A stretch of 64,000 nt of DNA, from the NCBI GenBank assembly GCA_964343355.1, contig CAYFJC010000001.1:111-64110 (forward strand), written 5' to 3'. The notes below the pieces were generated by a model. The model had not been told where the DNA came from. It did no database searches and saw only the letters and a list, made by a program, of their open reading frames with translations. The translations under genes and the position numbers were made by a program. Within the stretch, counting starts at the first letter, position 1. Each line of letters begins with the position of its first letter. The DNA comes from an uncultured Gammaproteobacteria bacterium. GTDB taxonomy: Bacteria; Pseudomonadota; Gammaproteobacteria; Magnimaribacterales; D2472. Below are positions 1 to 64,000 of this stretch, piece by piece.

Positions 1-494
1 ATTCCGGTGGAATAGATTCGATCTGTATTAATATAATATTCATTAGTCATAATATTTATAATATCTTCAGTAAAACTGACATCATCAACCGTACTTCCAA
101 CCGTCCAGCCGCCTACATTCCAATGCGTTACTCCATTTAGTAAAGACCCTTGCGGATAAACTAAGATATACCCATCTTGATCTGCACGATTTTGAAAGTC
201 TGAGTAATACAATATATTAGTTGCCGAACTTCCATAACCATGAAATACAAATAACAAGGGTGCATTAGATGATGGTGAGTAAGATGATGGTGTGTATACA
301 TAGTATTCTCTAAAGACTCCATTATGAGTAAAACTACATTTTCTAGTATTAGTTTGATAACTTGCGCATGCTAAATCTGAAGGACTTTGAGTATCAGGTA
401 CAGGTGCTAATGATGATGAAGAGCCACCACCGCCACCACATGCTGATATAAAAATGATTATAAAGAGCGATGAAAATAATTTGATATTATTCAT
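1..494 (-). CDS. PHB-depolymerase-family (LpqC-like) esterase lipoprotein; C-terminal part lies outside the window
   Basis: Not in the ORF track because it runs off the window. My translation from ATG 494-492 reads MNNIKLFSSLFIIIFISACGGGGGSSSSLAPVPDTQSP...GVFREYYVYTPSSYSPSSNAPLLFVFHGYGSSA...LVYPQGS...THWNVGGW...DRIYSTG. It has lipobox ISAC. The PLLxxxHG and YPxG...W pattern fits the esterase/PHB depolymerase family. The window ends just before the expected GxSxG serine. Confidence 0.7.
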   Translation of the reverse strand, partial: MNNIKLFSSLFIIIFISACGGGGGSSSSLAPVPDTQSPSDLACASYQTNTRKCSFTHNGVFREYYVYTPSSYSPSSNAPLLFVFHGYGSSATNILYYSDFQNRADQDGYILVYPQGSLLNGVTHWNVGGWTVGSTVDDVSFTEDIINIMTNEYYINTDRIYSTG

Positions 495-521
495 TCTTTT
501 ATTTAATAGTTAATTTTCGTA

Positions 522-1937
522 TTAATCAACCAAAGTTTGCATTTTTTTAAGATGCTCTAAAGTATCTTCTAGAATATTAGATGTTTCCTGATCTTCAGAC
601 TCATCAAGTAATTTTGAAGTTTCCTCAACTGAAGATTCAACATGACCCCACAAACCTTTAGTAGCAATGCGTTCATCAAATAGCTCTTTGTATCTATTTT
701 TAAAGTCATCTGGAGCCTCCTCAAAATGCATTTGGCAAATAATACGTTCAGCAAAAATACGGGTTCTTTCATCTTCAAAATTTCTAGCAATTTTAACTCT
801 ATGCTCGGCATCATCTGTAATATGGAATTCTTGCATGAGATCTTTATCTTTATATGAAGGGAAACCACCTGAGTATATTGTTTGTTCTATATGCTCTGGT
901 TCTGGAAAGCTCATCATTCTGTCAGACATAGCTTGGGATACCTTGGTTTGAAAATCTTTATGATTTTTAACTAATTGAGCTCTTCTGTTTAATTCATCAA
1001 AATTAACATCGAAGACGCTTCTGTCAGTTAAGAGATCACTATGACATATAGGAATAGTCTTATTTATTTTATATTTCTTTAATGGCCCATCCCTTCCACC
1101 AGCATTAATTAGTTTAAATATTTCCGAAAGCTCTAATTCTAGAATTTCCTCAGGATCATCAAAACTTAAATCAAAGAAAACAATTTCATTTGGCCTAGAT
1201 GGATCGCCTCCACAAAATACAACTGGATATTTAAACATTTGGCGTCTAAATACCTCACCTAATGCCAAAAATCCATCCGTGTTAAGTAAATTCATAACAC
1301 CAGGCTTGGTTGAGATATTTAAAAAGGATGTGAACACATCTGGAACAACTGCATTTATCTTTTTTGTTACATCTATCATAAGATTACAATCTGCAATCGC
1401 ATCATGTGCACTATCAGCACTAATATTATTAGCTCTAGCAATATCTTCCAATCTAAGACTAATTTTAGGGCCATCTTCAAATAATGGGATATTTATTGCT
1501 TCAGGGAAAAAACACACAACATTGTGCATCATTAACATTAAATCCAGTCTACCGTTGCCATTTGTATTAGTGGTATAAGGTTCAAGTAAATTCCAAAAGA
1601 ATTGTCGTCTAACTAACTCCTCATCAAAAGAATGGCCATTATATGAAATAAATATACCTGAGTTATCTAACGTCCATTGCTTCCATTGTCTTTGTAAATC
1701 CAAAATCATCTCGTAATGAGATACATTTGAATTAAAGAGATTAGTTTTTTTATTAGTGAGCATAGCTCTTGGATTTGGAATAACCCAAGGCAGTGGAGCG
1801 CAACCTATATCTTGTTCGCCTAAAGAGTTGAATGCATTATCTGTTAAAACAGACCCACACTGAAGAATCTGACTGAAATCTCGTTGGATTCCAGTCGTTT
1901 CAGTATCATAAAAGATTAAATTATTGTTATCTGACAC
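522..1937 (-). CDS. sbcB: Exodeoxyribonuclease I
   Basis: 471 aa. DEDDh exonuclease motifs FYDTETTG, HSFDEE and AHDAIADC are present. Length and the long C-terminal region match E. coli ExoI (475 aa). Confidence 0.85.
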   Translation of the reverse strand: MSDNNNLIFYDTETTGIQRDFSQILQCGSVLTDNAFNSLGEQDIGCAPLPWVIPNPRAMLTNKKTNLFNSNVSHYEMILDLQRQWKQWTLDNSGIFISYNGHSFDEELVRRQFFWNLLEPYTTNTNGNGRLDLMLMMHNVVCFFPEAINIPLFEDGPKISLRLEDIARANNISADSAHDAIADCNLMIDVTKKINAVVPDVFTSFLNISTKPGVMNLLNTDGFLALGEVFRRQMFKYPVVFCGGDPSRPNEIVFFDLSFDDPEEILELELSEIFKLINAGGRDGPLKKYKINKTIPICHSDLLTDRSVFDVNFDELNRRAQLVKNHKDFQTKVSQAMSDRMMSFPEPEHIEQTIYSGGFPSYKDKDLMQEFHITDDAEHRVKIARNFEDERTRIFAERIICQMHFEEAPDDFKNRYKELFDERIATKGLWGHVESSVEETSKLLDESEDQETSNILEDTLEHLKKMQTLVD

Positions 1938-1944
1938 CTAGGTA

Positions 1945-3195
1945 TTAGGTTCTAGCAATATTTGAAGACTCAACCTCACCAGCCTCGTTGACCGTATATT
2001 TTCCTAGCTCATGCCTAGCAACTGCTCTTCTGTGTACTTCATCAGGACCGTCTGCAAGCCTTAATGTTCTCATATGAGCATACATGCTTGCTAATGGATA
2101 AACCTGCGAAACACCTGCGCCACCATGCATTTGAATAGCTCTGTCTATTATGTCGCATACGATATTTGGAGCTACAACCTTAATTTGAGCAATCTCACTA
2201 GCTGCAACCTTATTTCCAACTGTATCCATCATTCGAGCAGCTCTTAGAGTTAATAGTCTTGCCTGATCTAGCTCAATTCTTGAATTAGCAATAATATCCA
2301 TATTTCCACCTAGTCTTGCTAATGGCTTCCCAAATGCAACTCTAGATAAACTTTGTTTACACATCATAGCTAAAGCTCTTTCACCTAATCCAATAGCTCT
2401 CATACAATGATGAATTCTTCCTGGTCCCAATCTGCCTTGAGCAATTTCAAAACCTCTGCCTTCACCAAGTAATAAATTTTCTTTTGGCACTCTAACGTTA
2501 GTAAATTTCATATGAGCATGGCCATGTGGCGCATCGTCATATCCAAAAACATGCATCATTTTAATAATTTCAACACCCTCAGCATCCATAGGAACAAGTA
2601 TTTGAGATTGTCTTTGATGTCTTTGATTTTCAGGATTAGTTACACACATAAAAATGATAAATTTACATCTAGGATCGCCGGCACCCGATGTCCACCACTT
2701 TTCTCCATTAATAACATACTCATCGCCATCTAATACAGCTGATGAAGCTATGTTTGTTGCGTCTGAAGATGCTACACCTGGCTCAGTCATACCAAAAGCT
2801 GAACGAATTTCACCATTTAGCAATGGCTTGAGATACATCTCTTTATGTTCATCTGAACCATATCTTTCAAGAACTTCCATATTTCCAGTATCAGGTGCTG
2901 AGCAATTAAATACTTCTGATGAAATTCCATGAGCTCCCATAACCTCTGCTAAGTGAGCATATTCAAGATTAGTTAATCCAGCGCCATTTTCACTTTCTGG
3001 AAGAAACATATTCCATAGTCCAGCAGCTCTAGCTTTAACTTTCATCTCTTCCATTATCGGCGGAACTACCCATGTACCATCAGCATCCTTAGATTGCTCA
3101 TGATATAAAGTTTCATTATGAGCAACTTCCTTATTAATAAAATCTTGAACTCTATTTATAAGGTCTTGCGCTTTTTGACTGATTTCATATTCCAT
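1945..3195 (-). CDS. Acyl-CoA dehydrogenase, ACAD10/11 (FadE2)-like
   Basis: 416 aa. It has the [11 protein letters not shown] motif, GEKWWTSGA, and the C-terminal [11 protein letters not shown] typical of the ACAD10/11-type subgroup. It is divergent from a LysR regulator. Confidence 0.85.
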
Positions 3196-3317
3196 CTTTA
3201 CTCTCCCTTCTAAACTGCAACCAATATGGTATTATAAGTTTCGTGAATGTCTTGTTTATAGTTAATACAATGATAACTTCACATGACTTTCAATACTAGT
3301 TAGGAATTAAAAAAACT

Positions 3318-4223
3318 ATGAAAATAAGCACTTTTGACCTTAATCTATTTGTAATATTAAATGCTATTTATACTCAAGGAAGTCTAACTAAAGCCGCAGA
3401 TGTGGTTGGTATTACACAGCCAGCAGTAAGCAACGCCTTATCAAGATTAAGAGCAAAATTTAACGATGAATTATTTCTAAGAACTGGATCAGGAATGATT
3501 CCAACGCAAAAAACTGAAAATATGATTGCAGATATTCAAAATGCTCTCATGCTTATGCAGCAAAGTGTTGATGAGCCTGATGAGTTTGACCCTTCTAAAA
3601 GTATTAGAAATTTTAAAATATCTTTAGCTGATGTTTCCGAAGGAAGAATCCTACCCTACCTAATGGAAGAGATTGATAAAATTGCACCTAATATATCAGT
3701 GGGAAGCTTTCATTATGCAAGACGTGATCAGGTGCATGCTCTTGCTACCAATCAATTAGATTTTGTTGTAGATCCTGTTATACCAAGATCAAATGAAGTT
3801 AAGTCGCAGAAAGTTTTTGAAGATCACTATGTTGTTGCGCATCGAAAGAATCATCCTTTAACTAAAATAGATAACATCACAGTTGAAGATCTTCTTTCTC
3901 AAAGACATTTAAATATTTCACAAAGGAGAAAGGGTCCACATATTATTGATGTAGAGTTAGCGAAACTTGGTCTTGAAAGAGATATTGCTCTTAGAGCTCA
4001 GCACTTCTTAATCGCTCCAGAAGTTGTTAAGAATACAAATATTGTTCTCTTCTGCACACATAGCTTTGCTATAAGGCATCAGCTTGAGTTTGTTAATATA
4101 CCTGCAGAACTTCCAACAATGGAGTACTTTTTAATATGGCACGCAAGTGATGATATGGATGGTGCTCATATTTGGATGCGTAATCTTTTAATTGAAGCTT
4201 ACAAGAATGCTATAAAGATCTAA
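3318..4223 (+). CDS. LysR-family transcriptional regulator
   Basis: 301 aa. N-terminal wHTH LNLFVILNAIYTQGSLTKAADVVGITQPAVSNALSRLR is followed by a LysR substrate-binding region. It is divergently arranged to the ACAD gene. Confidence 0.85.
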   Translation: MKISTFDLNLFVILNAIYTQGSLTKAADVVGITQPAVSNALSRLRAKFNDELFLRTGSGMIPTQKTENMIADIQNALMLMQQSVDEPDEFDPSKSIRNFKISLADVSEGRILPYLMEEIDKIAPNISVGSFHYARRDQVHALATNQLDFVVDPVIPRSNEVKSQKVFEDHYVVAHRKNHPLTKIDNITVEDLLSQRHLNISQRRKGPHIIDVELAKLGLERDIALRAQHFLIAPEVVKNTNIVLFCTHSFAIRHQLEFVNIPAELPTMEYFLIWHASDDMDGAHIWMRNLLIEAYKNAIKI

Positions 4224-4225
4224 TT

Positions 4226-5023
4226 CTAGCTTAAGTTATGACCACCTAACTTAACTACACCGCCATCACAGGTAATAGTCTCTCCTACAGTAAACGCGCC
4301 GGCTCTTGAGCATAAAAATATTGCTAAACCTGCCATATCTTGAGGGGTACCAATTCTTTTTCTAGGGTTTCTTTTAGCAATCTCGCTATAGTCATGAGCA
4401 ACAGCAGCACCAAGCATATTGCTTGGAAATGGTCCTGGAGCTATTCCATTTACTAGAATATTTTCGTCAATCAATCTTGCAGCAAGATGTCTTGTTAAAT
4501 GATGGACAGCTGCTTTAGATGCTCCATATGAATAAGTTTCAAATGCAGCAACATTCATTCCATCTATAGATCCAATATTGATAATTCTTGATGGGTCATC
4601 TGGTGTTCCATTTATTCTTAATAATGGAGCTAGCTCTTGGGTTAAGAAGAAGATACTTTTAACATTTAAATCCATTACCTTATCCCAACCGCCTTCAGAA
4701 AAAGCTCCAAAAGGCTCTGCCCAAGCTGCACCAGCATTGTTAATTAAAAAATCAATATGCTCTTCTTTTTCTTTAATTTGATCAGCAAAGTCTTTTATGC
4801 CCTCTACAGTACTAAGGTCGCTAGCAATTGAAATACATTCGCCACCATAAGTGCTTGTTAGTTCTTCAGCTTTTAAATGAAGTTCTCTTTCTTTTCTAGC
4901 TGTTATATAAACTTTGACACCATTAGCAAGAAAACCTGCTGCAATCATCTCCCCTATACCTCTAGAACCACCAGATATAACTGCAACTTTACCCTCAATA
5001 CCAAAAAGATCGTTTATCTTCAT
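4226..5023 (-). CDS. SDR-family oxidoreductase (RhlG / 3-oxoacyl-ACP reductase-like)
   Basis: Start reset to ATG 5023 (MKINDLFGIEGKVAVISGGSRGIG), which has AGGAG 8 nt upstream (5031-5035 on the + strand as ctcct). It has the TGxxxGIG-type Rossmann motif, NNAG, and the YxxxK catalytic motif (YGASKAA). The ORF-track N-terminal 27 aa look non-coding. Confidence 0.85.
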   Translation of the reverse strand: MKINDLFGIEGKVAVISGGSRGIGEMIAAGFLANGVKVYITARKERELHLKAEELTSTYGGECISIASDLSTVEGIKDFADQIKEKEEHIDFLINNAGAAWAEPFGAFSEGGWDKVMDLNVKSIFFLTQELAPLLRINGTPDDPSRIINIGSIDGMNVAAFETYSYGASKAAVHHLTRHLAARLIDENILVNGIAPGPFPSNMLGAAVAHDYSEIAKRNPRKRIGTPQDMAGLAIFLCSRAGAFTVGETITCDGGVVKLGGHNLS

Positions 5024-5161
5024 TTGAAAACTCCTAAGAAATAATAAATTTAAATAATTATATATCCTTTTTATATAAATAAAAAAATCGATTGGTTGGA
5101 GCATATAAAGAAAAATATCTAGATAAGTGTTTGATATTACAATCCAATGTAAAATGTTGAA

Positions 5162-6109
5162 ATGGATTTATTTACAAGTGTTGCATGGCTAACCTTATCT
5201 CTAACCCTTCTAATATGGGGAGCTAATAAATTTATTGATAGCGCTTCCTCTATTGCGGGTAAATTGGGTATAAGTGATTTTATTATCGGATTGAGTGTTA
5301 TCGCCTTAGGAACTTCTTTTCCAGAAATATTTGTTGGAATATCATCCATTGTTAACAACAATGAAGAGCTTGCACTCGGGACTATTGTTGGATCTAATAT
5401 CTCTAATGTTGCATTAATTTTTGGTGTTTCATGCATAGGTTATTCGAGTGCTATCAACCCCTCATCAAAGAGAAATTTTATAGCCCTTGGTCTAAGTGTC
5501 ATTATCGCTATATATGCTCTTAGTGATCTGAATATTAGTCAGCTTGATTCTTTATTACTACTTTTAGTGCTCATATATTTTATATACGTGATGGCGACAC
5601 AGCCCAATAATCAAGATCAAGTTATAGAAGTAAATAATTCAGCTTGGTTAGGTCTTATTAGTCTCCTTGTAATTGGATTGGTTGCTTTAGTTATAGGCTC
5701 AAATTATGCAGTTATCCATGGAGAAAAAATTGCCTTATTGATGGGAGTACCCAAATTAATAGTAGGTCTTACGGTTCTAGCTTTAGGAACGAGCTTGCCT
5801 GAGCTTGCTGTAACGATAAGCGCTCTAGTTAAGAAGAAGAATCAAATGGTGCTTGGAAATATAATAGGTTCAAATGTTTTAAATATTGCAGTTGTAATGC
5901 CTATTTTGGGTCTATTTTCAGATCAAACTTATGATGTCTCTATAATGACAAGAGATATGGTTGTAATGTCAGTTTTGACTCTGGTATTTGTACTAATAGC
6001 TTTAAGCTTTAACTATAAAAATATATCTGCCAATATATATCGATTCTTAGGAGTCGCTCTTGTAACTGGCTATGTTAGTTATATTGTTATGCTAAGCGGA
6101 CTTCTTTAA
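5162..6109 (+). CDS. Ca2+/Na+ antiporter (CaCA family, YrbG-like)
   Basis: 315 aa polytopic membrane protein. It has the two alpha-repeat signatures GTSFPE and GTSLPE, each followed by GSN. Confidence 0.8.
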   Translation: MDLFTSVAWLTLSLTLLIWGANKFIDSASSIAGKLGISDFIIGLSVIALGTSFPEIFVGISSIVNNNEELALGTIVGSNISNVALIFGVSCIGYSSAINPSSKRNFIALGLSVIIAIYALSDLNISQLDSLLLLLVLIYFIYVMATQPNNQDQVIEVNNSAWLGLISLLVIGLVALVIGSNYAVIHGEKIALLMGVPKLIVGLTVLALGTSLPELAVTISALVKKKNQMVLGNIIGSNVLNIAVVMPILGLFSDQTYDVSIMTRDMVVMSVLTLVFVLIALSFNYKNISANIYRFLGVALVTGYVSYIVMLSGLL

Positions 6110-6517
6110 GGGCTTGAAAAGTAATAAAGCAACTAAGCAAAAAGTAAAAGTTAAAATTTCAAATAGAAAAAAGGTATTAACCAGCGGTGGTGTTGAGGGT
6201 ATTGCGGCAAATATTATTCTTCCTGCAGCAATACTTCCTGTAAGAAACATTAAAAGTTGGAGAGAGATTTTCATATAATTTAATGAAAAAATACCAATAA
6301 AACATAAGACTCCAACCCCTAGATTTAAACCACCATATATCCCAGCAAGCTCAGAGTAGCCAATCTGGCTAGAGATGCTTAGACCAATATATTCAGTTAT
6401 TGAAGGGTAATCTGCATCTACTGCACTAAATAGTGGCGATAGTATTGCCCATACACCAATACCAAAATACATAAGTGTCATTGATAGAAGAAATAACCTA
6501 ATAATCCAAATCATCAC
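6092..6517 (-). CDS. Small 4-TM membrane protein (DUF4345-like)
   Basis: 141 aa with four hydrophobic segments. It shares the pattern (S/G)EL..(I/V)(Y/F)GG..L..G and GRII with the 131-aa ORF at 17496..17891, suggesting paralogy. The family name is my recollection and is not verified. Confidence 0.5.
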   Translation of the reverse strand: MMIWIIRLFLLSMTLMYFGIGVWAILSPLFSAVDADYPSITEYIGLSISSQIGYSELAGIYGGLNLGVGVLCFIGIFSLNYMKISLQLLMFLTGSIAAGRIIFAAIPSTPPLVNTFFLFEILTFTFCLVALLLFKPLKKSA

Positions 6518-6577
6518 AAGCTCCCTATTTTATAAGCAATAAGCTATATTACATGCTTATGAATTATTCTAATATAG

Positions 6578-7075
6578 ATGCATAAATATTTAACTTATTT
6601 ATTAATACTGATTATAAGCATGAATGGATATACAGACTTTAAAAATCTAGGGCCTAATGATATCTTAACAACGCCTCTGCCCTTGCCGTATAACGAAAAA
6701 GTAGTTAAGACTTCTGAGCTTGATAGCTTTATTGATACATCTATTCAAAAAGGTAAGCAGCCAGTAATTATATTTGGTGGCAATTGGTGCCCTGATTGCA
6801 GAATACTTGATGGCACTTTAGATATACCTACTATTAAAAAATTTATGCAGCAGCATTATCAAATAATGCATATTGATATTGGAAGATATGATAAAAATAT
6901 GGAATTAATGGATCATCTAGATATAGAGTCCAAGAAAGGTGTCCCAAGAGTAGTTATATTGGACCTTGAAAAGAATATTTTGAATACAGCAACAAGTAGT
7001 GAGTGGACAACGGCTAGAGACAGAAAGCAGCAAGAAATTTATGACTACTTTCAGAGGTTTGTTGTTATAAATTAG
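6578..7075 (+). CDS. Secreted thioredoxin-fold protein
   Basis: 165 aa. It has an N-terminal signal-like segment and a CxxC motif in GGNWCPDC, followed by a VPRVVILD-type cis-Pro region. Confidence 0.6.
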   Translation: MHKYLTYLLILIISMNGYTDFKNLGPNDILTTPLPLPYNEKVVKTSELDSFIDTSIQKGKQPVIIFGGNWCPDCRILDGTLDIPTIKKFMQQHYQIMHIDIGRYDKNMELMDHLDIESKKGVPRVVILDLEKNILNTATSSEWTTARDRKQQEIYDYFQRFVVIN

Positions 7076-7845
7076 TATTTAAAGTGTTTGATCTCTTCTC
7101 CACTTTTCCCAATTTCGGTCATAGCTTTAATGCCTATTTCTAAATGAAGATCTACCCATTCCTGAGTAACTGCCTTATCTGATTCTTCAGTTTTTACGCC
7201 GTCTTGAGTTAGAGGAACGTCTGATACTAATAATAAAGCTCCCCTAGCTATCTCGTTGAAATGACCTACAGAAAATATAGTTGCAGTTTCCATATCTACT
7301 CCAATCGATGTAGTCTGCTTTAAACGCTTAAGAAATTTCTTATCGTGTTCCCAGACTCTTCTGTTGGTAGTAAAAATAACACCTGTTCTATAGTCACTTT
7401 GTTTTTCAATAATAATATCTGAAACAAACTTATGAAGTTTGAATGATGGGAGCGCAGGCACTTCGGGTGGAAAGTAATCATTTGAAGTCCCGTCACCTCT
7501 TATGGCTCCTATAGGTAGGATAAAATTACCTATCTCAGAAGAATCTTTTAAACCGCCACATTTACCTAAAAATAAAACACCTTTTGGATTAACGGCTACT
7601 AAAAGATCCATAATCGTTGCAGCATTTGGAGATCCCATCCCAAAGTTAATGATAGTTAGGCCTTCTGAATTAGTCGCTGCTTGCATAGCGCGACCTTCAC
7701 CATGAATTTCAGCGGAAAATCTCTCAGAGAATTTCTCTACATAATTTTTAAAATTGGTAACGAGGATGTAGTCCCCAAATTTCTCGAGAGGCATTCCTGT
7801 GTAGCGCGGAAGCCAGTTTTTTGCTATTTCTAATTTTGTTTCCAT
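7072..7845 (-). CDS. Short-form AMP nucleosidase / nucleoside phosphorylase-family (PNP_UDP_1) protein
   Basis: 257 aa. LPRYTGMPLEKFGDYILVTNFKNYVEKF parallels the start of the E. coli Amn catalytic domain (HYTG...F..LFTNY..YVDEF). GGLK and VDMETA motifs of the PNP/UDP fold are present. Confidence 0.6.
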   Translation of the reverse strand: METKLEIAKNWLPRYTGMPLEKFGDYILVTNFKNYVEKFSERFSAEIHGEGRAMQAATNSEGLTIINFGMGSPNAATIMDLLVAVNPKGVLFLGKCGGLKDSSEIGNFILPIGAIRGDGTSNDYFPPEVPALPSFKLHKFVSDIIIEKQSDYRTGVIFTTNRRVWEHDKKFLKRLKQTTSIGVDMETATIFSVGHFNEIARGALLLVSDVPLTQDGVKTEESDKAVTQEWVDLHLEIGIKAMTEIGKSGEEIKHFKY

Positions 7846-7929
7846 CCATCATTATAACTTATTCGAATCTTTTTAAAAATTAGTGAATTAAGTCAATGTA
7901 TTTATAAAAGATATTATAGATAAAAATCT

Positions 7930-9198
7930 TTAATCAAATTGCTTAGTTGTACTCGCGAAAGTTAAATAAAAGGTTCCGCCAAATAATAAAATAGCAGATG
8001 AAAGATAAAATACACTATCAAAAGAGCCAGTAAAATCCACTAAAAACCCTGACAGGGCCACACCCACTATCCCAGGAATCGTTGCTATAGTTGCGCTGAT
8101 GCCCATTATAGAGCCTGTATGCTTAGGACCTATATCAGCATGATTTACAGAGTAACCTCCAGTTCCGAGACCTGCACAGATATTAGTAATAGAGAGCATT
8201 ATCATTACGCCAATAATGGAATCAGTAGATGGAAGAAGACCTAACGCAAGTGAAGACCCGCCAAATCCAATAACTGTACAGGTTCTCCTAACAGTTAAAA
8301 TACGGTGCCCTTTTTTAATAAAAAGGTCTGACAAGTAGCCACCTAGGTTAACAAAGACAACAGATACAATTGATGGGACTAGTATGAGTAAAATAAATGT
8401 AGCAGTATCCTCCTGATAACTAATTCCAAGCCCATCTCTAATAAAAATAGGTAGCCAAGATATAAGAACAAATAAAGGCCAACTTGCACAAAAATGAGCA
8501 ACAATAATTGCCCATAATGGTTTATTTTTTACCAATGTTTTGAATGGAGGAAGTTTTGGAGCTTTCTCTTTAGCTGGAGCTTCTCTAATAATATAATCAA
8601 GCTCGTCTTTAGAGATATCAGGATGATCGGTTGGTAAAGAGGTAATATTTCTATGCCAAAAAAAGAACCATACAACGCCAAGAGCTCCAAATGAATAAAA
8701 GGCCCACTCCCATCCAAACATAATCATTATGATTGGTGTTGCAACATACGCAAAAATACTTCCAAGAGGTATTCCACTATTAGTGAAAGCTATAGCTCGA
8801 GTTCTTTCTTGATATGGAACCCATCTAGCATAAAGACTATGCCAAGCTGGAAAAGTAATACCTTCACCTAGTCCCATAAGGACTCTGGTAGTTAATAATA
8901 AGAAGAAGCTATGATGAGCTGCAGCCGGAGTTAGAATTGTAAAAAGAGACCATAGTAAAACACCATATCCAAGAACTCTTTTGCCACCATACCTATCAGC
9001 CAAGAACCCACCCAAATATTGAGTAAATATATAACCTACAAAAAAAGAAGAAAGCACTAATCCAAGCTGAGTATTATCCCAACCAAACTGGTCTTGTATT
9101 TCTACAGCAGCAACTGAAATATTGATTCTATCTATATAGCAGATGAAAACTGCTAGTGTTGAAAGTGAGATTAATCTAAAGCGATATGGAAAATTCAT
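7930..9198 (-). CDS. MFS transporter (anion:cation symporter ACS-like)
   Basis: 422 aa with about 12 TM segments. The loop 2-3 motif DRYGGKRVL is present. Confidence 0.8.
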   Translation of the reverse strand: MNFPYRFRLISLSTLAVFICYIDRINISVAAVEIQDQFGWDNTQLGLVLSSFFVGYIFTQYLGGFLADRYGGKRVLGYGVLLWSLFTILTPAAAHHSFFLLLTTRVLMGLGEGITFPAWHSLYARWVPYQERTRAIAFTNSGIPLGSIFAYVATPIIMIMFGWEWAFYSFGALGVVWFFFWHRNITSLPTDHPDISKDELDYIIREAPAKEKAPKLPPFKTLVKNKPLWAIIVAHFCASWPLFVLISWLPIFIRDGLGISYQEDTATFILLILVPSIVSVVFVNLGGYLSDLFIKKGHRILTVRRTCTVIGFGGSSLALGLLPSTDSIIGVMIMLSITNICAGLGTGGYSVNHADIGPKHTGSIMGISATIATIPGIVGVALSGFLVDFTGSFDSVFYLSSAILLFGGTFYLTFASTTKQFD

Positions 9199-9238
9199 TC
9201 AAGTTTATTTATTAATTTCTCAAACATCTTACCTGAAT

Positions 9239-9270
9239 CACATAATTAATATGTTAATAAAAATTATGTG
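9239..9270 (-). terminator. 9-bp inverted repeat hairpin between tRNA-Leu and the MFS gene
   Basis: cacataatt (9239-9247) and aattatgtg (9262-9270) are exact reverse complements with a 14-nt loop. The hairpin lies 11 nt downstream of the tRNA 3' end. No clear U-run follows, so its role (tRNA terminator/processing site or MFS operator) is open. Confidence 0.3.
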
Positions 9271-9280
9271 AAAAGTTAGA

Positions 9281-9365
9281 TGGTAGGGATGGAGGGGATC
9301 GAACCCCCACGCCTTGCGGCACTAGGTTCTAAACCTAGCGTGTCTACCAGTTCCACCACATCCCC
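9281..9365 (-). tRNA. tRNA-Leu (anticodon UAG), class II, CCA encoded
   Basis: The reverse complement is GGGGATGTGGTGGAACTGGTAGACACGCTAGGTTTAGAACCTAGTGCCGCAAGGCGTGGGGGTTCGATCCCCTCCATCCCTACCA. It has a 7-bp acceptor stem (G1-U72 wobble), a D arm, anticodon stem CTAGG/CCTAG with loop TTTAGAA, a long variable arm and T-loop GTTCGATC. Confidence 0.9.
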
Positions 9366-9377
9366 AAAAACTTGTTA

Positions 9378-9397
9378 TCTTCAAAAAAAGTTGAAGA
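9378..9397 (-). terminator. Weak hairpin downstream of the giant gene
   Basis: tcttcaa (9378-9384) and ttgaaga (9391-9397) form a 7-bp stem with a 6-nt loop. On the minus strand it is followed by TAACAAGTTTTT. It is AT-rich and not a canonical terminator. Confidence 0.3.
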
Positions 9398-9449
9398 ATT
9401 ATAATCCAATAAGTGCGAAAAATTAAATTATATTTTTATATATATAAAT

Positions 9450-12400
9450 TTAATTTTTTATTATCGTTAATTTAGATTTTGTATTCTTTGCCTCAGCTGC
9501 ATTCTGTACTTTTAATTTAGAGATCATAGAAGATGCGCTTAGGCCTCCTCCGCTTGATCGAGTTTTAAGATATACACTTGTAGCCTCAACATCTCTATCA
9601 ACTAGAGTAAAGAATTCATATTGTGATGTAACTTCAGGGTACTGCTCCCAAATCTCTCCTGTACCTCTAATATAGCCATCACTATCAATATTGGTAGAGA
9701 AAAGCCAATAATAACTTCCTATATCAATATCACTAACGTTAAAGGTTAAGCCACCAGCACCTAGCTGAACTCTCCAACCTTTATAATATTCGCCATCTTC
9801 ATCATAAAGATACGCTAGTACATATCCAATCTCCGGACTGGTTCTTTCTGCACCAGAAGAATATGTAAAGGTAACATTCGATTTAGTACCGTCGCTTAAT
9901 TCGGCAATAATACTTCCAGTATAAGTACCATCAGGAACTTCTCCTCTTGTAAGAGTAACTTTATAAGTTCCATAACCATCGCTATCAACATCGATTGTTG
10001 AAATTGATGTTAGTGAAGAATTGGATGAAACTAATTGAGTAACAGTAAGATCACCAGTTCCCACTTTACTCACAGTTATTGTCTTTTCAGTATCTGTATA
10101 ACCAAATACAAAAGAACCAGGAGTTATGGTTGCATATGTAAAATCAAGTCCGCCATCAATTAAGTTGGTAAAGGCTTTATCAAGGTTTATTAACCCATAA
10201 CCAAATTCATCATCCTTGCCTTCTGTTCCTATGTCATCAGTAAAGAAACCAGATTTAATAAATGCTTCCATTTGAATAGCATCCCATTCAGGTTTTAACG
10301 CGTATATTAAAGCAATAGCTGCAGAGGCATGAGGAGCTGCCATAGATGTTCCTTGATAATAAGTAAGATTTTCACTTCCATCAAAAGCCAAAATACCATC
10401 AGACTGACCATCACCATTTAAATCAGTACCTGTAGTTCCACCTGGAGCTGCTAGATCTACTGCATCATTGTAAGTTGAATAATATGCTCTTTGTGAAAGA
10501 GGATTAACTGCGGCAACTGAAATAACATTATCGCACGATGCGGGATAACCCTTAATTCCAGGAGATTCTTCAGCACTATTACCAGATGAAGCAACAACAG
10601 TTACACCACTATTAGTAACATCTAGAATTGCATTTCTATAAGCTGTGCTACAACCACCACCTATACTGCCTAAGCTCATATTTACTACTTTAATAGGTGC
10701 TGAGCCTGCGTAAACTTGGCCTGTAATATTAGGAAGTCCAGCAGCAAATAACATAGAGTTTGTAACGTCTGATTGTGAAGCTCCTCCACTAGGACCAAAG
10801 ACTCTAAATGGAACAGTATGAATTCCAAATCCGTTTATATTATTTCCATCATTTGCCGCAGAAATTGTTGTAGCTACATGAGTTCCATGAGAGTTACTTG
10901 CAACATCAACTGCGTCAGTAGGATCAAAATCATTATCAATAAAATCAAAACCGCCATCTAAGAAATGAGAGGTTGTCCATGCAGATGATGTTGTGTTTGG
11001 TGAACCAGAATCAATTACAGCAACAGCAACATCTTTAACCTCTTGACCTGTTGCATTGAGAACTTTCTCTAAGCCCATTAATTGAAGACCCCACTGATAA
11101 TCCCAATAAGTATCTTTGGTAAAACCAAGTTTTTGATAAATCTTATTAAACTCGAGATTTAGTTTAGGATTAATATTTTTATAATGCTGGAGAATTTTCC
11201 ATTGTTTTAAATATAAAACTTGTTCGGAATTATTAGCTATTAAATCTTTAGAATCTAGATATGTTTCACTTCCAAATATAGTTGAATATTCATTTTCAAG
11301 ATTGAATTCAATAACTCTTAATCCCATGAAATCTGAATTATCGATATAAGAAAGTTTTTGATTTAGATCTTCATTTTGATTAAATTCAGGATATATATCC
11401 TCATAGGTATCAAGTTTACCTGAGAAGGATCTGTAAGATATAAACTCTCCTTTAACAAAGGCATCTTTGGAAGGAGTAAAGCTTGTACTTGATGCAGAAC
11501 CGCCTGGAGCAAGTAGTAAAGTATATTTACTAGCGCCTACGTCTTTTGCAACAACTGCATAATAAATACCAGAATCTGGAAGATTAATTTTTTGGTATTC
11601 ATCTGATGAGTCTGTAGTATATGAAAAATCAGTTATGACTCCATTTGCGTTATATAAAAGAAGTAGTGGTTTGTTAGTTACTATTGTGGTGTTACCGTCA
11701 GCATCCTCAACTTCTTGCTGATAATCTTCTACTGCAAGTTCAATCTGAAGTCCTGGAACAGTATCAATTTTATACCAATCTTCAGGGTCATCTCTTTGAA
11801 CAGAGTTATAAGATACATTTCCTTCTGCATCAAAAATTACATTACCATCTTCATCTCTAACAATAACTTCGACAAGCTTATCACCAACAAAACCAGTAAC
11901 TTCACTTGGGGTTATTAAGGTTGCAGCATCTTCTTTCGTATTATTAGGCACCTCAGGATAACCAACACCATTATTCATAGGTGTAGGAACATCTCCATCT
12001 AAGACTGTTGTGTTAGAGGTAAGAATGGTTTGTGTTAACGAGAAGGTATCTTTTAAATCTGTAACCTGAACGGTAAGATTTTGTTCTCTTGTTAAGCTAT
12101 TAGTGGTGTCTGTTACTGTAAAAGTAAGTTCGTAGTTATTGTCAGCATCAGCATCTGTTGGACCTTCATAATTAGCACCTTCTAGAGCATTAAATCTCAA
12201 GAAGCCGTTGGAGCCAAGTAAAAATTCAGCTGCATCAGCACCAGTCATAGTTACATCACCAAAGTCATCACCCTCAGGATCGACAACTTCTAAAGTTAGA
12301 ACAGTATTATCATTTTCTTCTATTAAGAAAACAGCAGGAAGGCCTACAAACTCCGGCGCCTCTGAAACATCAGTAATAATTATGCTAACTGCTTGAGCAA

Positions 12401-15400
12401 CTTCATTGCTTCCATCTGAAATTACAACATTAATTTCATATGTATTATTTGTATTAGCATCTGTTGGAACCTCATAATTAGAGGTAGCTGCAAAAGCTAA
12501 AACTCCACCTGTTGATAGAGTAAAGTCATCCGCATCATCACCAGTTAGTGAGAATGTTATTGCATTACCATCAGGATCTGAAGCGCTCACAGTAACAACA
12601 TCAATGGTATTTTCTTCTAGTGTATAAGAGGACTCTAAATCAGTGAATGTTGGAGGATCATTTGTTTCAAGAACAGTAACCGTTCCTGATTTTGTTGAGG
12701 TATTAACTGAATCATCTGCTTTTACAGTAAATTCATATACGTTATCACCATCAGTGTCAGTTGGTGATGCAAAAGAAGGACTTGAATTAAATACAATAAC
12801 TCCTTCTGAAGAAATAGATAACGCAGCAGCATCTGCACCAATTAGTGAAAGCGTTGGGGTGTCACCGTCAGCATCTGTAACTGTTACTGTTAAGACTGAC
12901 GTTTGTCCGTTAGAAACTTCTGTATTTGCAGCGAAGTCAGCAATAACAGGAGCATTATCATTAGCATTAGATACGTTAATGGTAATAGTTTGTGTTGCTG
13001 ATAAATTACCATCAGAAACTGTTGCTGTTGCCGTATAAGTTGTTTTTGTCTCGTAATCAGGCGCGGCTATAAAAGATAATTGTCCTGCTGCGCTTATAGA
13101 TAATTCAGATCCTGAGATAGAGAAACTCATTGAGTTTCCGTCTGCATCAGTTGCTGTAACTGTTCCAATAGCTGTTTGGTTTTCCGCAGCGCTAAATGAA
13201 GCAGATGAGGTAAATACTGGTGCGTTATCATTTAAGTTATTAATACTTACTGTAATATTTTGCGTAACTGAAGCCACGCCATCACTCACAGTAATAGTTG
13301 CTGTATATGAAGACTTAGTTTCATAGTCAGGAACCGATGCAAAGGATAAGGCGCCGCTATCTGTAATAAGCAGCTCTGATCCCGATACGCTAAAGCTTAA
13401 CGAGCTATCATCAGCATCACTTGCTGTAACTGTAGCTATAGAAGTTTGATTTTCATCCGAACTAAAGCTTGCAGAAGATGTGAATACTGGTGCATTGTCA
13501 TTTAAGTTATTTACATTAACAGTTATAGCCTGTGTAGCTGATAGATCACCATCAGATGCAGTAACTGTTGCTGAATATGAAGATTTTGTTTCATAGTCAG
13601 GTGCTGTTACAAAAGACAAAGTGCCGTCTGAGGTTAAGGCTAAATCTGATCCTGAAATACTAAATGTTATAGACGAGCTATCAACATCATCTGCCGTAAC
13701 TGAACCAATGGTTGTTTGGTTTTCATCTGCATCAAAACTCGCTAAAGAAGTAAAGGTTGGCATCTCATTAACATCAGTAACATTTACAGTAATACTTTGA
13801 GTAGATGAATTAATTCCATCTGTTGCTGTTAGAGTTGCTGTATATGAAGGAGTTGTTTCAAAATCAGGCGCTGTTACAAAAGTAATAACACCTCCTGAAG
13901 TTACGGCTAGATCTGTCCCTGAAATGCTGAATGTTATAGATGAGCTATCAACATCTGTAGCGGTCGCAGTTCCAATAGTTGTTTGATTTTCTGGTGCACT
14001 AAAGGTTGCAGAAGATGTAATCACAGGAGCGACATCATCAACATCTGTAATTGCTACTGATATAGCTTGAGTAATCGCGGTTGCTCCATCAGTTACTGTT
14101 ACAGTGGCAGAATAGCTTGTTGTTGTTTCATAATCAGGTGCTGTTACAAAAGTTAGGATTCCTGATGAGGTTATAGCTAGCTCAGAACCAGTAATTGAGA
14201 ATGTTAATGAAAGATTATCAGCATCAGAAGCTGTAACAGTGCCAATAGTTGTCTGGTTTTCAGCAGCACTAAAACTGGCTAAAGAAGTAAATACTGGAGG
14301 GTTATCATTTAAGTTGTTGATACTTACTGTTAGATTCTGATCAGTTGTAGCAATTTCACCTGTAGCTGAAACTACAACTGAGTAAGTAGATTTTGTTTCA
14401 TAATCAGTTGCTGAATTGAATACCAACACTCCAGAACTAGAATCAAGAGTCATTACACTAGCGTCAGTCCCTGAAAGCGCATAGACAACTGTTGCGTCGA
14501 ATGGATCGACTGCTAATACTGTACCAATTTCAGTTTGATTCTCATCAGCATTTAGAGTTGCTGGTGTAGAGAAAACTGGGCCCTCAACATCAACATCAGA
14601 AATATTTACTTGAATATCTTGATCAGTTGTATTTACTCCATCAGAGGCAGTTACTTTTGCTGAGAATGAAGCTAGAGTTTCAAAATCTGGTCTTTGGCTA
14701 AATGTTAAAGCTCCTGAGTTAGAGGCACTTATTGCAGGAAAGCTGTTAGTGCTTGAGCTTACATCGCTACCCATTCCAGGATGAACGCTACAGTAATAAT
14801 ATAAAGCTGCAGGTGTATCTGCAGATACTGTGATAAGAGTAACTCCATCTGTTGAAGTATCAACACCGGCTGTATAAGCCTCGCCACTAGCATGCGTTCC
14901 ATCAGAAGTTGTTGAAAATCTAAATGGGTGAGCTGTTGGATGTTCGAGTCTATAAGTTTTACCAACTTCAAGGAAAAGTGGTTTCTTTTGGGCTCCACTG
15001 ATCACGTAGACATTGCCTGATCCGCTAGCATTAGCAGCTACAGAAACTTCTATTTTTTGAGTAACAGAGTTATCTACAGAATAGGTAATTGTATTCCCAT
15101 CATCAGCATCAGTCGTAGTAACTGAACCAATATCGAGTTGATTTTCAGCTATATTAAATGTTGTCTCAGATGTAAATACAGGAGCATTATCATTAACATC
15201 GATAACACTTACAGAAATATCTTGAGAACCTGAATTTACTCCATCAGATGCAGTAACTGTTGCTGAATATGAAGTTTTAGCTTCATAATCTGGCGTATCT
15301 ACAAATGATAAAACTCCAACAGAGGTAATGGATAACTCAGAACCAGAAATACTATATGTCAGTGATTGAGTATCAGCATCTGTCGCTACAACAGCACCAA

Positions 15401-17456
15401 TTGAAGATTGATTTTCGTTTGCACTAAAAGCTGCTGAAGAAGTGAAATTAGTTGGATTGTCATTTAAGTTAGTTATATCAATAGTTATATTTTCAGTTAG
15501 CTGATTTAGACCATCAGATACCGTTACCGCAGTTGTATATGATGATTTTGTTTCATAATCTGGAGCTACTACAAATGTTAACAATCCACTGCTTGTAATA
15601 GATACTTCGGAGCCGGTGTTGGAATATATAAGGGCATCTAGATCTGCATCTGAAGCATTAACGTTACCAATAGCAGTTTGGTTTTCAGGCGCATCAAAAG
15701 CTAATAAGGCAATAATAGGATTATTATCATTAAGATTATTTAGGTTAACTATTACATCTTTACTTAGTGTGTCTATTCCATCTGTAACAGAGACAGTTAT
15801 GGCATATGAACTTTGCTCTTCATAGTCTGGTGATGATGCAAAACTTAAAACATTTTCAGAAGATAAATTGAAACTTGTAGCATCTGCTCCAGTGATTGAA
15901 ACAGTTAGAGGCTCACTTTCTACATCACTTACATCGATACTAGTAACTGCTGTCTGATTTTCATCAACTGTATAATTTGTAAGTAGATTAGTAAATTTTG
16001 GAATATCATTCACTGAAGTAACAGTAATTGATATGCTTGATACAGAAGTTTGTCCAGCTTGGCTTAGTGTATAAGTAATTTCATCACTTCCAAAGAAATC
16101 ACTATCAGGAGTATAAGAAACTATATTATTAGATATTGATGCTGATCCATTAGTTGGTGCATCAATAGCAACAGATAATGTTGCAGTCGTATTGAAGGAA
16201 TCATTTGCTAGAACATTAATATCAATAGAGGTATCTTCATTAATAATAACTTTATCTGAAAGAGCGGTAATATCTGGAACTAGATCATTAACATCTACAT
16301 TTTGATCAGTAGCAACATAATTCAAAATATCTGTTTGATAACTAGTAAGAGTTGCAGTGGTAGCTGTTCCATTGGCTATTGCCTGAGCATCTGTTTGCAG
16401 GGTGCTAGTTGCAAAATCAAATATAGCAGTCGTATTCGCATCGCTAGCTTTGACCTGAACCACGGGAAGTACGGCAGCTAGTGCACTTATTGTATTAGCT
16501 TTATTAGTATCATCTAAGGTTAGAGATTTAAGAGTTATAACGTTATTTAGAACTTTAGTTATAAAAGCTTCCGTTTCAATATTAACTCTGGTTTCAGTAG
16601 CTGTATATTCTGTATCAAGCTCTTCAGCTATAGCTTTAAAATAGTCTTGAGTGGTCTCTGTTGTGGTATTGAGGTTATTCGTAATATTTTGCAGTGCGTA
16701 AGCAAGAATTGTGAGCTGGTTACCCTTCTCATATAAATAATCATTAATCCCGCCATCACCCTTTCCTACAACTGGATCAACAACACCAATATCAAGACTT
16801 GAATCTATACCAAGAGCTGCATTAACTAGACTGGCATCAGCCATAAATGCTGCAACTGAAGTAACTGGAGTAACAGCTTTAAAATCTGAATGACCAGCAA
16901 GCTTATGGATGATTAAAAGATTGTCTAAAGCATTACCAGAATCAAGATCGGTACCACCTAAACTAATAAGGTTTCCGTCTGAATATTTGATGGTGAATTT
17001 ACCATCATTATCCGATGTCGTTGTATCTTCATCACCATCAGCGGTATATGAATCATTGGTATCAATAAAAATATCAGCTTGTCTAATGTAGCCATCAACA
17101 GAAACACCATCAGTATTTCTATAACCTTCAACAATAGCTGAAGCAGATGCAGAGCCACCAGCACCAGTACAATTAATTCCAAAAGTATTGTCACCTGGAG
17201 TTGAGATAGTTACATCCTCGGTTCCGCTAATAGCCTTAGTGCCTGTCCAAGTTCCAGAAGCAGAACATGAAGTAGCATTAGTAGAAGACCAGGTTAAGGT
17301 AATAACCGTATCAAGAATAACAGAAGAAGATGATGCGCTAAGGGCTGCAGTCGGACTTGGCTCTGGAGGAGTTGGTGAACCACCGCCCCCACCGCCGCCA
17401 CATGCAGCAATAAATACTAAAGAAAACGCTATTGATATTAGATTTTTTATAAACAT
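9450..17456 (-). CDS. Giant (2668 aa) lipoprotein: Ig-like domain, about 13 cadherin-like repeats, cupredoxin-like module, PPC domain, subtilase (S8) domain, C-terminal beta-rich region
   Basis: Single uninterrupted ORF. The signal peptide has lipobox FIAAC followed by Gly7. Repeats carry DxD / xNDNxP calcium-site signatures (LNDNAPVF, ASDADDSSL etc.). The S8 triad motifs are AVIDSG, HGTHVA and GTSMAAPH. Confidence 0.9.
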   Translation of the reverse strand: MFIKNLISIAFSLVFIAACGGGGGGGSPTPPEPSPTAALSASSSSVILDTVITLTWSSTNATSCSASGTWTGTKAISGTEDVTISTPGDNTFGINCTGAGGSASASAIVEGYRNTDGVSVDGYIRQADIFIDTNDSYTADGDEDTTTSDNDGKFTIKYSDGNLISLGGTDLDSGNALDNLLIIHKLAGHSDFKAVTPVTSVAAFMADASLVNAALGIDSSLDIGVVDPVVGKGDGGINDYLYEKGNQLTILAYALQNITNNLNTTTETTQDYFKAIAEELDTEYTATETRVNIETEAFITKVLNNVITLKSLTLDDTNKANTISALAAVLPVVQVKASDANTTAIFDFATSTLQTDAQAIANGTATTATLTSYQTDILNYVATDQNVDVNDLVPDITALSDKVIINEDTSIDINVLANDSFNTTATLSVAIDAPTNGSASISNNIVSYTPDSDFFGSDEITYTLSQAGQTSVSSISITVTSVNDIPKFTNLLTNYTVDENQTAVTSIDVSDVESEPLTVSITGADATSFNLSSENVLSFASSPDYEEQSSYAITVSVTDGIDTLSKDVIVNLNNLNDNNPIIALLAFDAPENQTAIGNVNASDADLDALIYSNTGSEVSITSSGLLTFVVAPDYETKSSYTTAVTVSDGLNQLTENITIDITNLNDNPTNFTSSAAFSANENQSSIGAVVATDADTQSLTYSISGSELSITSVGVLSFVDTPDYEAKTSYSATVTASDGVNSGSQDISVSVIDVNDNAPVFTSETTFNIAENQLDIGSVTTTDADDGNTITYSVDNSVTQKIEVSVAANASGSGNVYVISGAQKKPLFLEVGKTYRLEHPTAHPFRFSTTSDGTHASGEAYTAGVDTSTDGVTLITVSADTPAALYYYCSVHPGMGSDVSSSTNSFPAISASNSGALTFSQRPDFETLASFSAKVTASDGVNTTDQDIQVNISDVDVEGPVFSTPATLNADENQTEIGTVLAVDPFDATVVYALSGTDASVMTLDSSSGVLVFNSATDYETKSTYSVVVSATGEIATTDQNLTVSINNLNDNPPVFTSLASFSAAENQTTIGTVTASDADNLSLTFSITGSELAITSSGILTFVTAPDYETTTSYSATVTVTDGATAITQAISVAITDVDDVAPVITSSATFSAPENQTTIGTATATDVDSSSITFSISGTDLAVTSGGVITFVTAPDFETTPSYTATLTATDGINSSTQSITVNVTDVNEMPTFTSLASFDADENQTTIGSVTADDVDSSSITFSISGSDLALTSDGTLSFVTAPDYETKSSYSATVTASDGDLSATQAITVNVNNLNDNAPVFTSSASFSSDENQTSIATVTASDADDSSLSFSVSGSELLITDSGALSFASVPDYETKSSYTATITVSDGVASVTQNITVSINNLNDNAPVFTSSASFSAAENQTAIGTVTATDADGNSMSFSISGSELSISAAGQLSFIAAPDYETKTTYTATATVSDGNLSATQTITINVSNANDNAPVIADFAANTEVSNGQTSVLTVTVTDADGDTPTLSLIGADAAALSISSEGVIVFNSSPSFASPTDTDGDNVYEFTVKADDSVNTSTKSGTVTVLETNDPPTFTDLESSYTLEENTIDVVTVSASDPDGNAITFSLTGDDADDFTLSTGGVLAFAATSNYEVPTDANTNNTYEINVVISDGSNEVAQAVSIIITDVSEAPEFVGLPAVFLIEENDNTVLTLEVVDPEGDDFGDVTMTGADAAEFLLGSNGFLRFNALEGANYEGPTDADADNNYELTFTVTDTTNSLTREQNLTVQVTDLKDTFSLTQTILTSNTTVLDGDVPTPMNNGVGYPEVPNNTKEDAATLITPSEVTGFVGDKLVEVIVRDEDGNVIFDAEGNVSYNSVQRDDPEDWYKIDTVPGLQIELAVEDYQQEVEDADGNTTIVTNKPLLLLYNANGVITDFSYTTDSSDEYQKINLPDSGIYYAVVAKDVGASKYTLLLAPGGSASSTSFTPSKDAFVKGEFISYRSFSGKLDTYEDIYPEFNQNEDLNQKLSYIDNSDFMGLRVIEFNLENEYSTIFGSETYLDSKDLIANNSEQVLYLKQWKILQHYKNINPKLNLEFNKIYQKLGFTKDTYWDYQWGLQLMGLEKVLNATGQEVKDVAVAVIDSGSPNTTSSAWTTSHFLDGGFDFIDNDFDPTDAVDVASNSHGTHVATTISAANDGNNINGFGIHTVPFRVFGPSGGASQSDVTNSMLFAAGLPNITGQVYAGSAPIKVVNMSLGSIGGGCSTAYRNAILDVTNSGVTVVASSGNSAEESPGIKGYPASCDNVISVAAVNPLSQRAYYSTYNDAVDLAAPGGTTGTDLNGDGQSDGILAFDGSENLTYYQGTSMAAPHASAAIALIYALKPEWDAIQMEAFIKSGFFTDDIGTEGKDDEFGYGLINLDKAFTNLIDGGLDFTYATITPGSFVFGYTDTEKTITVSKVGTGDLTVTQLVSSNSSLTSISTIDVDSDGYGTYKVTLTRGEVPDGTYTGSIIAELSDGTKSNVTFTYSSGAERTSPEIGYVLAYLYDEDGEYYKGWRVQLGAGGLTFNVSDIDIGSYYWLFSTNIDSDGYIRGTGEIWEQYPEVTSQYEFFTLVDRDVEATSVYLKTRSSGGGLSASSMISKLKVQNAAEAKNTKSKLTIIKN
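10167..11105 (-). other. Subtilisin-like serine protease (S8) catalytic domain, aa about 2118-2430
   Basis: The catalytic residues are Asp2149 (VAVIDSGS, codon 11012-11010), His2190 (SHGTHVATT, 10889-10887) and Ser2371 (GTSMAAPH, 10346-10344). They occur in the canonical D-H-S order. Confidence 0.85.
11505..11945 (-). other. Pre-peptidase C-terminal (PPC)-like domain, here placed N-terminal to the protease
   Basis: DPEDWYKIDTVPGLQIELAV ... GIYYAVVAKDVGASKYTLLLAPGG (aa about 1838-1984). The DWY..., YY..V and YTL... patterns are typical of PPC beta-sandwiches. Confidence 0.5.
12055..16010 (-). repeat. In-frame tandem array of cadherin-like repeats (period about 270 nt / 90 aa where measured)
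   Basis: Repeat boundaries read VNDIPKF, LNDNNPII, LNDNPTNF, VNDNAPVF, VDVEGPVF, LNDNPPVF, VDDVAPVI, VNEMPTF, LNDNAPVF (x2), ANDNAPVI, TNDPPTF, VSEAPEF. Two neighbouring PVF codon sets at 13220 and 13490 are exactly 270 nt apart. Copies are diverged: about 65% aa identity between neighbours (by eye), rising to about 80% nt in short stretches. Confidence 0.8.
14742..15068 (-). other. Cupredoxin-like (type-1 copper-like) module inserted in the repeat array, aa about 797-905
   Basis: The segment reads ...GKTYRLEHPTAHPFRFS...(45 aa)...LYYYCSVHPGMG. I place His843, Cys889, His892 and Met895 by counting codons (Cys codon at 14792-14790). The His-to-Cys spacing of 46 and the C-x2-H-x2-M pattern match amicyanin-type blue copper sites. 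Confidence 0.55.
17400..17456 (-). other. Signal peptide with lipobox (aa 1-19) of the giant protein
   Basis: MFIKNLISIAFSLVFIAAC: a basic N-terminus, a hydrophobic core and I-A-A-C, then GGGGGGGSPTPPEPSP. Confidence 0.8.
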
Positions 17457-17495
17457 AAGAATGGCCCCTACAAGCCCCTAGTTTTAAAGAGTTTT

Positions 17496-17891
17496 TTAAA
17501 GGTAATAGTCTATCTTATTTTTGCGGTTTTTGTGAGCAAACCATACCAAAATAAGTAAAGATAATTCAAGCATCCAAGAGTAAAAAGTAAAGGTAAGATA
17601 TCCTTCATAAAAAAGACTAATAATTCTTCCAATATTGATGCAAACCAAGATGTATATGATGATTGACGAAACCGTTACATTTGATGATGAGGTAAGAAAT
17701 CTTAGCAATAGATAGCCAAACGCCAACAAAGATCCACCAAAGACAGCCCTTAGTTCTCCTGCAGTCTCTGGATTGTTGATAGTAAAAGGAAATACGGTCG
17801 AAGATAGGTCACTTTTTAGCATTATGTAGCAACCCATAAGTAGAAAAAAACAAGTAAATAAAACTAATATAAGTTTAACTAATTTTTCCAT
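17496..17891 (-). CDS. Small 4-TM membrane protein (DUF4345-like), immediately upstream of the giant gene
   Basis: 131 aa. It shares motifs with the 6092..6517 product. Its start overlaps the stop of the upstream 70-aa ORF by 1 nt (TAATG). Confidence 0.5.
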   Translation of the reverse strand: MEKLVKLILVLFTCFFLLMGCYIMLKSDLSSTVFPFTINNPETAGELRAVFGGSLLAFGYLLLRFLTSSSNVTVSSIIIYILVCINIGRIISLFYEGYLTFTFYSWMLELSLLILVWFAHKNRKNKIDYYL

Positions 17892-18103
17892 TAAATAGCT
17901 CCCAGCATCTTAAGTGCAAGCAGGAATGAAACAAAGCCAAGCGCAATCCAAAAATACATTTCTTTAGGATTTTGAAATCTATAAGAATTTATAGCTTTAA
18001 TACAACAAAAAATAGGTGCAAAAACTATCACCCCATAGCCTATTAATATAGCTAAAGGTATGAAAGCTAAAAAGAGGAAAAGCTGTAATATCCATTTATT
18101 CAT
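17891..18103 (-). CDS. Small 2-TM membrane protein, hypothetical
   Basis: 70 aa with two hydrophobic helices. It appears translationally coupled to the next ORF. No recognisable motif. Confidence 0.4.
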   Translation of the reverse strand: MNKWILQLFLFLAFIPLAILIGYGVIVFAPIFCCIKAINSYRFQNPKEMYFWIALGFVSFLLALKMLGAI

Positions 18104-18189
18104 TCAAGTAATTCTATAAGACTACGAATTTATAATAAAGTCAATTTTAAGAAAATTTTATGGCTTAAGTGTGAACGTAACCCAAAGTA

Positions 18190-18897
18190 TTAGTCTTCAA
18201 TTATTTCTATGTCGACCAGACCTTGGCTATTAACTGAAGATTGGCTATTAAATAAGGTAATTGATGCTTTAAGTAATCTAATTTCATTTTGTAACTGAAG
18301 TATGGCTGCGTTATTTTGTTTTCTAAAGTTATTAAAGGCTTGGATAGACTCTTCCATTAACAATATATCGGTATTTAATGATTTAACATCTTTTTGCAGT
18401 TGAAGAAGTGATTTGCTTGTGGACTCTACTAATTCTAATTGTTTAATTTGATCTTTAATTTTAGATTGATTTAATGAAACTAATTTATTTAGCTTTGTCG
18501 ATGAATCCTGAACAGATGTAAGCTTATTTTTTAAATCTTCAACTAAATTTGCAGTTTCCTGAATCTTAACTTTGTTTCTTTTATTACTTAAGTCCCAAAG
18601 CTTTCTTATCTCTTTATCTAAAAACTGAAGCTGTGATGCAACCCCAGTCATAGAGTCAGCATTTACTGAATCAACAATGCTTAATTGTTCTTCTAGTAAA
18701 GCAATTCTCTCTTCGTAAGCGTTTACAAGCTCTTGACTGCTAGTTGAGATTTGATTGACCCATAAAGCCAAGGCCATAATGCTTGAAAGCATAAGAACAA
18801 ATACAAAACCTAAAAATAAACCACCTGTTTGCTGATGTTTATCTAAATAATTACTATCTTCCTTGTTTACTTTTATTTGTGAATCTTGAGTCGACAT
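18190..18897 (-). CDS. Membrane-anchored coiled-coil protein, hypothetical
   Basis: 235 aa with one TM segment (GGLFLGFVFVLMLSSIMALALWV). This is followed by about 180 aa of heptad-like L/K/E/Q-rich sequence. Confidence 0.5.
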   Translation of the reverse strand: MSTQDSQIKVNKEDSNYLDKHQQTGGLFLGFVFVLMLSSIMALALWVNQISTSSQELVNAYEERIALLEEQLSIVDSVNADSMTGVASQLQFLDKEIRKLWDLSNKRNKVKIQETANLVEDLKNKLTSVQDSSTKLNKLVSLNQSKIKDQIKQLELVESTSKSLLQLQKDVKSLNTDILLMEESIQAFNNFRKQNNAAILQLQNEIRLLKASITLFNSQSSVNSQGLVDIEIIED

Positions 18898-18989
18898 CTT
18901 TATTTAATGAATATTACTTTGATGAAATTATAGTAATTATAATTATATTCTATTACCATTTATTAACATTATATTACTATAAAAAAATT

Positions 18990-20111
18990 ATGAATTTAGA
19001 TTTTTCAGATGATCAAAAATTTCTTCAGTCAGAAGCAAGAAAGTTTTTAGAAAAAGAGGGTTCTCTTAAAAGAAATAGATCGGTACTAGATGATAAAAAT
19101 AGCATAGATAAAGAATTGTGGGAAAAGGTTGTGGCTATGGGGTGGACCGGTATTAGAATTCCAGAAGAGTATGAGGGATTAGGTTTAGGACATCTAGAGC
19201 TTTGTGTAGTTGCTGAGGAACTTGGTAGATCTTTAGCCCCTGTGCCCTTCTCTTCATCTGTATACCTTTTTACTGAGGCAATTATTAAATATGCAAGTGA
19301 AGAAATCAAACAAGAGATATTGCCCAAGCTTGTTTCAGGGGAATGTGTTGGGACCCTGGCTGTAACTGAAGATTTACTTGCTCCTACTGAAAATAATATA
19401 AGTGTTACATCTTTAAATGATGAGATTAATGGTAGAAAGATTGCTGTTCCAGATGCTGGAATTGCAACGCATGCACTTGTTGTTTGTAGTGGCAGCAGTG
19501 GGATTGAGTTAAGACTTGTTGATCTCGGTCAATCAAGTTGCAATGTTGATAGCCAAGAAAATATTGACGAAAGTAGAGGTCATTTTTCTATTGATTTTAC
19601 AAATGCTAAGAGTCGAATAGTTGGTGAAGCAGGTAATGGTTGGGAATTATTACAAAGTATTTTAAATCAAGCTGCAGTTCTATTTAGTTTTGAACAAATT
19701 GGAGGTGCTCAGGCTTCGCTTGATATGGCTAATAATTACGCTAAAGAAAGGTTTGCATTTGGAAGAGCTATTGGATCTTATCAAGCAATAAAACATAAGC
19801 TTGCAGATATGTATATATCAATAACTCTTGCTAAATCTAATTCTTATTATGGTGCATGGGCCCTTTTAACAGACTCATCAGAGCTTGCTGTTGCTGCTGC
19901 TACTGCTAGGGTCAGCTCCACTGAAGCATTTCAATTTTGCTCAAAAGAAAATATTCAAACCCATGGTGGTAATGGTTTTACATGGGAATATGACTGCCAT
20001 CTTTTTTATAGAAGGTCTAAATTACTATCTTTGAACATAGGATCATTATCTACATGGAAAGAGAAGCTAGTCAGTGGTTTAGAAAAATCAAACTTAGTTA
20101 ATTCAAATTAA
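18990..20111 (+). CDS. Acyl-CoA dehydrogenase-family protein, beta-like subunit (degenerate FAD motif)
   Basis: Start reset to ATG 18990 (MNLDFSDDQKFLQSEARKF); the ORF-track N-terminal 37 aa are low-complexity I/Y-rich. ACAD fold with HGGNGFTWEYDCHLFYRRSK. The usual (S/T)EPxxGSD site reads AVTEDLLAPTEN, and the YEGT position reads NIGS. Confidence 0.75.
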   Translation: MNLDFSDDQKFLQSEARKFLEKEGSLKRNRSVLDDKNSIDKELWEKVVAMGWTGIRIPEEYEGLGLGHLELCVVAEELGRSLAPVPFSSSVYLFTEAIIKYASEEIKQEILPKLVSGECVGTLAVTEDLLAPTENNISVTSLNDEINGRKIAVPDAGIATHALVVCSGSSGIELRLVDLGQSSCNVDSQENIDESRGHFSIDFTNAKSRIVGEAGNGWELLQSILNQAAVLFSFEQIGGAQASLDMANNYAKERFAFGRAIGSYQAIKHKLADMYISITLAKSNSYYGAWALLTDSSELAVAAATARVSSTEAFQFCSKENIQTHGGNGFTWEYDCHLFYRRSKLLSLNIGSLSTWKEKLVSGLEKSNLVNSN

Positions 20112-20122
20112 AGGAGTATTAA

Positions 20123-21358
20123 ATGGATTTTAATGATTCGAAAGAACAAGCAGAATTTAGAGCTGAATGCAGAAGTTGGTTAGAGCAAAATGCTGAACTT
20201 AAAACTGCAGCGCCTAAAGATAAAAGAGAGGGCATGGTCGGCGAGGAAGCTTTTTTAGACTCTGCTAAAGAATGGCAAAGAAAAAAGTTTGACGCTGGCT
20301 GGGCAATGCTTCATTGGCCTAAAGAATATGGTGGATTAGCTGCATCAGCAATTGAAAGAATTATCTGGGGCCAAGAAGAGTCTAAATTTAGCGTACCAAG
20401 AGGAATCTATGAGATTGGTCTAGGTATGGCTGGACCTGTAATGATGCAGTATGCATCTGAAGAACAAAAAGCTAGATATTTACCACCAATGGCTGAAGGT
20501 AAAGAAATTTGGTGTCAATTATTCTCAGAACCTTCCGCTGGCTCTGACGTTGCTGGACTAAGAAGTAAGGCAGTCAAAGATGGTGATGACTGGATAATAA
20601 ATGGCCAAAAGGTTTGGACATCTGGAGCTCACTTTTGTGATTATGGAATATTGGTTGTTAGACATGATCCAAATTTAGAAAAACATAAAGGCATGACTTT
20701 CTTTTTTGTAGACATGAAATCTCCTGGCATAGACATTAAGCCAATTAAACAAATTACCGGTGGCTCATCTTTTAATGAAGTATATTTTAATGACGTTCGA
20801 ATTCCTGATTCACAAAGACTAGGTGAAATTGGTGATGGCTGGAAAGTTGCGATTACAACATTAATGAATGAAAGACTAGCTGTTGGAGATGCTAATGGTG
20901 CGGATGCCAATGAAGCTTTTGAATGGGCTAAAAAGCAGGATGATCATGGAGAACCTTTAATTCAAAGTAGAGCTGTAAGAGAATCAATTGCAGATTGGTA
21001 TTGCCAAGCAAATGGTTTAAAAAATACAAAACTAAGAACCATGTCAGCTTTATCAAAAGGAGATACTCCTGGACCAGAGGCATCTATTACTAAGGTGGTT
21101 AGTGCTAATAAACTTCAGGCAATTGGTAATTTTGGAATTGACTCACTTGATATGGCAGGAATGCTTAAAACAGATGACTCAGATGTTCATGGCTTTCAAG
21201 GGGCATGGCTGGGATCACCAGGATTAAGAATAGCTGGTGGAACTGATGAAATTCTGAGAAATATCATTGCTGAGAGAGTTTTAGGCTTACCTCAAGATCC
21301 AAGAGCAGATAAAGGCGTGGCATACAAAGACATACCCTCAGGTACTAGTAAAGATTAA
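20123..21358 (+). CDS. Acyl-CoA dehydrogenase, alpha-like subunit
   Basis: 411 aa. It has canonical FSEPSAGSD, NGQKVWTSGA and a C-terminal AGGTDEILRNIIAERVLGLP. It starts 11 nt after the previous ACAD gene. Confidence 0.85.
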   Translation: MDFNDSKEQAEFRAECRSWLEQNAELKTAAPKDKREGMVGEEAFLDSAKEWQRKKFDAGWAMLHWPKEYGGLAASAIERIIWGQEESKFSVPRGIYEIGLGMAGPVMMQYASEEQKARYLPPMAEGKEIWCQLFSEPSAGSDVAGLRSKAVKDGDDWIINGQKVWTSGAHFCDYGILVVRHDPNLEKHKGMTFFFVDMKSPGIDIKPIKQITGGSSFNEVYFNDVRIPDSQRLGEIGDGWKVAITTLMNERLAVGDANGADANEAFEWAKKQDDHGEPLIQSRAVRESIADWYCQANGLKNTKLRTMSALSKGDTPGPEASITKVVSANKLQAIGNFGIDSLDMAGMLKTDDSDVHGFQGAWLGSPGLRIAGGTDEILRNIIAERVLGLPQDPRADKGVAYKDIPSGTSKD

Positions 21359-23067
21359 TTTGTAAATTTTGATAAGAACATCAGAAACTCTGCTGGCTTA
21401 CCATTAGTATTAATTTCTCCGGATGCAACCTTACTTATAGGGTTATGAATGCCAGCTAAAGTTTCTTTAAATAGGCTGTCATTGGTCTCAATGCTTAAAT
21501 CACAATCAGTTGATGTGGATGATATTTCAGCAATTTTGTTTCTTAATGTAATAGTTTTCTTAAGACCTGAATCGAAGGTAAAACATGCTCTATATATTCC
21601 AGTTTCAACCTTTTCTGGATTTAAGGCAACAGACAGAATATTAAAAAAGTTATCCATTGATAATTGCTTTAATAGGTATGCATCACTCTTCATTATATTT
21701 TCTAATTCAAATCCTGGCTCTAGTTCAAGAGCAGAGCTGAGTAAATAATTTCTTTTATTCGGGTTGGGTGATCGCTGACCAATATGTTCTGCAGCAATTG
21801 ATCTTAATTCATTTACTTTATTAACTTTGTGATTAAGTGCTATTAGATGATCGCTAAGCTGAAGCGCCCACTGCATATCCTTGGCTGCGACCGCGGCTTC
21901 AAGTTGTAAGTAGATGTTCTCAACACCACCAACCATTAAAGCTAACCTTGAAGCTTCTTCTTTTCTCGATAAAGGGTCAAGGTCTGAAATATTGCCATTA
22001 AACCAACCCAAATATCCACTAAAAATACTTTTTACAGACCATCTAATAGTTCCATAAAATTCATTAAGAAATGGAGAATCTACAATCTCAGATGGTAACT
22101 CTATCATTTCAATAATTTGGTCGGGGTACAAGCCCTGATTCATTAATCTAATGGTTTGATCATGGACATACTGAATAGCATCTCTGTATAAAGTTAAGGT
22201 CTTCATGACCTCTTTACCCTCTATAGGCTTTGTATGACTTGGAAATAGGTACTCAGGATTAAAAGATCTCATGTGATCTAAACTATCTACCCATCCCTTA
22301 ACATCCCTATGAGTTGTTCCTCTAATCGTATATAAGTTTGGAAAAGTTTTATAAAGGTTATCACCAGGCATTAATGCTTTTTTTTGAGGCAACCAAACGA
22401 ACAGCTGATCATTCGTTTCACCAATAGCATGATATAGCTCTATATCTATTCCAGCGATCGTTAACTTAAGTTCATCTGAAAATGTTATATCAGGCTTCAT
22501 ATAGCCTGGAGTGCTTTGTGAAACTCCTAAAAATGGTCCAATACCAACATTAATTAATTGCTCTTCTGGCAAAAAGGTTCCAAACATCCTAGAGGTTCTT
22601 GCACTAATGATTGGGTTTAATATCCCCAGTATTCTTTCCATATAAAATGCTGTAGTTTCGTGCGCAATGATCTGCGGTTTTTCTTCACTAATACTGTCAT
22701 AGTAAGCTGCACCAAATGTATGATCACCATGATTATGAGTATATATAACAGCTTTGATTGGGTTTGAGTTTATATCCTTAAAATATTTATATATTTTTTC
22801 TGCCTCAACAACACTATCAGCAGCATCAATTATTATATTGCCACCCTCGCCTTCAACCATGATTGAATTAGCTATGCCGAAGCCAACAGCAATATGAATG
22901 CCATTATCATATGAGTAAACTGTAGGAATAAACTCTTCGCTGTGTTGAACGAGCTCTTCAACTGAGGATGTATACTCTGTGGGTTGTGAACTAGTAACAT
23001 CATCCGAGCACGAGCTTAGTAAAAATATTAGTGGCAGGATAGAAATATAATAGAGTTTTGTGTTCAT
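21355..23067 (-). CDS. Alkyl/aryl-sulfatase (MBL fold, SdsA1/BDS1-like) lipoprotein
   Basis: 570 aa. It has lipobox LSSC and the MBL motif YTHNHGDH. The dimerisation-domain pattern (...GQRSPNPNKRNYLLSSALELE) and an SCP2-like C-terminus are present. Confidence 0.8.
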   Translation of the reverse strand: MNTKLYYISILPLIFLLSSCSDDVTSSQPTEYTSSVEELVQHSEEFIPTVYSYDNGIHIAVGFGIANSIMVEGEGGNIIIDAADSVVEAEKIYKYFKDINSNPIKAVIYTHNHGDHTFGAAYYDSISEEKPQIIAHETTAFYMERILGILNPIISARTSRMFGTFLPEEQLINVGIGPFLGVSQSTPGYMKPDITFSDELKLTIAGIDIELYHAIGETNDQLFVWLPQKKALMPGDNLYKTFPNLYTIRGTTHRDVKGWVDSLDHMRSFNPEYLFPSHTKPIEGKEVMKTLTLYRDAIQYVHDQTIRLMNQGLYPDQIIEMIELPSEIVDSPFLNEFYGTIRWSVKSIFSGYLGWFNGNISDLDPLSRKEEASRLALMVGGVENIYLQLEAAVAAKDMQWALQLSDHLIALNHKVNKVNELRSIAAEHIGQRSPNPNKRNYLLSSALELEPGFELENIMKSDAYLLKQLSMDNFFNILSVALNPEKVETGIYRACFTFDSGLKKTITLRNKIAEISSTSTDCDLSIETNDSLFKETLAGIHNPISKVASGEINTNGKPAEFLMFLSKFTN

Positions 23068-23141
23068 AATTTTTTTTAAAGATTTAAAACTATTATAGAC
23101 ATTGTATAAAATAATTAATAATAAAATGCTGAAGATAAATA

Positions 23142-24941
23142 ATGAATAAATTACATCCTCTTAAAATAAACTCTAGAAAGTTGAGCTGGGAAGATAATCA
23201 ACCGCATAGTCTTGATTACGATGACAGGTTTTTTCAAGCAAATGTTATAGATGAAACTCAAGAAGTTTTTATCACAGCAAATAATCTTAAAGATAGATGG
23301 GATAACTTAGAAAAAAATAATTTTAAGATAGCCGAACTTGGCTTTGGCTTTGGCTTGAATTTTCTAATTACAGCAAAATTTTGGCATGAGCAGAAATTTA
23401 ATAATGAAAAATGGTTGGATTATGTTTCCATTGATTGCTTTTCATTAAATATTGAAGACTTTAAAAAAATTGTTAAAAACTATCCACTGCTTAAAGAATA
23501 TAGTGATGAGTTGGTCCTAAATTTTCCTATTGAATGCAATGGCTTTACTAGAATAGATTTTCCTAAATTTAAAACTAGGTTAACTCTTATAATAAATAAT
23601 GTTGATGATGCCTTGGTCTCATTAGTCGGAAATGATAATAATAAATTTGATGCCTGGTATCTCGATGGTTTTGATCCTAGTAAAAATATATCCATGTGGT
23701 CACCAAATGTATTTAGTAACATTAATTTACTTAGTAAAGAAAATACAACTTTTGGAACATATACTGCTGCTGGTTTTGTAAGAAGAGGTCTAAAAGAAAA
23801 TAACTTTGATGTAAGTAAAGTTAAAGGTTTTGGTAATAAGAGGCATAGATTGCAAGGAGTTTATTCTAAAAAAGACAAGCCAAAACAATTAGGACTCACT
23901 CCTAAAAAAGTAGCTATTATAGGCTCGGGTATAGCTGGAACCTGTCTAGCTTACAAGCTAGCAAACCAAAATATTAGTGTTGATATTTTTGATAAAAAAA
24001 AGGATTTAAATTTAAATCCATGGGCTGCTATGTATCCTAAGTTTTCACTAGGACTAGACCCTAGAAGCGATTTATTAGTTCAAGGTTACCTTTATGCACA
24101 TAAATTTTACACAAAAGTACTAAGTGGATACAAAAATACAGGTATTTTATTTTTAAATAATGGTGAGGATAGAGATTCTTGGATTAAAAGAATTTTAAAG
24201 CTTGATAGAAATGATCTTTTCGTAAAATTAACTGCAGACGAAATAAATACTCAAAATAAAGTTAGTCAAGAATTCGATGGGCTCAAGATAAATATAGGTG
24301 GCTGTATTTCAATAGAAGAATTAAATAAAGTTCTTATGGAACATGAAAATATAAACTTTATATCTGAACAGAATTTTTTGAGCTATAAGATACAAGATAA
24401 AATTAAATTAAAGTTTAATAATGGTAAAACTTATACTGGTTATACGCATTTAGTTATATGTTCTGGTGGTTCACTGCAATCATTAATTCCAAAGATTGGC
24501 ATTAAGCATGGTGCGATAGCTAGTTTTAAAAATAAACTTCTTAAGAATATTAAATATCCTATAAACAATAATGGCTATGTTCTTCCTGAACACCATGGTG
24601 TTAATTGGGCCGGTTCGATATATAGCAAAGATGAGATAAGCGCTGAGGATTCAATTAATTATCAAAATATAATTGATAAAAATAATCATCTTTTGGTTGA
24701 TGAAGATATCTCTCATATTAAATCTACCTGGATAGGAACAAGAGCTTCCCTTCCAGATTATCTGCCTGTAACAGGCGCTATTGAAAAAGAAAAAGTTTAC
24801 GCTTTGGGTGGGCTAGGTTCAAGAGGTTTAAGCTTAGCGCCGCTATTAGCTGAAACAATCATGAATGAGATTTGCAATACACCAAGCCCTATAAGCCAAG
24901 AAGTTAAAGAGGCTATAAGCCCCTTAAGATTTAATGATTAA
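23142..24941 (+). CDS. mnmC: Bifunctional tRNA mnm5s2U34 methyltransferase / FAD-dependent cmnm5s2U34 oxidoreductase
   Basis: 599 aa. The N-terminal methyltransferase domain has FDAWYLDGFDPSKNISMW (compare E. coli DAWFLDGFAPAKNPDMW). The C-terminal DAO domain has VAIIGSGIAG. Confidence 0.85.
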   Translation: MNKLHPLKINSRKLSWEDNQPHSLDYDDRFFQANVIDETQEVFITANNLKDRWDNLEKNNFKIAELGFGFGLNFLITAKFWHEQKFNNEKWLDYVSIDCFSLNIEDFKKIVKNYPLLKEYSDELVLNFPIECNGFTRIDFPKFKTRLTLIINNVDDALVSLVGNDNNKFDAWYLDGFDPSKNISMWSPNVFSNINLLSKENTTFGTYTAAGFVRRGLKENNFDVSKVKGFGNKRHRLQGVYSKKDKPKQLGLTPKKVAIIGSGIAGTCLAYKLANQNISVDIFDKKKDLNLNPWAAMYPKFSLGLDPRSDLLVQGYLYAHKFYTKVLSGYKNTGILFLNNGEDRDSWIKRILKLDRNDLFVKLTADEINTQNKVSQEFDGLKINIGGCISIEELNKVLMEHENINFISEQNFLSYKIQDKIKLKFNNGKTYTGYTHLVICSGGSLQSLIPKIGIKHGAIASFKNKLLKNIKYPINNNGYVLPEHHGVNWAGSIYSKDEISAEDSINYQNIIDKNNHLLVDEDISHIKSTWIGTRASLPDYLPVTGAIEKEKVYALGGLGSRGLSLAPLLAETIMNEICNTPSPISQEVKEAISPLRFND

Positions 24942-25471
24942 TTGGATTGTAAAATACTATCTACAATAAACTGAAGATACTCTTCAGTTAAAGGATCTTT
25001 AGAAGAACTCTTTCTCCATTTCGTTAAGCCAGTCCATACAACTTTATCAGCGCTGATATCTTTTATATTTACTCTTAAAATAAATTGCTGAGTTGTTTCA
25101 AGCTGATCCATATTCCATTCGTAACCATAGTAGTAAGGAGATCTTCTAGGATATTTTGATAATTTAAGCTTTTCTTTAGGTTCAAGTATTAATTCAATAT
25201 TTATATTTGCATCTGGATTTAGAGTAAGACCTCTATCTTCAAGAGCTTCAGTCAAAGAATTTTTTAATTTCTCAAACTTAATAGGATTAACTTCTGCACT
25301 TAAATCAGATTGGTTCATATTTAATGAGAATTCGTTATAATCTGCAAGGTTAAAACTACCAAGAGAATCAGTTTCAAAATTATAATTATTTAGATTCAAA
25401 TTCAAAGAACAGCTTTGAATAAAAACTAAGCTTATAATTAGGGAGAGTTGTTTTAATTTTTTATTAATCAT
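24938..25471 (-). CDS. Lipoprotein, hypothetical
   Basis: 177 aa. The signal peptide has lipobox IQSC. No catalytic motif recognised. Confidence 0.5.
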   Translation of the reverse strand: MINKKLKQLSLIISLVFIQSCSLNLNLNNYNFETDSLGSFNLADYNEFSLNMNQSDLSAEVNPIKFEKLKNSLTEALEDRGLTLNPDANINIELILEPKEKLKLSKYPRRSPYYYGYEWNMDQLETTQQFILRVNIKDISADKVVWTGLTKWRKSSSKDPLTEEYLQFIVDSILQSN

Positions 25472-25505
25472 TTCTTTATTTTAAAGAAAAAAATATAATT
25501 AGCCA

Positions 25506-28364
25506 ATGTTCATATTAAAAGAAAAGAAATTTATACCTTTATTAAATCTTGAAGCTCAAGTTTTCAACGAAAATGAGTTCAATTGCCAACATATTCATCT
25601 AGCTTCTGAGTCTACTGAAAATGTTTTTATGGTTGCATTTAGAACCGTTCCACAAGACTCTAAAGGTATAGCTCATATTCTAGAACATACTGCTTTGTGC
25701 GGTTCAAAAAAGTTTCCTGTAAGAGATCCTTTTTTTATGATGATAAGAAGGTCTTTAAATACATTTATGAATGCCTTTACCTCAAGTGATTGGACAGCAT
25801 ATCCTTTTGCAACAATGAATAAAAAAGATTTTGATAATCTGCTTGATGTTTATCTTGATTCAGCTTTCTTTCCCAACCTTGATAGTCTAGATTTTGCTCA
25901 GGAGGGTCATCGCTTAGAAATTAATGATGAAGATAATCTAGAAATTAAAGGTGTTGTATATAACGAAATGAAAGGAGCTATGAGCTCTATACCAAGTCAG
26001 TTATGGCATGGTCTTTCAAAATATCTCTATCCTGATTCAACCTATCAATATAATAGCGGAGGTAACCCAGAAAATATTCTTGAACTCAGTCATGAGGAAT
26101 TAGTTAATTTTCACAAAAAACATTACCACCCGTCCAATGCTACTTTTTTTACCTTTGGTGATATGGACCCATCTGAAATACAAAAAGTCGTTGCTGAAAA
26201 TGTTTTAAAGAATTTTGAGCCTTCATTAGAAAAAATTGAAGTTAAAAATGAAACAAGGATACAAAGCCCAATTCAAAGATCTGAAACATATAATCCACTT
26301 CCAGGAGATGATGAAAATCACCATGTAGTTCTGAGCTGGCTTTTGAATGAAAGTCATGACCCTGTTGAGCTATTGGAAACTTACTTACTTTCAAATATCC
26401 TCTTAGACAATTCAGCATCACCATTAAGAAAAGCTCTAGAAAGTTCTGAATTAGGCATAGCGCCCTCTCCTTTAACCGGATTAGAGACAAGTCATAAAGA
26501 AATTGTATTTGCTGCTGGTCTTGAAGGAGTATCTGCTGGTAATCAAACTCAGGTTGAGAATTTAATTCTCAACACGTTAAATGATCTCATGAAAAATGGA
26601 GTTTCAAAAGATGTCATTGATTCTTCAGTTCATCAATTAGAGATTAAACAAAGAGAAGTCTCTGGCAGTGGGATGCCCTATGGGCTTGAGCTTATGCTTG
26701 GCTGCCTTCCTGCATGCATTCATAGAGATAATCCTCTTGAAATATTAGACCTAGATAAAAGCTTTACTCAATTAAAAGAAAACTTAAAAACAGATAAATA
26801 TCTTGAGTCTTTAATTGAAAAACATCTCATTAATAATCCTCATAGAGTAAATTATGAATTAAAGCCAGAAATTGGTTTAAATGAAAAGAAGGAAGAAGCA
26901 ATTAAAGATTTTCTTGCTGAAAAGACAAAAAATTTGAGTACTATTGAGAAAGATGAGATTAATACACTCGCAAAAGATCTCAAAAATAGACAGGATGCAA
27001 AAGATGATCCTGGAGTTCTTCCTCAAGTCACTGTTGCAGATATACCTTTAACTAGAAAATTTCCAACAGCTATCCAGAATGATGCAACTGAAAAGAATAA
27101 AGACTTTTATTACAAAACTGGGACAAATGGAATTGTTTATCATTCACTAATATATCCATGTGAAGATCTAAATTTGGATCAATTATCTGCCACTCATACT
27201 TATTCTGATCTGTTAACAGATCTTGGATTAGGCAATAAGTCATTTGAAGAAATTCAAAAACGTCAGGCATCTATAACTGGTGGCATTGGTGCATCATTTA
27301 TTTTACTTCCAGGTAACGAAGCTGAAACAAAAAAAATGGGTCTAAAGATAACAAGCAGTAGTCTAGAAAAAAATGCAGAAGCTATGCAGGAACTTATGAT
27401 GGAAACTGTAAGTAATGCTAATTTTGCTAATCCAAAAAGAGTAAAAGAAATTATTGAATTTAGCTCCGCAGATGCTGAAAAATCTCTAACCCAAGGTGGT
27501 CATAGCTTAGCAATGAGCAGTGCTGCTGCTCAAATAAGCAAAAGAGCTGCTACTAATGAACTTACATCAGGCCTTACCTATGTAAATAGCCTTAAATCAC
27601 TCAAGGATTCTGTTAGTGATGATGCTAATCTTAATAGATATATTGATTCCCTAATTAATATACAAAATAAAATTTCAAGCACTCCTATGTATTCATTTAC
27701 AGCCTCCTCCTTAGAGCAAAAAGAGCTAAATTTAGGCATACCAAGTTTTATGTCAGAGATGCAGTTTAATAATCAAGTATTAGCTCCCACTCAACAAAAA
27801 GAACTTGGGTGGATAACTGGATCGCAGGTATGCTTTTGCGCAGAAGCATTTCCAACTGTAAATGGATCTCATCCAGATGCTCCAATATTGAGTGTATTAG
27901 CTACAGTTTTAAGGAATGGATACTTGCATTCTGCAATTCGTGAAAAAGGCGGTGCTTATGGAGCTGGAGCCTCTCATGATAGTAAGGCTCAAGTTTTTCT
28001 TTTTTACTCCTACAGAGATCCAAAATGTAAAGAAACTTTTACTGAGTTCTCTAATTCAAGACAATGGGCTTTAGATAATATTTCAGCTGCACAGCTTGAG
28101 GAAGGTATTTTAGGAGTTATCTCTAGTATAGATAAACCAATGTCACCTGCAGGAGAAGCAGGAAATGATTTTATGAATTTAATTCAAGGTAAATCTCAAG
28201 ATGACCGTCTAAAATTTAGAGCAAGAGTTAAAGATTGCAAACTTAGTGATTTAAACGAAATGGCAGCTAAATATTTTAATTCTGAGTCTAAAAAGGCTGT
28301 ATTAGCAGGTGAGAGTTTTCAAGAGGCTCTTGAAGACCAAGGTTTTGAAATTAAAGTAATTTAA
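25506..28364 (+). CDS. M16C-family zinc metallopeptidase (presequence-protease/PreP-like)
   Basis: 952 aa. It has the inverted zinc motif HILEHTALCGS (HxxEH). The four-domain length is typical of PreP-type M16 enzymes. Confidence 0.8.
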   Translation: MFILKEKKFIPLLNLEAQVFNENEFNCQHIHLASESTENVFMVAFRTVPQDSKGIAHILEHTALCGSKKFPVRDPFFMMIRRSLNTFMNAFTSSDWTAYPFATMNKKDFDNLLDVYLDSAFFPNLDSLDFAQEGHRLEINDEDNLEIKGVVYNEMKGAMSSIPSQLWHGLSKYLYPDSTYQYNSGGNPENILELSHEELVNFHKKHYHPSNATFFTFGDMDPSEIQKVVAENVLKNFEPSLEKIEVKNETRIQSPIQRSETYNPLPGDDENHHVVLSWLLNESHDPVELLETYLLSNILLDNSASPLRKALESSELGIAPSPLTGLETSHKEIVFAAGLEGVSAGNQTQVENLILNTLNDLMKNGVSKDVIDSSVHQLEIKQREVSGSGMPYGLELMLGCLPACIHRDNPLEILDLDKSFTQLKENLKTDKYLESLIEKHLINNPHRVNYELKPEIGLNEKKEEAIKDFLAEKTKNLSTIEKDEINTLAKDLKNRQDAKDDPGVLPQVTVADIPLTRKFPTAIQNDATEKNKDFYYKTGTNGIVYHSLIYPCEDLNLDQLSATHTYSDLLTDLGLGNKSFEEIQKRQASITGGIGASFILLPGNEAETKKMGLKITSSSLEKNAEAMQELMMETVSNANFANPKRVKEIIEFSSADAEKSLTQGGHSLAMSSAAAQISKRAATNELTSGLTYVNSLKSLKDSVSDDANLNRYIDSLINIQNKISSTPMYSFTASSLEQKELNLGIPSFMSEMQFNNQVLAPTQQKELGWITGSQVCFCAEAFPTVNGSHPDAPILSVLATVLRNGYLHSAIREKGGAYGAGASHDSKAQVFLFYSYRDPKCKETFTEFSNSRQWALDNISAAQLEEGILGVISSIDKPMSPAGEAGNDFMNLIQGKSQDDRLKFRARVKDCKLSDLNEMAAKYFNSESKKAVLAGESFQEALEDQGFEIKVI

Positions 28365-31735
<3,371 letters not shown>

Positions 31736-34726
31736 TTAATCTGTATTAGCCAGCTCTAATGCTTCATTAACATCTACTGATACTAATCTAGATACCCCGG
31801 CCTCTTGCATAGTAATACCCATCAGGTGATCACTTCTCTCCATGGAAACTTTATTATGGGTAATAAAAATAAATTGGATGGTTTTAGACATCTCTTCGAC
31901 CATATTTATTAATCTTTGAGTATTTAAATCATCTAGTGGGGCATCAACCTCATCAAGCATACAAAATGGTGCTGGGTTTAGTTCAAATATAGAAAATACT
32001 AAAGATAATGCTGTAAGCGCTTTCTCACCCCCAGATAGTTGAGATATAGATGCATTCTTTTTACCTGGAGGTCTTGCCATTAATACCACGCCTCCATTTA
32101 AAGCATCATCATCCTGCAAAGTTAGCTCTGCAAATCCTCCTCCAAAGAGGATAGGAAAAACTTCCTTTAATCTGCTGTTAACCGCATCAAAGCTATCTTT
32201 AAATCTTGATTTTGTTTCAACATCAATTTTTTTAATAGCTCCAGTTAGCTTATCTAATGCTTCGGTAAGTTCATTGTATTGCTCTTCTAATTTCTCGCCT
32301 CTTTTTGATTCTTCAGCAATCTCATCAGGAGCTGCTAGGTTAATTGCACCAAGTCTAATAATTTTAGCCTGAATATCTGTAAGCTGATCTTCGATATCTT
32401 TAATAACTAAATCTTCATAATCTTCATAATTTATATCTTCTATGTTAATTCCAGATTTCTTTATTCTTGCATTAGCATTTTCTAAATTAATCTCATAGGT
32501 CTTAAGTTCTAGTTTTATATTGGTAACTTTTTCAGAAATAGCTCTGAGGTCTAATTCGGCAACTGATCTTTTATTTTCAAGATCTCGAAGCTCTTGATCA
32601 ACTTTTGATTGTTCCTGTCTTATATTTACAAGTACTCCTTCGGCAGAAGAGCTTTTTTGAACAAGCTCAGCAATACTTTGCTCTAATGTTTGTTTTTTAC
32701 TTTCCGTTTCAGTAATTATTTTAGATAAATCATTTTGTCTTGTTAAATACTCGTCAGGAGAAGCAAGATTGACAGAGCCTAGAGCTGAAATACTTTCTTG
32801 AATTTTCTCTAATGAACCTTCTAGCTCTAATAAATTCATATCTTTAAATTCAGAGGAATTAAGCTCAGCTGGATTAATGCCCTCTTTGGTTAAGGCGTGA
32901 GAAGCATTCTCTAGATTTACTTCAAAAGTTCTTAATTCAAGCTTTAATGAATTTATTTGTGATTCAAGAGTTCTTAAATCAGCTGCTGCAACAGAACGCT
33001 TATTTTCCATTTCTCTTATAAGCTCATCTGCTTGTGTTCGCTTGCCTCTAAATTCCTCTAACTCAATCTCGATACTAGATTTACTTTGGACTAATTCGCC
33101 TAACTCTCTTTCAGTTATAGACTTTTTCTCAGCATTTTCCTTGAGTAGCGTGGATAAACTATTTTGTCTATTAAGGTACTCATCCGTAAGAGATTTAGAT
33201 TGAGCTGAAGCAATATTTAATATTTGAATTAATTGGTCCTTTAACTCAATAGCTTTTTGATAAATTCCATCACTTCCAGAACCCATTGTTTTAAGGGTAT
33301 CAATAATCATATCCAGTAAATTGATAGCTTTCTCTTTGGGACTTAAGTTATCAATATCAGCCTCTTCTTCTAGCGCCTTTGCATAACTCTCTTTAGCTTT
33401 TTCCAAGTCTATTTTGCTTTGAACTTCAATCTTATTAAGATTTCTAAGATCAGCTTCATGCATAGCTATATTAGAACTAATTGAAGATGCAGAAGATCTG
33501 GCTGCCTCAAATCCAGATGCAACGGAAGCATGGCTTTCTTTTACTTCTGTTAATCTTGATTGCTGTAAATCTAGCTCAGTAGTTTTTTCTGCAATACTTA
33601 GCTCTAGTGGTGATATTTTTAGATTAAGTTCTGCTTTTTTATCTAAAGCTTCTAGTGCTTTTAAGATAGAGATATTTAACTTTAATTCCTTCTCTTTAGG
33701 CGTTAAATTTTCAAAAGTTGACTCTTTTTCTATAGCTTTTGCATAACTCTCTTTAGCTCTTTCTATATCTGATTTGCTCTGTATAAGTGTTTTAGTTTCA
33801 TTTTGAAGATCGGCTTCTTGCCTCGCTATATCAGCACCTACTGCATAAAAGTTCTTTTGAGCTTCGTCATAGGATGCTCTTACAGACTCATGCTCAGTTC
33901 TATATTTATCTATTTGTGATTGCTTGGTCTTGGCTTCTGCATCCTTAATAGTTTGATCTCTTAGGGTTACATCTAATTTTTTTTGCAACGCATCTCTATT
34001 ATTTTTAGCTTCGAGAGAAAATAATATAGCTACCTTTAATTCATTTTCTTTTTCTTCAGCTTTAAGTTGATTGTATTTTTCTGCGGCATTAGCTTGACCC
34101 TCAAGGCGTCTAATTAATCTTGAGATTTCATCTTTAATATCCTTAACTCTTGATAAATTTTCTTTTGTTTTCTTAATTCTTTGCTCAGTTTCTTTTCGTC
34201 TTTCTCTGTATTTAGATACTCCTGCTGCCTCTTCAATATGGACCCTTAATTCTTCCGGCTTTGCGCTAACCAAATTAGAAACCATTCCTTGTTCAATAAT
34301 TGCATAGCTATTAGGACCAAGGCCTGTGCCTAAAAATAGATCTTGAACATCTTTACGTCGACATTTTGTGCTATTAATAAAATAGGTAGACTGGCTATCT
34401 CTAGTCATTAAGCGCTTGATTGATATTTCATTATAAGCAGCATACTCACCACCTAATTTCCCACTTGAGTTATCAAATAGAAGTTCAATACTACATTGAC
34501 CAGATGGTTTTCTTAAGTCTGAGCCATTGAAGATGACATCGGACATTGAGTCGCCTCTAAGGTTCTTAGCTGATAGCTCACCTAGAACCCATTTAACAGC
34601 ATCAATTACATTAGATTTACCACAACCATTTGGGCCAACAACTGCCACCAAATTTGTAGGAAAAGATATTCTCGTGGGGTCCACGAAACTTTTGAAACCA
34701 GCCAGTTTAATATGTTTAAGCTGCAT
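31736..34726 (-). CDS. smc: Chromosome segregation protein SMC (996 aa, no recognisable hinge)
   Basis: The N-terminal head has Walker A GPNGCGKSN. The C-terminal head has signature LSGGEKALTALSLVF and Walker B CMLDEVDAPLD. The region between the heads is coiled-coil-like throughout. Confidence 0.9.
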   Translation of the reverse strand: MQLKHIKLAGFKSFVDPTRISFPTNLVAVVGPNGCGKSNVIDAVKWVLGELSAKNLRGDSMSDVIFNGSDLRKPSGQCSIELLFDNSSGKLGGEYAAYNEISIKRLMTRDSQSTYFINSTKCRRKDVQDLFLGTGLGPNSYAIIEQGMVSNLVSAKPEELRVHIEEAAGVSKYRERRKETEQRIKKTKENLSRVKDIKDEISRLIRRLEGQANAAEKYNQLKAEEKENELKVAILFSLEAKNNRDALQKKLDVTLRDQTIKDAEAKTKQSQIDKYRTEHESVRASYDEAQKNFYAVGADIARQEADLQNETKTLIQSKSDIERAKESYAKAIEKESTFENLTPKEKELKLNISILKALEALDKKAELNLKISPLELSIAEKTTELDLQQSRLTEVKESHASVASGFEAARSSASSISSNIAMHEADLRNLNKIEVQSKIDLEKAKESYAKALEEEADIDNLSPKEKAINLLDMIIDTLKTMGSGSDGIYQKAIELKDQLIQILNIASAQSKSLTDEYLNRQNSLSTLLKENAEKKSITERELGELVQSKSSIEIELEEFRGKRTQADELIREMENKRSVAAADLRTLESQINSLKLELRTFEVNLENASHALTKEGINPAELNSSEFKDMNLLELEGSLEKIQESISALGSVNLASPDEYLTRQNDLSKIITETESKKQTLEQSIAELVQKSSSAEGVLVNIRQEQSKVDQELRDLENKRSVAELDLRAISEKVTNIKLELKTYEINLENANARIKKSGINIEDINYEDYEDLVIKDIEDQLTDIQAKIIRLGAINLAAPDEIAEESKRGEKLEEQYNELTEALDKLTGAIKKIDVETKSRFKDSFDAVNSRLKEVFPILFGGGFAELTLQDDDALNGGVVLMARPPGKKNASISQLSGGEKALTALSLVFSIFELNPAPFCMLDEVDAPLDDLNTQRLINMVEEMSKTIQFIFITHNKVSMERSDHLMGITMQEAGVSRLVSVDVNEALELANTD
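32333..33190 (-). repeat. Tandem in-frame duplication, 2 x 429 nt (143 aa), in the C-terminal coiled-coil arm of SMC
   Basis: aa 513-655 and aa 656-798 align at a constant 143-aa offset. TDEYLNRQNSLS matches PDEYLTRQNDLS, ENKRSVAAADLR matches ENKRSVAELDLR, LKLELRTFEVNLENASHAL matches IKLELKTYEINLENANARI, and ALGSVNLA matches RLGAINLA. The copies are diverged at DNA level (19 of 27 nt identical in the one stretch I compared by hand). Confidence 0.8.
33317..33841 (-). repeat. Duplicated segment of about 55 aa (copies 360 nt apart) in the N-terminal coiled-coil arm of SMC
   Basis: aa 296-350 (..EADLQNETKTLIQSKSDIERAKESYAKAIEKESTFENLTPKEKELKLN) matches aa 416-470 (..EADLRNLNKIEVQSKIDLEKAKESYAKALEEEADIDNLSPKEKAINLL). 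At DNA level ttgcataactctctttagct is shared exactly, near 33379 and 33739. Confidence 0.75.
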
Positions 34727-34759
34727 TGATATGAAAAATTTATTAAGCTTTATATTAAA

Positions 34760-35545
34760 CTATTGTGAGTTTACAAACCAATCTTTTTCACTAATTTTTG
34801 CACTAAATAATGCTTTATTTGTAGAGATTTTTATAGGAAATATGGAGGAAGAAAAACTCATGCTATTTTGACAATTTACTAAGCTATTTAGAAGGATATC
34901 CTCATCATTAATCAAAGCTGAAGCTAAATCAAAACCAGGTATAAGCGCATCTTCATTGGTAAGTAAAATATTTGATGTACTTGAATCTTTATATAATTGT
35001 TGTGCAATGGGAACAGCCGGTCCATCTTTGATAAAGGCTGTAAATTTTATGGATATAAAATTGCATGTTTTTGGAATAGTGAAACTGGTATTTATTGTTG
35101 AAAAAGCAAACTCTGGAAATTTTTTATCTCGAAGAATGCTGTATAAAGCATAAAATCGAATTTGAAGATCTGCATCTTTAAAAATTGGCTCTGCAAATTC
35201 TACAAACTGCTCAGCTGTAATTAAGCTATTGTTATTAACAGCAAACAAAATAATCTCTTCTAGCCAAAGAATCTTTTTATCATTATCAATAGATAAAATA
35301 AAATCGTTAAAATATTCATCCTCAAGCTCTGTATTTTCGTACACAGCGACCTTTATCTCATCTGATAGCATTAGCTCATGAACAGACCCAAGGATAGAAA
35401 ATTTACTAGTAAAGCCGAAAAGAGCTAAGCCTAATACAATAAAAGAACAACTAAAAACAAAGACTTTGTTGGAAGATTCTCTTGCAAGCAAAAAACCAAC
35501 TATTGGAAAAAATGCTAAAAGGATTATTAGATAAAAAATTATCAT
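34760..35545 (-). CDS. ccmI: Cytochrome c maturation protein CcmI-like
   Basis: 261 aa. It is the last gene of the ccm cluster and overlaps ccmH by 4 nt. It has two N-terminal TM segments. The C-terminal region resembles the CcmI/CycH C-terminal domain. The TPR part is not obvious. Confidence 0.55.
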   Translation of the reverse strand: MIIFYLIILLAFFPIVGFLLARESSNKVFVFSCSFIVLGLALFGFTSKFSILGSVHELMLSDEIKVAVYENTELEDEYFNDFILSIDNDKKILWLEEIILFAVNNNSLITAEQFVEFAEPIFKDADLQIRFYALYSILRDKKFPEFAFSTINTSFTIPKTCNFISIKFTAFIKDGPAVPIAQQLYKDSSTSNILLTNEDALIPGFDLASALINDEDILLNSLVNCQNSMSFSSSIFPIKISTNKALFSAKISEKDWFVNSQ

Positions 35546-35919
35546 CCTAGTCTTCTTCTAAAAATAAAACCTAAAAAAATAATTGCAAGAAACGCAAAAG
35601 GTCCAAACCATAATATATAAGTTGAGGTATTAACTTCAGGATCATATAAGACTCCACTGCCGAACCTATCTTTTGCATACTGTTTAATGTCTTTATCTGA
35701 ATAGCCATTATTAATGAGTTCTGCAATCTTATTTTTTAGATCTTCTGATACAGGAGCATTTGAGCTTGCTATAGATCCACTAGTACATTTAGGACATCTA
35801 ACTTCATGAATTAATTTATAAAATCTTTGCTCATCAGCTTCTGAGTTAAATGTATAAACCTCAGAGGTAAAACCAATAGATGATAAAAATATACAGCTTA
35901 ATAGAATTATTTTTTTCAT
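35542..35919 (-). CDS. ccmH: Cytochrome c-type biogenesis protein CcmH
   Basis: 125 aa. Motif VRCPKCTSGSIASSNAP matches E. coli LRCPQCQNQNLLESNAP. It has a C-terminal TM segment. Confidence 0.85.
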   Translation of the reverse strand: MKKIILLSCIFLSSIGFTSEVYTFNSEADEQRFYKLIHEVRCPKCTSGSIASSNAPVSEDLKNKIAELINNGYSDKDIKQYAKDRFGSGVLYDPEVNTSTYILWFGPFAFLAIIFLGFIFRRRLG

Positions 35920-36440
35920 TTGAACATCTTATTTTCTTTGATAATTGGAATAAAAACTTTATCCCAGATAGCTTGGTTTACTTCTCCACTGTAGTGAACT
36001 AGTACAACTCCATCTTTAATTAAAAAGGTTTCAGGAGCACCTGTTACACCCATATCTAAAGCTAATGAGCCTTTTAAATCATGAAGATTAAAATTATAAG
36101 GATTACCGAAGGAATTCAGCCAATTAATAGCATCAATCGATTCATCTTTGTAGTTTAGTCCTGTCACCCTAACGCCTTCAGAGTTTAATTTCATTAAAAA
36201 GCCATGTTCAATTCTGCATGTTATGCACCAGCTAGCCCAAACATTAAGTAATAGCTCATTACCTAAGTCTTCTTTTGTGTAAAATGAATCTGAATTAAGT
36301 GCCTCTAATTCAAAATTGGGAACATTAAAATTTTTAAAATTAGCTCCAGGGTAAAACTTATCTTCAGTTAATAAATTATAAAAAAATAAAATGCCTACAA
36401 TTGGAATAATTAAAATAGAAAATCTTAACAAGGTATTCAT
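35916..36440 (-). CDS. ccmG: Thiol:disulfide interchange protein CcmG/DsbE
   Basis: 174 aa with an N-terminal anchor. It has thioredoxin motif WASWCITC and GVTGAPETFLI. Confidence 0.85.
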   Translation of the reverse strand: MNTLLRFSILIIPIVGILFFYNLLTEDKFYPGANFKNFNVPNFELEALNSDSFYTKEDLGNELLLNVWASWCITCRIEHGFLMKLNSEGVRVTGLNYKDESIDAINWLNSFGNPYNFNLHDLKGSLALDMGVTGAPETFLIKDGVVLVHYSGEVNQAIWDKVFIPIIKENKMFK

Positions 36441-38335
36441 TTTCTTTTAAGTCTCTCTGTGAGGGCTACAAAACCTCCAATACACATAATTGCAGCTGCA
36501 ATCCATATCCATCTAATCAGATAATTGTATTGTATATTCACTACCCAATTACCATTATCCAACTGATCTCCAAGTGTCATATAAATATCTTTATAAGGTG
36601 TTATTTTGATAGCTGATTCAGATGTAATTTGACCTCTTATAAAATATTTTCTTTTTTCAGGGAACATGAAAAAGGTTTTATTTGGAGTGTAAATATTTTT
36701 TACAGAAAACTTTGCTCTTACCGAGTCATAGTTAGGCTCATTTATTAAATCAAAATCTATTAAGTAAAATTCATAATCGCTGCCTTTGTAGGTCTCTCCA
36801 GGCTTTATATTTATAATTTTTTCATAACTTAAAGAAGCATTTAGAGCGGTTGCAAGTATAAGAACTCCCAATCCAATATGAGCTATTGCGCTTGATTTGT
36901 TAAAATATGATTTTTTGATCATGCTATCGACTATAAGAAAGAAATATCTTATTAAGATTAATAGGCCAGAAAATAAACCACCTATAAACCACCATTGGAA
37001 ATCTTGATATATATACGAGATACAAATAGATGCAGCAGCTGCAATTAAAATAGACATTGATAAAAAGCTTTTAAGATTTAATAGTTTTGAGCTTCTTTGC
37101 CATAAGCTACCTACTGAGAAGACTAAAAAAATTGCTGCCAAAAATGTTAATGGCGCGAAAATAGTATTGTAGTAAGGAGGTCCTACGCTTATTCGCTCAT
37201 CGTATAGGTAGTCAAATATTAATGGGTACATGACTCCAAGCATTACTGCAAAAATTGCAGCAGCAAAGAGAATATTATTAATTGAAAGAAATGATTCTTT
37301 TGATTTAGCTACAACAAGATTTTTAGAGATTAGTTGAGGCAGTCTATATACATAAAATGCCAAAGAAGTTGTTATTAATACTGCAGAGAAGGCTAGAAGG
37401 TATAAACCTCGTTGCGGATCATTAGCAAAAGCGTGAACACTATCTATTATTCCTGAACGAACAATAAATGCTCCAAATAAACTTAAAGAAAATACTGAGA
37501 TAGATAATAAGATTGTCCAGCCTCTTAAAACCTTGGATTTAGAAGATACATAAAGTGAATGGATTAATGCAGTTCCAGCAAGCCAGGGCATGAGTGCAAC
37601 ATTTTCAACAGGATCCCAAAACCAGTAACCACCCCAACCAAGCTCATAATAGGCCCACCAGCTTCCAAGAGAAATTCCTATAGTTAGAAGAATCCAAGCA
37701 GCTAAACTCCATGGTCGGATAACATCCTCCCAATTAATCTGCATATCTCCTTTAATAAGAAATGCTGTGTTATATGCAAATGCTATAACAAAACCAACAT
37801 AGCCTAGATATAAAAATGGTGGATGTATTACAAGAGCTGGATCTTGAAGAACTGGATTGATATCTGCTCCATTTATAGGTGCTATTGGAAGAATTGTTTC
37901 AAATGGGTTTGAGGTAAATAGTAAAAAGATTAAAAAACCAAAAATAATAAAAGCTAAAACACCTATAGCAGGTGCTTTTAATAAATCATTTTTAGATAAT
38001 GAATAATTAAATAATTGACTCCACCCAGCTAAGAATAGTATCCATAAGAACATTGAACCCTCGTGAGCAGACCAGATGGAAGAAATTTTATAAAAAGTTG
38101 GTAAGTCTTTATTGGAATGTTCGGCTATGTATCTTATAGAGAAATCGCTTTGAATTGCTAACCAGACATAGAGAAGAAACGAGATAAAAATAAAATAAAA
38201 TCCATAACTAAAGACTCTGTTTACAAGCAATTCTAGATTGTGATTACCTTGATAGGTTCGTATAGAAAAAATGAAAGCAAGAAAGAATAATCCTGCGCTC
38301 AGAATTGAAAAAAAATGCGATATTTCGCCTATCAT
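36437..38335 (-). CDS. ccmF: Cytochrome c heme lyase subunit CcmF
   Basis: 632 aa polytopic membrane protein with the WWD domain WGGYWFWDPVEN. Confidence 0.9.
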   Translation of the reverse strand: MIGEISHFFSILSAGLFFLAFIFSIRTYQGNHNLELLVNRVFSYGFYFIFISFLLYVWLAIQSDFSIRYIAEHSNKDLPTFYKISSIWSAHEGSMFLWILFLAGWSQLFNYSLSKNDLLKAPAIGVLAFIIFGFLIFLLFTSNPFETILPIAPINGADINPVLQDPALVIHPPFLYLGYVGFVIAFAYNTAFLIKGDMQINWEDVIRPWSLAAWILLTIGISLGSWWAYYELGWGGYWFWDPVENVALMPWLAGTALIHSLYVSSKSKVLRGWTILLSISVFSLSLFGAFIVRSGIIDSVHAFANDPQRGLYLLAFSAVLITTSLAFYVYRLPQLISKNLVVAKSKESFLSINNILFAAAIFAVMLGVMYPLIFDYLYDERISVGPPYYNTIFAPLTFLAAIFLVFSVGSLWQRSSKLLNLKSFLSMSILIAAAASICISYIYQDFQWWFIGGLFSGLLILIRYFFLIVDSMIKKSYFNKSSAIAHIGLGVLILATALNASLSYEKIINIKPGETYKGSDYEFYLIDFDLINEPNYDSVRAKFSVKNIYTPNKTFFMFPEKRKYFIRGQITSESAIKITPYKDIYMTLGDQLDNGNWVVNIQYNYLIRWIWIAAAIMCIGGFVALTERLKRK

Positions 38336-38739
38336 TGACTAGGTATCTCAATATTAGGTGGCATATAGTTCTCGTCATGCTTGGCAAAGATATTTTCCGC
38401 GATAAGTCTATTATCAATAATCATTCCATAGGCAACTATGCCACTACCTTCTTTAAATAAATCAGGCACAACTCCATTATAAGAAACATTAATTGAATTA
38501 CTAAAATCAGTGATATTGAAAGATATATTTGTACCGTCCCTAATAACAGACTGCTTTTGAACCATTCCACCCAGCTTTACTCTTTTATTGTTAGGTATTT
38601 CAGCATTGATAATTTCTGAAGGTGTATAAAAATAATCCAAGTTCGAATTGAGTGCTGAAAGTATTAAGTAAACACCTAAAAAGGAAGTAGCAATTAAGGC
38701 CAATACAGAGGCTAATCTTTTTTTTCTTATCTTATTCAT
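38332..38739 (-). CDS. ccmE: Heme chaperone CcmE
   Basis: 135 aa with an N-terminal anchor. The heme-binding His lies in AKHDENYMPP (compare E. coli AKHDENYTPP). Confidence 0.9.
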   Translation of the reverse strand: MNKIRKKRLASVLALIATSFLGVYLILSALNSNLDYFYTPSEIINAEIPNNKRVKLGGMVQKQSVIRDGTNISFNITDFSNSINVSYNGVVPDLFKEGSGIVAYGMIIDNRLIAENIFAKHDENYMPPNIEIPSQ

Positions 38740-38896
38740 TAATATGCTTTTTTTTCAATTTTTTCAGTTGGTTTTTATAAAACATAAACATAGATATAAG
38801 CGAAATGATTACAATACAAAAAACTGACCAAACATATATCCCATGACCATCCATGAAAATAAAACTATCAAAACTATCAAAAGCAAAATTAAACAT
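38732..38896 (-). CDS. ccmD: Heme exporter protein CcmD
   Basis: Start reset to the internal ATG at 38896 (MFNFAFDSFDSFIFMDGHGIYVW...). This aligns with the E. coli CcmD N-terminus plus its single TM and reduces the overlap with ccmC to 8 nt. Confidence 0.7.
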   Translation of the reverse strand: MFNFAFDSFDSFIFMDGHGIYVWSVFCIVIISLISMFMFYKNQLKKLKKKHINE

Positions 38897-39620
38897 GATC
38901 TTTAATCCAAGACTTATTTCCTTCACGATTAAAAATCTGGACTTTTGAAGACAAGATTACCAAACAAATTATTAATCCACTAAAACCTATCATTGAAAAA
39001 AATAATGGATATAGCATAGAGGGATCAATTGATGGTTTATCCGTTAGTGTTATAGAGGCTGGTTGATGAAGCGTACTCCACCAATCAACAGATTTTTTTA
39101 TAATTGGGATATTAACAAAGCCAACTAATACCAGTACAGATATAAATTTATCTGCTTTTTCAAAGTTAGTAAAAGACCCATGTAGAGAGATTAAGCCTAA
39201 ATACATAATAAATAGAATTAAAGTTGAGGTAATTCTTGCATCCCATTGCCACCAAGTTCCCCAAGTTGGAATTCCCCATATAGAGCCAGAAACAAGAGCA
39301 ATAAAGGTTACAAGAGCTCCAATTGGAGCAATTGATTTAATCATATAGGCTGCTAGTTTGACCTTCCAGATCAAAAAGACTGCTGCGGCTATAGCCATTA
39401 CAAGATATAGACTTTGAGATAAAAAGGATGCGGGAACATGTAAGTACATAATCCTAAAAGAATTACCCTGCATATAATCAGCCGGTGCATATGCTAAGCC
39501 CCACACCAGAGCAATTATATAAATACAAAGAGAGGAATAAAAGATATAGGGATACATCTTGTTAACTAAAACAACGTAAGTTTTTGGTGATGCAAATTGA
39601 TGATAGAGTTTCTTTAACAC
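38889..39620 (-). CDS. ccmC: Heme exporter protein CcmC
   Basis: 243 aa membrane protein with the WWD motif WGIPTWGTWWQWDARITS. Confidence 0.9.
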   Translation of the reverse strand: MLKKLYHQFASPKTYVVLVNKMYPYIFYSSLCIYIIALVWGLAYAPADYMQGNSFRIMYLHVPASFLSQSLYLVMAIAAAVFLIWKVKLAAYMIKSIAPIGALVTFIALVSGSIWGIPTWGTWWQWDARITSTLILFIMYLGLISLHGSFTNFEKADKFISVLVLVGFVNIPIIKKSVDWWSTLHQPASITLTDKPSIDPSMLYPLFFSMIGFSGLIICLVILSSKVQIFNREGNKSWIKDHV

Positions 39621-39640
39621 AATTTTTTTAAATTTTTATC

Positions 39641-40291
39641 TTATTCCAAGTGAGTCCGAATAATAAATGAGATTATAAATGGAATAAATACAATTATAAG
39701 CAATAAAACTCCAAGCATTAACAATAAAAGGTTAGAAATTTCAAAACCAAAGTTTGCATTTAAAACAATCTTGCCTAATAAAATTAAAATTGGAAATAAA
39801 AGTGGCATTGTTATTAGTGCACCCAATACAGAGCCCTTATTGAGACTTAATGAGTTACCTAATGCAAAAAGGTTAATAAAAATATATGTAGAAATGAGCA
39901 TGGATGGAAGAGCGATATAAATAGATGATATCGCGCCTGTCATACTTACAGAAAAAAATGTTCCTAATAATGATATTGGAATGCCAATTAATAGCCAATA
40001 GATAAATATCTTGATTAGTACCATTGAAAATAGCGAATCATTTGCAACACTGAAGTTTTCTAAAGTACCATCTTCATAATCCTCTAAAAAGATACCCTCA
40101 ACTGAAACCATTACTGTTAAAAGACTTGCGATCCATAAAATAGAATAAAAAACATTTTTTAAATCATCGCTCGCTAGCTCAACGGTTAAAGGGAATGAGA
40201 TTGTAATTAGAAGAAACACCAAAATAGGGCCAAGCCAGGCTCTTAATTTTTTACGCAGCTTAAATAGTTCTAATTTAAATAAAGCAAACAT
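39641..40291 (-). CDS. ccmB: Heme exporter permease CcmB
   Basis: 216 aa with 6 TM segments. It sits between ccmA and ccmC, and its start overlaps the ccmA stop by 1 nt. Confidence 0.8.
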   Translation of the reverse strand: MFALFKLELFKLRKKLRAWLGPILVFLLITISFPLTVELASDDLKNVFYSILWIASLLTVMVSVEGIFLEDYEDGTLENFSVANDSLFSMVLIKIFIYWLLIGIPISLLGTFFSVSMTGAISSIYIALPSMLISTYIFINLFALGNSLSLNKGSVLGALITMPLLFPILILLGKIVLNANFGFEISNLLLLMLGVLLLIIVFIPFIISFIIRTHLE

Positions 40292-40875
40292 TACAAGCTT
40301 CCAATTATTACTTCACTACTAGGGAGTTCTAGTGAAATATGGGATGTATAAATAATTGATTTATTTTTACCTAGTTCTGCAGTTAAAAAATCGTTAATAA
40401 GGCTGCGGGTTTGATCATCCAGACCTACGCAAGGCTCATCTAAAATAATCACACTGGATTGATTAAGAAATATTCTTACAAGTGCCAATTTTTTTTGCTG
40501 ACCATAAGATAAATTACCTACTAAAAGATCATCCTTGTGATCCATATTAAGGTCTTTTAGTATTGATTTGACTTTAGGATGCGATATATCTAATCCATGA
40601 AGATGTAAATTATCTGTCACTGATAGATGGTTTTTAAGAACATTTTTATGACCTAAAAACACTTTATCAACCTCCTCACTCCAGATAACTTCTCCTTTAT
40701 TAGCAGAGGATATCCCAAGTAAAATTCTTAATAATGAAGATTTTCCAGAGCCGTTGCTGCCCTTTACATGAATAGCTTGACCTTTAAATAAATTAAAAGA
40801 AAGATTCTGAAACAACCTATTTTGATTAATAGAAAATGAGATATTTTTTACTTCTAACATAGTGCTGCCTGACAT
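40291..40875 (-). CDS. ccmA: Heme exporter ATP-binding protein CcmA
   Basis: 194 aa ABC ATPase. It has Walker A GSNGSGKSS, signature LSYGQQKKLAL and Walker B VIILDEP. Confidence 0.9.
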   Translation of the reverse strand: MSGSTMLEVKNISFSINQNRLFQNLSFNLFKGQAIHVKGSNGSGKSSLLRILLGISSANKGEVIWSEEVDKVFLGHKNVLKNHLSVTDNLHLHGLDISHPKVKSILKDLNMDHKDDLLVGNLSYGQQKKLALVRIFLNQSSVIILDEPCVGLDDQTRSLINDFLTAELGKNKSIIYTSHISLELPSSEVIIGSL

Positions 40876-41390
40876 TAGAGCAATGATACCTTAGATGAAC
40901 TTCTAGATGTTAATGCGGCTAAAGGCTTTTGAGGATCAAGTCTTGAATAGAGTCTCTTTGATATTTCAGTAAAGTAATCTGGTCTAAATTTACCCATTCC
41001 ACCTATTGAGAAATATAGATCCTTAGTAAAATAAATTCCTTGCTCAATTGATGGAGTTGTTTTTATAAATGTATTTAATTTTTTAAGATTAGATGATACT
41101 TTATCTTCAGTTTGAGCTAGGTTAAACCAACCCCAAACAGGATAATTAATCATAGCCATTTTTTTCAATGACATTCTATTATTTTTTTTTGGTGAGGAAC
41201 TTGGAGGTAGCAATACGATTATTGATCCAAGGCTATCAGCAATAACGTTATCTAGTGTTTCTACCAATGATGCATAGTCCTTAAACCTTAAAAAGATGCA
41301 TTCCTCATCTTTGTCGACCTTAAACTTTTTGAGCTTGGCAAGTCTCGAATGAGAGCCAAGAACTATATAAGTTACTAATTCTTGGCTCAA
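40875..41390 (-). CDS. Hypothetical protein, possibly a degenerate GT-A (GT2-like) fold
   Basis: 171 aa. Its stop overlaps the ccmA start by 1 nt (TAATG), and it starts 4 nt after the metY stop. It weakly resembles the C-terminal half of small family-2 glycosyltransferases (IYFTKDLYFSIGGMGKF...TEISKRL vs F.r..f..lGGF...ED.el..RL). The acidic motif positions are not conserved. Confidence 0.3.
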   Translation of the reverse strand: MSQELVTYIVLGSHSRLAKLKKFKVDKDEECIFLRFKDYASLVETLDNVIADSLGSIIVLLPPSSSPKKNNRMSLKKMAMINYPVWGWFNLAQTEDKVSSNLKKLNTFIKTTPSIEQGIYFTKDLYFSIGGMGKFRPDYFTEISKRLYSRLDPQKPLAALTSRSSSKVSLL

Positions 41391-41394
41391 GATT

Positions 41395-42687
41395 TTAGAT
41401 CTTAGCTAAAGCTTGCTCATAGTCAGCAATAATGTCATCAATGTGTTCTAAACCAATGGATAATCTAACAAAGCCAGGCGTAATACCTGCTGATAAAAGC
41501 TCTTCTTCATTAAGCTGGCTGTGCGTAGTACTTCCAGGATGGATTGCTAGACTTCTTGCATCTCCGATGTTTGCAACGTGATAAACCATCTCTAATGCAT
41601 TAATAAATTTCTTTCCAGCTTCTATTCCACCTTTTATTTCAAAGCCCATTAAACCGCCATTACCGCGAGTTAAATATTTTTCCGCTCTTTCTTTTGAATA
41701 ACCATCCATTACAGAGGGATAAATAACTCTTTCAACAGATTCATGATTAGATAAGTATTGAGCTACCTTCTCTGCATTACTTGAATGCTCGCGCATTCTT
41801 AAGGCTAGAGTTTCTAAACCCTGAATAAACATAAAAGCATTAAACGGACTCATTGCTGCACCCATATCTCTTAAAATAGTTGTTCTTGCTTTAAGAATAT
41901 ATGCAATAGGACCTAAAGGCTTTACAGCCTCTGACCATATCGCTCCTCCATAAGAAGGATCAGGTGTATTCATAGCAGGCTGTCTCTCAGGAAAAGCTTC
42001 CCAATCAAAATTACCACTATCTACAATAATTCCACCGATAGAAGTTCCATGACCTCCAATAAACTTAGTAGTTGAGTGAATTAAAATAGCAGCGCCATGC
42101 TCAAAGGGCTTACAGATAACTGGTGCAGCTGTATTATCAACAATTAATGGAATTCCTAGCGGTCTTCCTATTTCAGCAACTTCTGATATAGGAAATACCT
42201 CAAAACTTGGATTAGGTAAAACTTCACCATAGTATGCTCTAGTTTTATCATCAGTAGCATTAGCAAAATTTTGAGGATCAGCAGGATCTACAAAACGCAC
42301 ATCAATACCCATATCAGACATTACATTTTTAAATTGATTATAAGTACCACCATACAAATGTGATGATGCAACAATATTATCGCCATTTTTTGCAAGATTC
42401 TGAATTGCATATGCTGATGCAGCTTGACCCGAAGCAACAGCCAAAGCACCAACTCCACCTTCAAGAGCAGCAATTCTATCTTCTAGAACTGCACATGTAG
42501 GATTCATAATTCTTGAATAAATATTGCCTAACTCTGATAAAGAGAAAAGATTTGCAGCATGATCGCAATCATCAAACTGAAAACTACTAGTTTGATGGAT
42601 TGGAACTGCTACTGAATTAGTATTTTCATCTTTTCTCCAGCCTGCATGAAGTCCGATCGTTTCTGGGTGTATGTATGTTTTACTCAT
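41395..42687 (-). CDS. metY: O-acetylhomoserine aminocarboxypropyltransferase (sulfhydrylase)
   Basis: 430 aa PLP enzyme of the Cys/Met metabolism family. The N-terminus reads HPETIGLHAG...VPIHQTSSFQF...GNIYSRIMNPT, and the PLP-lysine region reads HSTTKFIGGHG. Confidence 0.9.
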   Translation of the reverse strand: MSKTYIHPETIGLHAGWRKDENTNSVAVPIHQTSSFQFDDCDHAANLFSLSELGNIYSRIMNPTCAVLEDRIAALEGGVGALAVASGQAASAYAIQNLAKNGDNIVASSHLYGGTYNQFKNVMSDMGIDVRFVDPADPQNFANATDDKTRAYYGEVLPNPSFEVFPISEVAEIGRPLGIPLIVDNTAAPVICKPFEHGAAILIHSTTKFIGGHGTSIGGIIVDSGNFDWEAFPERQPAMNTPDPSYGGAIWSEAVKPLGPIAYILKARTTILRDMGAAMSPFNAFMFIQGLETLALRMREHSSNAEKVAQYLSNHESVERVIYPSVMDGYSKERAEKYLTRGNGGLMGFEIKGGIEAGKKFINALEMVYHVANIGDARSLAIHPGSTTHSQLNEEELLSAGITPGFVRLSIGLEHIDDIIADYEQALAKI

Positions 42688-42710
42688 TGTTTATCTCCTA
42701 AATAATAAAT

Positions 42711-42758
42711 TTATTAAAGATGCAGCTTGCTAAAACATTTATTAGCAAGATTTAATAA
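42711..42758 (-). promoter_or_regulatory. Structured element in the metY 5' leader (extended hairpin followed by a U-rich tract)
   Basis: The sense strand reads TTATTAAA-T-CTTGCTAA-TAAATGT-TTAGCAAG-CTGCATC-TTTAATAA, then ATTTATTATTT, then AGGAG-N7-ATG. The inner 8-bp stem and the outer 8-bp AT stem are both exact complements. Confidence 0.35.
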
Positions 42759-42891
42759 TCTGCACGCTAAAATTTGTGATGTCCAATTATATACAATTTT
42801 AAAACATTAAAATAATTTTTATTAGAACTAACAATAGCAACTTAATTTCAAATCTTTATAATGATCAAGTTAATTAATATTTAAAAATAAA

Positions 42892-43299
42892 ATGGCTAAA
42901 AAATATGTAAATTTCCGTGTCGGCGGAACACCCCAAAAAGAGACAGAAGACTATACTGTATGGACTAATGATCTTTTAAAAAGAATTATTGCAAGTAAGA
43001 CGGTTATCCAGCCTGCAAAATCGACTACTGGGCATAAATTAATAAACTCTGATGTTGCTTATGTCATAACAAATGGCAGAGGAACAATGGAAATAGTTGA
43101 ATACATGAATGATGAAGACGGTCATGGATCCAATCCATCTTTTGGTGTTCAGCATAAAGATTCTTATGCTTTATCTAATGGAGATGTCATTCTAGTTGAG
43201 TCTGGAGACTATTGCAGAATCATTAACGATTCTGACCATGATCAATTAACTTATATAAGAATATTTGATAGAGAGGGTTGGAGACAAGACGAGTCTTAA
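42892..43299 (+). CDS. Cupin-like small protein, hypothetical
   Basis: 135 aa, beta-rich. The TTGHKLINSDVAYVITNGRG and GDVILVESGDYCRIIN patterns resemble cupin motifs 1 and 2. Metal ligands are incomplete. Confidence 0.4.
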   Translation: MAKKYVNFRVGGTPQKETEDYTVWTNDLLKRIIASKTVIQPAKSTTGHKLINSDVAYVITNGRGTMEIVEYMNDEDGHGSNPSFGVQHKDSYALSNGDVILVESGDYCRIINDSDHDQLTYIRIFDREGWRQDES

Positions 43300-43322
43300 A
43301 TTTCTAAATATAATTTAATACA

Positions 43323-43670
43323 GTGAAAGATAAACTAGGGATTTTCTTTTCAGGACTTTGTGTAGTTCATTGTATTGCAGTGACCTTAATACTTATCCTT
43401 GGAGGAGCTGATTACTTTAATTTTTTAGTTTCTACTGAGTATCTTATTCACCCTCTTCTTCTAATTATCGTAGTTCTAATTGGAATGTTTAGTTTTCCTA
43501 GTGCTTATAAAAATCATGGAAATAAATATCCTATTATTCTTGGAGTATGTGGATCTTTTGTTTTATTTATAGCTTTATTTTCTCCAGATATTTTTGAAAC
43601 ACTTTTTACAATTATAGGTGGTGTAGCTTTGATTTATGCTCACCTCTGGAACTACAAATTATCTCATTAG
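43323..43670 (+). CDS. MerC-domain-like 4-TM membrane protein
   Basis: 115 aa with a GTG start. The N-terminal helix has GLCVVHC (a Cys-x2-His-Cys pattern in the first TM, as in MerC-domain proteins). It has four hydrophobic segments. Confidence 0.45.
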   Translation: MKDKLGIFFSGLCVVHCIAVTLILILGGADYFNFLVSTEYLIHPLLLIIVVLIGMFSFPSAYKNHGNKYPIILGVCGSFVLFIALFSPDIFETLFTIIGGVALIYAHLWNYKLSH

Positions 43671-43710
43671 TGATCAATAAGTTGAGAGCTTAAATTTTAG
43701 CTTTAGTAAT

Positions 43711-44703
43711 TTAGAAATTAATCTTGGCAACTAGTGGGATATGATCAGAGACTCCCTCTAACGTATCTACATCAAAACCTACTGGCTTAATGTTGTCTTT
43801 ATCCATGTTAATAGATGTTGTATGAAGCTTAATACTTTCAGGTATAAATGAAATATTTCTTCCCTTAGAAACAAGGATTGCATCTAGAAATGACCAGTCA
43901 TTATTAGGAGCATAATAGTAGGTACCTTTGCAGCTATTGCATCCAACATGATGCGAGATTTCCCAGAATATTTCTTGATTATAAAAAGTATTTCTACTTT
44001 TTGCCTCTGTTCTTATGACGTTGAAATCTCCAAGAGCAACTGAGGGCTCTTTGTTATCTATAAGTAATTGATTTAAAGCAATAAATGCTGATTCACGCAT
44101 TTGAAAATTAAGATATGGAGCGGGAAAATGAACCCCGTAAAATCTTATATTTGTACCATTTATATCTATTAATACATCTAAAATAGGTCTTGAATCTTTA
44201 TTGCTAAATTCGCCGCTAAACTTAATATAATGAAGGCTAGAATCTTTGATTGGAAATTTTGATATAACAGCGTTATCAATACCCCTGTAATCATTACCTT
44301 CCAATAATTTATAGTCAGAATAACCGTAAGGTTCTAATAAATTAAACAACTGCTGGAGAACATTATTATTCTCTATTTCCTGGAACACTATTACATCTGG
44401 ACCAGAGTTTTCATATGCAATTATTAAGTTTAATATATTATTTAATTTGGCATCTTTAACTTTCTCATTCCAGTCTAAATATAAACATTCATCCTTCCAT
44501 ACCTGCACTCTAATTCTTTTACAAGATTGCTTATGTTTGTTTAATTGTTTTTTTGATAACGGCAAAAAAGCTTTATCATCTTTTTTAAAGTCATCCTGGG
44601 TATCAAAAAGATTCTCAACATTAAAGGACATGACGCTAAAAGAATCAGCTTGAAGATTTTCAATTGAAAAAATAAGAAGGGTTAAGTATATATATTTGTG
44701 CAT
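43711..44703 (-). CDS. Secreted endonuclease/exonuclease/phosphatase (EEP)-family protein
   Basis: 330 aa with a signal peptide. EEP motifs are SFNVENLFD, VFQEIEN, LGDFN and the C-terminal SDHIPLVAKI. Confidence 0.8.
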   Translation of the reverse strand: MHKYIYLTLLIFSIENLQADSFSVMSFNVENLFDTQDDFKKDDKAFLPLSKKQLNKHKQSCKRIRVQVWKDECLYLDWNEKVKDAKLNNILNLIIAYENSGPDVIVFQEIENNNVLQQLFNLLEPYGYSDYKLLEGNDYRGIDNAVISKFPIKDSSLHYIKFSGEFSNKDSRPILDVLIDINGTNIRFYGVHFPAPYLNFQMRESAFIALNQLLIDNKEPSVALGDFNVIRTEAKSRNTFYNQEIFWEISHHVGCNSCKGTYYYAPNNDWSFLDAILVSKGRNISFIPESIKLHTTSINMDKDNIKPVGFDVDTLEGVSDHIPLVAKINF

Positions 44704-44709
44704 GATGTT

Positions 44710-45960
44710 TTAATAGTTTAGTTTATAAAATTCTAGATCTGTCATCATTTCACAAAATCTTGTAGTAAATTTTACTGCTTCTACGCCATTAATAACTCTA
44801 TGATCATATGAAAGGGAGATAGGAAGTATACTAACTTCCTTCACGTCACCATTAATTATTTCTAGAGCTTTAAATGTTTTTGAAATACCCAGTATTCCAA
44901 CTTCGGGAGGATTGATAATCGGAGTGAAGAACTTTCCTCCAATAGCTCCCAAAGAGGATATTGAAAAAGTTGAACCCTTTAATTCATCAACTTTGAGTTT
45001 CCGATCCTTTGCAGCATTAGCCATTCGACCAATTTCTTCTGAAATTTCTATTATAGAAAGCTTATTAGCTCCTTTTATATTAGGAACAATGAGCCCTTTG
45101 GGTGTATCAATTGCTATACCTACATTGATATAGTCCTTAAAGACAATATTTTCAGTATTTTCATCCAAAGAGGAGTTCATTAGAGGGAATTCTTCTAGAA
45201 GACTTGCTGCAGCTTTAACAAAAAAAGCTAGGGGTGATATTTTAAGACCAGATGCTTTATTTAAATCTGTTCTAAGTGACATCAATTCATCAATATTAGC
45301 TTCATCATGCTGAGTTACATGAGGAATATTTCGCCAAGACTGTTGAAGGTTTTCAGCTGAAGTTTTCTGAAACTTAGTAAGGGGCTCCGTCTTAATTTCA
45401 CCCCATTTTGAAAAATCGACACTTGGATTTTTAGAAAAAGTTTGAGCCTTTGGATCTAGTCGTTGTTTTACGAAGTGGTGAAGGTCCTCTTTTAAAATTC
45501 TCCCTCTAGGACCTGAGGGCGCTACTTCATTTAGATTGATTCCAAATTCTCTTGCTAATTTTCTTACTGCAGGACCAGCGTAAATACTACCAGTATAATT
45601 AATAGTAGCACTAGCCTCACTAGGCTTGTTTACAATAGCTTGTTCTTCAATTAGTGGTGAAACTTTTTCAACTTTTTTTTCAATTAAGGTTTCCTCTTTA
45701 GCAACTTCCTCAACAACAGCTTTTTCAGCCTCAATCTCAAGAAAAATTACTCCTTCATTTACCGTATCGCCATTGCTAACTTTTATGTCGATAACTTTTC
45801 CAGATACAGATGCAGGAATTTCCATGGCTGCTTTTTCGGACTCTAAAACAATAATAGAGTCATCTTTAGTTACCATATCTCCTGGTTTTACACATATCTC
45901 TATAACTTCTACATCTAAAGCATCTCCCAGATCTGGAATTTTTATCTTCTCAATAGTCAT
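44710..45960 (-). CDS. aceF: Pyruvate dehydrogenase E2 (dihydrolipoyllysine-residue acetyltransferase), single lipoyl domain
   Basis: 416 aa. It has lipoyl site LESEKAAMEIPA, an E3/E1-binding domain (AGPAVRKLAREFGINL) and a catalytic domain with SLSYDHRVINGVEA. Confidence 0.9.
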   Translation of the reverse strand: MTIEKIKIPDLGDALDVEVIEICVKPGDMVTKDDSIIVLESEKAAMEIPASVSGKVIDIKVSNGDTVNEGVIFLEIEAEKAVVEEVAKEETLIEKKVEKVSPLIEEQAIVNKPSEASATINYTGSIYAGPAVRKLAREFGINLNEVAPSGPRGRILKEDLHHFVKQRLDPKAQTFSKNPSVDFSKWGEIKTEPLTKFQKTSAENLQQSWRNIPHVTQHDEANIDELMSLRTDLNKASGLKISPLAFFVKAAASLLEEFPLMNSSLDENTENIVFKDYINVGIAIDTPKGLIVPNIKGANKLSIIEISEEIGRMANAAKDRKLKVDELKGSTFSISSLGAIGGKFFTPIINPPEVGILGISKTFKALEIINGDVKEVSILPISLSYDHRVINGVEAVKFTTRFCEMMTDLEFYKLNY

Positions 45961-48603
45961 CTAAACTTCCCATGGATTTGGTTTAGCTGGATCAACTTTT
46001 ATATCTTTATAAATATCATCAAGTAATTCTTTGGAAATCTTGGATTCATTAAACAAGGTAAATGCTGTTAGCCTAACAATATGATTAGTATTGATTTCAA
46101 AAAATTCTCTAAGCTCTTCCCTTGAATCACTTCTACCAAAACCATCAGTTCCAAGAACTGCGTATGATGAGTGTATATATGGTCTAATTTGATCAGCATA
46201 AACTCTCATATAATCAGTAGTCGCAATAACGGGAATGTCATGATCACCAAAGCATTTGTCTATATGAGTTTTTTGCTTTTCTTTATGAGGGTTTAATTGA
46301 TTATATCTTTCTGCCTCCATTCCATCTTTTCTTAATAAATTAAAACTAGTTGCGCTCCATACCTCAGCATTAATTGAATATTTTTTTAGCGCTTCTTGAG
46401 CTGCTATAGATTCTTTAAGAATAGCTCCTGATCCAAGTAAACGAATTTGCGGCTTGCTACATGTGCTTACTTTATATAAACCCTTGATAACATCCTCTTC
46501 TATACCTTTAGGTTGCTCAGGTTGTTCATAATTCTCGTTAGTAACTGTAATGTAGTAGTAATAATTTTTTTGTTGGACAAACATCTTGTCAATACCATCT
46601 TTAAAGATGATGGCTAGCTCATATGCATAAGCTGGATCATAAGATAAACAATTAGGAATAGTGGATGATAAAACATGGCTATGACCATCTTGATGCTGCA
46701 AGCCCTCTCCATTTAAAGTAGTTCTTCCTGATGTAGCACCAATAAGAAAACCTTTAGCTTGCGCATCACCAGCTGCCCAAGCTAGATCATGGATTCTCTG
46801 AAACCCAAACATTGAATAAAAAAGATAAATTGGAATCATAGGTAGATCATAATTTGAATAGGCGGTAGCTAAAGCGAGCCAAGCTGAAAATGAACCCGCT
46901 TCTGTAATTCCCTCTTCAAGCATTACGCCTTCTTTTGATTCCTTGTACCACATGACTTTATCTGCGTCTTCAGGCTCATATTTTTGCCCTTCTGAGGAAT
47001 AAATACCTATTTGTTTAAATAAACCTTCCATTCCAAAGGTTCGAGCCTCATCAGGCACTATTGGAACAATCCTTTCACCTATATTTGAATCTTTTAATAA
47101 GCTTGTCATAAGCCTTACAGTTGCCATGGTAGTAGAGACTTTTCTGTCACCCATACCCTTAATAAGAGGTTCGAAATGCTTTTCATCAGGCATCTTAAGT
47201 TTCTTTATCTTATTTCTTCGTCTTGGTATGAAACCACCAAGCTTTTCACGAGTTTTCTTCATATAAAGTATTTCAGGCGAATTCTCTGGTGGTCTAACGT
47301 AAGGTAATGATTCAATCTCATCATCATTAACTGGAATATCAAAGTTATCTCTAAACGCCTTTATATTTTCTAAAGAAAGTTTTTTGACTTGATGGGTAGT
47401 ATTGTCAGCCTCTCTTGAGCCTATGCCGTAGCCTTTTGTAGTTAAAGCTAAAATAACTGTTGGTGCTCCTGAGGAATTAACAGCCTTATGATATGCAGCA
47501 TAAACTTTATAAGGATCATGCCCGCCTCTATTTAATTTATATATATCTTCGTCGGTAAGGTCATCTACCATTTCCAAAACGTCTGGATTTTTTCCAAAGA
47601 AATTTTCTCTTGTATAGGCGCCGCCTTTAGCTTTGTAGTTTTGTAATTCTCCATCAACTACATGGTCCATAATTTCTTGGAGCTTCCCTTCTTTATCTTT
47701 CGCAAATAATGCGTCCCATTTTCTACCCCATACAACCTTGATAACATTCCAACCAGAGCCTCTAAATTCTGTTTCTAATTCTTGAATAATTTTTCCATTT
47801 CCTCGCACGGGCCCATCTAGTCTTTGAAGATTACAATTAATTACAAAAATTAGATTTTCAAGCTTCTCTCTGCCAGCTAAACCTATTGAACCCTTTGATT
47901 CAGGCTCATCCATCTCGCCATCACCACAAAAAACCCAGACCTTTCTATCATTTCTAGGTACAAGACCTCTTGCTGATAAATATCTCATAATATGAGCTTG
48001 ATAGACACCCATAATAGGACCAAGCCCCATCGAGACTACGGGAAACTGCCAATAGTCTGGCATGAGCCAAGGGTGTGGATAAGAAGAAAGTCCTGGGCTA
48101 CCAGCTTCTCTTCTGAAATTATCTAAATCACGCTCACTAAAATAGCCTTCGAGAAAGCTCCTTGCATAAATTCCTGGAGAAGAGTGACCTTGATAGTAAA
48201 CCAGGTCCTCTAATTGATTTTCAGAGCCTCTAAAAAAATAATTAAAGCCCACATCATACAAAGTGGCAGAAGATGAAAAAGTAGCAATATGACCACCTAA
48301 CTCTTCATCACCCTTATTTGCTCTTAAGACTAACGCTAATGCATTCCATCTAATTAAAGACCTAATACGGCGTTCCATAAAAAGATCACCAGGCATAGCA
48401 GCTTCTTCGTTTGAGGGAATAGTATTTCTAAAAGGTGTTGTTAAGTTGTATGTAGGGACTTCGCCTGCTGCAGAAAGTTTCTTAGCAAGCTCTGTAAGAA
48501 GGTAAGAAGCTCTCTCTGGACCAGCATTTTTAATAACAGAATCAATTGCTTCAGTCCATTCCTGTGTTTCGATAGAGTCTATATCTTTATTATCTTTATT
48601 CAA
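45961..48603 (-). CDS. aceE: Pyruvate dehydrogenase E1 component (homodimeric type)
   Basis: 880 aa. The N-terminus DSIETQEWTEAIDSVI..GPERASYLL is typical of AceE. The ThDP motif GDGEMDEPES...NCNLQRLDG is present. It lies directly upstream of aceF. Confidence 0.95.
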   Translation of the reverse strand: MNKDNKDIDSIETQEWTEAIDSVIKNAGPERASYLLTELAKKLSAAGEVPTYNLTTPFRNTIPSNEEAAMPGDLFMERRIRSLIRWNALALVLRANKGDEELGGHIATFSSSATLYDVGFNYFFRGSENQLEDLVYYQGHSSPGIYARSFLEGYFSERDLDNFRREAGSPGLSSYPHPWLMPDYWQFPVVSMGLGPIMGVYQAHIMRYLSARGLVPRNDRKVWVFCGDGEMDEPESKGSIGLAGREKLENLIFVINCNLQRLDGPVRGNGKIIQELETEFRGSGWNVIKVVWGRKWDALFAKDKEGKLQEIMDHVVDGELQNYKAKGGAYTRENFFGKNPDVLEMVDDLTDEDIYKLNRGGHDPYKVYAAYHKAVNSSGAPTVILALTTKGYGIGSREADNTTHQVKKLSLENIKAFRDNFDIPVNDDEIESLPYVRPPENSPEILYMKKTREKLGGFIPRRRNKIKKLKMPDEKHFEPLIKGMGDRKVSTTMATVRLMTSLLKDSNIGERIVPIVPDEARTFGMEGLFKQIGIYSSEGQKYEPEDADKVMWYKESKEGVMLEEGITEAGSFSAWLALATAYSNYDLPMIPIYLFYSMFGFQRIHDLAWAAGDAQAKGFLIGATSGRTTLNGEGLQHQDGHSHVLSSTIPNCLSYDPAYAYELAIIFKDGIDKMFVQQKNYYYYITVTNENYEQPEQPKGIEEDVIKGLYKVSTCSKPQIRLLGSGAILKESIAAQEALKKYSINAEVWSATSFNLLRKDGMEAERYNQLNPHKEKQKTHIDKCFGDHDIPVIATTDYMRVYADQIRPYIHSSYAVLGTDGFGRSDSREELREFFEINTNHIVRLTAFTLFNESKISKELLDDIYKDIKVDPAKPNPWEV

Positions 48604-48686
48604 AAATACTCCTTTTTAAAATACAAAGTTATGGCAATTAATAACTCATTAATTATAATACTTTTAAAATTTAATATTAAAAAATT

Positions 48687-49175
48687 ATGTCAGATAATCT
48701 CAAAAATTCCTTTCCATATAATGCTGAGCCTATAGAAATAACTGAAGAGATGTGTGATCTAAATGGTCATATGAATGTTCTTTATTACAACAAGTTATTG
48801 GGTTTTGCTTTTGGAAATTTTTATTCAATTGATATGGGCTTTTCTGATGAGTATTTTGATTCAGGATTCTCATCTTTTACCTTAGAAGATAACTACAGAT
48901 ATGCAAAAGAGTGTTTATTAGGAGAGAAAATATTACCTAGATATAGACTGCATAATGTTAATAAGAAACTTATTCACATAGCTGGGGTTCTAATAAATGA
49001 GAGTGGTGATGTCTGTGCCTTATATGAAACTGTTCTTGGACATATTGATATGAAGTCTAGAAAAACTTCAGAGATGCAAAATGATTTTCTAAACAACTTA
49101 CTTTCAATCATGAAAGATAATACTAAGCATCCAATCAATATGGAGCTTAGACTTAAAATAAAAGATCTTGCATAA
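48687..49175 (+). CDS. Hotdog-fold thioesterase-like protein
   Basis: 162 aa. The N-terminal CDLNGHMNVLYYNKLL pattern (D..GH.n...Y) is typical of 4HBT-type acyl-CoA thioesterases. Confidence 0.55.
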   Translation: MSDNLKNSFPYNAEPIEITEEMCDLNGHMNVLYYNKLLGFAFGNFYSIDMGFSDEYFDSGFSSFTLEDNYRYAKECLLGEKILPRYRLHNVNKKLIHIAGVLINESGDVCALYETVLGHIDMKSRKTSEMQNDFLNNLLSIMKDNTKHPINMELRLKIKDLA

Positions 49176-49201
49176 AAAAGCCCGGCATAAGCCGGGCTTT
49201 T
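49175..49201. terminator. Bidirectional rho-independent terminator
   Basis: AAAAGCCCGGC-ATAA-GCCGGGCTTTT is a 7-bp GC-rich stem flanked by an A-run and a T-run. It lies between the convergent thioesterase and TonB-dependent receptor genes. Confidence 0.9.
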
Positions 49202-49219
49202 AATTTATCTAATTTAAAA

Positions 49220-52015
49220 TTAGAAATTCAATCCAAACTTGATTCCATAAGTTCTAGGATTAGCAAATGTTATATGAACACCTCCACCTGCTAAGTTACC
49301 GTTTGCAGTAACACCATGTTGAAATCTTTTGTCGGCTATGTTTTTAATAAAACCACCAACATACCACTCTTCAGATGCAGGAGTGAATGTAGCTAATATA
49401 TCCATATATTGCGCTTCAGGAAGTTGGAATCTAGCAGAATTAAATAGATCTCCTTCTCTTTCACCTTTATGAACATATGTTAATTTAACGTCTGTTACAC
49501 CACCTGATGTAGGGAATCTTTGTGAGATTGATAAGTTATAATCAAGATCAGATACCAAAGGAACTTTATTGCCTTCAAGTTGCTGCATAGCATCACTTGA
49601 GAAGCCAGCTAATGTTTGAACATCTCCTTGAAGATTATAAATAATACCAGCGTCTGTTAAGCCCCATTGCACCAGTGATGCGAATGAACCAAAAGCATTT
49701 CCTACAGCTGCTGCTGTTCCGGCTGCTGTAGCTGCATCCATGCCAGTCGCTTGAAGAATTCCTGCTAAAGCACTAGTTCCAAAACCAGAAGTGATCATAG
49801 TAGTAGCGTTATTTGGATTGTTTGGATCTCTTGCAACACCGTTACCCATTGCTGAGTCAGATGCTAAGAAGTTGAAATCAATTTCAGTATTATCTGTTAA
49901 GAAGAATTTCATTTGACCTTCAAAGCCTTTGTTCATGTAATCAAAAGTTCTATTAACAACACCAGCTCTTTCTAGCTGACCATATTGACCATTAGTAACA
50001 TCAAATTCAAAGTAAGTTGCATTTAATAGTAATCTTCCGTCCATTAAAATATTTCTGATTCCAATTTCAGTATTGATAGACTCTTCTTCACCATAAGGTA
50101 AATTTATACCTAGCTCATTAGGAGATGTTCCACCGGCTTTTAGGCCAGTTGTATAAGATGCGTAAACCATAGTGTTGTCATTAACAAAGCGTTGAATTGC
50201 CATCTTGTATGTAAAAGCACTATTCTCTGATTGCTCTCTAGTTTGACCTGCATTATTTCTGTCATATGTAGGGTTGTATACATAATTAGGGTTAGTCACA
50301 TCACCTAAAGTACTAAATATAGTACTTTCATAAGTATCATCGTTATATCTCATACCTAAAGTTAATTTAGTAGCATCGTCTATGTCATAGTAATACTCAC
50401 CAAATAAAGCATTTGATTTAACTTTTGTATTTTGACTGGTAATTAATCCACCTAATTCATTTGGAAGCGTTCTATCACATAATCCACCAAGGGCAGCACA
50501 TGTGCCTAGAGTATTTTGAGTGATTAGTCCTAAAGCAGCTGGAAGTCCAATCGCTGGAATTGCAGGAGCTACAGCACCAAATACACCACCGAATACTGAC
50601 CAAAATGCTATTCCGCCTTTACCGTTCATAGCTCCACCAAATAAAGAAGCACTGTAAGGGTGAAGATCAAAAGATCTTAACATTTGATAACCAGCAGTTT
50701 GAAGGATGTAGTTATTAGCTCCATCATTTTCTCTCATATATAGACCAGCAGTAAAGTTATGCGGACCATCAAAATCTGAGATTAAATTAATTTCTGATTG
50801 TCTGTTGATGTCAACAGCTTGTGAACACTCCACAGATTCTGAACGATCAACCATTGCAGCATTAAAACACTGGAATTGAAGTTCCATTGCAGGAACAGGT
50901 CCAACCGCAGTAGAGAATGTTTCACTTGCAAACGAATGATCTTGATCATCTGTATGCTGATAGTCTCTTACTGAGTAAGAATATTTAGCTTTAAAAGTCA
51001 TATCAGATAGTTCTTTTATGTACTCAATCTGTGAGTTTTGAACAACCTGTTGTCTATCCGGATCATGGTTTTTATTAACTCTATCAAGAGTTGAAAACTT
51101 TATAGTATTTGCATAAGAATCAAAGCTAGATGATGGTCTTAAAAACGTTAGAGAATCAACAAATCCAATAATAGTTCCAGCTTCATGAGCTGTTTGGCCT
51201 AATTGACCCTTTTGGAAAGGTGAGCAACCATAAAAAATATCCTTTTCACAGTATTGACCACCAATATTCATTCTATTGTCATCTGAAGAATATTCAGCAG
51301 TATTAAAACGCAATGAGCTTGAATCATCTAAATCCACATCAACTGATAATCTAATTGCATAAGAATCTCTTCCATCAATATCATTACCAGTTCCAATGTT
51401 TTTAACCCATCCATCTTTAACAAATGAACCATAAGCTAGTCTTGTTCTTACATTGTCACCAAACGGTAAGTTTATTGCTGTAGTAATTCTTTCTGATCCA
51501 TAGTTACCCATTTCAACATTAATGTATCCACCAACTTCTGCTTCAGGTCTTGCAGTTACTAAGTTAATGAGTCCACCAACAACGTTTCTTCCATAAAGAG
51601 TTCCTTGAGGACCTGCAAGAATATTTACTTGCTCGACGTCAAAAAAACCAATTTCACCAAAAGCACTTCCTGCTAATGTATGGCCGTTAATAGCTGTTTG
51701 CACAGAAGAAGCAGTACCTGCTCCAACCGCAGCACTAGAAGCTCCTCTAATAGTATATAAAGATCCTGAACCAAGAACATTTTGGTATGAGAATCCTGGA
51801 ACTAATTCAGCTAAATCCTGAACTTCAGTTACTCCGGCGCTATCAAGAGCGTCAGCTGAAAGAGCTTGAACTGAAAGCGCAATATCCTGAATAGATTCAG
51901 ATTTTCTTGTCGCAGTTGTGAGAATCTCTTCAACTTCCTGAGCAAAAAGATTTGTCGGTATTAATAAAAACATTGATGCAGTAGCACCCAATAGATATCT
52001 TAATGATATGTTCAT
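49220..52015 (-). CDS. TonB-dependent receptor
   Basis: Start reset to ATG 52015 (MNISLRYLLGATASMFLLIPTNLFAQEVEEILTTATRKSE), with AAGGGG 8 nt upstream. The plug has LAGPQGTLYGRN. The C-terminal beta-barrel ends ...YGIKFGLNF (terminal Phe). Confidence 0.9.
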   Translation of the reverse strand: MNISLRYLLGATASMFLLIPTNLFAQEVEEILTTATRKSESIQDIALSVQALSADALDSAGVTEVQDLAELVPGFSYQNVLGSGSLYTIRGASSAAVGAGTASSVQTAINGHTLAGSAFGEIGFFDVEQVNILAGPQGTLYGRNVVGGLINLVTARPEAEVGGYINVEMGNYGSERITTAINLPFGDNVRTRLAYGSFVKDGWVKNIGTGNDIDGRDSYAIRLSVDVDLDDSSSLRFNTAEYSSDDNRMNIGGQYCEKDIFYGCSPFQKGQLGQTAHEAGTIIGFVDSLTFLRPSSSFDSYANTIKFSTLDRVNKNHDPDRQQVVQNSQIEYIKELSDMTFKAKYSYSVRDYQHTDDQDHSFASETFSTAVGPVPAMELQFQCFNAAMVDRSESVECSQAVDINRQSEINLISDFDGPHNFTAGLYMRENDGANNYILQTAGYQMLRSFDLHPYSASLFGGAMNGKGGIAFWSVFGGVFGAVAPAIPAIGLPAALGLITQNTLGTCAALGGLCDRTLPNELGGLITSQNTKVKSNALFGEYYYDIDDATKLTLGMRYNDDTYESTIFSTLGDVTNPNYVYNPTYDRNNAGQTREQSENSAFTYKMAIQRFVNDNTMVYASYTTGLKAGGTSPNELGINLPYGEEESINTEIGIRNILMDGRLLLNATYFEFDVTNGQYGQLERAGVVNRTFDYMNKGFEGQMKFFLTDNTEIDFNFLASDSAMGNGVARDPNNPNNATTMITSGFGTSALAGILQATGMDAATAAGTAAAVGNAFGSFASLVQWGLTDAGIIYNLQGDVQTLAGFSSDAMQQLEGNKVPLVSDLDYNLSISQRFPTSGGVTDVKLTYVHKGEREGDLFNSARFQLPEAQYMDILATFTPASEEWYVGGFIKNIADKRFQHGVTANGNLAGGGVHITFANPRTYGIKFGLNF

Positions 52016-52126
52016 ACTTGGTTTCCCCTTTGTGTATATGAAAATTATCGCTATATTCTCATAAAAAGAGCTCTTAGTCATAAAAAAATAGATTTAAATT
52101 TTAGGTATAAAAGATAGGTTTAAAAA

Positions 52127-52339
52127 CTACACTAATGGATCATATCCACTTTTACTCCAAGGGTGACACCTTGAAACTCTTTTAAAACTCAACCAAGAAC
52201 CTTTTATTGGTCCATATTTTTCTATAGCTTGAATTGAATACTCTGAACATGTAGGGGTATATCTGCAACTAGGGCCCATCAATGGAGATATTAAATATTG
52301 ATAGCTTTTAACAAGCTTTATAAAAAAACTTTTAAACAC
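52127..52339 (-). CDS. yidD: Membrane protein insertion efficiency factor YidD
   Basis: 70 aa. [49 protein letters not shown] is the canonical YidD signature. Confidence 0.9.
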
Positions 52340-52347
52340 TATTAGCT

Positions 52348-54285
52348 TTATAAACTATGAGGTGATTTTGACTCATTAGAAATTTCATCGATTATATTAT
52401 CAAGATCATAGGAGATATTTTTATCACTTCCTAGGCGTCTTACTGAAAGGCTTCTTTCCTCAGCCTCTTTTTTGCCTATGACCATGATAACGGGAACCTT
52501 TGCTGCGCTATGTTCTCTAACTTTATAACTAATTTTTTCATTTCTTATATCAGTTTCCACTCTTACGCCTTTTGATTTTAAGAGTTGAGCGACCTCGTCT
52601 ACATAAGAATTAACATCAGAGATGATTGAAGCTACAACAACTTGACGAGGAGCAAGCCATAGAGGCAATCTGCCTGAATAGTTTTCTATTAAAACACCAA
52701 TAAAGCGCTCAAAAGATCCCAATATTGCTCTATGTATCATTACAGGTCTGTGTTTAGAGCCATCTTCACCTATATATTCGGCATCTAATCTATCTGGTAA
52801 ATTAAAATCTGCTTGAAAAGTGCCGCATTGCCATTCACGACCTATGGCATCAGTTAAAACAAAGTCGAGCTTTGGTCCATAAAAAGCACCATCCCCTTCT
52901 TCTAGGGTATAAGGAAGATTTAGTTTTTTAATTGCATTCTCTAATGCTGCTTCTGCTTTATCCCAAACCGCATCAGAACCAACTCTTACTTCAGGCCTTG
53001 TAGATAACTTAATAGAAAAGTCTGCAAAACCTAAGTCTTGATAAATGCTTGAAAGTAGTTTTATAAATATTGCTGTCTCTGATTCAATTTGAGATTCAGT
53101 ACAAAATATGTGGCCATCATCTTGAGTAAATCCTCTAACTCGCATAAGACCATGCATAGTTCCTGATGCTTCATATCTATGGCATGAACCAAATTCTGCT
53201 AATCTTAAAGGTAGATCTCTGTATGATTTAAGTCCTTGGTTGTATACCTGAACATGGCATGGGCAATTCATTGGCTTGAGAGCATTTACTCTTTTTTCAT
53301 TAGCATGCTCTTCATCTATTTCAGTGATAAACATATTCTCTCTATACTTATCCCAATGACCTGATGCCTCCCAAAGTTTCCTATCAACAACTTGAGGTGT
53401 TTTAATTTCTTGATAGTCAGAGTTATTTAATCGATAACGCATATAGTCTTCTAAAGCTCTATATATAGTCCAACCATTTGGATGCCAGAAAACCATGCCA
53501 GGTGCCTCTTCTTGAAAATGAAATAAGTCCATTTCTTTCGCAAGTTTTCTATGATCCCGTTTTTCAGCTTCTTCAAGCCTAAGAAGATAGGCATTTAATT
53601 CTTTATCTGATTTCCATGCAGTTCCATAGACTCTAGTTAACATCTCATTATCTGAACTACCACGCCAATAAGCTCCAGCCAGCTTGGTAAGTTTGAAAGC
53701 TCCAATATGTTTTAAATTAGGTAAATGTGGTCCTCTGCACAAATCAATAAAGTCTGATTCGCCTTGCTGATATATTTGAAAATTATCTTCTTGGTCTGAG
53801 TCATTAATAATGTCTACTTTATAATCTTCATGTTTTGCCTTAAAAATCTTTATAGCTTCTTTCTTCGTATTTAAAGATTTACTAATCGAATCACCTGAAG
53901 CAATAATATTACGCATTTCGTTCTCAATTTTAGGCAAGTCATCAGATGAGATAGCTTTTTCAGTTAAGAAGTCATAATAAAAACCATCATCAATGGTTGG
54001 TCCAATAGCTAGCTTTGAATTTGGATATAGGTTTTTAATTGCTCTTGCTAGAACTTGAGCAGTTAGTGTGTGACGCATTATTTCCAATCCTTCATCAGAA
54101 TCTATAGTTACAATAGATACTTTTGAGTCATCGGTAATTGGGTCACATAAATCCCTTTGGAACCCATCAACTACTACTGCAATCGCTGCTTTTGCTAGAC
54201 CTGGTCCAATATCATTAGCTAAATCAAGTCCAGTTGAGCCCTCTTCAAGCTCTCGAATGCTTCCATCTGGCAGTGTAATGTTCAT
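52348..54285 (-). CDS. thrS: Threonine--tRNA ligase
   Basis: Start reset to ATG 54285 ([19 protein letters not shown], a TGS domain). It has an editing domain, class II core motifs ([22 protein letters not shown]-type region, [17 protein letters not shown]) and an anticodon-binding C-terminus. Confidence 0.95.
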
Positions 54286-54295
54286 ATCGATAATA

Positions 54296-56143
54296 TTATA
54301 TAGGTAAATACACAACTGTATTAGTTGAAAGTATCATTATAAAAACTAATGTTGTCACCATGGGTCCAAGATAAACTCTGCCCGTCATATAGAAAAAATA
54401 TCTATTAAAATAAGGAAGGATGAACATCATAGGAACAATTGCAAATAGTAAATTTACACTTAGCCAATTAGTTGTCCAGAAAACAGTTCCTGTTCTTGCA
54501 AAAGTTACGTATTGAATAAAAATTATTAAAAATAGTCCCAATGAGTTTGCAATTCCTGCAATTAGCATAGATTTCCATTCTTGTTGCCCCTCTATTCTCA
54601 TTGCACCATTAACTCTTAATGAATTAGAAAAAAAGAAAATAAAGAATAACGGAGCATACATTGCTAATACTAATAACATTTCAGGTTGAAATATCCTTAC
54701 GCCCATAAACCAGAATCTATAATCAACATGAAAAATAGAATAAATTAGAAATAAAAATATGTAATAAATGCTAAAAACTAAAATAGACAAGGCTAATGTT
54801 TTTATTATGTAGTTCGTATTTGCTTCAAGACCCCATGATGCAGATGAAACTCCATGTTTTTTTCCAAAGAGTTGGTACGAAAGCGTAAATAAAAGCAAAC
54901 CTACGAGCCCATTAAATGAAGCCCACAACATAACAGAATTATTCATTCGCTGAGGATAGAACCATGTCATCTCTCGACTAGCGGCTGCTTGAAAAATACT
55001 CTTAGCAGCGTCGACCATTGGTATATAAGAGAAGCAAGCTATAGATGCTCCTAAGAAAAATATTAACCAAAAGACTGCTTTTGAGTTTCTGCTTTGTTTT
55101 GGAAGTGCGTCTGGTACGTCTTTTACGAGAGAGTTAAATATTTTTACTGACAATAAAAATCGTGATAGCGGAATCAACATAACCATTGCTGTAATCATCG
55201 ATATTAAAGTCATTAGTTCTTTCCATTGCCAAATCTGATTTGATGAAGGCATGGACGAATTAAGATTAAAAACTTCTTCAAAGTACTCTATTTGATTAGC
55301 GGTAGCTATATTGTTGTAGGGTTGAAAAGGATGTATCAATTCCTCATTATGTATAACTCTCAAATTGCTGTCAGCTAAAGAACCATAATACCTTCCTAAC
55401 TCAACCTCTTTAAGATTTTTCTTTCCTTTATTGATTCCCCAATTAATAACTCTCAATGACTCAGGTGCAATTTTCATATTTGATGCATCCCAACCTGATA
55501 ATTCATTTCTAAAAGCTCCTTCATCATACAAAGCGTAACTAACGCCTACATTAGAACGAATATCCTTAAGGACCTTATCTTGCAGAGTTAAAACATACCC
55601 AGATACAAAAACAGAATGAAGTTTACTTGGCTCATTATTTTTAATAGCCTCTTTGCCAAAATAATTTGCTCCTCTGATAGCGGCATTTCCACCCATAGAG
55701 TGACCTGTAGATGCAATTTTACTAGTATCTATATAATTTAAAAAATTTCCAGAATGTGCTTGTTCAACTAAGTAAAACATTCCATAACCTTCGGTCGTTG
55801 CTGATCGTTTACTTCTTGAGGAGCTGGAAAGACCTTGCGCATAGGGATCAATAAGAGCTATAACCATACCTCTTCGAGATAATTCTATTGCAATATTTGA
55901 TAAAGCTTCTTTTGATCTTTGGAATCCAGGTACCACAACTATAAAAGGCAGTTTATTTTCTTTAGTTGCAAGATTGGGTTTGTATAAATCAAAAACTAAA
56001 TGTTGCCCTTTTTGGGTAGATAATTTTACTGAATTAACTTCTACACGACCAAAGTCTGATTGAATTAATGAAGCAATTAAGCTACACACCAATATGATGG
56101 AGAAGCAGGTAAAAAGGAATCTTGTATTTGAATATTGTTTCAT
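54296..56143 (-). CDS. Alpha/beta-hydrolase domain fused to a polytopic (about 8 TM) membrane domain
   Basis: 615 aa. After an N-terminal anchor, [34 protein letters not shown] ... [12 protein letters not shown] shows a nucleophile elbow GHSMGG of the dienelactone-hydrolase/cutinase-lipase type. From about aa 305 the sequence is multiple hydrophobic helices. Confidence 0.65.
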
Positions 56144-56221
56144 TTTATTTGTAGTTTATTTTACTTGAATTCATGAATACGCACTGCTAGTCTTAGTTAA
56201 TTATTTTATTTAGGAGACATT

Positions 56222-56596
56222 ATGGAAGTTTATATTATCTTAGCCTTGGTTCTAGCACTACTTCAAATTTGGATTATCCCATTGGTATTAAATTCAAGTA
56301 ATCTTGAATGGATGCTCTCAAATAGGGAAGAGGTTTTAGATGACTCACCAATGCTTATTAGATCGAGAAAAGCTTATGCGAATCTTCAAGAGACTTTGCC
56401 TATATTTTTAGCTTTAGCTCTTTTATCAATGATTAAAGGAATTGATGTTACAGATATGGCATGTTGGTGGTTAATCTTTAGAGGAGTTCATGGTATTTCA
56501 TATATGGTAGGAGCAACCTACATGAGAACTCTTTCTTGGTTTGGAGCATTAGGAGCGCTTATAGGTATGGCAGTCCAAATTATTCAATTTTCATAA
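56222..56596 (+). CDS. MAPEG-family membrane protein
   Basis: 124 aa with 3-4 TM segments. The RSRKAYANLQETLPIFLALALL pattern matches the MAPEG R...N..E..P.F signature. Confidence 0.6.
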   Translation: MEVYIILALVLALLQIWIIPLVLNSSNLEWMLSNREEVLDDSPMLIRSRKAYANLQETLPIFLALALLSMIKGIDVTDMACWWLIFRGVHGISYMVGATYMRTLSWFGALGALIGMAVQIIQFS

Positions 56597-56608
56597 GAAA
56601 TATATACT

Positions 56609-56636
56609 TAAAAGGCACCTTCAAGGTGCCTTTTTT
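56609..56636 (+). terminator. Rho-independent terminator after the MAPEG gene
   Basis: AAGGCACC-TTCAA-GGTGCCTT is followed by TTTTT. Confidence 0.85.
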
Positions 56637-56700
56637 ATGTTTTATACCTTTATATATTGGCACGTAAATTGCTTGTAAAGTAATGGAAGCTTAATAAAGC

Positions 56701-56729
56701 TTGCAAAATATCTAATACTAATTAGTATT
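56701..56729 (+). promoter_or_regulatory. Candidate promoter with an overlapping perfect 16-bp palindromic operator upstream of the TonB-dependent receptor
   Basis: TTGCAA (56701-06) is followed after a 16-nt spacer by TAGTAT (56723-28). The palindrome AATACTAA|TTAGTATT (56714-56729) covers the spacer and the -10 element. The ATG is at 56759. Confidence 0.4.
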
Positions 56730-56758
56730 TTATATACATCATTTTTTTGGAGAAACAA

Positions 56759-59125
56759 ATGAATAAATTAAAAGCCACCCTAGCGCTGCTATTTGTTGCT
56801 ACTACTGGAGTAACTTTTGCTCAAGAAGTTGAAGAGATAATAGTGACAGCTAATAAAAGTGAACAAACAGTTCAAGAAATACCTATGAATATTTCAGTGA
56901 TTACCGCTGGAGATATTGAAGATCGTGGCATTTCAAATCCTGAGGATTACTTGAGGACCCTTGCTGGTGTCTCAACGCCTGGAGGAGATTCATTTTTTAT
57001 TATTAGAGGTTTAAATACTTCTGCTGCTCAAAGAAGTTCCGGAACAACCAATGTTTACACTGATGAAGTTAACATGGCTATGGTAAATATTTTTGATGTT
57101 GAAAGAATTGAATTACTTAGAGGACCTCAAGGAACTCTTTATGGCTCTAATGCTATTGGTGGAACTTTAAGATACATAACTAAAAAACCAGATCCTTCTG
57201 GTTTTGATGCTTCGGTTGAGTTTATAGCTGGTAGTAAAAAGTTTGCCTCCAAAGCTGTAAAAAATCTTAACGCAATGGTTAATATTCCATTAGCGGATAA
57301 TTTAGCTATGAGAGTTATTTCTACTTCATCTTTTGATCCTGGAATATATCAAAATGTTATGACTGGCAATAAGTCAGTTGGTGATGAAAAAGATGAACAA
57401 AAAACTGCGACTTTGGGTTATATGGATGGTCCTCTTAGTGTCATGGTTAGGTATAGTGAAAAATCAAGAAAAGATAATGGTGTTCAGGAAACAGGAAACT
57501 CTTCCAAGCCAGGCTCAGCAGATGTTTATGACCCAAATTGTACTACAGATCTTTCTTATTTCTATAACTGGGATGGCTTACCTAATTGCTCAAGAGTAGC
57601 TTCAATAGCAGCAGAGATTGGTGTTGATACATCTGGCTATAATCCTCTTTTATGGTTTGCAGATGCAGCAGATGAGATTGGAATGACTGATATGAGCATG
57701 CTTGCAACAACAATTACTTACGACTTTGATATGTTTACAGCCACATTAGTTAAATCAAGTTCTGAAACCAATGTATTTGAAAAAACTGAATGGGGAAGAA
57801 TTGATATGGATGACCTCTACAGTTCTCCACTATATAACGTTTCAACTAATGAGAGAGATACCACTGAATTAAGGATTTCTTCGAATCCTGGAACTATTGA
57901 ATGGGTTGTTGGTTATTACAAGGATGAAAAAAGAGGCCTACCTGGTAATAGACAGGATCAATTTGGTATAAGCGATGCAGCATACGATTACATAGCAAAT
58001 ATAATTATGGGCTACACAGGCTCAGCACCAACAGAATACCTTCCTTGGCAGAATTATAATCCTGGATATCCTGGATGGGATAATTCAAGGCTATATTATG
58101 GTTTTTATAGTTATGGTGATTATGCTGATGAAGAAGCATTTTTTGGTCAGCTTACTTACAACATGGATAAATTTGAATTCACTGCAGGAATAAGAGATTA
58201 CGAATTATCTGATGGATTTAAAGGAGAAAACTATGGTGTTTTTTACGAAGGTGAGTACGCTTGTGATGATGTAGATCAAACAGGGCCTGATGGCATTTCA
58301 TGTGGTCAAGAGTCAGGATCTGAATCAGATTCAAGACCTAAATTTACAGCTAGTTATATGCCAAATGATGATCTTACTTTTTTTGCAGTAAGCTCAGCTG
58401 GCTATAGAACTGGTGGTAATAATGCTGCTTTACCTTATTTTTGTGCAGAAGACCCAGAGGCAGCTAGTTCATTTAAGAGAAGGTACACATCTGACAAAGC
58501 TGAAAATACTGAATTTGGTGTTAAAGCTAGAGGTAATGGTTTCTCTATAAATGCTACATATTTCCATATTGATTGGACTGATATTCAGATTATTGTATCT
58601 CCAGCATGTGGTTGGAGTTACTACTTCAATGGAGCTGAAGCAACCTCGCAAGGTATAGAGTTAGATGTATCTTATGCCTTAGCTGATAATTTATATCTAG
58701 ACTTTACTGGAAGCTCAATGACAGCGGAAACAAATACTGACATTGTTAGTTTAGGAGCATCTAAAGGAGACAGGTTACCAAATACAGTAGAGAAGCAATA
58801 CAACATTGGTCTTACCTATGAATACTCATCACCATTAATGGGGCTAGCTTCATTTGTAAGAGCTGATTATCTTTACTACGGCGATAGTTTTGCTACTTTT
58901 GAACAAAGCGAAAGTATGTTTTCTCCTGATTACACTAAACTTAATATTAACTGGGGTATGGAGATAGATGAGAATAATAGTATTCAGTTATCTATTGATA
59001 ATGCTACTGATGAGAGAACTGAAGCCTTTAAGTATTCAGTAAGCTCACCTAGCTGGAGACCTAGAGATTATATGCAGTGGATACCACCAAGAAGTGTTAC
59101 TTTTAGTTATAGATATAACTATTAA
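56759..59125 (+). CDS. TonB-dependent receptor
   Basis: Start reset to ATG 56759 (MNKLKATLALLFVATTGVTFAQEVEEIIVTANKSEQ), with GGAGAA 5 nt upstream; the ORF-track start is a TTG. The plug has LRGPQGTLYGSNAIGG. The C-terminus reads ...SVTFSYRYNY. Confidence 0.9.
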   Translation: MNKLKATLALLFVATTGVTFAQEVEEIIVTANKSEQTVQEIPMNISVITAGDIEDRGISNPEDYLRTLAGVSTPGGDSFFIIRGLNTSAAQRSSGTTNVYTDEVNMAMVNIFDVERIELLRGPQGTLYGSNAIGGTLRYITKKPDPSGFDASVEFIAGSKKFASKAVKNLNAMVNIPLADNLAMRVISTSSFDPGIYQNVMTGNKSVGDEKDEQKTATLGYMDGPLSVMVRYSEKSRKDNGVQETGNSSKPGSADVYDPNCTTDLSYFYNWDGLPNCSRVASIAAEIGVDTSGYNPLLWFADAADEIGMTDMSMLATTITYDFDMFTATLVKSSSETNVFEKTEWGRIDMDDLYSSPLYNVSTNERDTTELRISSNPGTIEWVVGYYKDEKRGLPGNRQDQFGISDAAYDYIANIIMGYTGSAPTEYLPWQNYNPGYPGWDNSRLYYGFYSYGDYADEEAFFGQLTYNMDKFEFTAGIRDYELSDGFKGENYGVFYEGEYACDDVDQTGPDGISCGQESGSESDSRPKFTASYMPNDDLTFFAVSSAGYRTGGNNAALPYFCAEDPEAASSFKRRYTSDKAENTEFGVKARGNGFSINATYFHIDWTDIQIIVSPACGWSYYFNGAEATSQGIELDVSYALADNLYLDFTGSSMTAETNTDIVSLGASKGDRLPNTVEKQYNIGLTYEYSSPLMGLASFVRADYLYYGDSFATFEQSESMFSPDYTKLNINWGMEIDENNSIQLSIDNATDERTEAFKYSVSSPSWRPRDYMQWIPPRSVTFSYRYNY

Positions 59126-59141
59126 AAACTCAGGTTAATTT

Positions 59142-59173
59142 AAAAATGCTGGTTAGTACCAGCATTTTTTTTG
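59142..59173. terminator. Bidirectional rho-independent terminator
   Basis: AAAA-ATGCTGGT-TAGT-ACCAGCAT-TTTTTTTT lies between the convergent receptor and cysS genes. Confidence 0.85.
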
Positions 59174-59177
59174 TCTA

Positions 59178-60584
59178 CTAAATACTCTTCCAGATAGTTC
59201 CAGAAGAAGTATCCTCTATTTCTATTCCCATAGAGCTTAGCTGGTCTCTTATTAAATCAGCTGATTTAAAATCTTTATCAGCTCGGGCTTTATTTCTAGA
59301 TTCAATTAATTCATCTATAGCTTCTGGATCGATAGTGTCTTCAGTTATACCAATTTTTAACCAACTACTTGGATCTTCTTGAAGTATCCCTAATATATTT
59401 CCAGATGATAAAAGACTAACCTTGATATCCTTCTTTTCATCATCTGTTTTACTAGAAATATCACCAAGTAAGGTATTTAATTCCATCAAGACTTTTGGTG
59501 TATTGAGGTCATCACAAAGGGCTTCAATAATATTGCTAGGAGGATTACTTAAATCGGCCTCACCTAATTCTACATTCTCTAAATCTCGGAGGATCCTATA
59601 CATCTTATCTAGTAATTTTTTTGCCTGATGTAAGATTCCATCATTCCAATCGAGACCTTGTCTGTAATGAGATGATAACAATGCTAAACGAAGAACTTCT
59701 CCTGGGTAATCTTTTATAAGGTCATCCACTAATAGAATATTATTTAAAGACTTAGACATTTTTTCACTATTAACTGTAACAAAACCGTTATGCATCCAGT
59801 AATTAGAATAAGAGTTAGGATTCTCTATATCAGCACTAGAGCAGCAACTCTGTGCAATCTCATTTTCATGATGAGGAAAAGTAAGGTCTCTTCCACCGCC
59901 ATGGATATCAAAAGGTAATCCTAAGGTTTTTTCAGACATTGCTGAGCATTCTGTATGCCAGCCAGGTCGACCAAAACCCCAAGGTGAATCCCATCCTGGT
60001 TGATCTTTCGAGCTAGGCTTCCAAAGTACAAAATCTGCTGGATCTTTTTTAAATGGAGCAATTTCAACTCTACTTCCTGCTATTTGCTCATCTCTATTCC
60101 TGTTTGATAAGAGTCCATAATTTGGGTATGAAAGAACATCGAAAAGAACGTGACCTTCTCTTTCATATGCATGATCTTTGTTTATCAAGTCTGAAATTAA
60201 TTCAATCATTTCTGGAATATATTCAGTAGCTTTAGGTTGGATATCTGGAATTAGAACTCTAAGTTTTGCCATATCAGTATTATAAATATCTGCATATTTC
60301 TCAGTAATATCTTTAAAAGGAACATTGAGTTTATTTGCAGCATCAATAATTTTATCGTCTATATCAGTAATATTTGATACGTAGGTCACCTTTGGGTATA
60401 AATGTCTAAGAAGCCTTACGAGATTATCAAAGACTACTGCCATTCTTGCATTGCCTATATGAGCAAAATTATAAACAGTCGGACCACATGCATAAATTTT
60501 TATATGCTCAGGGTTTAAAGGCTTGAACTCCTCTTTTTTACCAGAAAGAGTATTATGTATTTTCAGTATCTGCACTATTTGCAC
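59178..60584 (-). CDS. cysS: Cysteine--tRNA ligase
   Basis: 468 aa from the GTG at 60584. It has class I motifs HIGN (HIGH) and KMSKS. The E. coli alignment (MLKIFNTL...) suggests the true start may be the GTG at 60575. Either start overlaps the maf 3' end. Confidence 0.9.
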   Translation of the reverse strand: MQIVQILKIHNTLSGKKEEFKPLNPEHIKIYACGPTVYNFAHIGNARMAVVFDNLVRLLRHLYPKVTYVSNITDIDDKIIDAANKLNVPFKDITEKYADIYNTDMAKLRVLIPDIQPKATEYIPEMIELISDLINKDHAYEREGHVLFDVLSYPNYGLLSNRNRDEQIAGSRVEIAPFKKDPADFVLWKPSSKDQPGWDSPWGFGRPGWHTECSAMSEKTLGLPFDIHGGGRDLTFPHHENEIAQSCCSSADIENPNSYSNYWMHNGFVTVNSEKMSKSLNNILLVDDLIKDYPGEVLRLALLSSHYRQGLDWNDGILHQAKKLLDKMYRILRDLENVELGEADLSNPPSNIIEALCDDLNTPKVLMELNTLLGDISSKTDDEKKDIKVSLLSSGNILGILQEDPSSWLKIGITEDTIDPEAIDELIESRNKARADKDFKSADLIRDQLSSMGIEIEDTSSGTIWKSI

Positions 60585-61218
60585 CAGGTTCTATAGCTTC
60601 TAGATTTATTATATCAAGTTCTCTTAGCTGATTGAGTAATGGAAGAAGGGGCATCCCTCTTACTGTATATGAAGATCCATCTACTGATTTAAATAAATTA
60701 CAGCCGAGTGATTCAAATTTATAAGCACCTGCAGCACCAATAGGATCTTCTGCTTGAACATAATTAATTATCTCTTGATCTGAAAGTTCGTGCATTGTCA
60801 TGGTTGCATACTCTGAATACTTCCATACAGGTTTATTATTTTGATAGATACAAATACCACTGTATTGAAAATGAGAAGTACCAGAAAGTTTTTTTAGATT
60901 ATTAATTGCATTTTCTTGAGTTCCAGGTTTATCAAATATTGTATTGTTATGAATACACATCTGATCTCCACCAATAACAAACGCTTCAGGAAACTGAGAA
61001 CTAACTGCCGATGCTTTAGCTTCTGCTAATGCAATAACCTGCTCATTAAAGGGCAATGAGCATATTTTTTCTTTTAAGATAGATTCATCAACATCAGAAG
61101 TAACCACTTTAAAGTTTACACCTGCATCTTCAAGCATAACTTTTCTGCTGGCTGAGCCAGAAGCAAGAATGAGAGGCTTTTTAGTTTGAATAAATAAAGA
61201 AGCAGACCTATTGGTCAT
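60553..61218 (-). CDS. maf: Maf-family nucleoside triphosphate pyrophosphatase
   Basis: 221 aa with ILASGSASRKVMLEDAG (Maf N-terminal motif). GAYKFESLG and VRGMPLLPL patterns are present. Confidence 0.8.
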   Translation of the reverse strand: MTNRSASLFIQTKKPLILASGSASRKVMLEDAGVNFKVVTSDVDESILKEKICSLPFNEQVIALAEAKASAVSSQFPEAFVIGGDQMCIHNNTIFDKPGTQENAINNLKKLSGTSHFQYSGICIYQNNKPVWKYSEYATMTMHELSDQEIINYVQAEDPIGAAGAYKFESLGCNLFKSVDGSSYTVRGMPLLPLLNQLRELDIINLEAIEPGANSADTENT

Positions 61219-61811
61219 TAACTTGAAGCATTACCAGAAGCTATTAAGTTCATAAACTCAGCTCTTGTTTTAGGGTCTTGTTTAAAGAGACCTAACATTC
61301 TGCTAGTCACTGTACTTGCTTCTGTTTTATGAATACCTCTGGTTGACATACATTCGTGTGCAGCATCTATAACCACTGCAACTCCTCTTGGCTGAAGAAC
61401 TCTTTCAATAGTATCGGCAATTTGAGCAGTCATTGTTTCTTGCGTCTGAAGGCGTTTCCCAAATATATCAACTACTCTGGCTAATTTACTTATACCTACA
61501 ACTCTTTTGTTTGGTATATAACCAACATGAGCTATTCCTATAATTGGAACCATGTGATGTTCGCAATGAGATTCAACTCGAATATTTCTTACAATAACCA
61601 TTTCATCATAACCCTCAACTTCTTCAAAAGTTTTAGCTAGGGCCGCTTCTGGGTCAATATTGTAGCCTTCAAAAAACTCAGTATAAGATCTTACTACTCT
61701 ATCTGGGGTTTCAAGTAATCCTTCACGAGTTGGATCATCTCCAGCCCATGAGATTAAAGTTTTAACTGCTTCCATTGCTTCTTCTTTAGTAGGCCTGATA
61801 GTATCTGACAT
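61218..61811 (-). CDS. folE: GTP cyclohydrolase I (type 1)
   Basis: 197 aa. It has [16 protein letters not shown], the zinc site CEHHMVPI and QETMTAQIA. Confidence 0.9.
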
Positions 61812-61905
61812 ATTTTTTCCTAAATGTGTATTCTGTTTGATGCCATTTTATCTGATATGAGATTAAATAAAAGTCTAAATTGCATACCTTGGCTAATAAT
61901 TTATA

Positions 61906-62871
61906 TTAAATAAGGTTTTTAATAGGTTTTTCATTAATAATATTTAACAGATTTTTACAAAATAATTCATTCATCCTGATAATTGCATGTAATGAATGAG
62001 CTGAATCATGAGAGGAAATATAACAATTATCAGCATCCCATAAACCCGATTGATTGGGTAACGGCTCTACTTTAGTTGTATCAAGTGCTGCGCAGGCTAT
62101 CTCACCTGAATTTAGCGCTTTTATTAGATCATCTTCATTTACTGCATTTCCTCTGCCTACATTAATAAACATAGCTGTATCTTTCATTAACGATAAAGTT
62201 TCTTTATTTATAATATTGTCATTTTCTTGGGAAGATGGAAGGCAGGCAATAACAAAATCTGCATGCGGTAGAAGCTCTAATGTTTTATCTGGGTGCTGAA
62301 CTGAGTCTGCAAAAGCACATTCAAAAGTGGAGCGCTTAGTTGCAGTTACATTCATGCCAAAGCTTTTAGCTAATCTTCCAACTTCTTGACCAATACCACC
62401 ATAACCAAGAATTAATATGCTTTTGTAGGTAAGCTCACCATCTCCACCCCAAGCCTCCCAATTAGTGTTTTTTTGTAATTCAATATGTTTATCAATTCTT
62501 TTAGTCCATCTAAGCATTTGAGCAAAAACATAATTAGCAATAGGTATTGCATGAATACCACTAGCATTTGCTACTTTTGCATTTGTTTTAAGAATATTCT
62601 GAATAAGTGGGCTATCGGTACCAGCATAACCGGTTTGGATAAAATCCATTTGTTCACAAAGTTTAATAAGTGGTTTTGCTATATCTGGATTTAAATCAGC
62701 CGCAAACATAAATTCATAAGTGAGAAAAAAAATATCACATTTTTCTATACCCTTCCATGAAGGGTTTGCAGGGTTATTGGGATCAATTGAAATTAATTCT
62801 ATAGAAGGATCAACTTGTTTTATTTGATCACCAAAGAATTGCTTTGTGTTATTAGATACTAGAACTTTCAT
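61906..62871 (-). CDS. D-isomer-specific 2-hydroxyacid dehydrogenase-family protein
   Basis: 321 aa. It has NAD motif ILGYGGIGQEVGRLAKSFGMNV, plus NVGRGNAVNEDDL and a catalytic His region (SSHDSAHS). Confidence 0.8.
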   Translation of the reverse strand: MKVLVSNNTKQFFGDQIKQVDPSIELISIDPNNPANPSWKGIEKCDIFFLTYEFMFAADLNPDIAKPLIKLCEQMDFIQTGYAGTDSPLIQNILKTNAKVANASGIHAIPIANYVFAQMLRWTKRIDKHIELQKNTNWEAWGGDGELTYKSILILGYGGIGQEVGRLAKSFGMNVTATKRSTFECAFADSVQHPDKTLELLPHADFVIACLPSSQENDNIINKETLSLMKDTAMFINVGRGNAVNEDDLIKALNSGEIACAALDTTKVEPLPNQSGLWDADNCYISSHDSAHSLHAIIRMNELFCKNLLNIINEKPIKNLI

Positions 62872-62873
62872 AA

Positions 62874-63569
62874 TTAATCTGTGTCGATGTTCATGCTAAT
62901 TTGTTGCTCAACCTTAAATCCAGCTTCTATATCAATAGGTTCAATTGCGTTAAGAGATTTTTTAGCCAAAACTAAAGAATGTCTTTCTTTGCCCGCTATT
63001 GTTTCTGCTAATCTAAAAGCAGCCTCATGAAGTTCCTCTATAGAGTCATGCAAAGATGTAATTGCGCCATATTTATTTGCCTCTTCAGCAGAAATTGGTT
63101 CACCAGTTAAAATCATCTGCCTGACAATATTTGAAGGAAATAATCTTGTCATATGCGCTGCACCTACTACGACCCTAAAGTTAATACCCGGAAAACCAAA
63201 ATAAGCATCCTTCGAAGCTAATATAAAATCACCGGATGCAGGAATAAAAACTCCAGCACCTAAAGCATAACCATGACAGGCTGTAATTACTGGAATATTG
63301 CACATATGAATGCTTCTTGCTGCTTTCCAAAGATGATCCATTAAAGTGGGGACTAATTCAATATTGTCTCTAGTTTCAGCTTTATCAGCACCACCACAAA
63401 AACCCTTACCTGAAGCTGTTATAACTATAACGTTTACTGATTTATCTTCAGATAAATCATTTATAATATTACAAAGATTGAGCCATTGAGTTGAATCAAT
63501 TGCATTAACTGGGGGGCAATCGATATTAATTTTGGCAATTCGTCCTTCTTTAGTATGATGAATTGGCAT
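62874..63569 (-). CDS. Enoyl-CoA hydratase/isomerase (crotonase)-family protein
   Basis: 231 aa. The oxyanion-hole region reads ITASGKGFCGGADK, with a second helix region GYALGAGVF. Confidence 0.8.
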   Translation of the reverse strand: MPIHHTKEGRIAKINIDCPPVNAIDSTQWLNLCNIINDLSEDKSVNVIVITASGKGFCGGADKAETRDNIELVPTLMDHLWKAARSIHMCNIPVITACHGYALGAGVFIPASGDFILASKDAYFGFPGINFRVVVGAAHMTRLFPSNIVRQMILTGEPISAEEANKYGAITSLHDSIEELHEAAFRLAETIAGKERHSLVLAKKSLNAIEPIDIEAGFKVEQQISMNIDTD

Positions 63570-63609
63570 AAAGCTCCTTAATTTTTAATAAAGTATTTTA
63601 ATTGTAACA

Positions 63610-64000
63610 ATGTCAAAGATAAAAGCATTAATAAATCCTGTAACTCCCTTTCAGCAGAATGCTCCAATAATTTACTGCACTGAAACAAGAAAGTGTGCAT
63701 TTGTAGATCCAGGTGGAGATCTAGAAATCTTGCTTGAAGCTGCAAAGCAAAATAACTTAATACCTGAAAAAATTCTTTTAACACATGCTCATATCGATCA
63801 TGCTGGAGGTGCTCATGAGCTTTCAAGAATTCTTAATCTCAAAATAGAAGGTCCTCATAAAGATGATCAATTTCTAATAGATACTATTGAAGAGCAAGGG
63901 CGGATGATGGGAATACCAGCTAAGAAATTTATTCCTGATATTTGGTTTAAAGATGGTGATCAAGTAAGTGTTGGTAACTTAATATTAGATATTTATTTTT
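63610..64000 (+). CDS. MBL-fold hydrolase (glyoxalase II-like); C-terminal part lies outside the window
   Basis: Not in the ORF track because it runs off the window. My translation from ATG 63610 reads MSKIKALINPVTPFQQNAPIIYCTETRKCAFVDPGGDLEILLEAAKQNNLIPEKILLTHAHIDHAGGAHELS..., with the MBL motif THAHIDH. The ORF-track entry 63578..63826 (-) is its antisense shadow. Confidence 0.75.
   Translation, partial: MSKIKALINPVTPFQQNAPIIYCTETRKCAFVDPGGDLEILLEAAKQNNLIPEKILLTHAHIDHAGGAHELSRILNLKIEGPHKDDQFLIDTIEEQGRMMGIPAKKFIPDIWFKDGDQVSVGNLILDIYF

What the first reader, a model, noticed from the sequence alone, without database searches (positions are those of the whole stretch)
9450..17456. 2668-aa lipoprotein combining an adhesin-like cadherin stalk, a cupredoxin-like module and an internal subtilase
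One intact ORF encodes, in order, the modules listed below.
- Lipobox plus Gly7.
- An Ig-like domain (TLTWSSTNATSCSASGTWTG).
- A region of about 290 aa of the type seen at the N-termini of giant adhesins.
- A VLANDS...YTPDSDFFGSDEITYT module.
- About 13 calcium-site-bearing cadherin-like repeats, interrupted by a cupredoxin-like module.
- A PPC domain, a pro-region-like segment and a complete S8 protease.
- About 240 aa of beta-rich C-terminus.
Giant repeat adhesins usually come with a T1SS or LapG/LapD-type partners, or with T9SS or sortase signals. None is present here, and the only export signal is a lipoprotein signal peptide. I do not recognise this combination of stalk, redox-type module and protease. 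It is my best candidate in this window for an undescribed cell-surface machine, for example a tethered particle- or prey-contacting protease. The gene also looks more GC-rich than its surroundings (about 40% vs about 27-30% in single lines I counted by hand), which could reflect its Thr/Ser/Ala/Gly/Asp/Val-rich composition or a foreign origin.
Basis: partly seen in the sequence, partly recalled or inferred. Interest (0 to 1): 0.75.

Follow-up and report, generated by a model that had tools for sequence, protein, structure and literature searches.

The report
SAR86 lipid-anchored stalk carrying a protease
This is a real 2668-residue gene from the abundant ocean bacterium SAR86. It encodes a lipid-anchored, calcium-stiffened stalk with a subtilisin-type protease at its far end, it belongs to a large family nobody has described, and one inserted copper-protein-like domain turns out to be shared with the tail fibres of marine phages.

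Summary
The ORF is real: 9450..17456, minus strand, 2668 aa. An independently assembled SAR86 MAG carries a collinear, gap-free 2668-aa orthologue (95% aa identity).

Tools confirm:
- a lipobox followed by Gly7;
- a Big_9 domain;
- 13 diverged cadherin-like repeats;
- a cupredoxin-fold module nested in a loop of repeat 4;
- an S8 protease with an intact Asp/His/Ser triad.

The PPC call is weakly supported. The "pro-region" could not be verified. The GC anomaly is small (36.8% vs 33.9%), lies only at codon position 2, and does not indicate foreign DNA.

The gene belongs to a large, essentially SAR86-restricted family. Members share the lipobox, Cys-polyGly, a conserved ~370-aa N-module and a cadherin stalk. 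Their distal heads differ and are reassorted between members, and genomes of 1.1-1.7 Mb carry several paralogues. No secretion partner is encoded nearby.

The most likely reading is an outer-membrane-tethered stalk holding a protease tens of nm from the cell, feeding peptide uptake.

The cupredoxin-like module keeps a His/Cys/His/Met set. Its closest relatives are domains of cyanophage and pelagiphage tail-fibre and baseplate proteins, not electron carriers.

Verdict: a new variant of a known kind, of moderate-to-high interest.

The parts
17400..17456 (-). aa 1-19: signal peptide with lipobox (FIAA|C); Cys19 is the predicted lipidation site
   Evidence: Sequence. It is the only hydrophobic segment in the protein. 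The lipobox plus poly-Gly is conserved in 107 of 120 homologues.
17343..17399 (-). aa 20-38: Gly7 followed by a Pro/Ser/Thr-rich flexible tether
   Evidence: Sequence. Cys followed by 2-11 Gly is a family signature.
17124..17342 (-). aa 39-111: Ig-like domain (TLTWSSTNATSCSASG; Cys64/Cys96 pair)
   Evidence: No Pfam hit. Positions 3-85 of profile A6 match thousands of proteins, often as tandem arrays. It occurs alone in many non-SAR86 genomes.
16257..17123 (-). aa 112-400: family-defining N-region, a beta-sandwich followed by a helical part
   Evidence: Present in 114 of 119 homologues. Homologues give weak Pfam hits to CarboxypepD_reg, DUF5979 and Hydro_N_hd. No PDB sequence hit. In the genome collection, full-length matches come almost only from SAR86 or unclassified marine gammaproteobacterial records.
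16014..16256 (-). aa 401-481: Big_9 / tandem-95 type bacterial Ig domain
   Evidence: Pfam PF17963 E 1.4e-27; NCBIfam NF012211.
15198..16013 (-). aa 482-753: cadherin-like repeats 1-3
   Evidence: Pfam Cadherin and Cadherin_4. Repeat boundaries and alignment.
14601..15197 (-). aa 754-952: cadherin-like repeat 4, the host of the nested insertion
   Evidence: The alignment of the 13 repeats shows a ~105-aa insertion where the other repeats have a 3-8 aa loop.
14742..15059 (-). aa 800-905: cupredoxin-fold module with H843, C889, H892, M895 (C-x2-H-x2-M loop)
   Evidence: AF2 pLDDT 89.6. Foldseek against PDB returns blue copper proteins at probability 1.0 and TM ~0.5. Foldseek against viral structures gives TM 0.74-0.81, E 4e-11. 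tblastn finds it in 284 phage genomes. The ligand residues are conserved in 32 family copies and 6 phage copies. PHROGs tail families match.
12057..14600 (-). aa 953-1800: cadherin-like repeats 5-13
   Evidence: Pfam Cadherin, best stretch aa 1421-1495. Repeats share 23-69% aa identity and at most 70% DNA identity. No tandem DNA repeat is detected.
11481..12056 (-). aa 1801-1992: PPC-like beta jelly-roll; the most variable part between close orthologues
   Evidence: 4 of 12 homologous segments hit Pfam PPC, best E 0.0066. The profile hits the Tk-SP C-terminal domain at E 0.01. The AF2 model is all-beta with pLDDT 50-76. 40 of 122 differences to the 95%-identical orthologue lie in aa 1801-2000.
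11121..11480 (-). aa 1993-2112: alpha/beta segment immediately before the protease (pro-region-like, unverified)
   Evidence: No Pfam, PDB or hhalign match. A low-confidence AF2 model gives beta-alpha-beta-alpha-alpha-beta. It ends at the conserved F-x-x-D...QW-x-L motif.
10167..11120 (-). aa 2113-2430: subtilisin-family (S8) catalytic domain; D2149, H2190, N2293, S2371
   Evidence: Pfam PF00082 E 7.6e-35. Closest solved structures are Pseudoalteromonas arctica protease 5yl7 (E 9e-29) and Dichelobacter BprV/AprV2. Catalytic residues are invariant in alignment A5.
9453..10166 (-). aa 2431-2668: two beta-rich domains plus a Lys/Asn-rich tail ending in a short hydrophobic motif (LTIIKN)
   Evidence: AF2 secondary structure is all-beta. 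The first domain has pLDDT 64-93 and the second is low. No PDB or Pfam hit. No transmembrane helix, LPXTG or RTX motif.

Best explanation
The gene encodes a cell-envelope protease of SAR86 built as anchor, stalk and head.

1. The N-terminal signal peptide is cut at Cys19, which is lipidated. Residue +2 is Gly, so by the E. coli Lol rule the protein goes to the outer membrane. This step is inferred.
2. A poly-Gly/Pro tether follows, then the conserved N-module and a Big_9 domain.
3. Thirteen cadherin-like repeats, stiffened by Ca2+ in seawater, form an extended stalk. At about 4.5 nm per cadherin domain (textbook value) this gives roughly 60-70 nm, against a cell of 0.46 x 0.66 um (PMC11582366).
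4. The distal end carries a PPC-like domain, an unidentified alpha/beta segment, an active-looking subtilisin and two beta domains.

The protease would cut dissolved or particulate protein close to the cell, so that oligopeptides are captured by the many TonB-dependent transporters of SAR86.

The cupredoxin-like insert is most likely a metal-stabilised binding or decoration domain rather than an electron carrier.

Shown: domain content, order, conservation, intact catalytic residues, taxon, family modularity.
Inferred: lipidation, outer-membrane sorting, surface exposure, rigidity, substrate, and whether the head stays attached.
For: - Lipobox and poly-Gly are conserved in 107 of 120 homologues, and there is no other hydrophobic segment.
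- 13 cadherin repeats carry Ca-site motifs.
- The S8 domain scores well above the Pfam cut-off. The triad and oxyanion Asn are invariant, and the closest solved relatives are secreted proteases of marine and pathogenic Gammaproteobacteria.
- The same anchor, N-module and stalk recur with at least three head types: this S8 type (>=36), a kexin-like S8 with P-domain (>=37) and RTX-like ends (>=4). That fits a general 'display at a distance' scaffold.
- Heads and bases are reassorted. P0003 has 96% N-module identity but a 60% head; P0008 has a 44% N-module but an 87% head.
- Several paralogues occur per 1.1-1.7 Mb genome (PMC11582366).
- The locus is chromosomal with conserved synteny.
- The stalk insert is shared with phage tail fibres, which are extracellular structures.
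- An independent study proposed that SAR86 targets protein through TBDTs not linked to CAZymes (PMC8371827). Two TBDT genes lie in this window.
Against: - No machinery for moving a lipoprotein across the outer membrane was found. There is no T2SS, Slam or partner gene in the window or next to paralogues. I could not survey whole SAR86 genomes for one.
- Dupont et al. report that SAR86 lacks pili genes and known adhesion pathways (PMC3358033).
- If the segment before the protease is a classical propeptide, autoprocessing would cut the head off the stalk. No cysteine is available to hold the two together: the Cys residues are at 19, 64, 96, 889, 2269 and 2308.
- The head model is of low confidence (pLDDT 56).
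- There are no expression or proteomic data.
Confidence: 0.5

Rival explanations
1. Display-then-release. The stalk presents a zymogen. The alpha/beta segment aa 1993-2112 acts as an intramolecular chaperone and propeptide. Autoprocessing near aa 2110 frees a soluble ~60-kDa protease (S8 plus beta domains), and the stalk stays on the cell.
For: - The segment sits exactly where subtilase propeptides sit. It ends at the conserved F-x-x-D...QW-x-L motif that opens the catalytic domain.
- The model predicts mixed alpha/beta secondary structure.
- No disulfide could keep the head attached.
- The closest solved relatives are secreted, processed proteases.
Against: - No similarity to I9 propeptides by Pfam, PDB profile or hhalign.
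- The kexin-like heads of sister proteins join the stalk with no such segment, so tethering seems to be the family norm (sequences).
- Building an 8-kb anchor and stalk only to release the enzyme looks costly for a streamlined genome.
Confidence: 0.2
2. The protein is primarily an adhesin or surface-coat protein. The protease serves to mature or shed surface proteins, including itself, as SphB1 and NalP do. It is not a feeding enzyme.
For: - The stalk is built from adhesin-type modules: Big_9, cadherin and an insert shared with phage tail fibres.
- Some family members carry non-protease heads, such as RTX-like ends.
- The PPC-like domain is hypervariable between close strains, as expected for a binding or exposed surface.
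Against: - About 60% of the top 120 relatives end in an S8 protease of one of two unrelated subtypes. This suggests that proteolysis itself is what is selected.
- SAR86 is described as free-living and lacking adhesion pathways (PMC3358033).
Confidence: 0.15
3. The lipoprotein stays on the periplasmic face of the outer (or inner) membrane and acts as a periplasmic protease or scaffold.
For: This is the default fate of Lol-sorted lipoproteins in Proteobacteria (established knowledge). No export partner was found.
Against: - A ~60-nm rigid stalk does not fit a periplasm of about 25 nm.
- All recognisable modules are of extracellular types: cadherin, Big_9, PPC, and domains shared with phage tail fibres.
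- The catalytic domain is most like secreted proteases.
Confidence: 0.1
4. The ORF is an assembly chimera or a collapsed repeat array.
For: It is repetitive and comes from a metagenome-type assembly.
Against: - An independent MAG (SAR86B FRAM18_bin308) has a collinear, gap-free 2668-aa orthologue at 95.4% aa and 93.7% nt identity.
- Further orthologues of 2666, 2685 and 2701 aa exist.
- Repeats share at most 70% DNA identity, the longest exact repeat is 34 bp, and TRF finds nothing.
Confidence: 0.02

Closest known systems
Secreted subtilases of marine and pathogenic Gammaproteobacteria (Pseudoalteromonas arctica Pro21717, PDB 5yl7; Dichelobacter nodosus AprV2/BprV; deseasin MCP-01 type with PPC domains)
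   Same: S8A catalytic domain with the closest sequence match (E 9e-29 to 1e-22). Associated with a PPC-like beta domain.
   Different: Those are 350-800-aa soluble secreted enzymes with an N-terminal propeptide and a C-terminal PPC. Here the protease is the last quarter of a 2668-aa lipoprotein, the PPC-like domain lies upstream of it, and no recognisable I9 propeptide is present.
Giant RTX adhesins with Ig/cadherin stalks exported by T1SS (LapA, MpIBP, SiiE, FrhA)
   Same: A long Ca2+-dependent stalk of tandem beta-sandwich repeats presents a functional distal region. A few members of this SAR86 family even end in RTX-like repeats.
   Different: This protein has a Sec/SPase II signal and a lipobox, no RTX repeats and no C-terminal T1SS signal. 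There are no T1SS or LapG/LapD genes nearby. The anchor is a lipid at the N-terminus rather than a plug in a TolC-like pore.
Gram-positive cell-envelope proteinases (lactocepin PrtP, C5a peptidase ScpA)
   Same: Very large multidomain S8 proteases held on the cell surface to digest external protein for peptide uptake. This is the closest functional analogue.
   Different: Their order is reversed: protease at the N-terminus, spacer, then a C-terminal LPXTG wall anchor. They also have a PA-domain insert. Neither feature is present here. This host is a Gram-negative.
Surface lipoprotein hydrolases of Proteobacteria exported by T2SS (pullulanase PulA, SslE/YghJ) and lipoprotein autotransporter subtilases (SphB1, NalP)
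   Same: An N-terminal lipid anchor combined with an extracellular hydrolase in a Gram-negative. This comparison is from my own knowledge and was not tested here.
   Different: Those depend on a known T2SS or on a C-terminal autotransporter barrel. No barrel domain is detected, and no T2SS could be linked to this protein. None of them has a cadherin stalk.
Type-1 blue copper proteins (amicyanin, pseudoazurin, plastocyanin, rusticyanin)
   Same: The module has the cupredoxin fold and a complete His...Cys-x2-His-x2-Met set, with the short amicyanin-type loop.
   Different: Only TM ~0.5 and 13-19% identity to them. The query module has no Pfam Copper-bind hit; 9 of 32 family copies give weak ones, best E 0.0085. 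It is nested inside an extracellular stalk with no partner redox centre. It is far closer to phage structural domains (TM 0.74-0.81).
Domains of cyanophage and pelagiphage tail-fibre, baseplate-connector and virion structural proteins (e.g. HTVC028P gp32, S-TIM5/S-TIM61, P-TIM68, S-SSM4; phrog_677, phrog_30742)
   Same: The same domain family as the stalk insert: 35-46% identity, E down to 4e-16, in 284 phage genomes. The HP..., C-x2-H-x2-M-G motif is conserved in the six copies aligned.
   Different: In phages it sits in virion proteins, often near the C-terminus of a fibre. Here it is a loop insertion in a bacterial cadherin repeat. Its function is unknown in both settings.
Eukaryotic type II transmembrane serine proteases (matriptase, hepsin)
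   Same: The same design logic: N-terminal membrane anchor, modular stem, C-terminal protease zymogen.
   Different: Unrelated protease fold (S1). In those enzymes the protease stays attached after activation through a disulfide, which is not available here.

Membership tests
Peptidase family S8 (subtilases) | Match to the family profile above the curated threshold | tested here: met
   PF00082 at 121 bits against a cut-off of 21.8, covering profile positions 2-288 of 288.
Peptidase family S8 (subtilases) | Catalytic Asp-His-Ser in that order, plus the oxyanion Asn | tested here: met
   D2149 (VIDSG), H2190 (SHGTH), N2293 (SGN) and S2371 (GTSMA) are all invariant in alignment A5.
Peptidase family S8 (subtilases) | N-terminal I9-type propeptide (typical of the family, not universal) | tested here: inconclusive
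   The segment aa 1993-2112 is in the right place. It has no Pfam, PDB-profile or hhalign similarity, and only a low-confidence alpha/beta prediction.
Bacterial lipoprotein (SPase II substrate) | Positively charged n-region, hydrophobic h-region, and a lipobox [LVI][ASTVI][GAS]C | tested here: met
   MFIKNLISIAFSLVFIAA|C. The motif is conserved in 107 of 120 homologues.
Bacterial lipoprotein (SPase II substrate) | Actual acylation and membrane localisation | not testable with these tools
   Needs biochemistry.
Cadherin-repeat protein | Tandem ~90-110-aa repeats matching the Cadherin profile, with inter-repeat Ca2+ motifs | tested here: met
   PF00028 E 1.2e-42 with 7 significant stretches. 13 units are delimited by DxNDNxP-like linkers and carry ENQ, DAD and PDYE motifs.
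Cupredoxin / type-1 copper protein | Greek-key beta-sandwich cupredoxin fold | tested here: met
   AF2 model with pLDDT 89.6 and 8 strands. Blue copper proteins dominate the PDB hit list, including the top 15, at probability 1.0 and TM 0.45-0.53.
Cupredoxin / type-1 copper protein | His ... Cys-Xn-His-Xm-Met ligand set, with Cys at the end of the penultimate strand | tested here: met
   H843, C889, H892 and M895. The His and Met are invariant and Cys is present in at least 90% of 32 copies, with one Cys-to-Gly variant. The positions fit the predicted strands. The set is conserved in 6 phage copies.
Cupredoxin / type-1 copper protein | Match to curated family profiles (Copper-bind PF00127 and related) | tested here: not met
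   No hit for this copy. 9 of 32 copies give sub-threshold hits, best E 0.0085.
Cupredoxin / type-1 copper protein | Copper binding and electron-transfer function | not testable with these tools
   Needs metal analysis and spectroscopy.
T1SS RTX giant adhesin (LapA/MpIBP type) | No Sec signal; C-terminal RTX nonapeptide repeats and a T1SS signal | tested here: not met
   The protein has an SPase II signal. There is no HemolysinCabind hit and no GGxGxD motif.
T1SS RTX giant adhesin (LapA/MpIBP type) | Adjacent T1SS ABC/MFP/TolC genes or LapG/LapD | tested here: not met
   50 neighbouring ORFs across the 64-kb window are housekeeping genes. No conserved partner lies next to paralogues.
Autotransporter subtilase (SphB1/NalP) | C-terminal beta-barrel translocator domain | tested here: not met
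   No autotransporter domain in Pfam or NCBIfam. The C-terminus is two small beta-sandwiches plus a polar tail.
Gram-positive cell-envelope proteinase (PrtP/ScpA) | PA-domain insert in the S8 domain and a C-terminal LPXTG anchor | tested here: not met
   No PA domain. No C-terminal LPXTG or transmembrane helix.
T9SS cargo | C-terminal Por secretion-tail domain | tested here: not met
   No such hit in Pfam or NCBIfam. The host is a gammaproteobacterium.
PPC (pre-peptidase C-terminal) domain | Match to PF04151, or to solved jelly-roll domains of proteases | tested here: inconclusive
   The query gives no hit. 4 of 12 homologous segments hit at E >= 0.0066, and the profile hits the Tk-SP domain at E 0.01.

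The most novel reading that the evidence does not exclude
The His/Cys/His/Met cupredoxin-like domain is a metal-dependent (probably copper-dependent) extracellular recognition module that marine phage tail fibres and SAR86 surface stalks use for the same purpose: binding a common ligand on picoplankton cell surfaces or marine gel particles. On that reading the SAR86 proteins are contact devices. They dock onto other cells or particles using a phage-type binding domain and digest them with a protease held at the tip. The family's reassorted heads and hypervariable PPC-like domain would reflect an arms race at the cell surface.
Probability: 0.1. Interest if true: 0.85.

Novelty: new variant of a known kind. 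Interest (0 to 1): 0.6.

Why it matters
SAR86 (Magnimaribacterales) is among the most abundant bacteria in the surface ocean. Its genomes are streamlined to 1.1-1.7 Mb, yet they keep several 5-10-kb genes of this family.

How SAR86 gets at high-molecular-weight substrates for its many TonB-dependent transporters is an open question. A protease held on a long lipid-anchored stalk would supply the missing extracellular step. It would also bear on the debate over cell-tethered versus freely released enzymes in the ocean carbon and nitrogen cycles.

It also raises a cell-biology question: how does a gammaproteobacterium with few known secretion systems expose a 280-kDa lipoprotein?

Separately, a domain family that Pfam does not capture shows up here. 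It has a cupredoxin fold with a conserved type-1-copper-like site, and SAR86 surface proteins share it with hundreds of cyanophage and pelagiphage tail-fibre and baseplate proteins. This suggests an unrecognised role for a metal site in extracellular recognition or stability at sea.

Tried and rejected
- **Pfam on isolated segments**: nothing for the Ig-like, N-region, cupredoxin, PPC, PRO or C-terminal parts.
- **Profile-versus-PDB sequence searches:**
  - Cupredoxin module: only plastocyanin at E 0.95.
  - PRO: nothing.
  - C-terminus: nothing.
  - N-module: nothing.
I therefore dropped the claim that it is an I9 propeptide.
- **AF2 of the whole head** (aa 1800-2668) with only 10 aligned sequences: poor model, pLDDT 56. 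Its Foldseek hits beyond the S8 core (Vpr, Tk-SP) are not reliable.
- **afdb50 fold library:** not available.
- **Tandem-repeat and exact-repeat analysis:** no evidence of collapse.
- **DUF4345 as a partner:** the gene just upstream is conserved only at the orthologous locus, not next to paralogues. Rejected.
- **A neighbour cluster seen in 10 loci:** these turned out to be ordinary short-chain dehydrogenases.
- **Foreign origin:** rejected on GC3 and synteny.
- **GlyGly-CTERM, LPXTG, RTX or a C-terminal transmembrane anchor:** all absent.
- **Literature searches:** nothing on the family or on cupredoxin-like phage tail-fibre domains. One broad query was uninformative.
- **Representative-library search with the N-module profile:** swamped by the widespread Ig-like domain, so it gives only a lower bound on family size.


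Full report
**1. The observation**

The window holds one uninterrupted ORF at 9450..17456 on the minus strand. It is 2668 codons long with an ATG start.

Pfam on the whole protein finds the following:
- Big_9 at aa 397-478.
- Cadherin (E 1.2e-42, seven significant stretches) and Cadherin_4.
- Peptidase_S8 at aa 2141-2421, scoring 121 bits against a cut-off of 21.8.

NCBIfam adds only the tandem-95 repeat and partial matches caused by the cadherin repeats and the S8 core.

The N-terminus reads MFIKNLISIAFSLVFIAA-C-GGGGGGG. That is a textbook SPase II signal with Cys19, followed by Gly7 and a Pro-rich tether.

I delimited the repeats by their DxNDNxP-like linkers and obtained exactly 13 cadherin-like units, aa 482-1800.
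- They share 23-69% amino-acid identity and at most 70% DNA identity.
- The longest exact DNA repeat in the gene is 34 bp.
- Tandem Repeats Finder reports nothing.

An independently assembled genome, SAR86B MAG FRAM18_bin308, contains a collinear, gap-free 2668-aa orthologue. It is 95.4% identical in protein and 93.7% in DNA. Other assemblies give orthologues of 2666, 2685 and 2701 aa. The ORF is therefore not a chimera or a collapsed array.

**2.

The *cupredoxin-like module* is real.
- In the alignment of the 13 repeats, repeat 4 carries a ~105-aa insertion (aa 800-905). The other repeats have a 3-8-residue loop at that point.
- I aligned 32 distinct copies from relatives. The HP histidine (H843), H892 and M895 are invariant. 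C889 is present in at least 90% of copies, with one Cys-to-Gly variant.
- AlphaFold2 on this alignment gives a confident 8-stranded sandwich (pLDDT 89.6).
- The leading Foldseek matches in the PDB are blue copper proteins: pseudoazurin, plastocyanin, rusticyanin and amicyanin, all at probability 1.0 but only TM ~0.5.
- The C-x2-H-x2-M spacing is the short amicyanin-type loop (my own knowledge).
- Pfam does not capture the module. This copy gives no hit, and 9 of 32 copies give weak Copper-bind hits.

The *PPC* call is only weakly supported. Four of 12 homologous segments reach Pfam PPC (best E 0.0066), and the profile hits the jelly-roll domain of Tk-SP at E 0.01.

The *pro-region* could not be verified.
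- There is no Pfam hit, no PDB profile hit, and no hhalign similarity to pro-subtilisin.
- All that supports it is its position, immediately before the conserved F-x-x-D...QW-x-L start of the catalytic domain, and a mixed alpha/beta prediction in a low-confidence model.

The *C-terminal 240 aa* are predicted all-beta. The first sandwich is fairly confident (pLDDT 64-93). After it comes a less confident second beta domain and a polar Lys/Asn-rich tail.

The *Ig-like domain* has no Pfam model but is a genuine, widespread repeat. 5919 library representatives match at E<=1e-10, with up to 45 copies in one protein.

The *290-aa N-region* gives only weak CarboxypepD_reg, DUF5979 and Hydro_N_hd hits in relatives.

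The *GC claim* is wrong in size and in meaning.
- The gene is 36.8% GC against 33.9% for the rest of the window.
- The excess lies only at codon position 2 (0.454 vs 0.365), as expected for a Thr/Ser/Ala/Gly-rich protein.
- GC3 is lower than in the neighbours (0.172 vs 0.222).

**3. Where it comes from and what surrounds it**

Full-length matches to the N-module in one-genome-per-species GTDB contigs come overwhelmingly from SAR86 cluster genomes. The remainder are records titled only as unclassified marine Gammaproteobacteria or similar, plus one MAG labelled Alphaproteobacteria. Only the Ig-like domain is found more widely.

The window is core chromosome. It carries ligA, smc, the ccm genes, PDH E1/E2, thrS, cysS, acyl-CoA dehydrogenases, an alkyl sulfatase and two TonB-dependent receptors. 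It has no T1SS, LapG/LapD, T2SS or other secretion genes.

The same neighbours flank the orthologue in other SAR86 genomes: DUF4345, MFS, PNP_UDP and thioredoxin genes. This holds even where the N-module has diverged to 44% identity. The gene is therefore resident, not imported.

The DUF4345 gene 39 nt upstream is conserved only at this orthologous locus, not beside paralogues. I clustered all neighbours of family members in 38 SAR86 loci. No conserved partner emerged. The one recurrent cluster was ordinary short-chain dehydrogenases.

**4. It is a family, and the family is modular**

- Of the 120 best relatives, 107 start with a lipobox followed by Cys and 2-11 glycines.
- 114 of 119 carry the ~370-aa N-module.
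- The distal ends differ:
  - at least 36 have this head (PPC-like, alpha/beta segment, S8, two beta domains);
  - at least 37 have an unrelated kexin-like S8 with a P-domain, joined directly to the stalk;
  - at least 4 end in RTX-like repeats.
- 45 of 120 carry the cupredoxin-like module, at varying positions and sometimes twice.
- Bases and heads are reassorted:
  - P0003 is 96% identical in the N-module but 60% in the head.
  - P0008 is 44% identical in the N-module but 87% in the head.
- Individual SAR86 genomes hold two or three members at different conserved loci, and one locus has two in tandem.
- SAR86 genomes are only 1.05-1.66 Mb (PMC11582366), so this is a substantial investment.
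- Between the window and its 95%-identical orthologue, 40 of 122 substitutions fall in aa 1801-2000, the PPC-like region.

**5. The unexpected relative of the 'copper' module**

- A tblastn of aa 800-901 against 50,697 phage genomes finds the module in 284 of them, nearly all cyanophages and pelagiphages. Identity is 35-46%, with E down to 4e-16. The host proteins are annotated tail fiber, baseplate wedge tail fiber connector or virion structural protein.
- The model matches predicted viral structures much better than it matches blue copper proteins: TM 0.74-0.81, rmsd 2-3 A, E 4e-11.
- PHROGs places it in tail families phrog_677 and phrog_30742.
- All six phage copies I aligned keep the HP histidine and the C-x2-H-x2-M-G motif.
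- A profile search of the protein database also returns many short ORFs that JGI calls 'plastocyanin'. Most look like fragments of larger proteins.

The fold and ligand set are therefore cupredoxin-like, but the family's natural habitat is extracellular structural proteins. I read it as a metal-stabilised binding or decoration domain. Electron transfer is not excluded, but there is no evidence for it and no partner redox centre. I found no paper describing this domain.

**6. How it most likely works**

*Shown.* The protein has an SPase II signal, flexible tether, conserved base, 13 Ca-motif cadherin repeats and a distal protease. The protease has an intact triad (D2149, H2190, S2371) and oxyanion N2293. 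It is most similar to secreted proteases of Pseudoalteromonas and Dichelobacter.

*Inferred.*
- Cys19 is acylated.
- With Gly at +2 the protein is sent to the outer membrane.
- It is exposed on the surface.
- Seawater Ca2+ stiffens the stalk to roughly 60-70 nm.
- The protease cuts external protein near the cell, and the peptides enter through porins and TonB-dependent transporters.

This fits an earlier suggestion that SAR86 targets protein through TBDTs not linked to CAZymes (PMC8371827).

*Weak points.*
- The export route is unknown. No T2SS or other partner was found, and Dupont et al. note that SAR86 lacks pili genes (PMC3358033).
- If aa 1993-2112 is a true propeptide, autoprocessing would sever the head. 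No cysteine is available to hold it: the Cys residues are at 19, 64, 96, 889, 2269 and 2308.

I give the tethered-protease model 0.5, display-then-release 0.2, adhesin with a maturation or shedding protease 0.15, periplasmic 0.1 and artefact 0.02.

**7. Comparison with what is known**

Functionally it resembles the Gram-positive cell-envelope proteinases (PrtP, ScpA) and, in design, eukaryotic type II transmembrane serine proteases. It fails the membership tests for both. It has no PA domain, no LPXTG, the reverse domain order and a different fold.

It uses the stalk principle of T1SS RTX adhesins but fails their defining features. It has a Sec/lipoprotein signal, no RTX repeats and no T1SS or LapG/D genes.

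It is a bona fide S8 subtilase, a bona fide cadherin-repeat protein and, by sequence, a lipoprotein.

Databases name relatives only generically: 'S8 family serine peptidase', 'tandem-95 repeat protein', 'cadherin domain-containing protein'. The SAR86 genome papers I could read never mention protease, peptidase, cadherin or lipoprotein.

**8. Verdict**

The finding is real and mostly as described.

It is a new variant of known kinds (surface-anchored multidomain subtilase, repeat-stalk surface protein), not a categorically new system.

Its interest comes from three things:
- the organism, which is globally dominant, streamlined and hard to culture;
- the unexplained export of a 280-kDa lipoprotein;
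- the unrecognised domain, with a conserved copper-type site, shared with marine phage tail fibres.

Noticed in passing
window 14742-15059 (-), aa 800-905; phage loci L080-L085: The cupredoxin-like insert belongs to a domain family not captured by Pfam. The family is present in 284 cyanophage and pelagiphage genomes, inside tail-fibre, baseplate-connector and virion structural proteins. The His/Cys/His/Met motif is conserved in the six copies aligned. A type-1-copper-like site in phage tail fibres appears to be undescribed.
   Followed up: yes
family proteins P0003, P0008, P0010 versus the window ORF: Mosaic relationships. P0003 is 96% identical in the N-module but 60% in the protease head. 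P0008 is 44% identical in the N-module but 87% in the head. Heads and bases are being recombined among SAR86 family members.
   Followed up: yes
window 11457-12056 (-), aa 1801-2000: Between the window and its 95%-identical orthologue (L002), 40 of 122 amino-acid differences fall in aa 1801-2000, a stretch that consists almost entirely of the PPC-like domain. This is a local hypervariable patch, as expected for an exposed or ligand-binding surface.
   Followed up: partly
L002/L029, L011/L015/L027, L007/L020/L024; L020 480-13230: Single SAR86 genomes carry two or three family members at different conserved loci. One locus (L020) has two giant genes in tandem (1936 and 2319 aa).
   Followed up: partly
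window 17496-17891 (-) and 6092-6517 (-): Two DUF4345 membrane-protein paralogues bracket the locus. One ends 39 nt upstream of the giant gene and may be co-transcribed with it. It is conserved at the orthologous locus in other SAR86 genomes but not next to paralogues.
   Followed up: yes
window 9281-9365 (-): A tRNA-Leu(tag) gene lies 85 nt downstream of the giant gene's stop codon. No terminator-like hairpin was detected in the interval, so read-through or co-transcription is possible.
   Followed up: no
window 9453-9560 (-), last ~35 aa; homologue C-termini: Type-A heads end in a low-complexity Lys/Asn-rich tail. A conserved GG(L/I)(S/N)A(A/S)S motif precedes it. The tail closes with a short hydrophobic motif (LTIIKN, LRIIKK, RVYKINPP or IPFNxN, depending on the subgroup). 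This could be an unrecognised sorting or docking signal.
   Followed up: no
window 17124-17342 (-), aa 39-111: The N-terminal Ig-like domain (LTWSSTNATSCSASG) has no Pfam model. It nevertheless occurs in thousands of proteins from many phyla (Steroidobacteraceae, Patescibacteria, Burkholderiales and others), often as arrays of 10-45 copies.
   Followed up: partly
window 54296-56143 (-), flanked by TonB-dependent receptor genes at 49220-52081 and 56747-59125: A 615-aa protein with an N-terminal PETase-like (cutinase/esterase) domain lies near two TonB-dependent receptor genes. This may be another extracellular-hydrolase-plus-uptake pairing in the same window.
   Followed up: no

What the first reader, a model, noticed from the sequence alone, without database searches (positions are those of the whole stretch)
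14742..15068. Amicyanin-like type-1 copper ligand pattern embedded inside the cadherin repeat array
Between two cadherin-like repeats lies a module of about 110 aa: QKIEVSVAANASGSGNVYVISGAQKKPLFLEVGKTYRLEHPTAHPFRFSTTSDGTHASGEAYTAGVDTSTDGVTLITVSADTPAALYYYCSVHPGMGSDV. His843 lies 46 residues before Cys889, followed by His892 and Met895. This matches the plastocyanin-family His...Cys spacing and the C-x2-H-x2-M loop of amicyanin. The flanking beta-strand-like segments (VYVISG, TYRLEH, TLITV, LYYYC) fit a cupredoxin sandwich. An electron-transfer-type blue copper site on an extracellular adhesin/protease is unexpected. It could be a redox module, a metal sensor, or a cupredoxin fold reused structurally.
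Basis: partly seen in the sequence, partly recalled or inferred. Interest (0 to 1): 0.65.

Follow-up and report, generated by a model that had tools for sequence, protein, structure and literature searches.

The report
Blue-copper-type domain shared with marine phages
A 110-residue module inside a giant SAR86 surface protease is a plastocyanin-like (cupredoxin) domain with a complete blue-copper ligand set, and it belongs to a large, apparently undescribed family that also sits on the tail fibres and baseplates of marine cyanophages and pelagiphages.

Summary
On the minus strand, aa 798-907 of a 2668-aa lipoprotein (cadherin stalk plus S8 protease) carry H843...C889-x2-H892-x2-M895. About 1.5e-4 such loops are expected by chance.

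- AlphaFold gives a confident eight-stranded sandwich (pLDDT 90.8).
- Its best PDB matches are almost all cupredoxins.
- A profile-profile alignment puts the four residues in register with amicyanin's H53/C92/H95/M98.
- All four residues are intact in 210 of 233 and 115 of 117 homologous domain copies, and in 12 of 12 copies sampled from isolated phages.
- Losses are coupled.

Two corrections. The module is nested inside one cadherin repeat, not between two. It is also not an oddity of this protein: the family has about 7,250 cluster representatives, all sampled ones marine. It sits in SAR86 surface proteins and in virion proteins of 283 deposited phages (gp9-type baseplate connectors, tail fibres). 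No Pfam or NCBIfam model reaches threshold, and I found no paper describing it.

Copper binding, ligand geometry and function remain untested. My best guess is an exposed, metal-stapled recognition knob. A redox role is the main rival.

The parts
9450..17456 (-). Whole gene: 2668-aa cell-surface lipoprotein with a cadherin/Big_9 repeat stalk and a C-terminal subtilisin-type (S8) protease. SAR86B lineage.
   Evidence: ORF list and translation. Pfam Cadherin 1.2e-42, Big_9 1.4e-27, Peptidase_S8 7.6e-35. 62 near-identical cluster members, those listed at full length being 2668 aa, named 'subtilisin family serine protease'. 98% identical module in SAR86B MAGs.
17400..17456 (-). Signal peptide with lipobox (…FIAAC19) followed by a poly-Gly linker. 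This is the N-terminal lipid anchor.
   Evidence: Read directly from the sequence MFIKNLISIAFSLVFIAACGGGGGGGS. The same lipobox plus poly-Gly occurs in other SAR86 proteins that carry the module.
12048..15998 (-). Array of about 14 cadherin-like repeats of about 90 aa (aa 487-1803), forming the stalk. The module interrupts the fourth repeat.
   Evidence: Self-repeat HMM hits. Pfam Cadherin/Big_9/Cadherin_4.
15066..15182 (-). N-terminal part (repeat-HMM positions 1-38, aa 759-797) of the cadherin repeat that hosts the insertion.
   Evidence: aa 759-797, HMM 1-38, iE 6e-10.
14736..15065 (-). Cupredoxin-like module, aa 798-907, nested in the cadherin repeat. HMM envelope is aa 794-903.
   Evidence: 169 bits against the family HMM; AF2 pLDDT 90.8; cupredoxin fold matches; PHROG tail-fibre families, E down to 2e-15; hhalign against amicyanin/plastocyanin.
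14589..14735 (-). C-terminal part (repeat-HMM positions 39-87, aa 908-956) of the interrupted cadherin repeat.
   Evidence: aa 908-956, HMM 39-87, iE 2e-14.
14928..14930 (-). His843 codon: proposed N-terminal His ligand, within the 'HPFRFS' motif.
   Evidence: 238/247 His in family copies. Invariant in A2. Aligns with amicyanin H53.
14790..14792 (-). Cys889 codon: proposed thiolate ligand, at the end of the seventh strand (LYYYC).
   Evidence: 228/240 Cys. Invariant in A2. Aligns with amicyanin C92. Last residue of model strand 92-97.
14781..14783 (-). His892 codon: proposed C-terminal His ligand in the loop between strands 7 and 8.
   Evidence: 227/240 His. Aligns with amicyanin H95.
14772..14774 (-). 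Met895 codon: proposed axial ligand.
   Evidence: 228/239 Met. The variants are F, L, Q, V and E with H-C-H intact. Aligns with amicyanin M98.
14892..14894 (-). His855 codon ('DGTH'): a fifth conserved His specific to a subfamily. Role unknown.
   Evidence: 189/222 in top hits. Absent from gp9-type cyanophage copies.
10194..11036 (-). Peptidase_S8 catalytic domain (aa 2141-2421) with Asp/His/Ser triad motifs (VIDSG, HGTHVA, GTSMAAPH).
   Evidence: Pfam. Motifs read from the translation.

Best explanation
The module is a genuine cupredoxin-fold domain with a complete mononuclear type-1 ('blue') copper ligand set: His843, Cys889, His892 and axial Met895, with the short C-x2-H-x2-M loop known from amicyanin. 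It belongs to a large marine family of display cupredoxin-like domains. These occur on SAR86 and other bacterial surface or secreted proteins, and on virion proteins of cyanophages and pelagiphages (the C-terminal domain of gp9-type baseplate connectors, tail fibres).

In this protein the module is spliced into a loop of the fourth cadherin repeat of a lipid-anchored stalk that carries an S8 protease at its far end. It should therefore protrude sideways from the stalk as a knob. By analogy with plastocyanin topology, where both termini lie opposite the metal site, the metal end should point outward.

Proposed working: the metal ties the loop after strand 4 (His843) to the strand 7-8 loop (Cys/His/Met) and rigidifies the exposed end of the sandwich. 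Copper is the most likely metal. That end then serves as a stable recognition or attachment surface, the same job its relatives would do at the distal ends of phage fibres.

Shown here: sequence, fold prediction, ligand register, family-wide conservation, coupled loss, nesting, distribution. Inferred: metal identity, outward orientation, recognition role. My probabilities are about 0.9 for a cupredoxin fold with a selected metal site, about 0.6 for copper as the physiological metal, and about 0.4-0.45 for a recognition/stability knob rather than redox as the main function.
For: Fold:
- AF2 pLDDT 90.8, eight strands.
- The Foldseek PDB list is dominated by rusticyanin, laccase, plastocyanin, pseudoazurin and NiR.

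Register:
- hhalign of the family profile against amicyanin plus two plastocyanins gives probability 77% and E 2e-5 over 72 columns, with all four ligands aligned. The amicyanin sequence was verified against 1AAC.
- A sub-threshold PDB hit to plastocyanin 1FA4 shows the same H/C/H register.

Selection:
- Each ligand is about 95% conserved.
- HCHM is intact in 210/233 copies and 115/117 copies, and in 12/12 copies from isolated phages down to 28% identity.
- Losses are coupled: 7 copies lost 3-4 ligands against 0.1 expected.
- Single-site variants are mainly axial Met to F/L/Q/V, as in natural T1 sites.
- Within the SAR86B population the module is as invariant as the protease domain, 1.8% variable sites against 3-5% in the repeats.

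Display context:
- Lipobox and stalk; nesting.
- PHROG tail-fibre and baseplate families.
- 283 marine phage records.
- T7-type fibre with the domain near its C-terminus.
- BFVD TM about 0.8 to cyanophage fibre proteins.
- Tandem arrays of up to 7 copies by the local HMM search; the remote profile search counted up to 9 matched stretches in one protein.
Against: - No Pfam or NCBIfam cupredoxin model matches the window module. Family members reach only sub-threshold scores: Copper-bind best 0.0036, and PF25489 at 24.9 bits against a cut-off of 27.
- TM-scores to solved cupredoxins are only about 0.5.
- The Asn that follows the first His ligand in classical cupredoxins (PHN invariant) is replaced by Pro (HP in 227/247).
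- No copper-handling or redox partner genes lie nearby.
- Every characterised type-1 site is an electron-transfer centre (own knowledge). This argues against a purely structural role.
- Virion proteins fold in the host cytoplasm, where zinc rather than copper might fill the site (inference).
- Conservation was measured on high-scoring hits plus 12 phage samples, not on the whole set of about 7,250.
Confidence: 0.6

Rival explanations
1. Redox module. The domain is a working electron-transfer or oxidase-type blue copper centre at the cell or virion surface. It could oxidise Fe(II) or Cu(I), react with superoxide, or act as a redox-triggered switch during adsorption.
For: - The complete T1 ligand set, including the potential-tuning axial Met, is kept at 90-98%.
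- The axial variants F/L/Q mirror redox tuning seen in laccases and stellacyanin (own knowledge).
- One relative (L004, Porticoccaceae) fuses the domain directly to an imelysin/Peptidase_M75 domain. This is the EfeO-type cupredoxin+M75 layout of an iron-uptake component.
- The nearest Pfam family, PF25489, is named after a plant cytochrome b561/DOMON protein.
- All characterised T1 sites are ET centres (own knowledge).
Against: - There is no second cofactor, partner or catalytic copper site in the window protein or in the phage fibre proteins.
- The residues flanking Cys are Tyr and Ser/Thr, not the His-Cys-His of multicopper oxidases.
- No redox genes lie nearby.
- Virions have no electron source.
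- The M75 fusion was seen once among 278 sampled proteins and 22 loci.
- The module sits about four repeats away from the membrane anchor.
Confidence: 0.3
2. Structural metal site without copper, or no metal at all. The cupredoxin scaffold is reused as a rigid beta-sandwich spacer. The four residues are kept because they bind Zn(II) or simply pack the loop.
For: - Tandem arrays of up to 7 copies (up to 9 matched stretches per protein) and placement in stalks and fibres are typical of structural beta-sandwich modules.
- Phage proteins fold in the cytoplasm, where Zn is more available than Cu (inference).
- Degenerate copies that lost 3-4 ligands persist inside multi-copy proteins, so the fold tolerates loss.
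- Axial Met to L/F/V is also compatible with mere hydrophobic packing.
Against: - A single buried Cys with two His and a Met conserved at about 95% across sequences of 28-40% identity is hard to explain without a soft metal. Met is not a usual Zn ligand (own knowledge).
- Coupled loss of the four residues indicates that they work as one unit.
Confidence: 0.15
3. Artefact or chance. The motif is a coincidence within an Ig/cadherin-like repeat, or the module is an assembly chimera or a recent phage fragment in the SAR86 gene.
For: - 'YYC' also occurs in Ig light chains, which appear among weak PDB sequence hits.
- The domain's relatives are abundant in phages.
Against: - The expected chance frequency is 1.5e-4.
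- The repeat HMM does not match the module.
- The 12 full-length 2668-aa members retrieved from the 62-member cluster all carry it, across many metagenomes.
- GC content matches the flanks.
- The closest relatives are other SAR86 proteins at 56-66% identity, while phage copies are 28-48% identical. It is therefore a long-resident SAR86 subfamily.
Confidence: 0.02

Closest known systems
Amicyanin (Paracoccus denitrificans, PDB 1AAC)
   Same: Cupredoxin fold. Identical ligand-loop length and pattern: C92-T-P-H95-P-F-M98 against C889-S-V-H892-P-G-M895. The upstream His ligand lies in an 'L.V..G.T…H..F' strand context. All four ligands align.
   Different: There is no family-level sequence match. 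The His-Cys spacing is 46 rather than 39. The ligand His is followed by Pro, not Asn. Amicyanin is a soluble periplasmic partner of methylamine dehydrogenase, and there is no mau context here. This module is one bead of a 2668-aa surface protein.
Plastocyanin / pseudoazurin / rusticyanin (classical single-domain blue copper proteins, Pfam PF00127)
   Same: Best structural matches: rusticyanin at E 2.8e-4, and plastocyanin and pseudoazurin at TM about 0.5. His-Cys spacing is like plastocyanin. Sub-threshold Copper-bind hits occur in 11 of 46 family members. A PDB plastocyanin alignment has H, C and H in register.
   Different: All scores are below Pfam's gathering score. The loop is shorter than in plastocyanin and rusticyanin. 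The family has its own signature (GN.Y.I.G … TY.F … HP[FL]RFS..DG.H … Y..GV … LYYYC..H..MG). It is a module of multidomain extracellular or virion proteins rather than a soluble carrier.
EfeO-type cupredoxin (Cup) domain fused to imelysin/M75
   Same: One relative (L004) has exactly this two-domain order, with the present domain in the Cup position.
   Different: The window protein has no M75 domain. The fusion was found only once.
PF25489, At5g54830-like domain (N-terminal domain of a plant cytochrome b561/DM13/DOMON protein)
   Same: It is the most frequent Pfam near-hit. 13 of 46 members match, and the best covers profile positions 24-119 of 126 at 24.9 bits.
   Different: The match is below the 27-bit cut-off, and the window module itself gives no hit. 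I could not check whether PF25489 members keep the four ligands.
Iron-binding HxH motifs of phage tail fibres (T4 gp37; 'Ferrojan horse' idea)
   Same: It is a precedent for metal ions built into the receptor-binding apparatus of phages, including marine ones (PMC11705849).
   Different: The metal differs (Fe in octahedral His sites of a trimeric fibre shaft) and so does the fold. Here the site is a mononuclear Cys/His2/Met site inside a globular cupredoxin domain. The papers searched describe no copper analogue.

Membership tests
Cupredoxin superfamily / type-1 blue copper proteins | Eight-stranded Greek-key beta-sandwich (cupredoxin fold) | tested here: met
Cupredoxin superfamily / type-1 blue copper proteins | Ligand set His (after strand 4) plus Cys-xn-His-xm-Met, with Cys at the end of strand 7 and His/Met in the loop to strand 8 | tested here: met
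   H843 precedes strand 53-56. C889 ends strand 92-97. H892 and M895 lie in the loop before strand 106-110. All four are in register with amicyanin's ligands.
Cupredoxin superfamily / type-1 blue copper proteins | Ligands conserved among homologues | tested here: met
   About 95% conservation per site. HCHM intact in 210/233 and 115/117 copies and in 12/12 isolate-phage copies. Losses are coupled.
Cupredoxin superfamily / type-1 blue copper proteins | The four ligand atoms converge on one metal position (geometry) | not testable with these tools
   Model coordinates are not exposed. Geometry is only inferred from the register and the fold match.
Cupredoxin superfamily / type-1 blue copper proteins | Binds copper with a roughly 600 nm charge-transfer band and small A-parallel EPR | not testable with these tools
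   Requires expression and spectroscopy.
Pfam PF00127 Copper-bind (plastocyanin/azurin family) | Score at or above the gathering threshold (21.2 bits) | tested here: not met
   The window module gives no hit at E<=1. The best family member has E 0.0036, and the two members examined scored 13.7-14.4 bits.
Pfam PF00127 Copper-bind (plastocyanin/azurin family) | Asn immediately after the N-terminal His ligand (His-Asn) | tested here: not met
   PHN is invariant in amicyanin and plastocyanins. The family has His-Pro in 227/247 copies.
Amicyanin (NCBIfam/TIGR amicyanin; MADH partner) | C-x2-H-x2-M ligand loop | tested here: met
   CSVHPGM against CTPHPFM, aligned without gaps.
Amicyanin (NCBIfam/TIGR amicyanin; MADH partner) | Family-level sequence match and a methylamine dehydrogenase gene context | tested here: not met
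   No NCBIfam hit. The neighbours are an MFS transporter, PNP, thioredoxin, acyl-CoA dehydrogenases, alkyl sulfatase and MnmC.
PF25489 At5g54830-like domain | Score at or above the gathering threshold (27 bits) | tested here: not met
   The window module gives no hit. The best relative scores 24.9 bits over profile positions 24-119 of 126.
Marine virion/surface cupredoxin-like domain (PHROGs 27200, 677, 30742, 6005, 708; no curated name) | Significant match to the domain shared by cyanophage/pelagiphage tail-fibre and baseplate proteins | tested here: met
   The window module scores phrog_27200 2.3e-15, phrog_677 2.7e-12 and phrog_30742 2.6e-10. tblastn hits 283 phage records. BFVD TM is 0.78-0.84.
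Cadherin-like repeat | Matches the repeat profile of the surrounding array | tested here: not met
   The repeat HMM skips aa 798-907 and resumes in register on either side.
EfeO-type Cup+M75 protein | Cupredoxin domain fused to an imelysin/M75 domain | tested here: not met
   No M75 domain in the window protein. It is present only in relative L004.

The most novel reading that the evidence does not exclude
Type-1 copper centres are a built-in, functional part of the host-recognition apparatus of the ocean's dominant phages (gp9-type baseplate connectors of cyanomyoviruses, T7-like pelagiphage fibres) and of SAR86 surface enzymes. Adsorption or surface attachment would then be copper- or redox-dependent, a copper counterpart of the iron-in-tail-fibre idea. 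This would be the first redox cofactor known in a virion.
Probability: 0.15. Interest if true: 0.85.

Novelty: new variant of a known kind. Interest (0 to 1): 0.62.

Why it matters
**A large unnamed family.** The cupredoxin fold and the type-1 site are textbook, but this family has no curated model. It has about 7,250 cluster representatives at 50% identity, and no paper in the searched library describes it. It therefore accounts for a domain in thousands of marine proteins now labelled hypothetical, tail fibre or structural. These include a core baseplate protein of T4-like cyanophages.

**If the site binds copper.** Virions of the most abundant marine phages would carry defined copper centres. 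T4 gp9 is present at 18 copies per virion (own knowledge), which would set the expected copper count if cyanophage gp9 is the same. That makes two questions directly testable: whether trace-metal status affects phage adsorption, and why a blue-copper site would be selected where no electron-transfer chain exists.

**Bulk copper chemistry.** The sites would not matter for bulk copper speciation. A rough estimate of 1e10 virions per litre with tens of sites each gives well under 1 pM (own estimate).

**For SAR86.** An uncultured, abundant clade turns out to decorate several surface lipoproteins and hydrolases with the same module.

**Domain nesting.** This is a clean example of a cupredoxin inserted inside a cadherin repeat.

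Tried and rejected
- **Direct family searches on the module.** Pfam, NCBIfam, and PDB sequence searches with the single sequence and with the 13-sequence profile gave nothing significant. The only hits were chance Ig light-chain matches sharing 'YYC'.
- **Single-sequence hhalign against amicyanin.** It aligned only the first His region, with probability 3.7%. Adding two plastocyanins gave the full-length alignment.
- **Model coordinates.** They are not exposed, so I could not measure ligand distances.
- **The search for related loci with the diverse alignment A2.** It failed for lack of a conserved stretch. A1 worked, but it searches only the HP[FL]RFSTTS pattern, so the genome survey is biased towards the SAR86-like subfamily.
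- **More cupredoxin+M75 fusions.** I looked among 278 sampled proteins and found none.
- **Literature searches.** I tried At5g54830; cupredoxin with cadherin/adhesin, tail fiber or cyanophage; SAR86 with cadherin/subtilisin; Ferrojan horse with copper; and blue copper or plastocyanin-like with baseplate or virion. None found a description of this domain.
- **Readings considered and rejected.** CuA site: it needs two Cys and only one is present. Recent phage insertion or assembly chimera is ruled out.
Full report
**1. The observation.**
The plus-strand translation of 14742-15068 is full of stops. It lies in ORF 9450..17456 (-), 2668 aa.
- Residue numbers are right: H843, C889, H892 and M895, with H839 and H855 also in the module.
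- The protein has only 6 Cys, 12 His and 15 Met. The expected number of C-x2-H-x2-M loops is 1.5e-4, and 1 of 20,000 composition-preserving shuffles had one.
- There is a single copy in the window.

**2. The host protein.**
- The N-terminus (MFIKNLISIAFSLVFIAAC-GGGGGGG) is a lipoprotein signal, read directly.
- Pfam finds Cadherin (1.2e-42, 9 stretches), Big_9, Cadherin_4, and Peptidase_S8 at aa 2141-2421.
- The S8 triad motifs are present.
- Neighbouring genes are housekeeping: MFS transporter, PNP, thioredoxin-like, DUF4345, two acyl-CoA dehydrogenases, alkyl sulfatase and MnmC. None handles copper.
- GC content is about 34% and uniform across the window.
- The module is 98% identical to SAR86B MAGs.
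- The exact protein is in public collections within a cluster of 62 members. Those listed at full length are 2668 aa, and the source names are 'subtilisin family serine protease'.

**3. Nesting.**
I built an HMM from five canonical 90-aa repeats of this protein. It matches positions 1-38 at aa 759-797 and positions 39-87 at aa 908-956, with full repeats on both sides. So the 110-aa module (aa 798-907) is inserted into a loop of one cadherin repeat, not between two repeats.
- A related metagenome fragment (P0002) has the module between repeats, so both arrangements exist.
- Nesting requires the module's termini to be adjacent. In plastocyanin-type topology both termini lie at the end opposite the copper site (own knowledge). 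The metal end should therefore point away from the stalk. This is an inference.

**4. Fold.**
I built a 46-sequence alignment of diverse domain copies (A2). With it, AlphaFold2 gives pLDDT 90.8 and pTM 0.83, all-beta, with strands at 7-16, 23-27, 35-38, 42-46, 53-56, 80-84, 92-97 and 106-110.
- H843 (model residue 51) sits just before strand 53-56. C889 (model residue 97) ends strand 92-97. H892 and M895 lie in the loop before the last strand. This is the canonical type-1 arrangement.
- Foldseek against the PDB returns almost only cupredoxins: rusticyanin (2.8e-4), laccases and other multicopper oxidases, plastocyanins, pseudoazurin and nitrite reductases, with TM 0.42-0.55.

**5. Sequence-level membership.**
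- The module alone hits no cupredoxin model in Pfam or NCBIfam and nothing meaningful among PDB sequences.
- Scanning the 46 family members one by one shows two recurrent sub-threshold families: PF25489 At5g54830-like (13 members; best 2.1e-5, 24.9 bits against a cut-off of 27, nearly full length) and PF00127 Copper-bind (11 members; best 0.0036).
- The A2 profile finds plastocyanins in the PDB at E of about 0.2. The alignment to 1FA4 puts the first His, the Cys and the second His on plastocyanin's ligands.
- I recalled the amicyanin sequence and verified it as identical to 1AAC. I combined it with two PDB plastocyanin sequences.
- hhalign of A2 against this small alignment gives probability 77% and E 2e-5 over 72 columns. 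H843/C889/H892/M895 fall on amicyanin H53/C92/H95/M98, and the loops CSVHPGM and CTPHPFM align without gaps.
- One real difference: the Asn that follows the first His ligand in classical cupredoxins (PHN invariant) is Pro here (HP in 227/247 copies).

**6. Family and conservation.**
- A first search found 12 marine metagenome fragments. Two of them are labelled 'plastocyanin' by JGI.
- An exhaustive profile search found 7,251 cluster representatives at E<=1e-3 and 3,432 at E<=1e-10, with up to 9 matched stretches per protein. The local HMM search resolved up to 7 copies per protein.
- In 252 domain copies from the top 150 proteins, conservation is H843 238/247, C889 228/240, H892 227/240 and M895 228/239. 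H855 is 189/222, and H839 is not conserved.
- The four-residue pattern is intact in 210 of 233 copies.
- Losses are clustered: 7 copies lost 3-4 ligands against 0.1 expected under independence.
- Single losses are mostly at the axial position (F, L, Q, V, E with H-C-H intact), as in natural type-1 sites.
- A second, independent hit list gives 115 of 117 intact.
- These lists are score-biased. To offset that, I sampled 12 copies from isolated phages across the whole tblastn ranking, at 28-45% identity. All 12 keep H…C-x2-H-x2-M.
- Among 12 distinct full-length SAR86B variants (95.4-99.96% identical), the module has 2 variable sites in 110 (1.8%). The S8 domain also has 1.8%, against 3.3-5.2% in the repeats.

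**7. Where the family lives.**
- The window module matches PHROG families annotated as tail fibre, baseplate wedge/tail-fibre connector, baseplate wedge subunit and virion structural protein, with E down to 2.3e-15.
- tblastn finds it in 283 deposited phage genomes, and every one named is marine: Synechococcus 217, 'Cyanophage' 35, Prochlorococcus 22, Pelagibacter 4.
- In T4-like cyanomyoviruses it is the C-terminal domain of gp9.
- In a Pelagibacteraceae SAG it sits near the C-terminus of a T7-type tail fibre (Phage_T7_tail, 1.7e-36).
- A common 217-aa version lies between adaptor genes in phage contigs.
- BFVD models of cyanophage fibre proteins match at TM 0.78-0.84 and rmsd about 2 Å. Giant-virus 'beta-sandwich proteins' match more weakly.
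- Many relatives carry the domain at the extreme N- or C-terminus.
- On the cellular side, a pattern scan of species-representative genomes found 14 SAR86 or Porticoccaceae loci plus scattered marine MAGs. These include SAR86 lipoproteins with the domain at the very C-terminus. One is a large secreted protein that, by eye, carries carbohydrate-binding and esterase-like regions; I did not test this against Pfam. One Porticoccaceae protein has the domain directly followed by imelysin/Peptidase_M75 (8.1e-16), the EfeO-type layout.
- FG-GAP proteins also carry it.

**8. Interpretation.**
Shown:
- a real, selected, cupredoxin-fold domain with a full type-1 ligand set;
- nested in a cadherin repeat of a SAR86 surface protease;
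- a member of a big marine display family shared with phage virions.

Inferred:
- It binds a metal, most likely copper. A Cys/His2/Met set is a soft-metal site, and Met is not a usual Zn ligand.
- The metal staples the exposed end of the sandwich.
- The domain acts as a sideways-projecting recognition or attachment knob, as its distal position on phage fibres suggests.

The main rival is a true redox function. It is supported by the fact that every characterised T1 site transfers electrons, by the EfeO-like fusion and by the link to PF25489. It is weakened by the absence of any partner, second cofactor or electron source in virions. A Zn-filled or metal-free structural reuse cannot be excluded, particularly for phage proteins that fold in the cytoplasm.

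**9. Novelty.**
The kind (cupredoxin, T1 site) is well known, and automated pipelines occasionally call fragments 'plastocyanin'. The family as such has no curated model reaching threshold. Eight full-text searches found no description of a copper or cupredoxin domain in phage fibres or baseplates, or in SAR86 surface proteins. The nearest published idea concerns iron in HxH motifs of tail fibres (PMC11705849). I rate it a new variant of a known kind, with moderate-to-high interest that depends on experimental proof of copper binding.

Noticed in passing
L003, L009, L012 (whole ORFs), L010 partial; also P0003, P0009: This is a second SAR86 lipoprotein family. It has a lipobox plus poly-Gly linker, one cadherin repeat, and then a ~300-aa region with no Pfam match that contains a conserved 'ILEHLLHTITLGYD' motif (possibly metal-binding). 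The cupredoxin-like module sits at the very C-terminus.
   Followed up: partly
L004 (Porticoccaceae bacterium UBA1117), match at 3001-3315 and downstream: The module is fused directly upstream of an imelysin/Peptidase_M75 domain (E 8.1e-16), the EfeO-type cupredoxin+M75 architecture of iron-uptake systems. The upstream part of the ORF is masked by N. This was the only such fusion seen.
   Followed up: partly
window 14892-14894 (-), His855: A fifth His, in the very conserved 'RFSTTSDGTH' loop, is kept in 85% of top-scoring copies. It is absent from the gp9-type cyanophage copies. It could mark a subfamily-specific second site or interaction surface.
   Followed up: partly
window 11037-12047 (-), aa 1804-2140: The region between the repeat stalk and the S8 domain is the most variable part of the protein in the SAR86B population. 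It has 12.5% variable sites against 1.8-5% elsewhere, and no Pfam domain.
   Followed up: no
P0001, P0004, P0005 (metagenome fragments): These proteins end in 'LSLIHI' or 'LLYTSDAADE'. From my own knowledge these look like translations of read-through into sequencing adapter, so the apparent Met to Leu ligand change in P0005 would be an artefact. I did not check this.
   Followed up: no
BFVD hits: A0A481Z6J5, A0A481YVH3, A0A481Z7Q7; A0A0E3F583, V5URI3: Giant-virus 'beta-sandwich proteins' (Pithovirus LCPAC302/304, Marseillevirus LCMAC201) match the model at TM 0.70-0.76 and 21-31% identity. Cyanophage-encoded S8/S53 peptidase proteins (ACG-2014e/h) also contain a similar sandwich at TM about 0.6. 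This echoes the protease-plus-module combination of the window protein.
   Followed up: no
L015, L017 (Pelagibacteraceae single-cell genomes); L018, L019, L021, L022 (MAG bins): The copies in these 'cellular' assemblies sit in phage-type proteins: a T7 tail-fibre N-terminal domain, and small proteins like the 217-aa phage protein P0194. The contigs are probably phage or prophage sequence in infected cells or mis-binned.
   Followed up: partly
window 17100-17370 (-), aa 30-110; also L013 N-terminus: A small N-terminal domain with two Cys ('…TWSSTNATSCSASG…GINCTGAGG…') follows the lipid anchor. It recurs at the N-terminus of another SAR86 module-bearing lipoprotein. It has no family assignment.
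   Followed up: no
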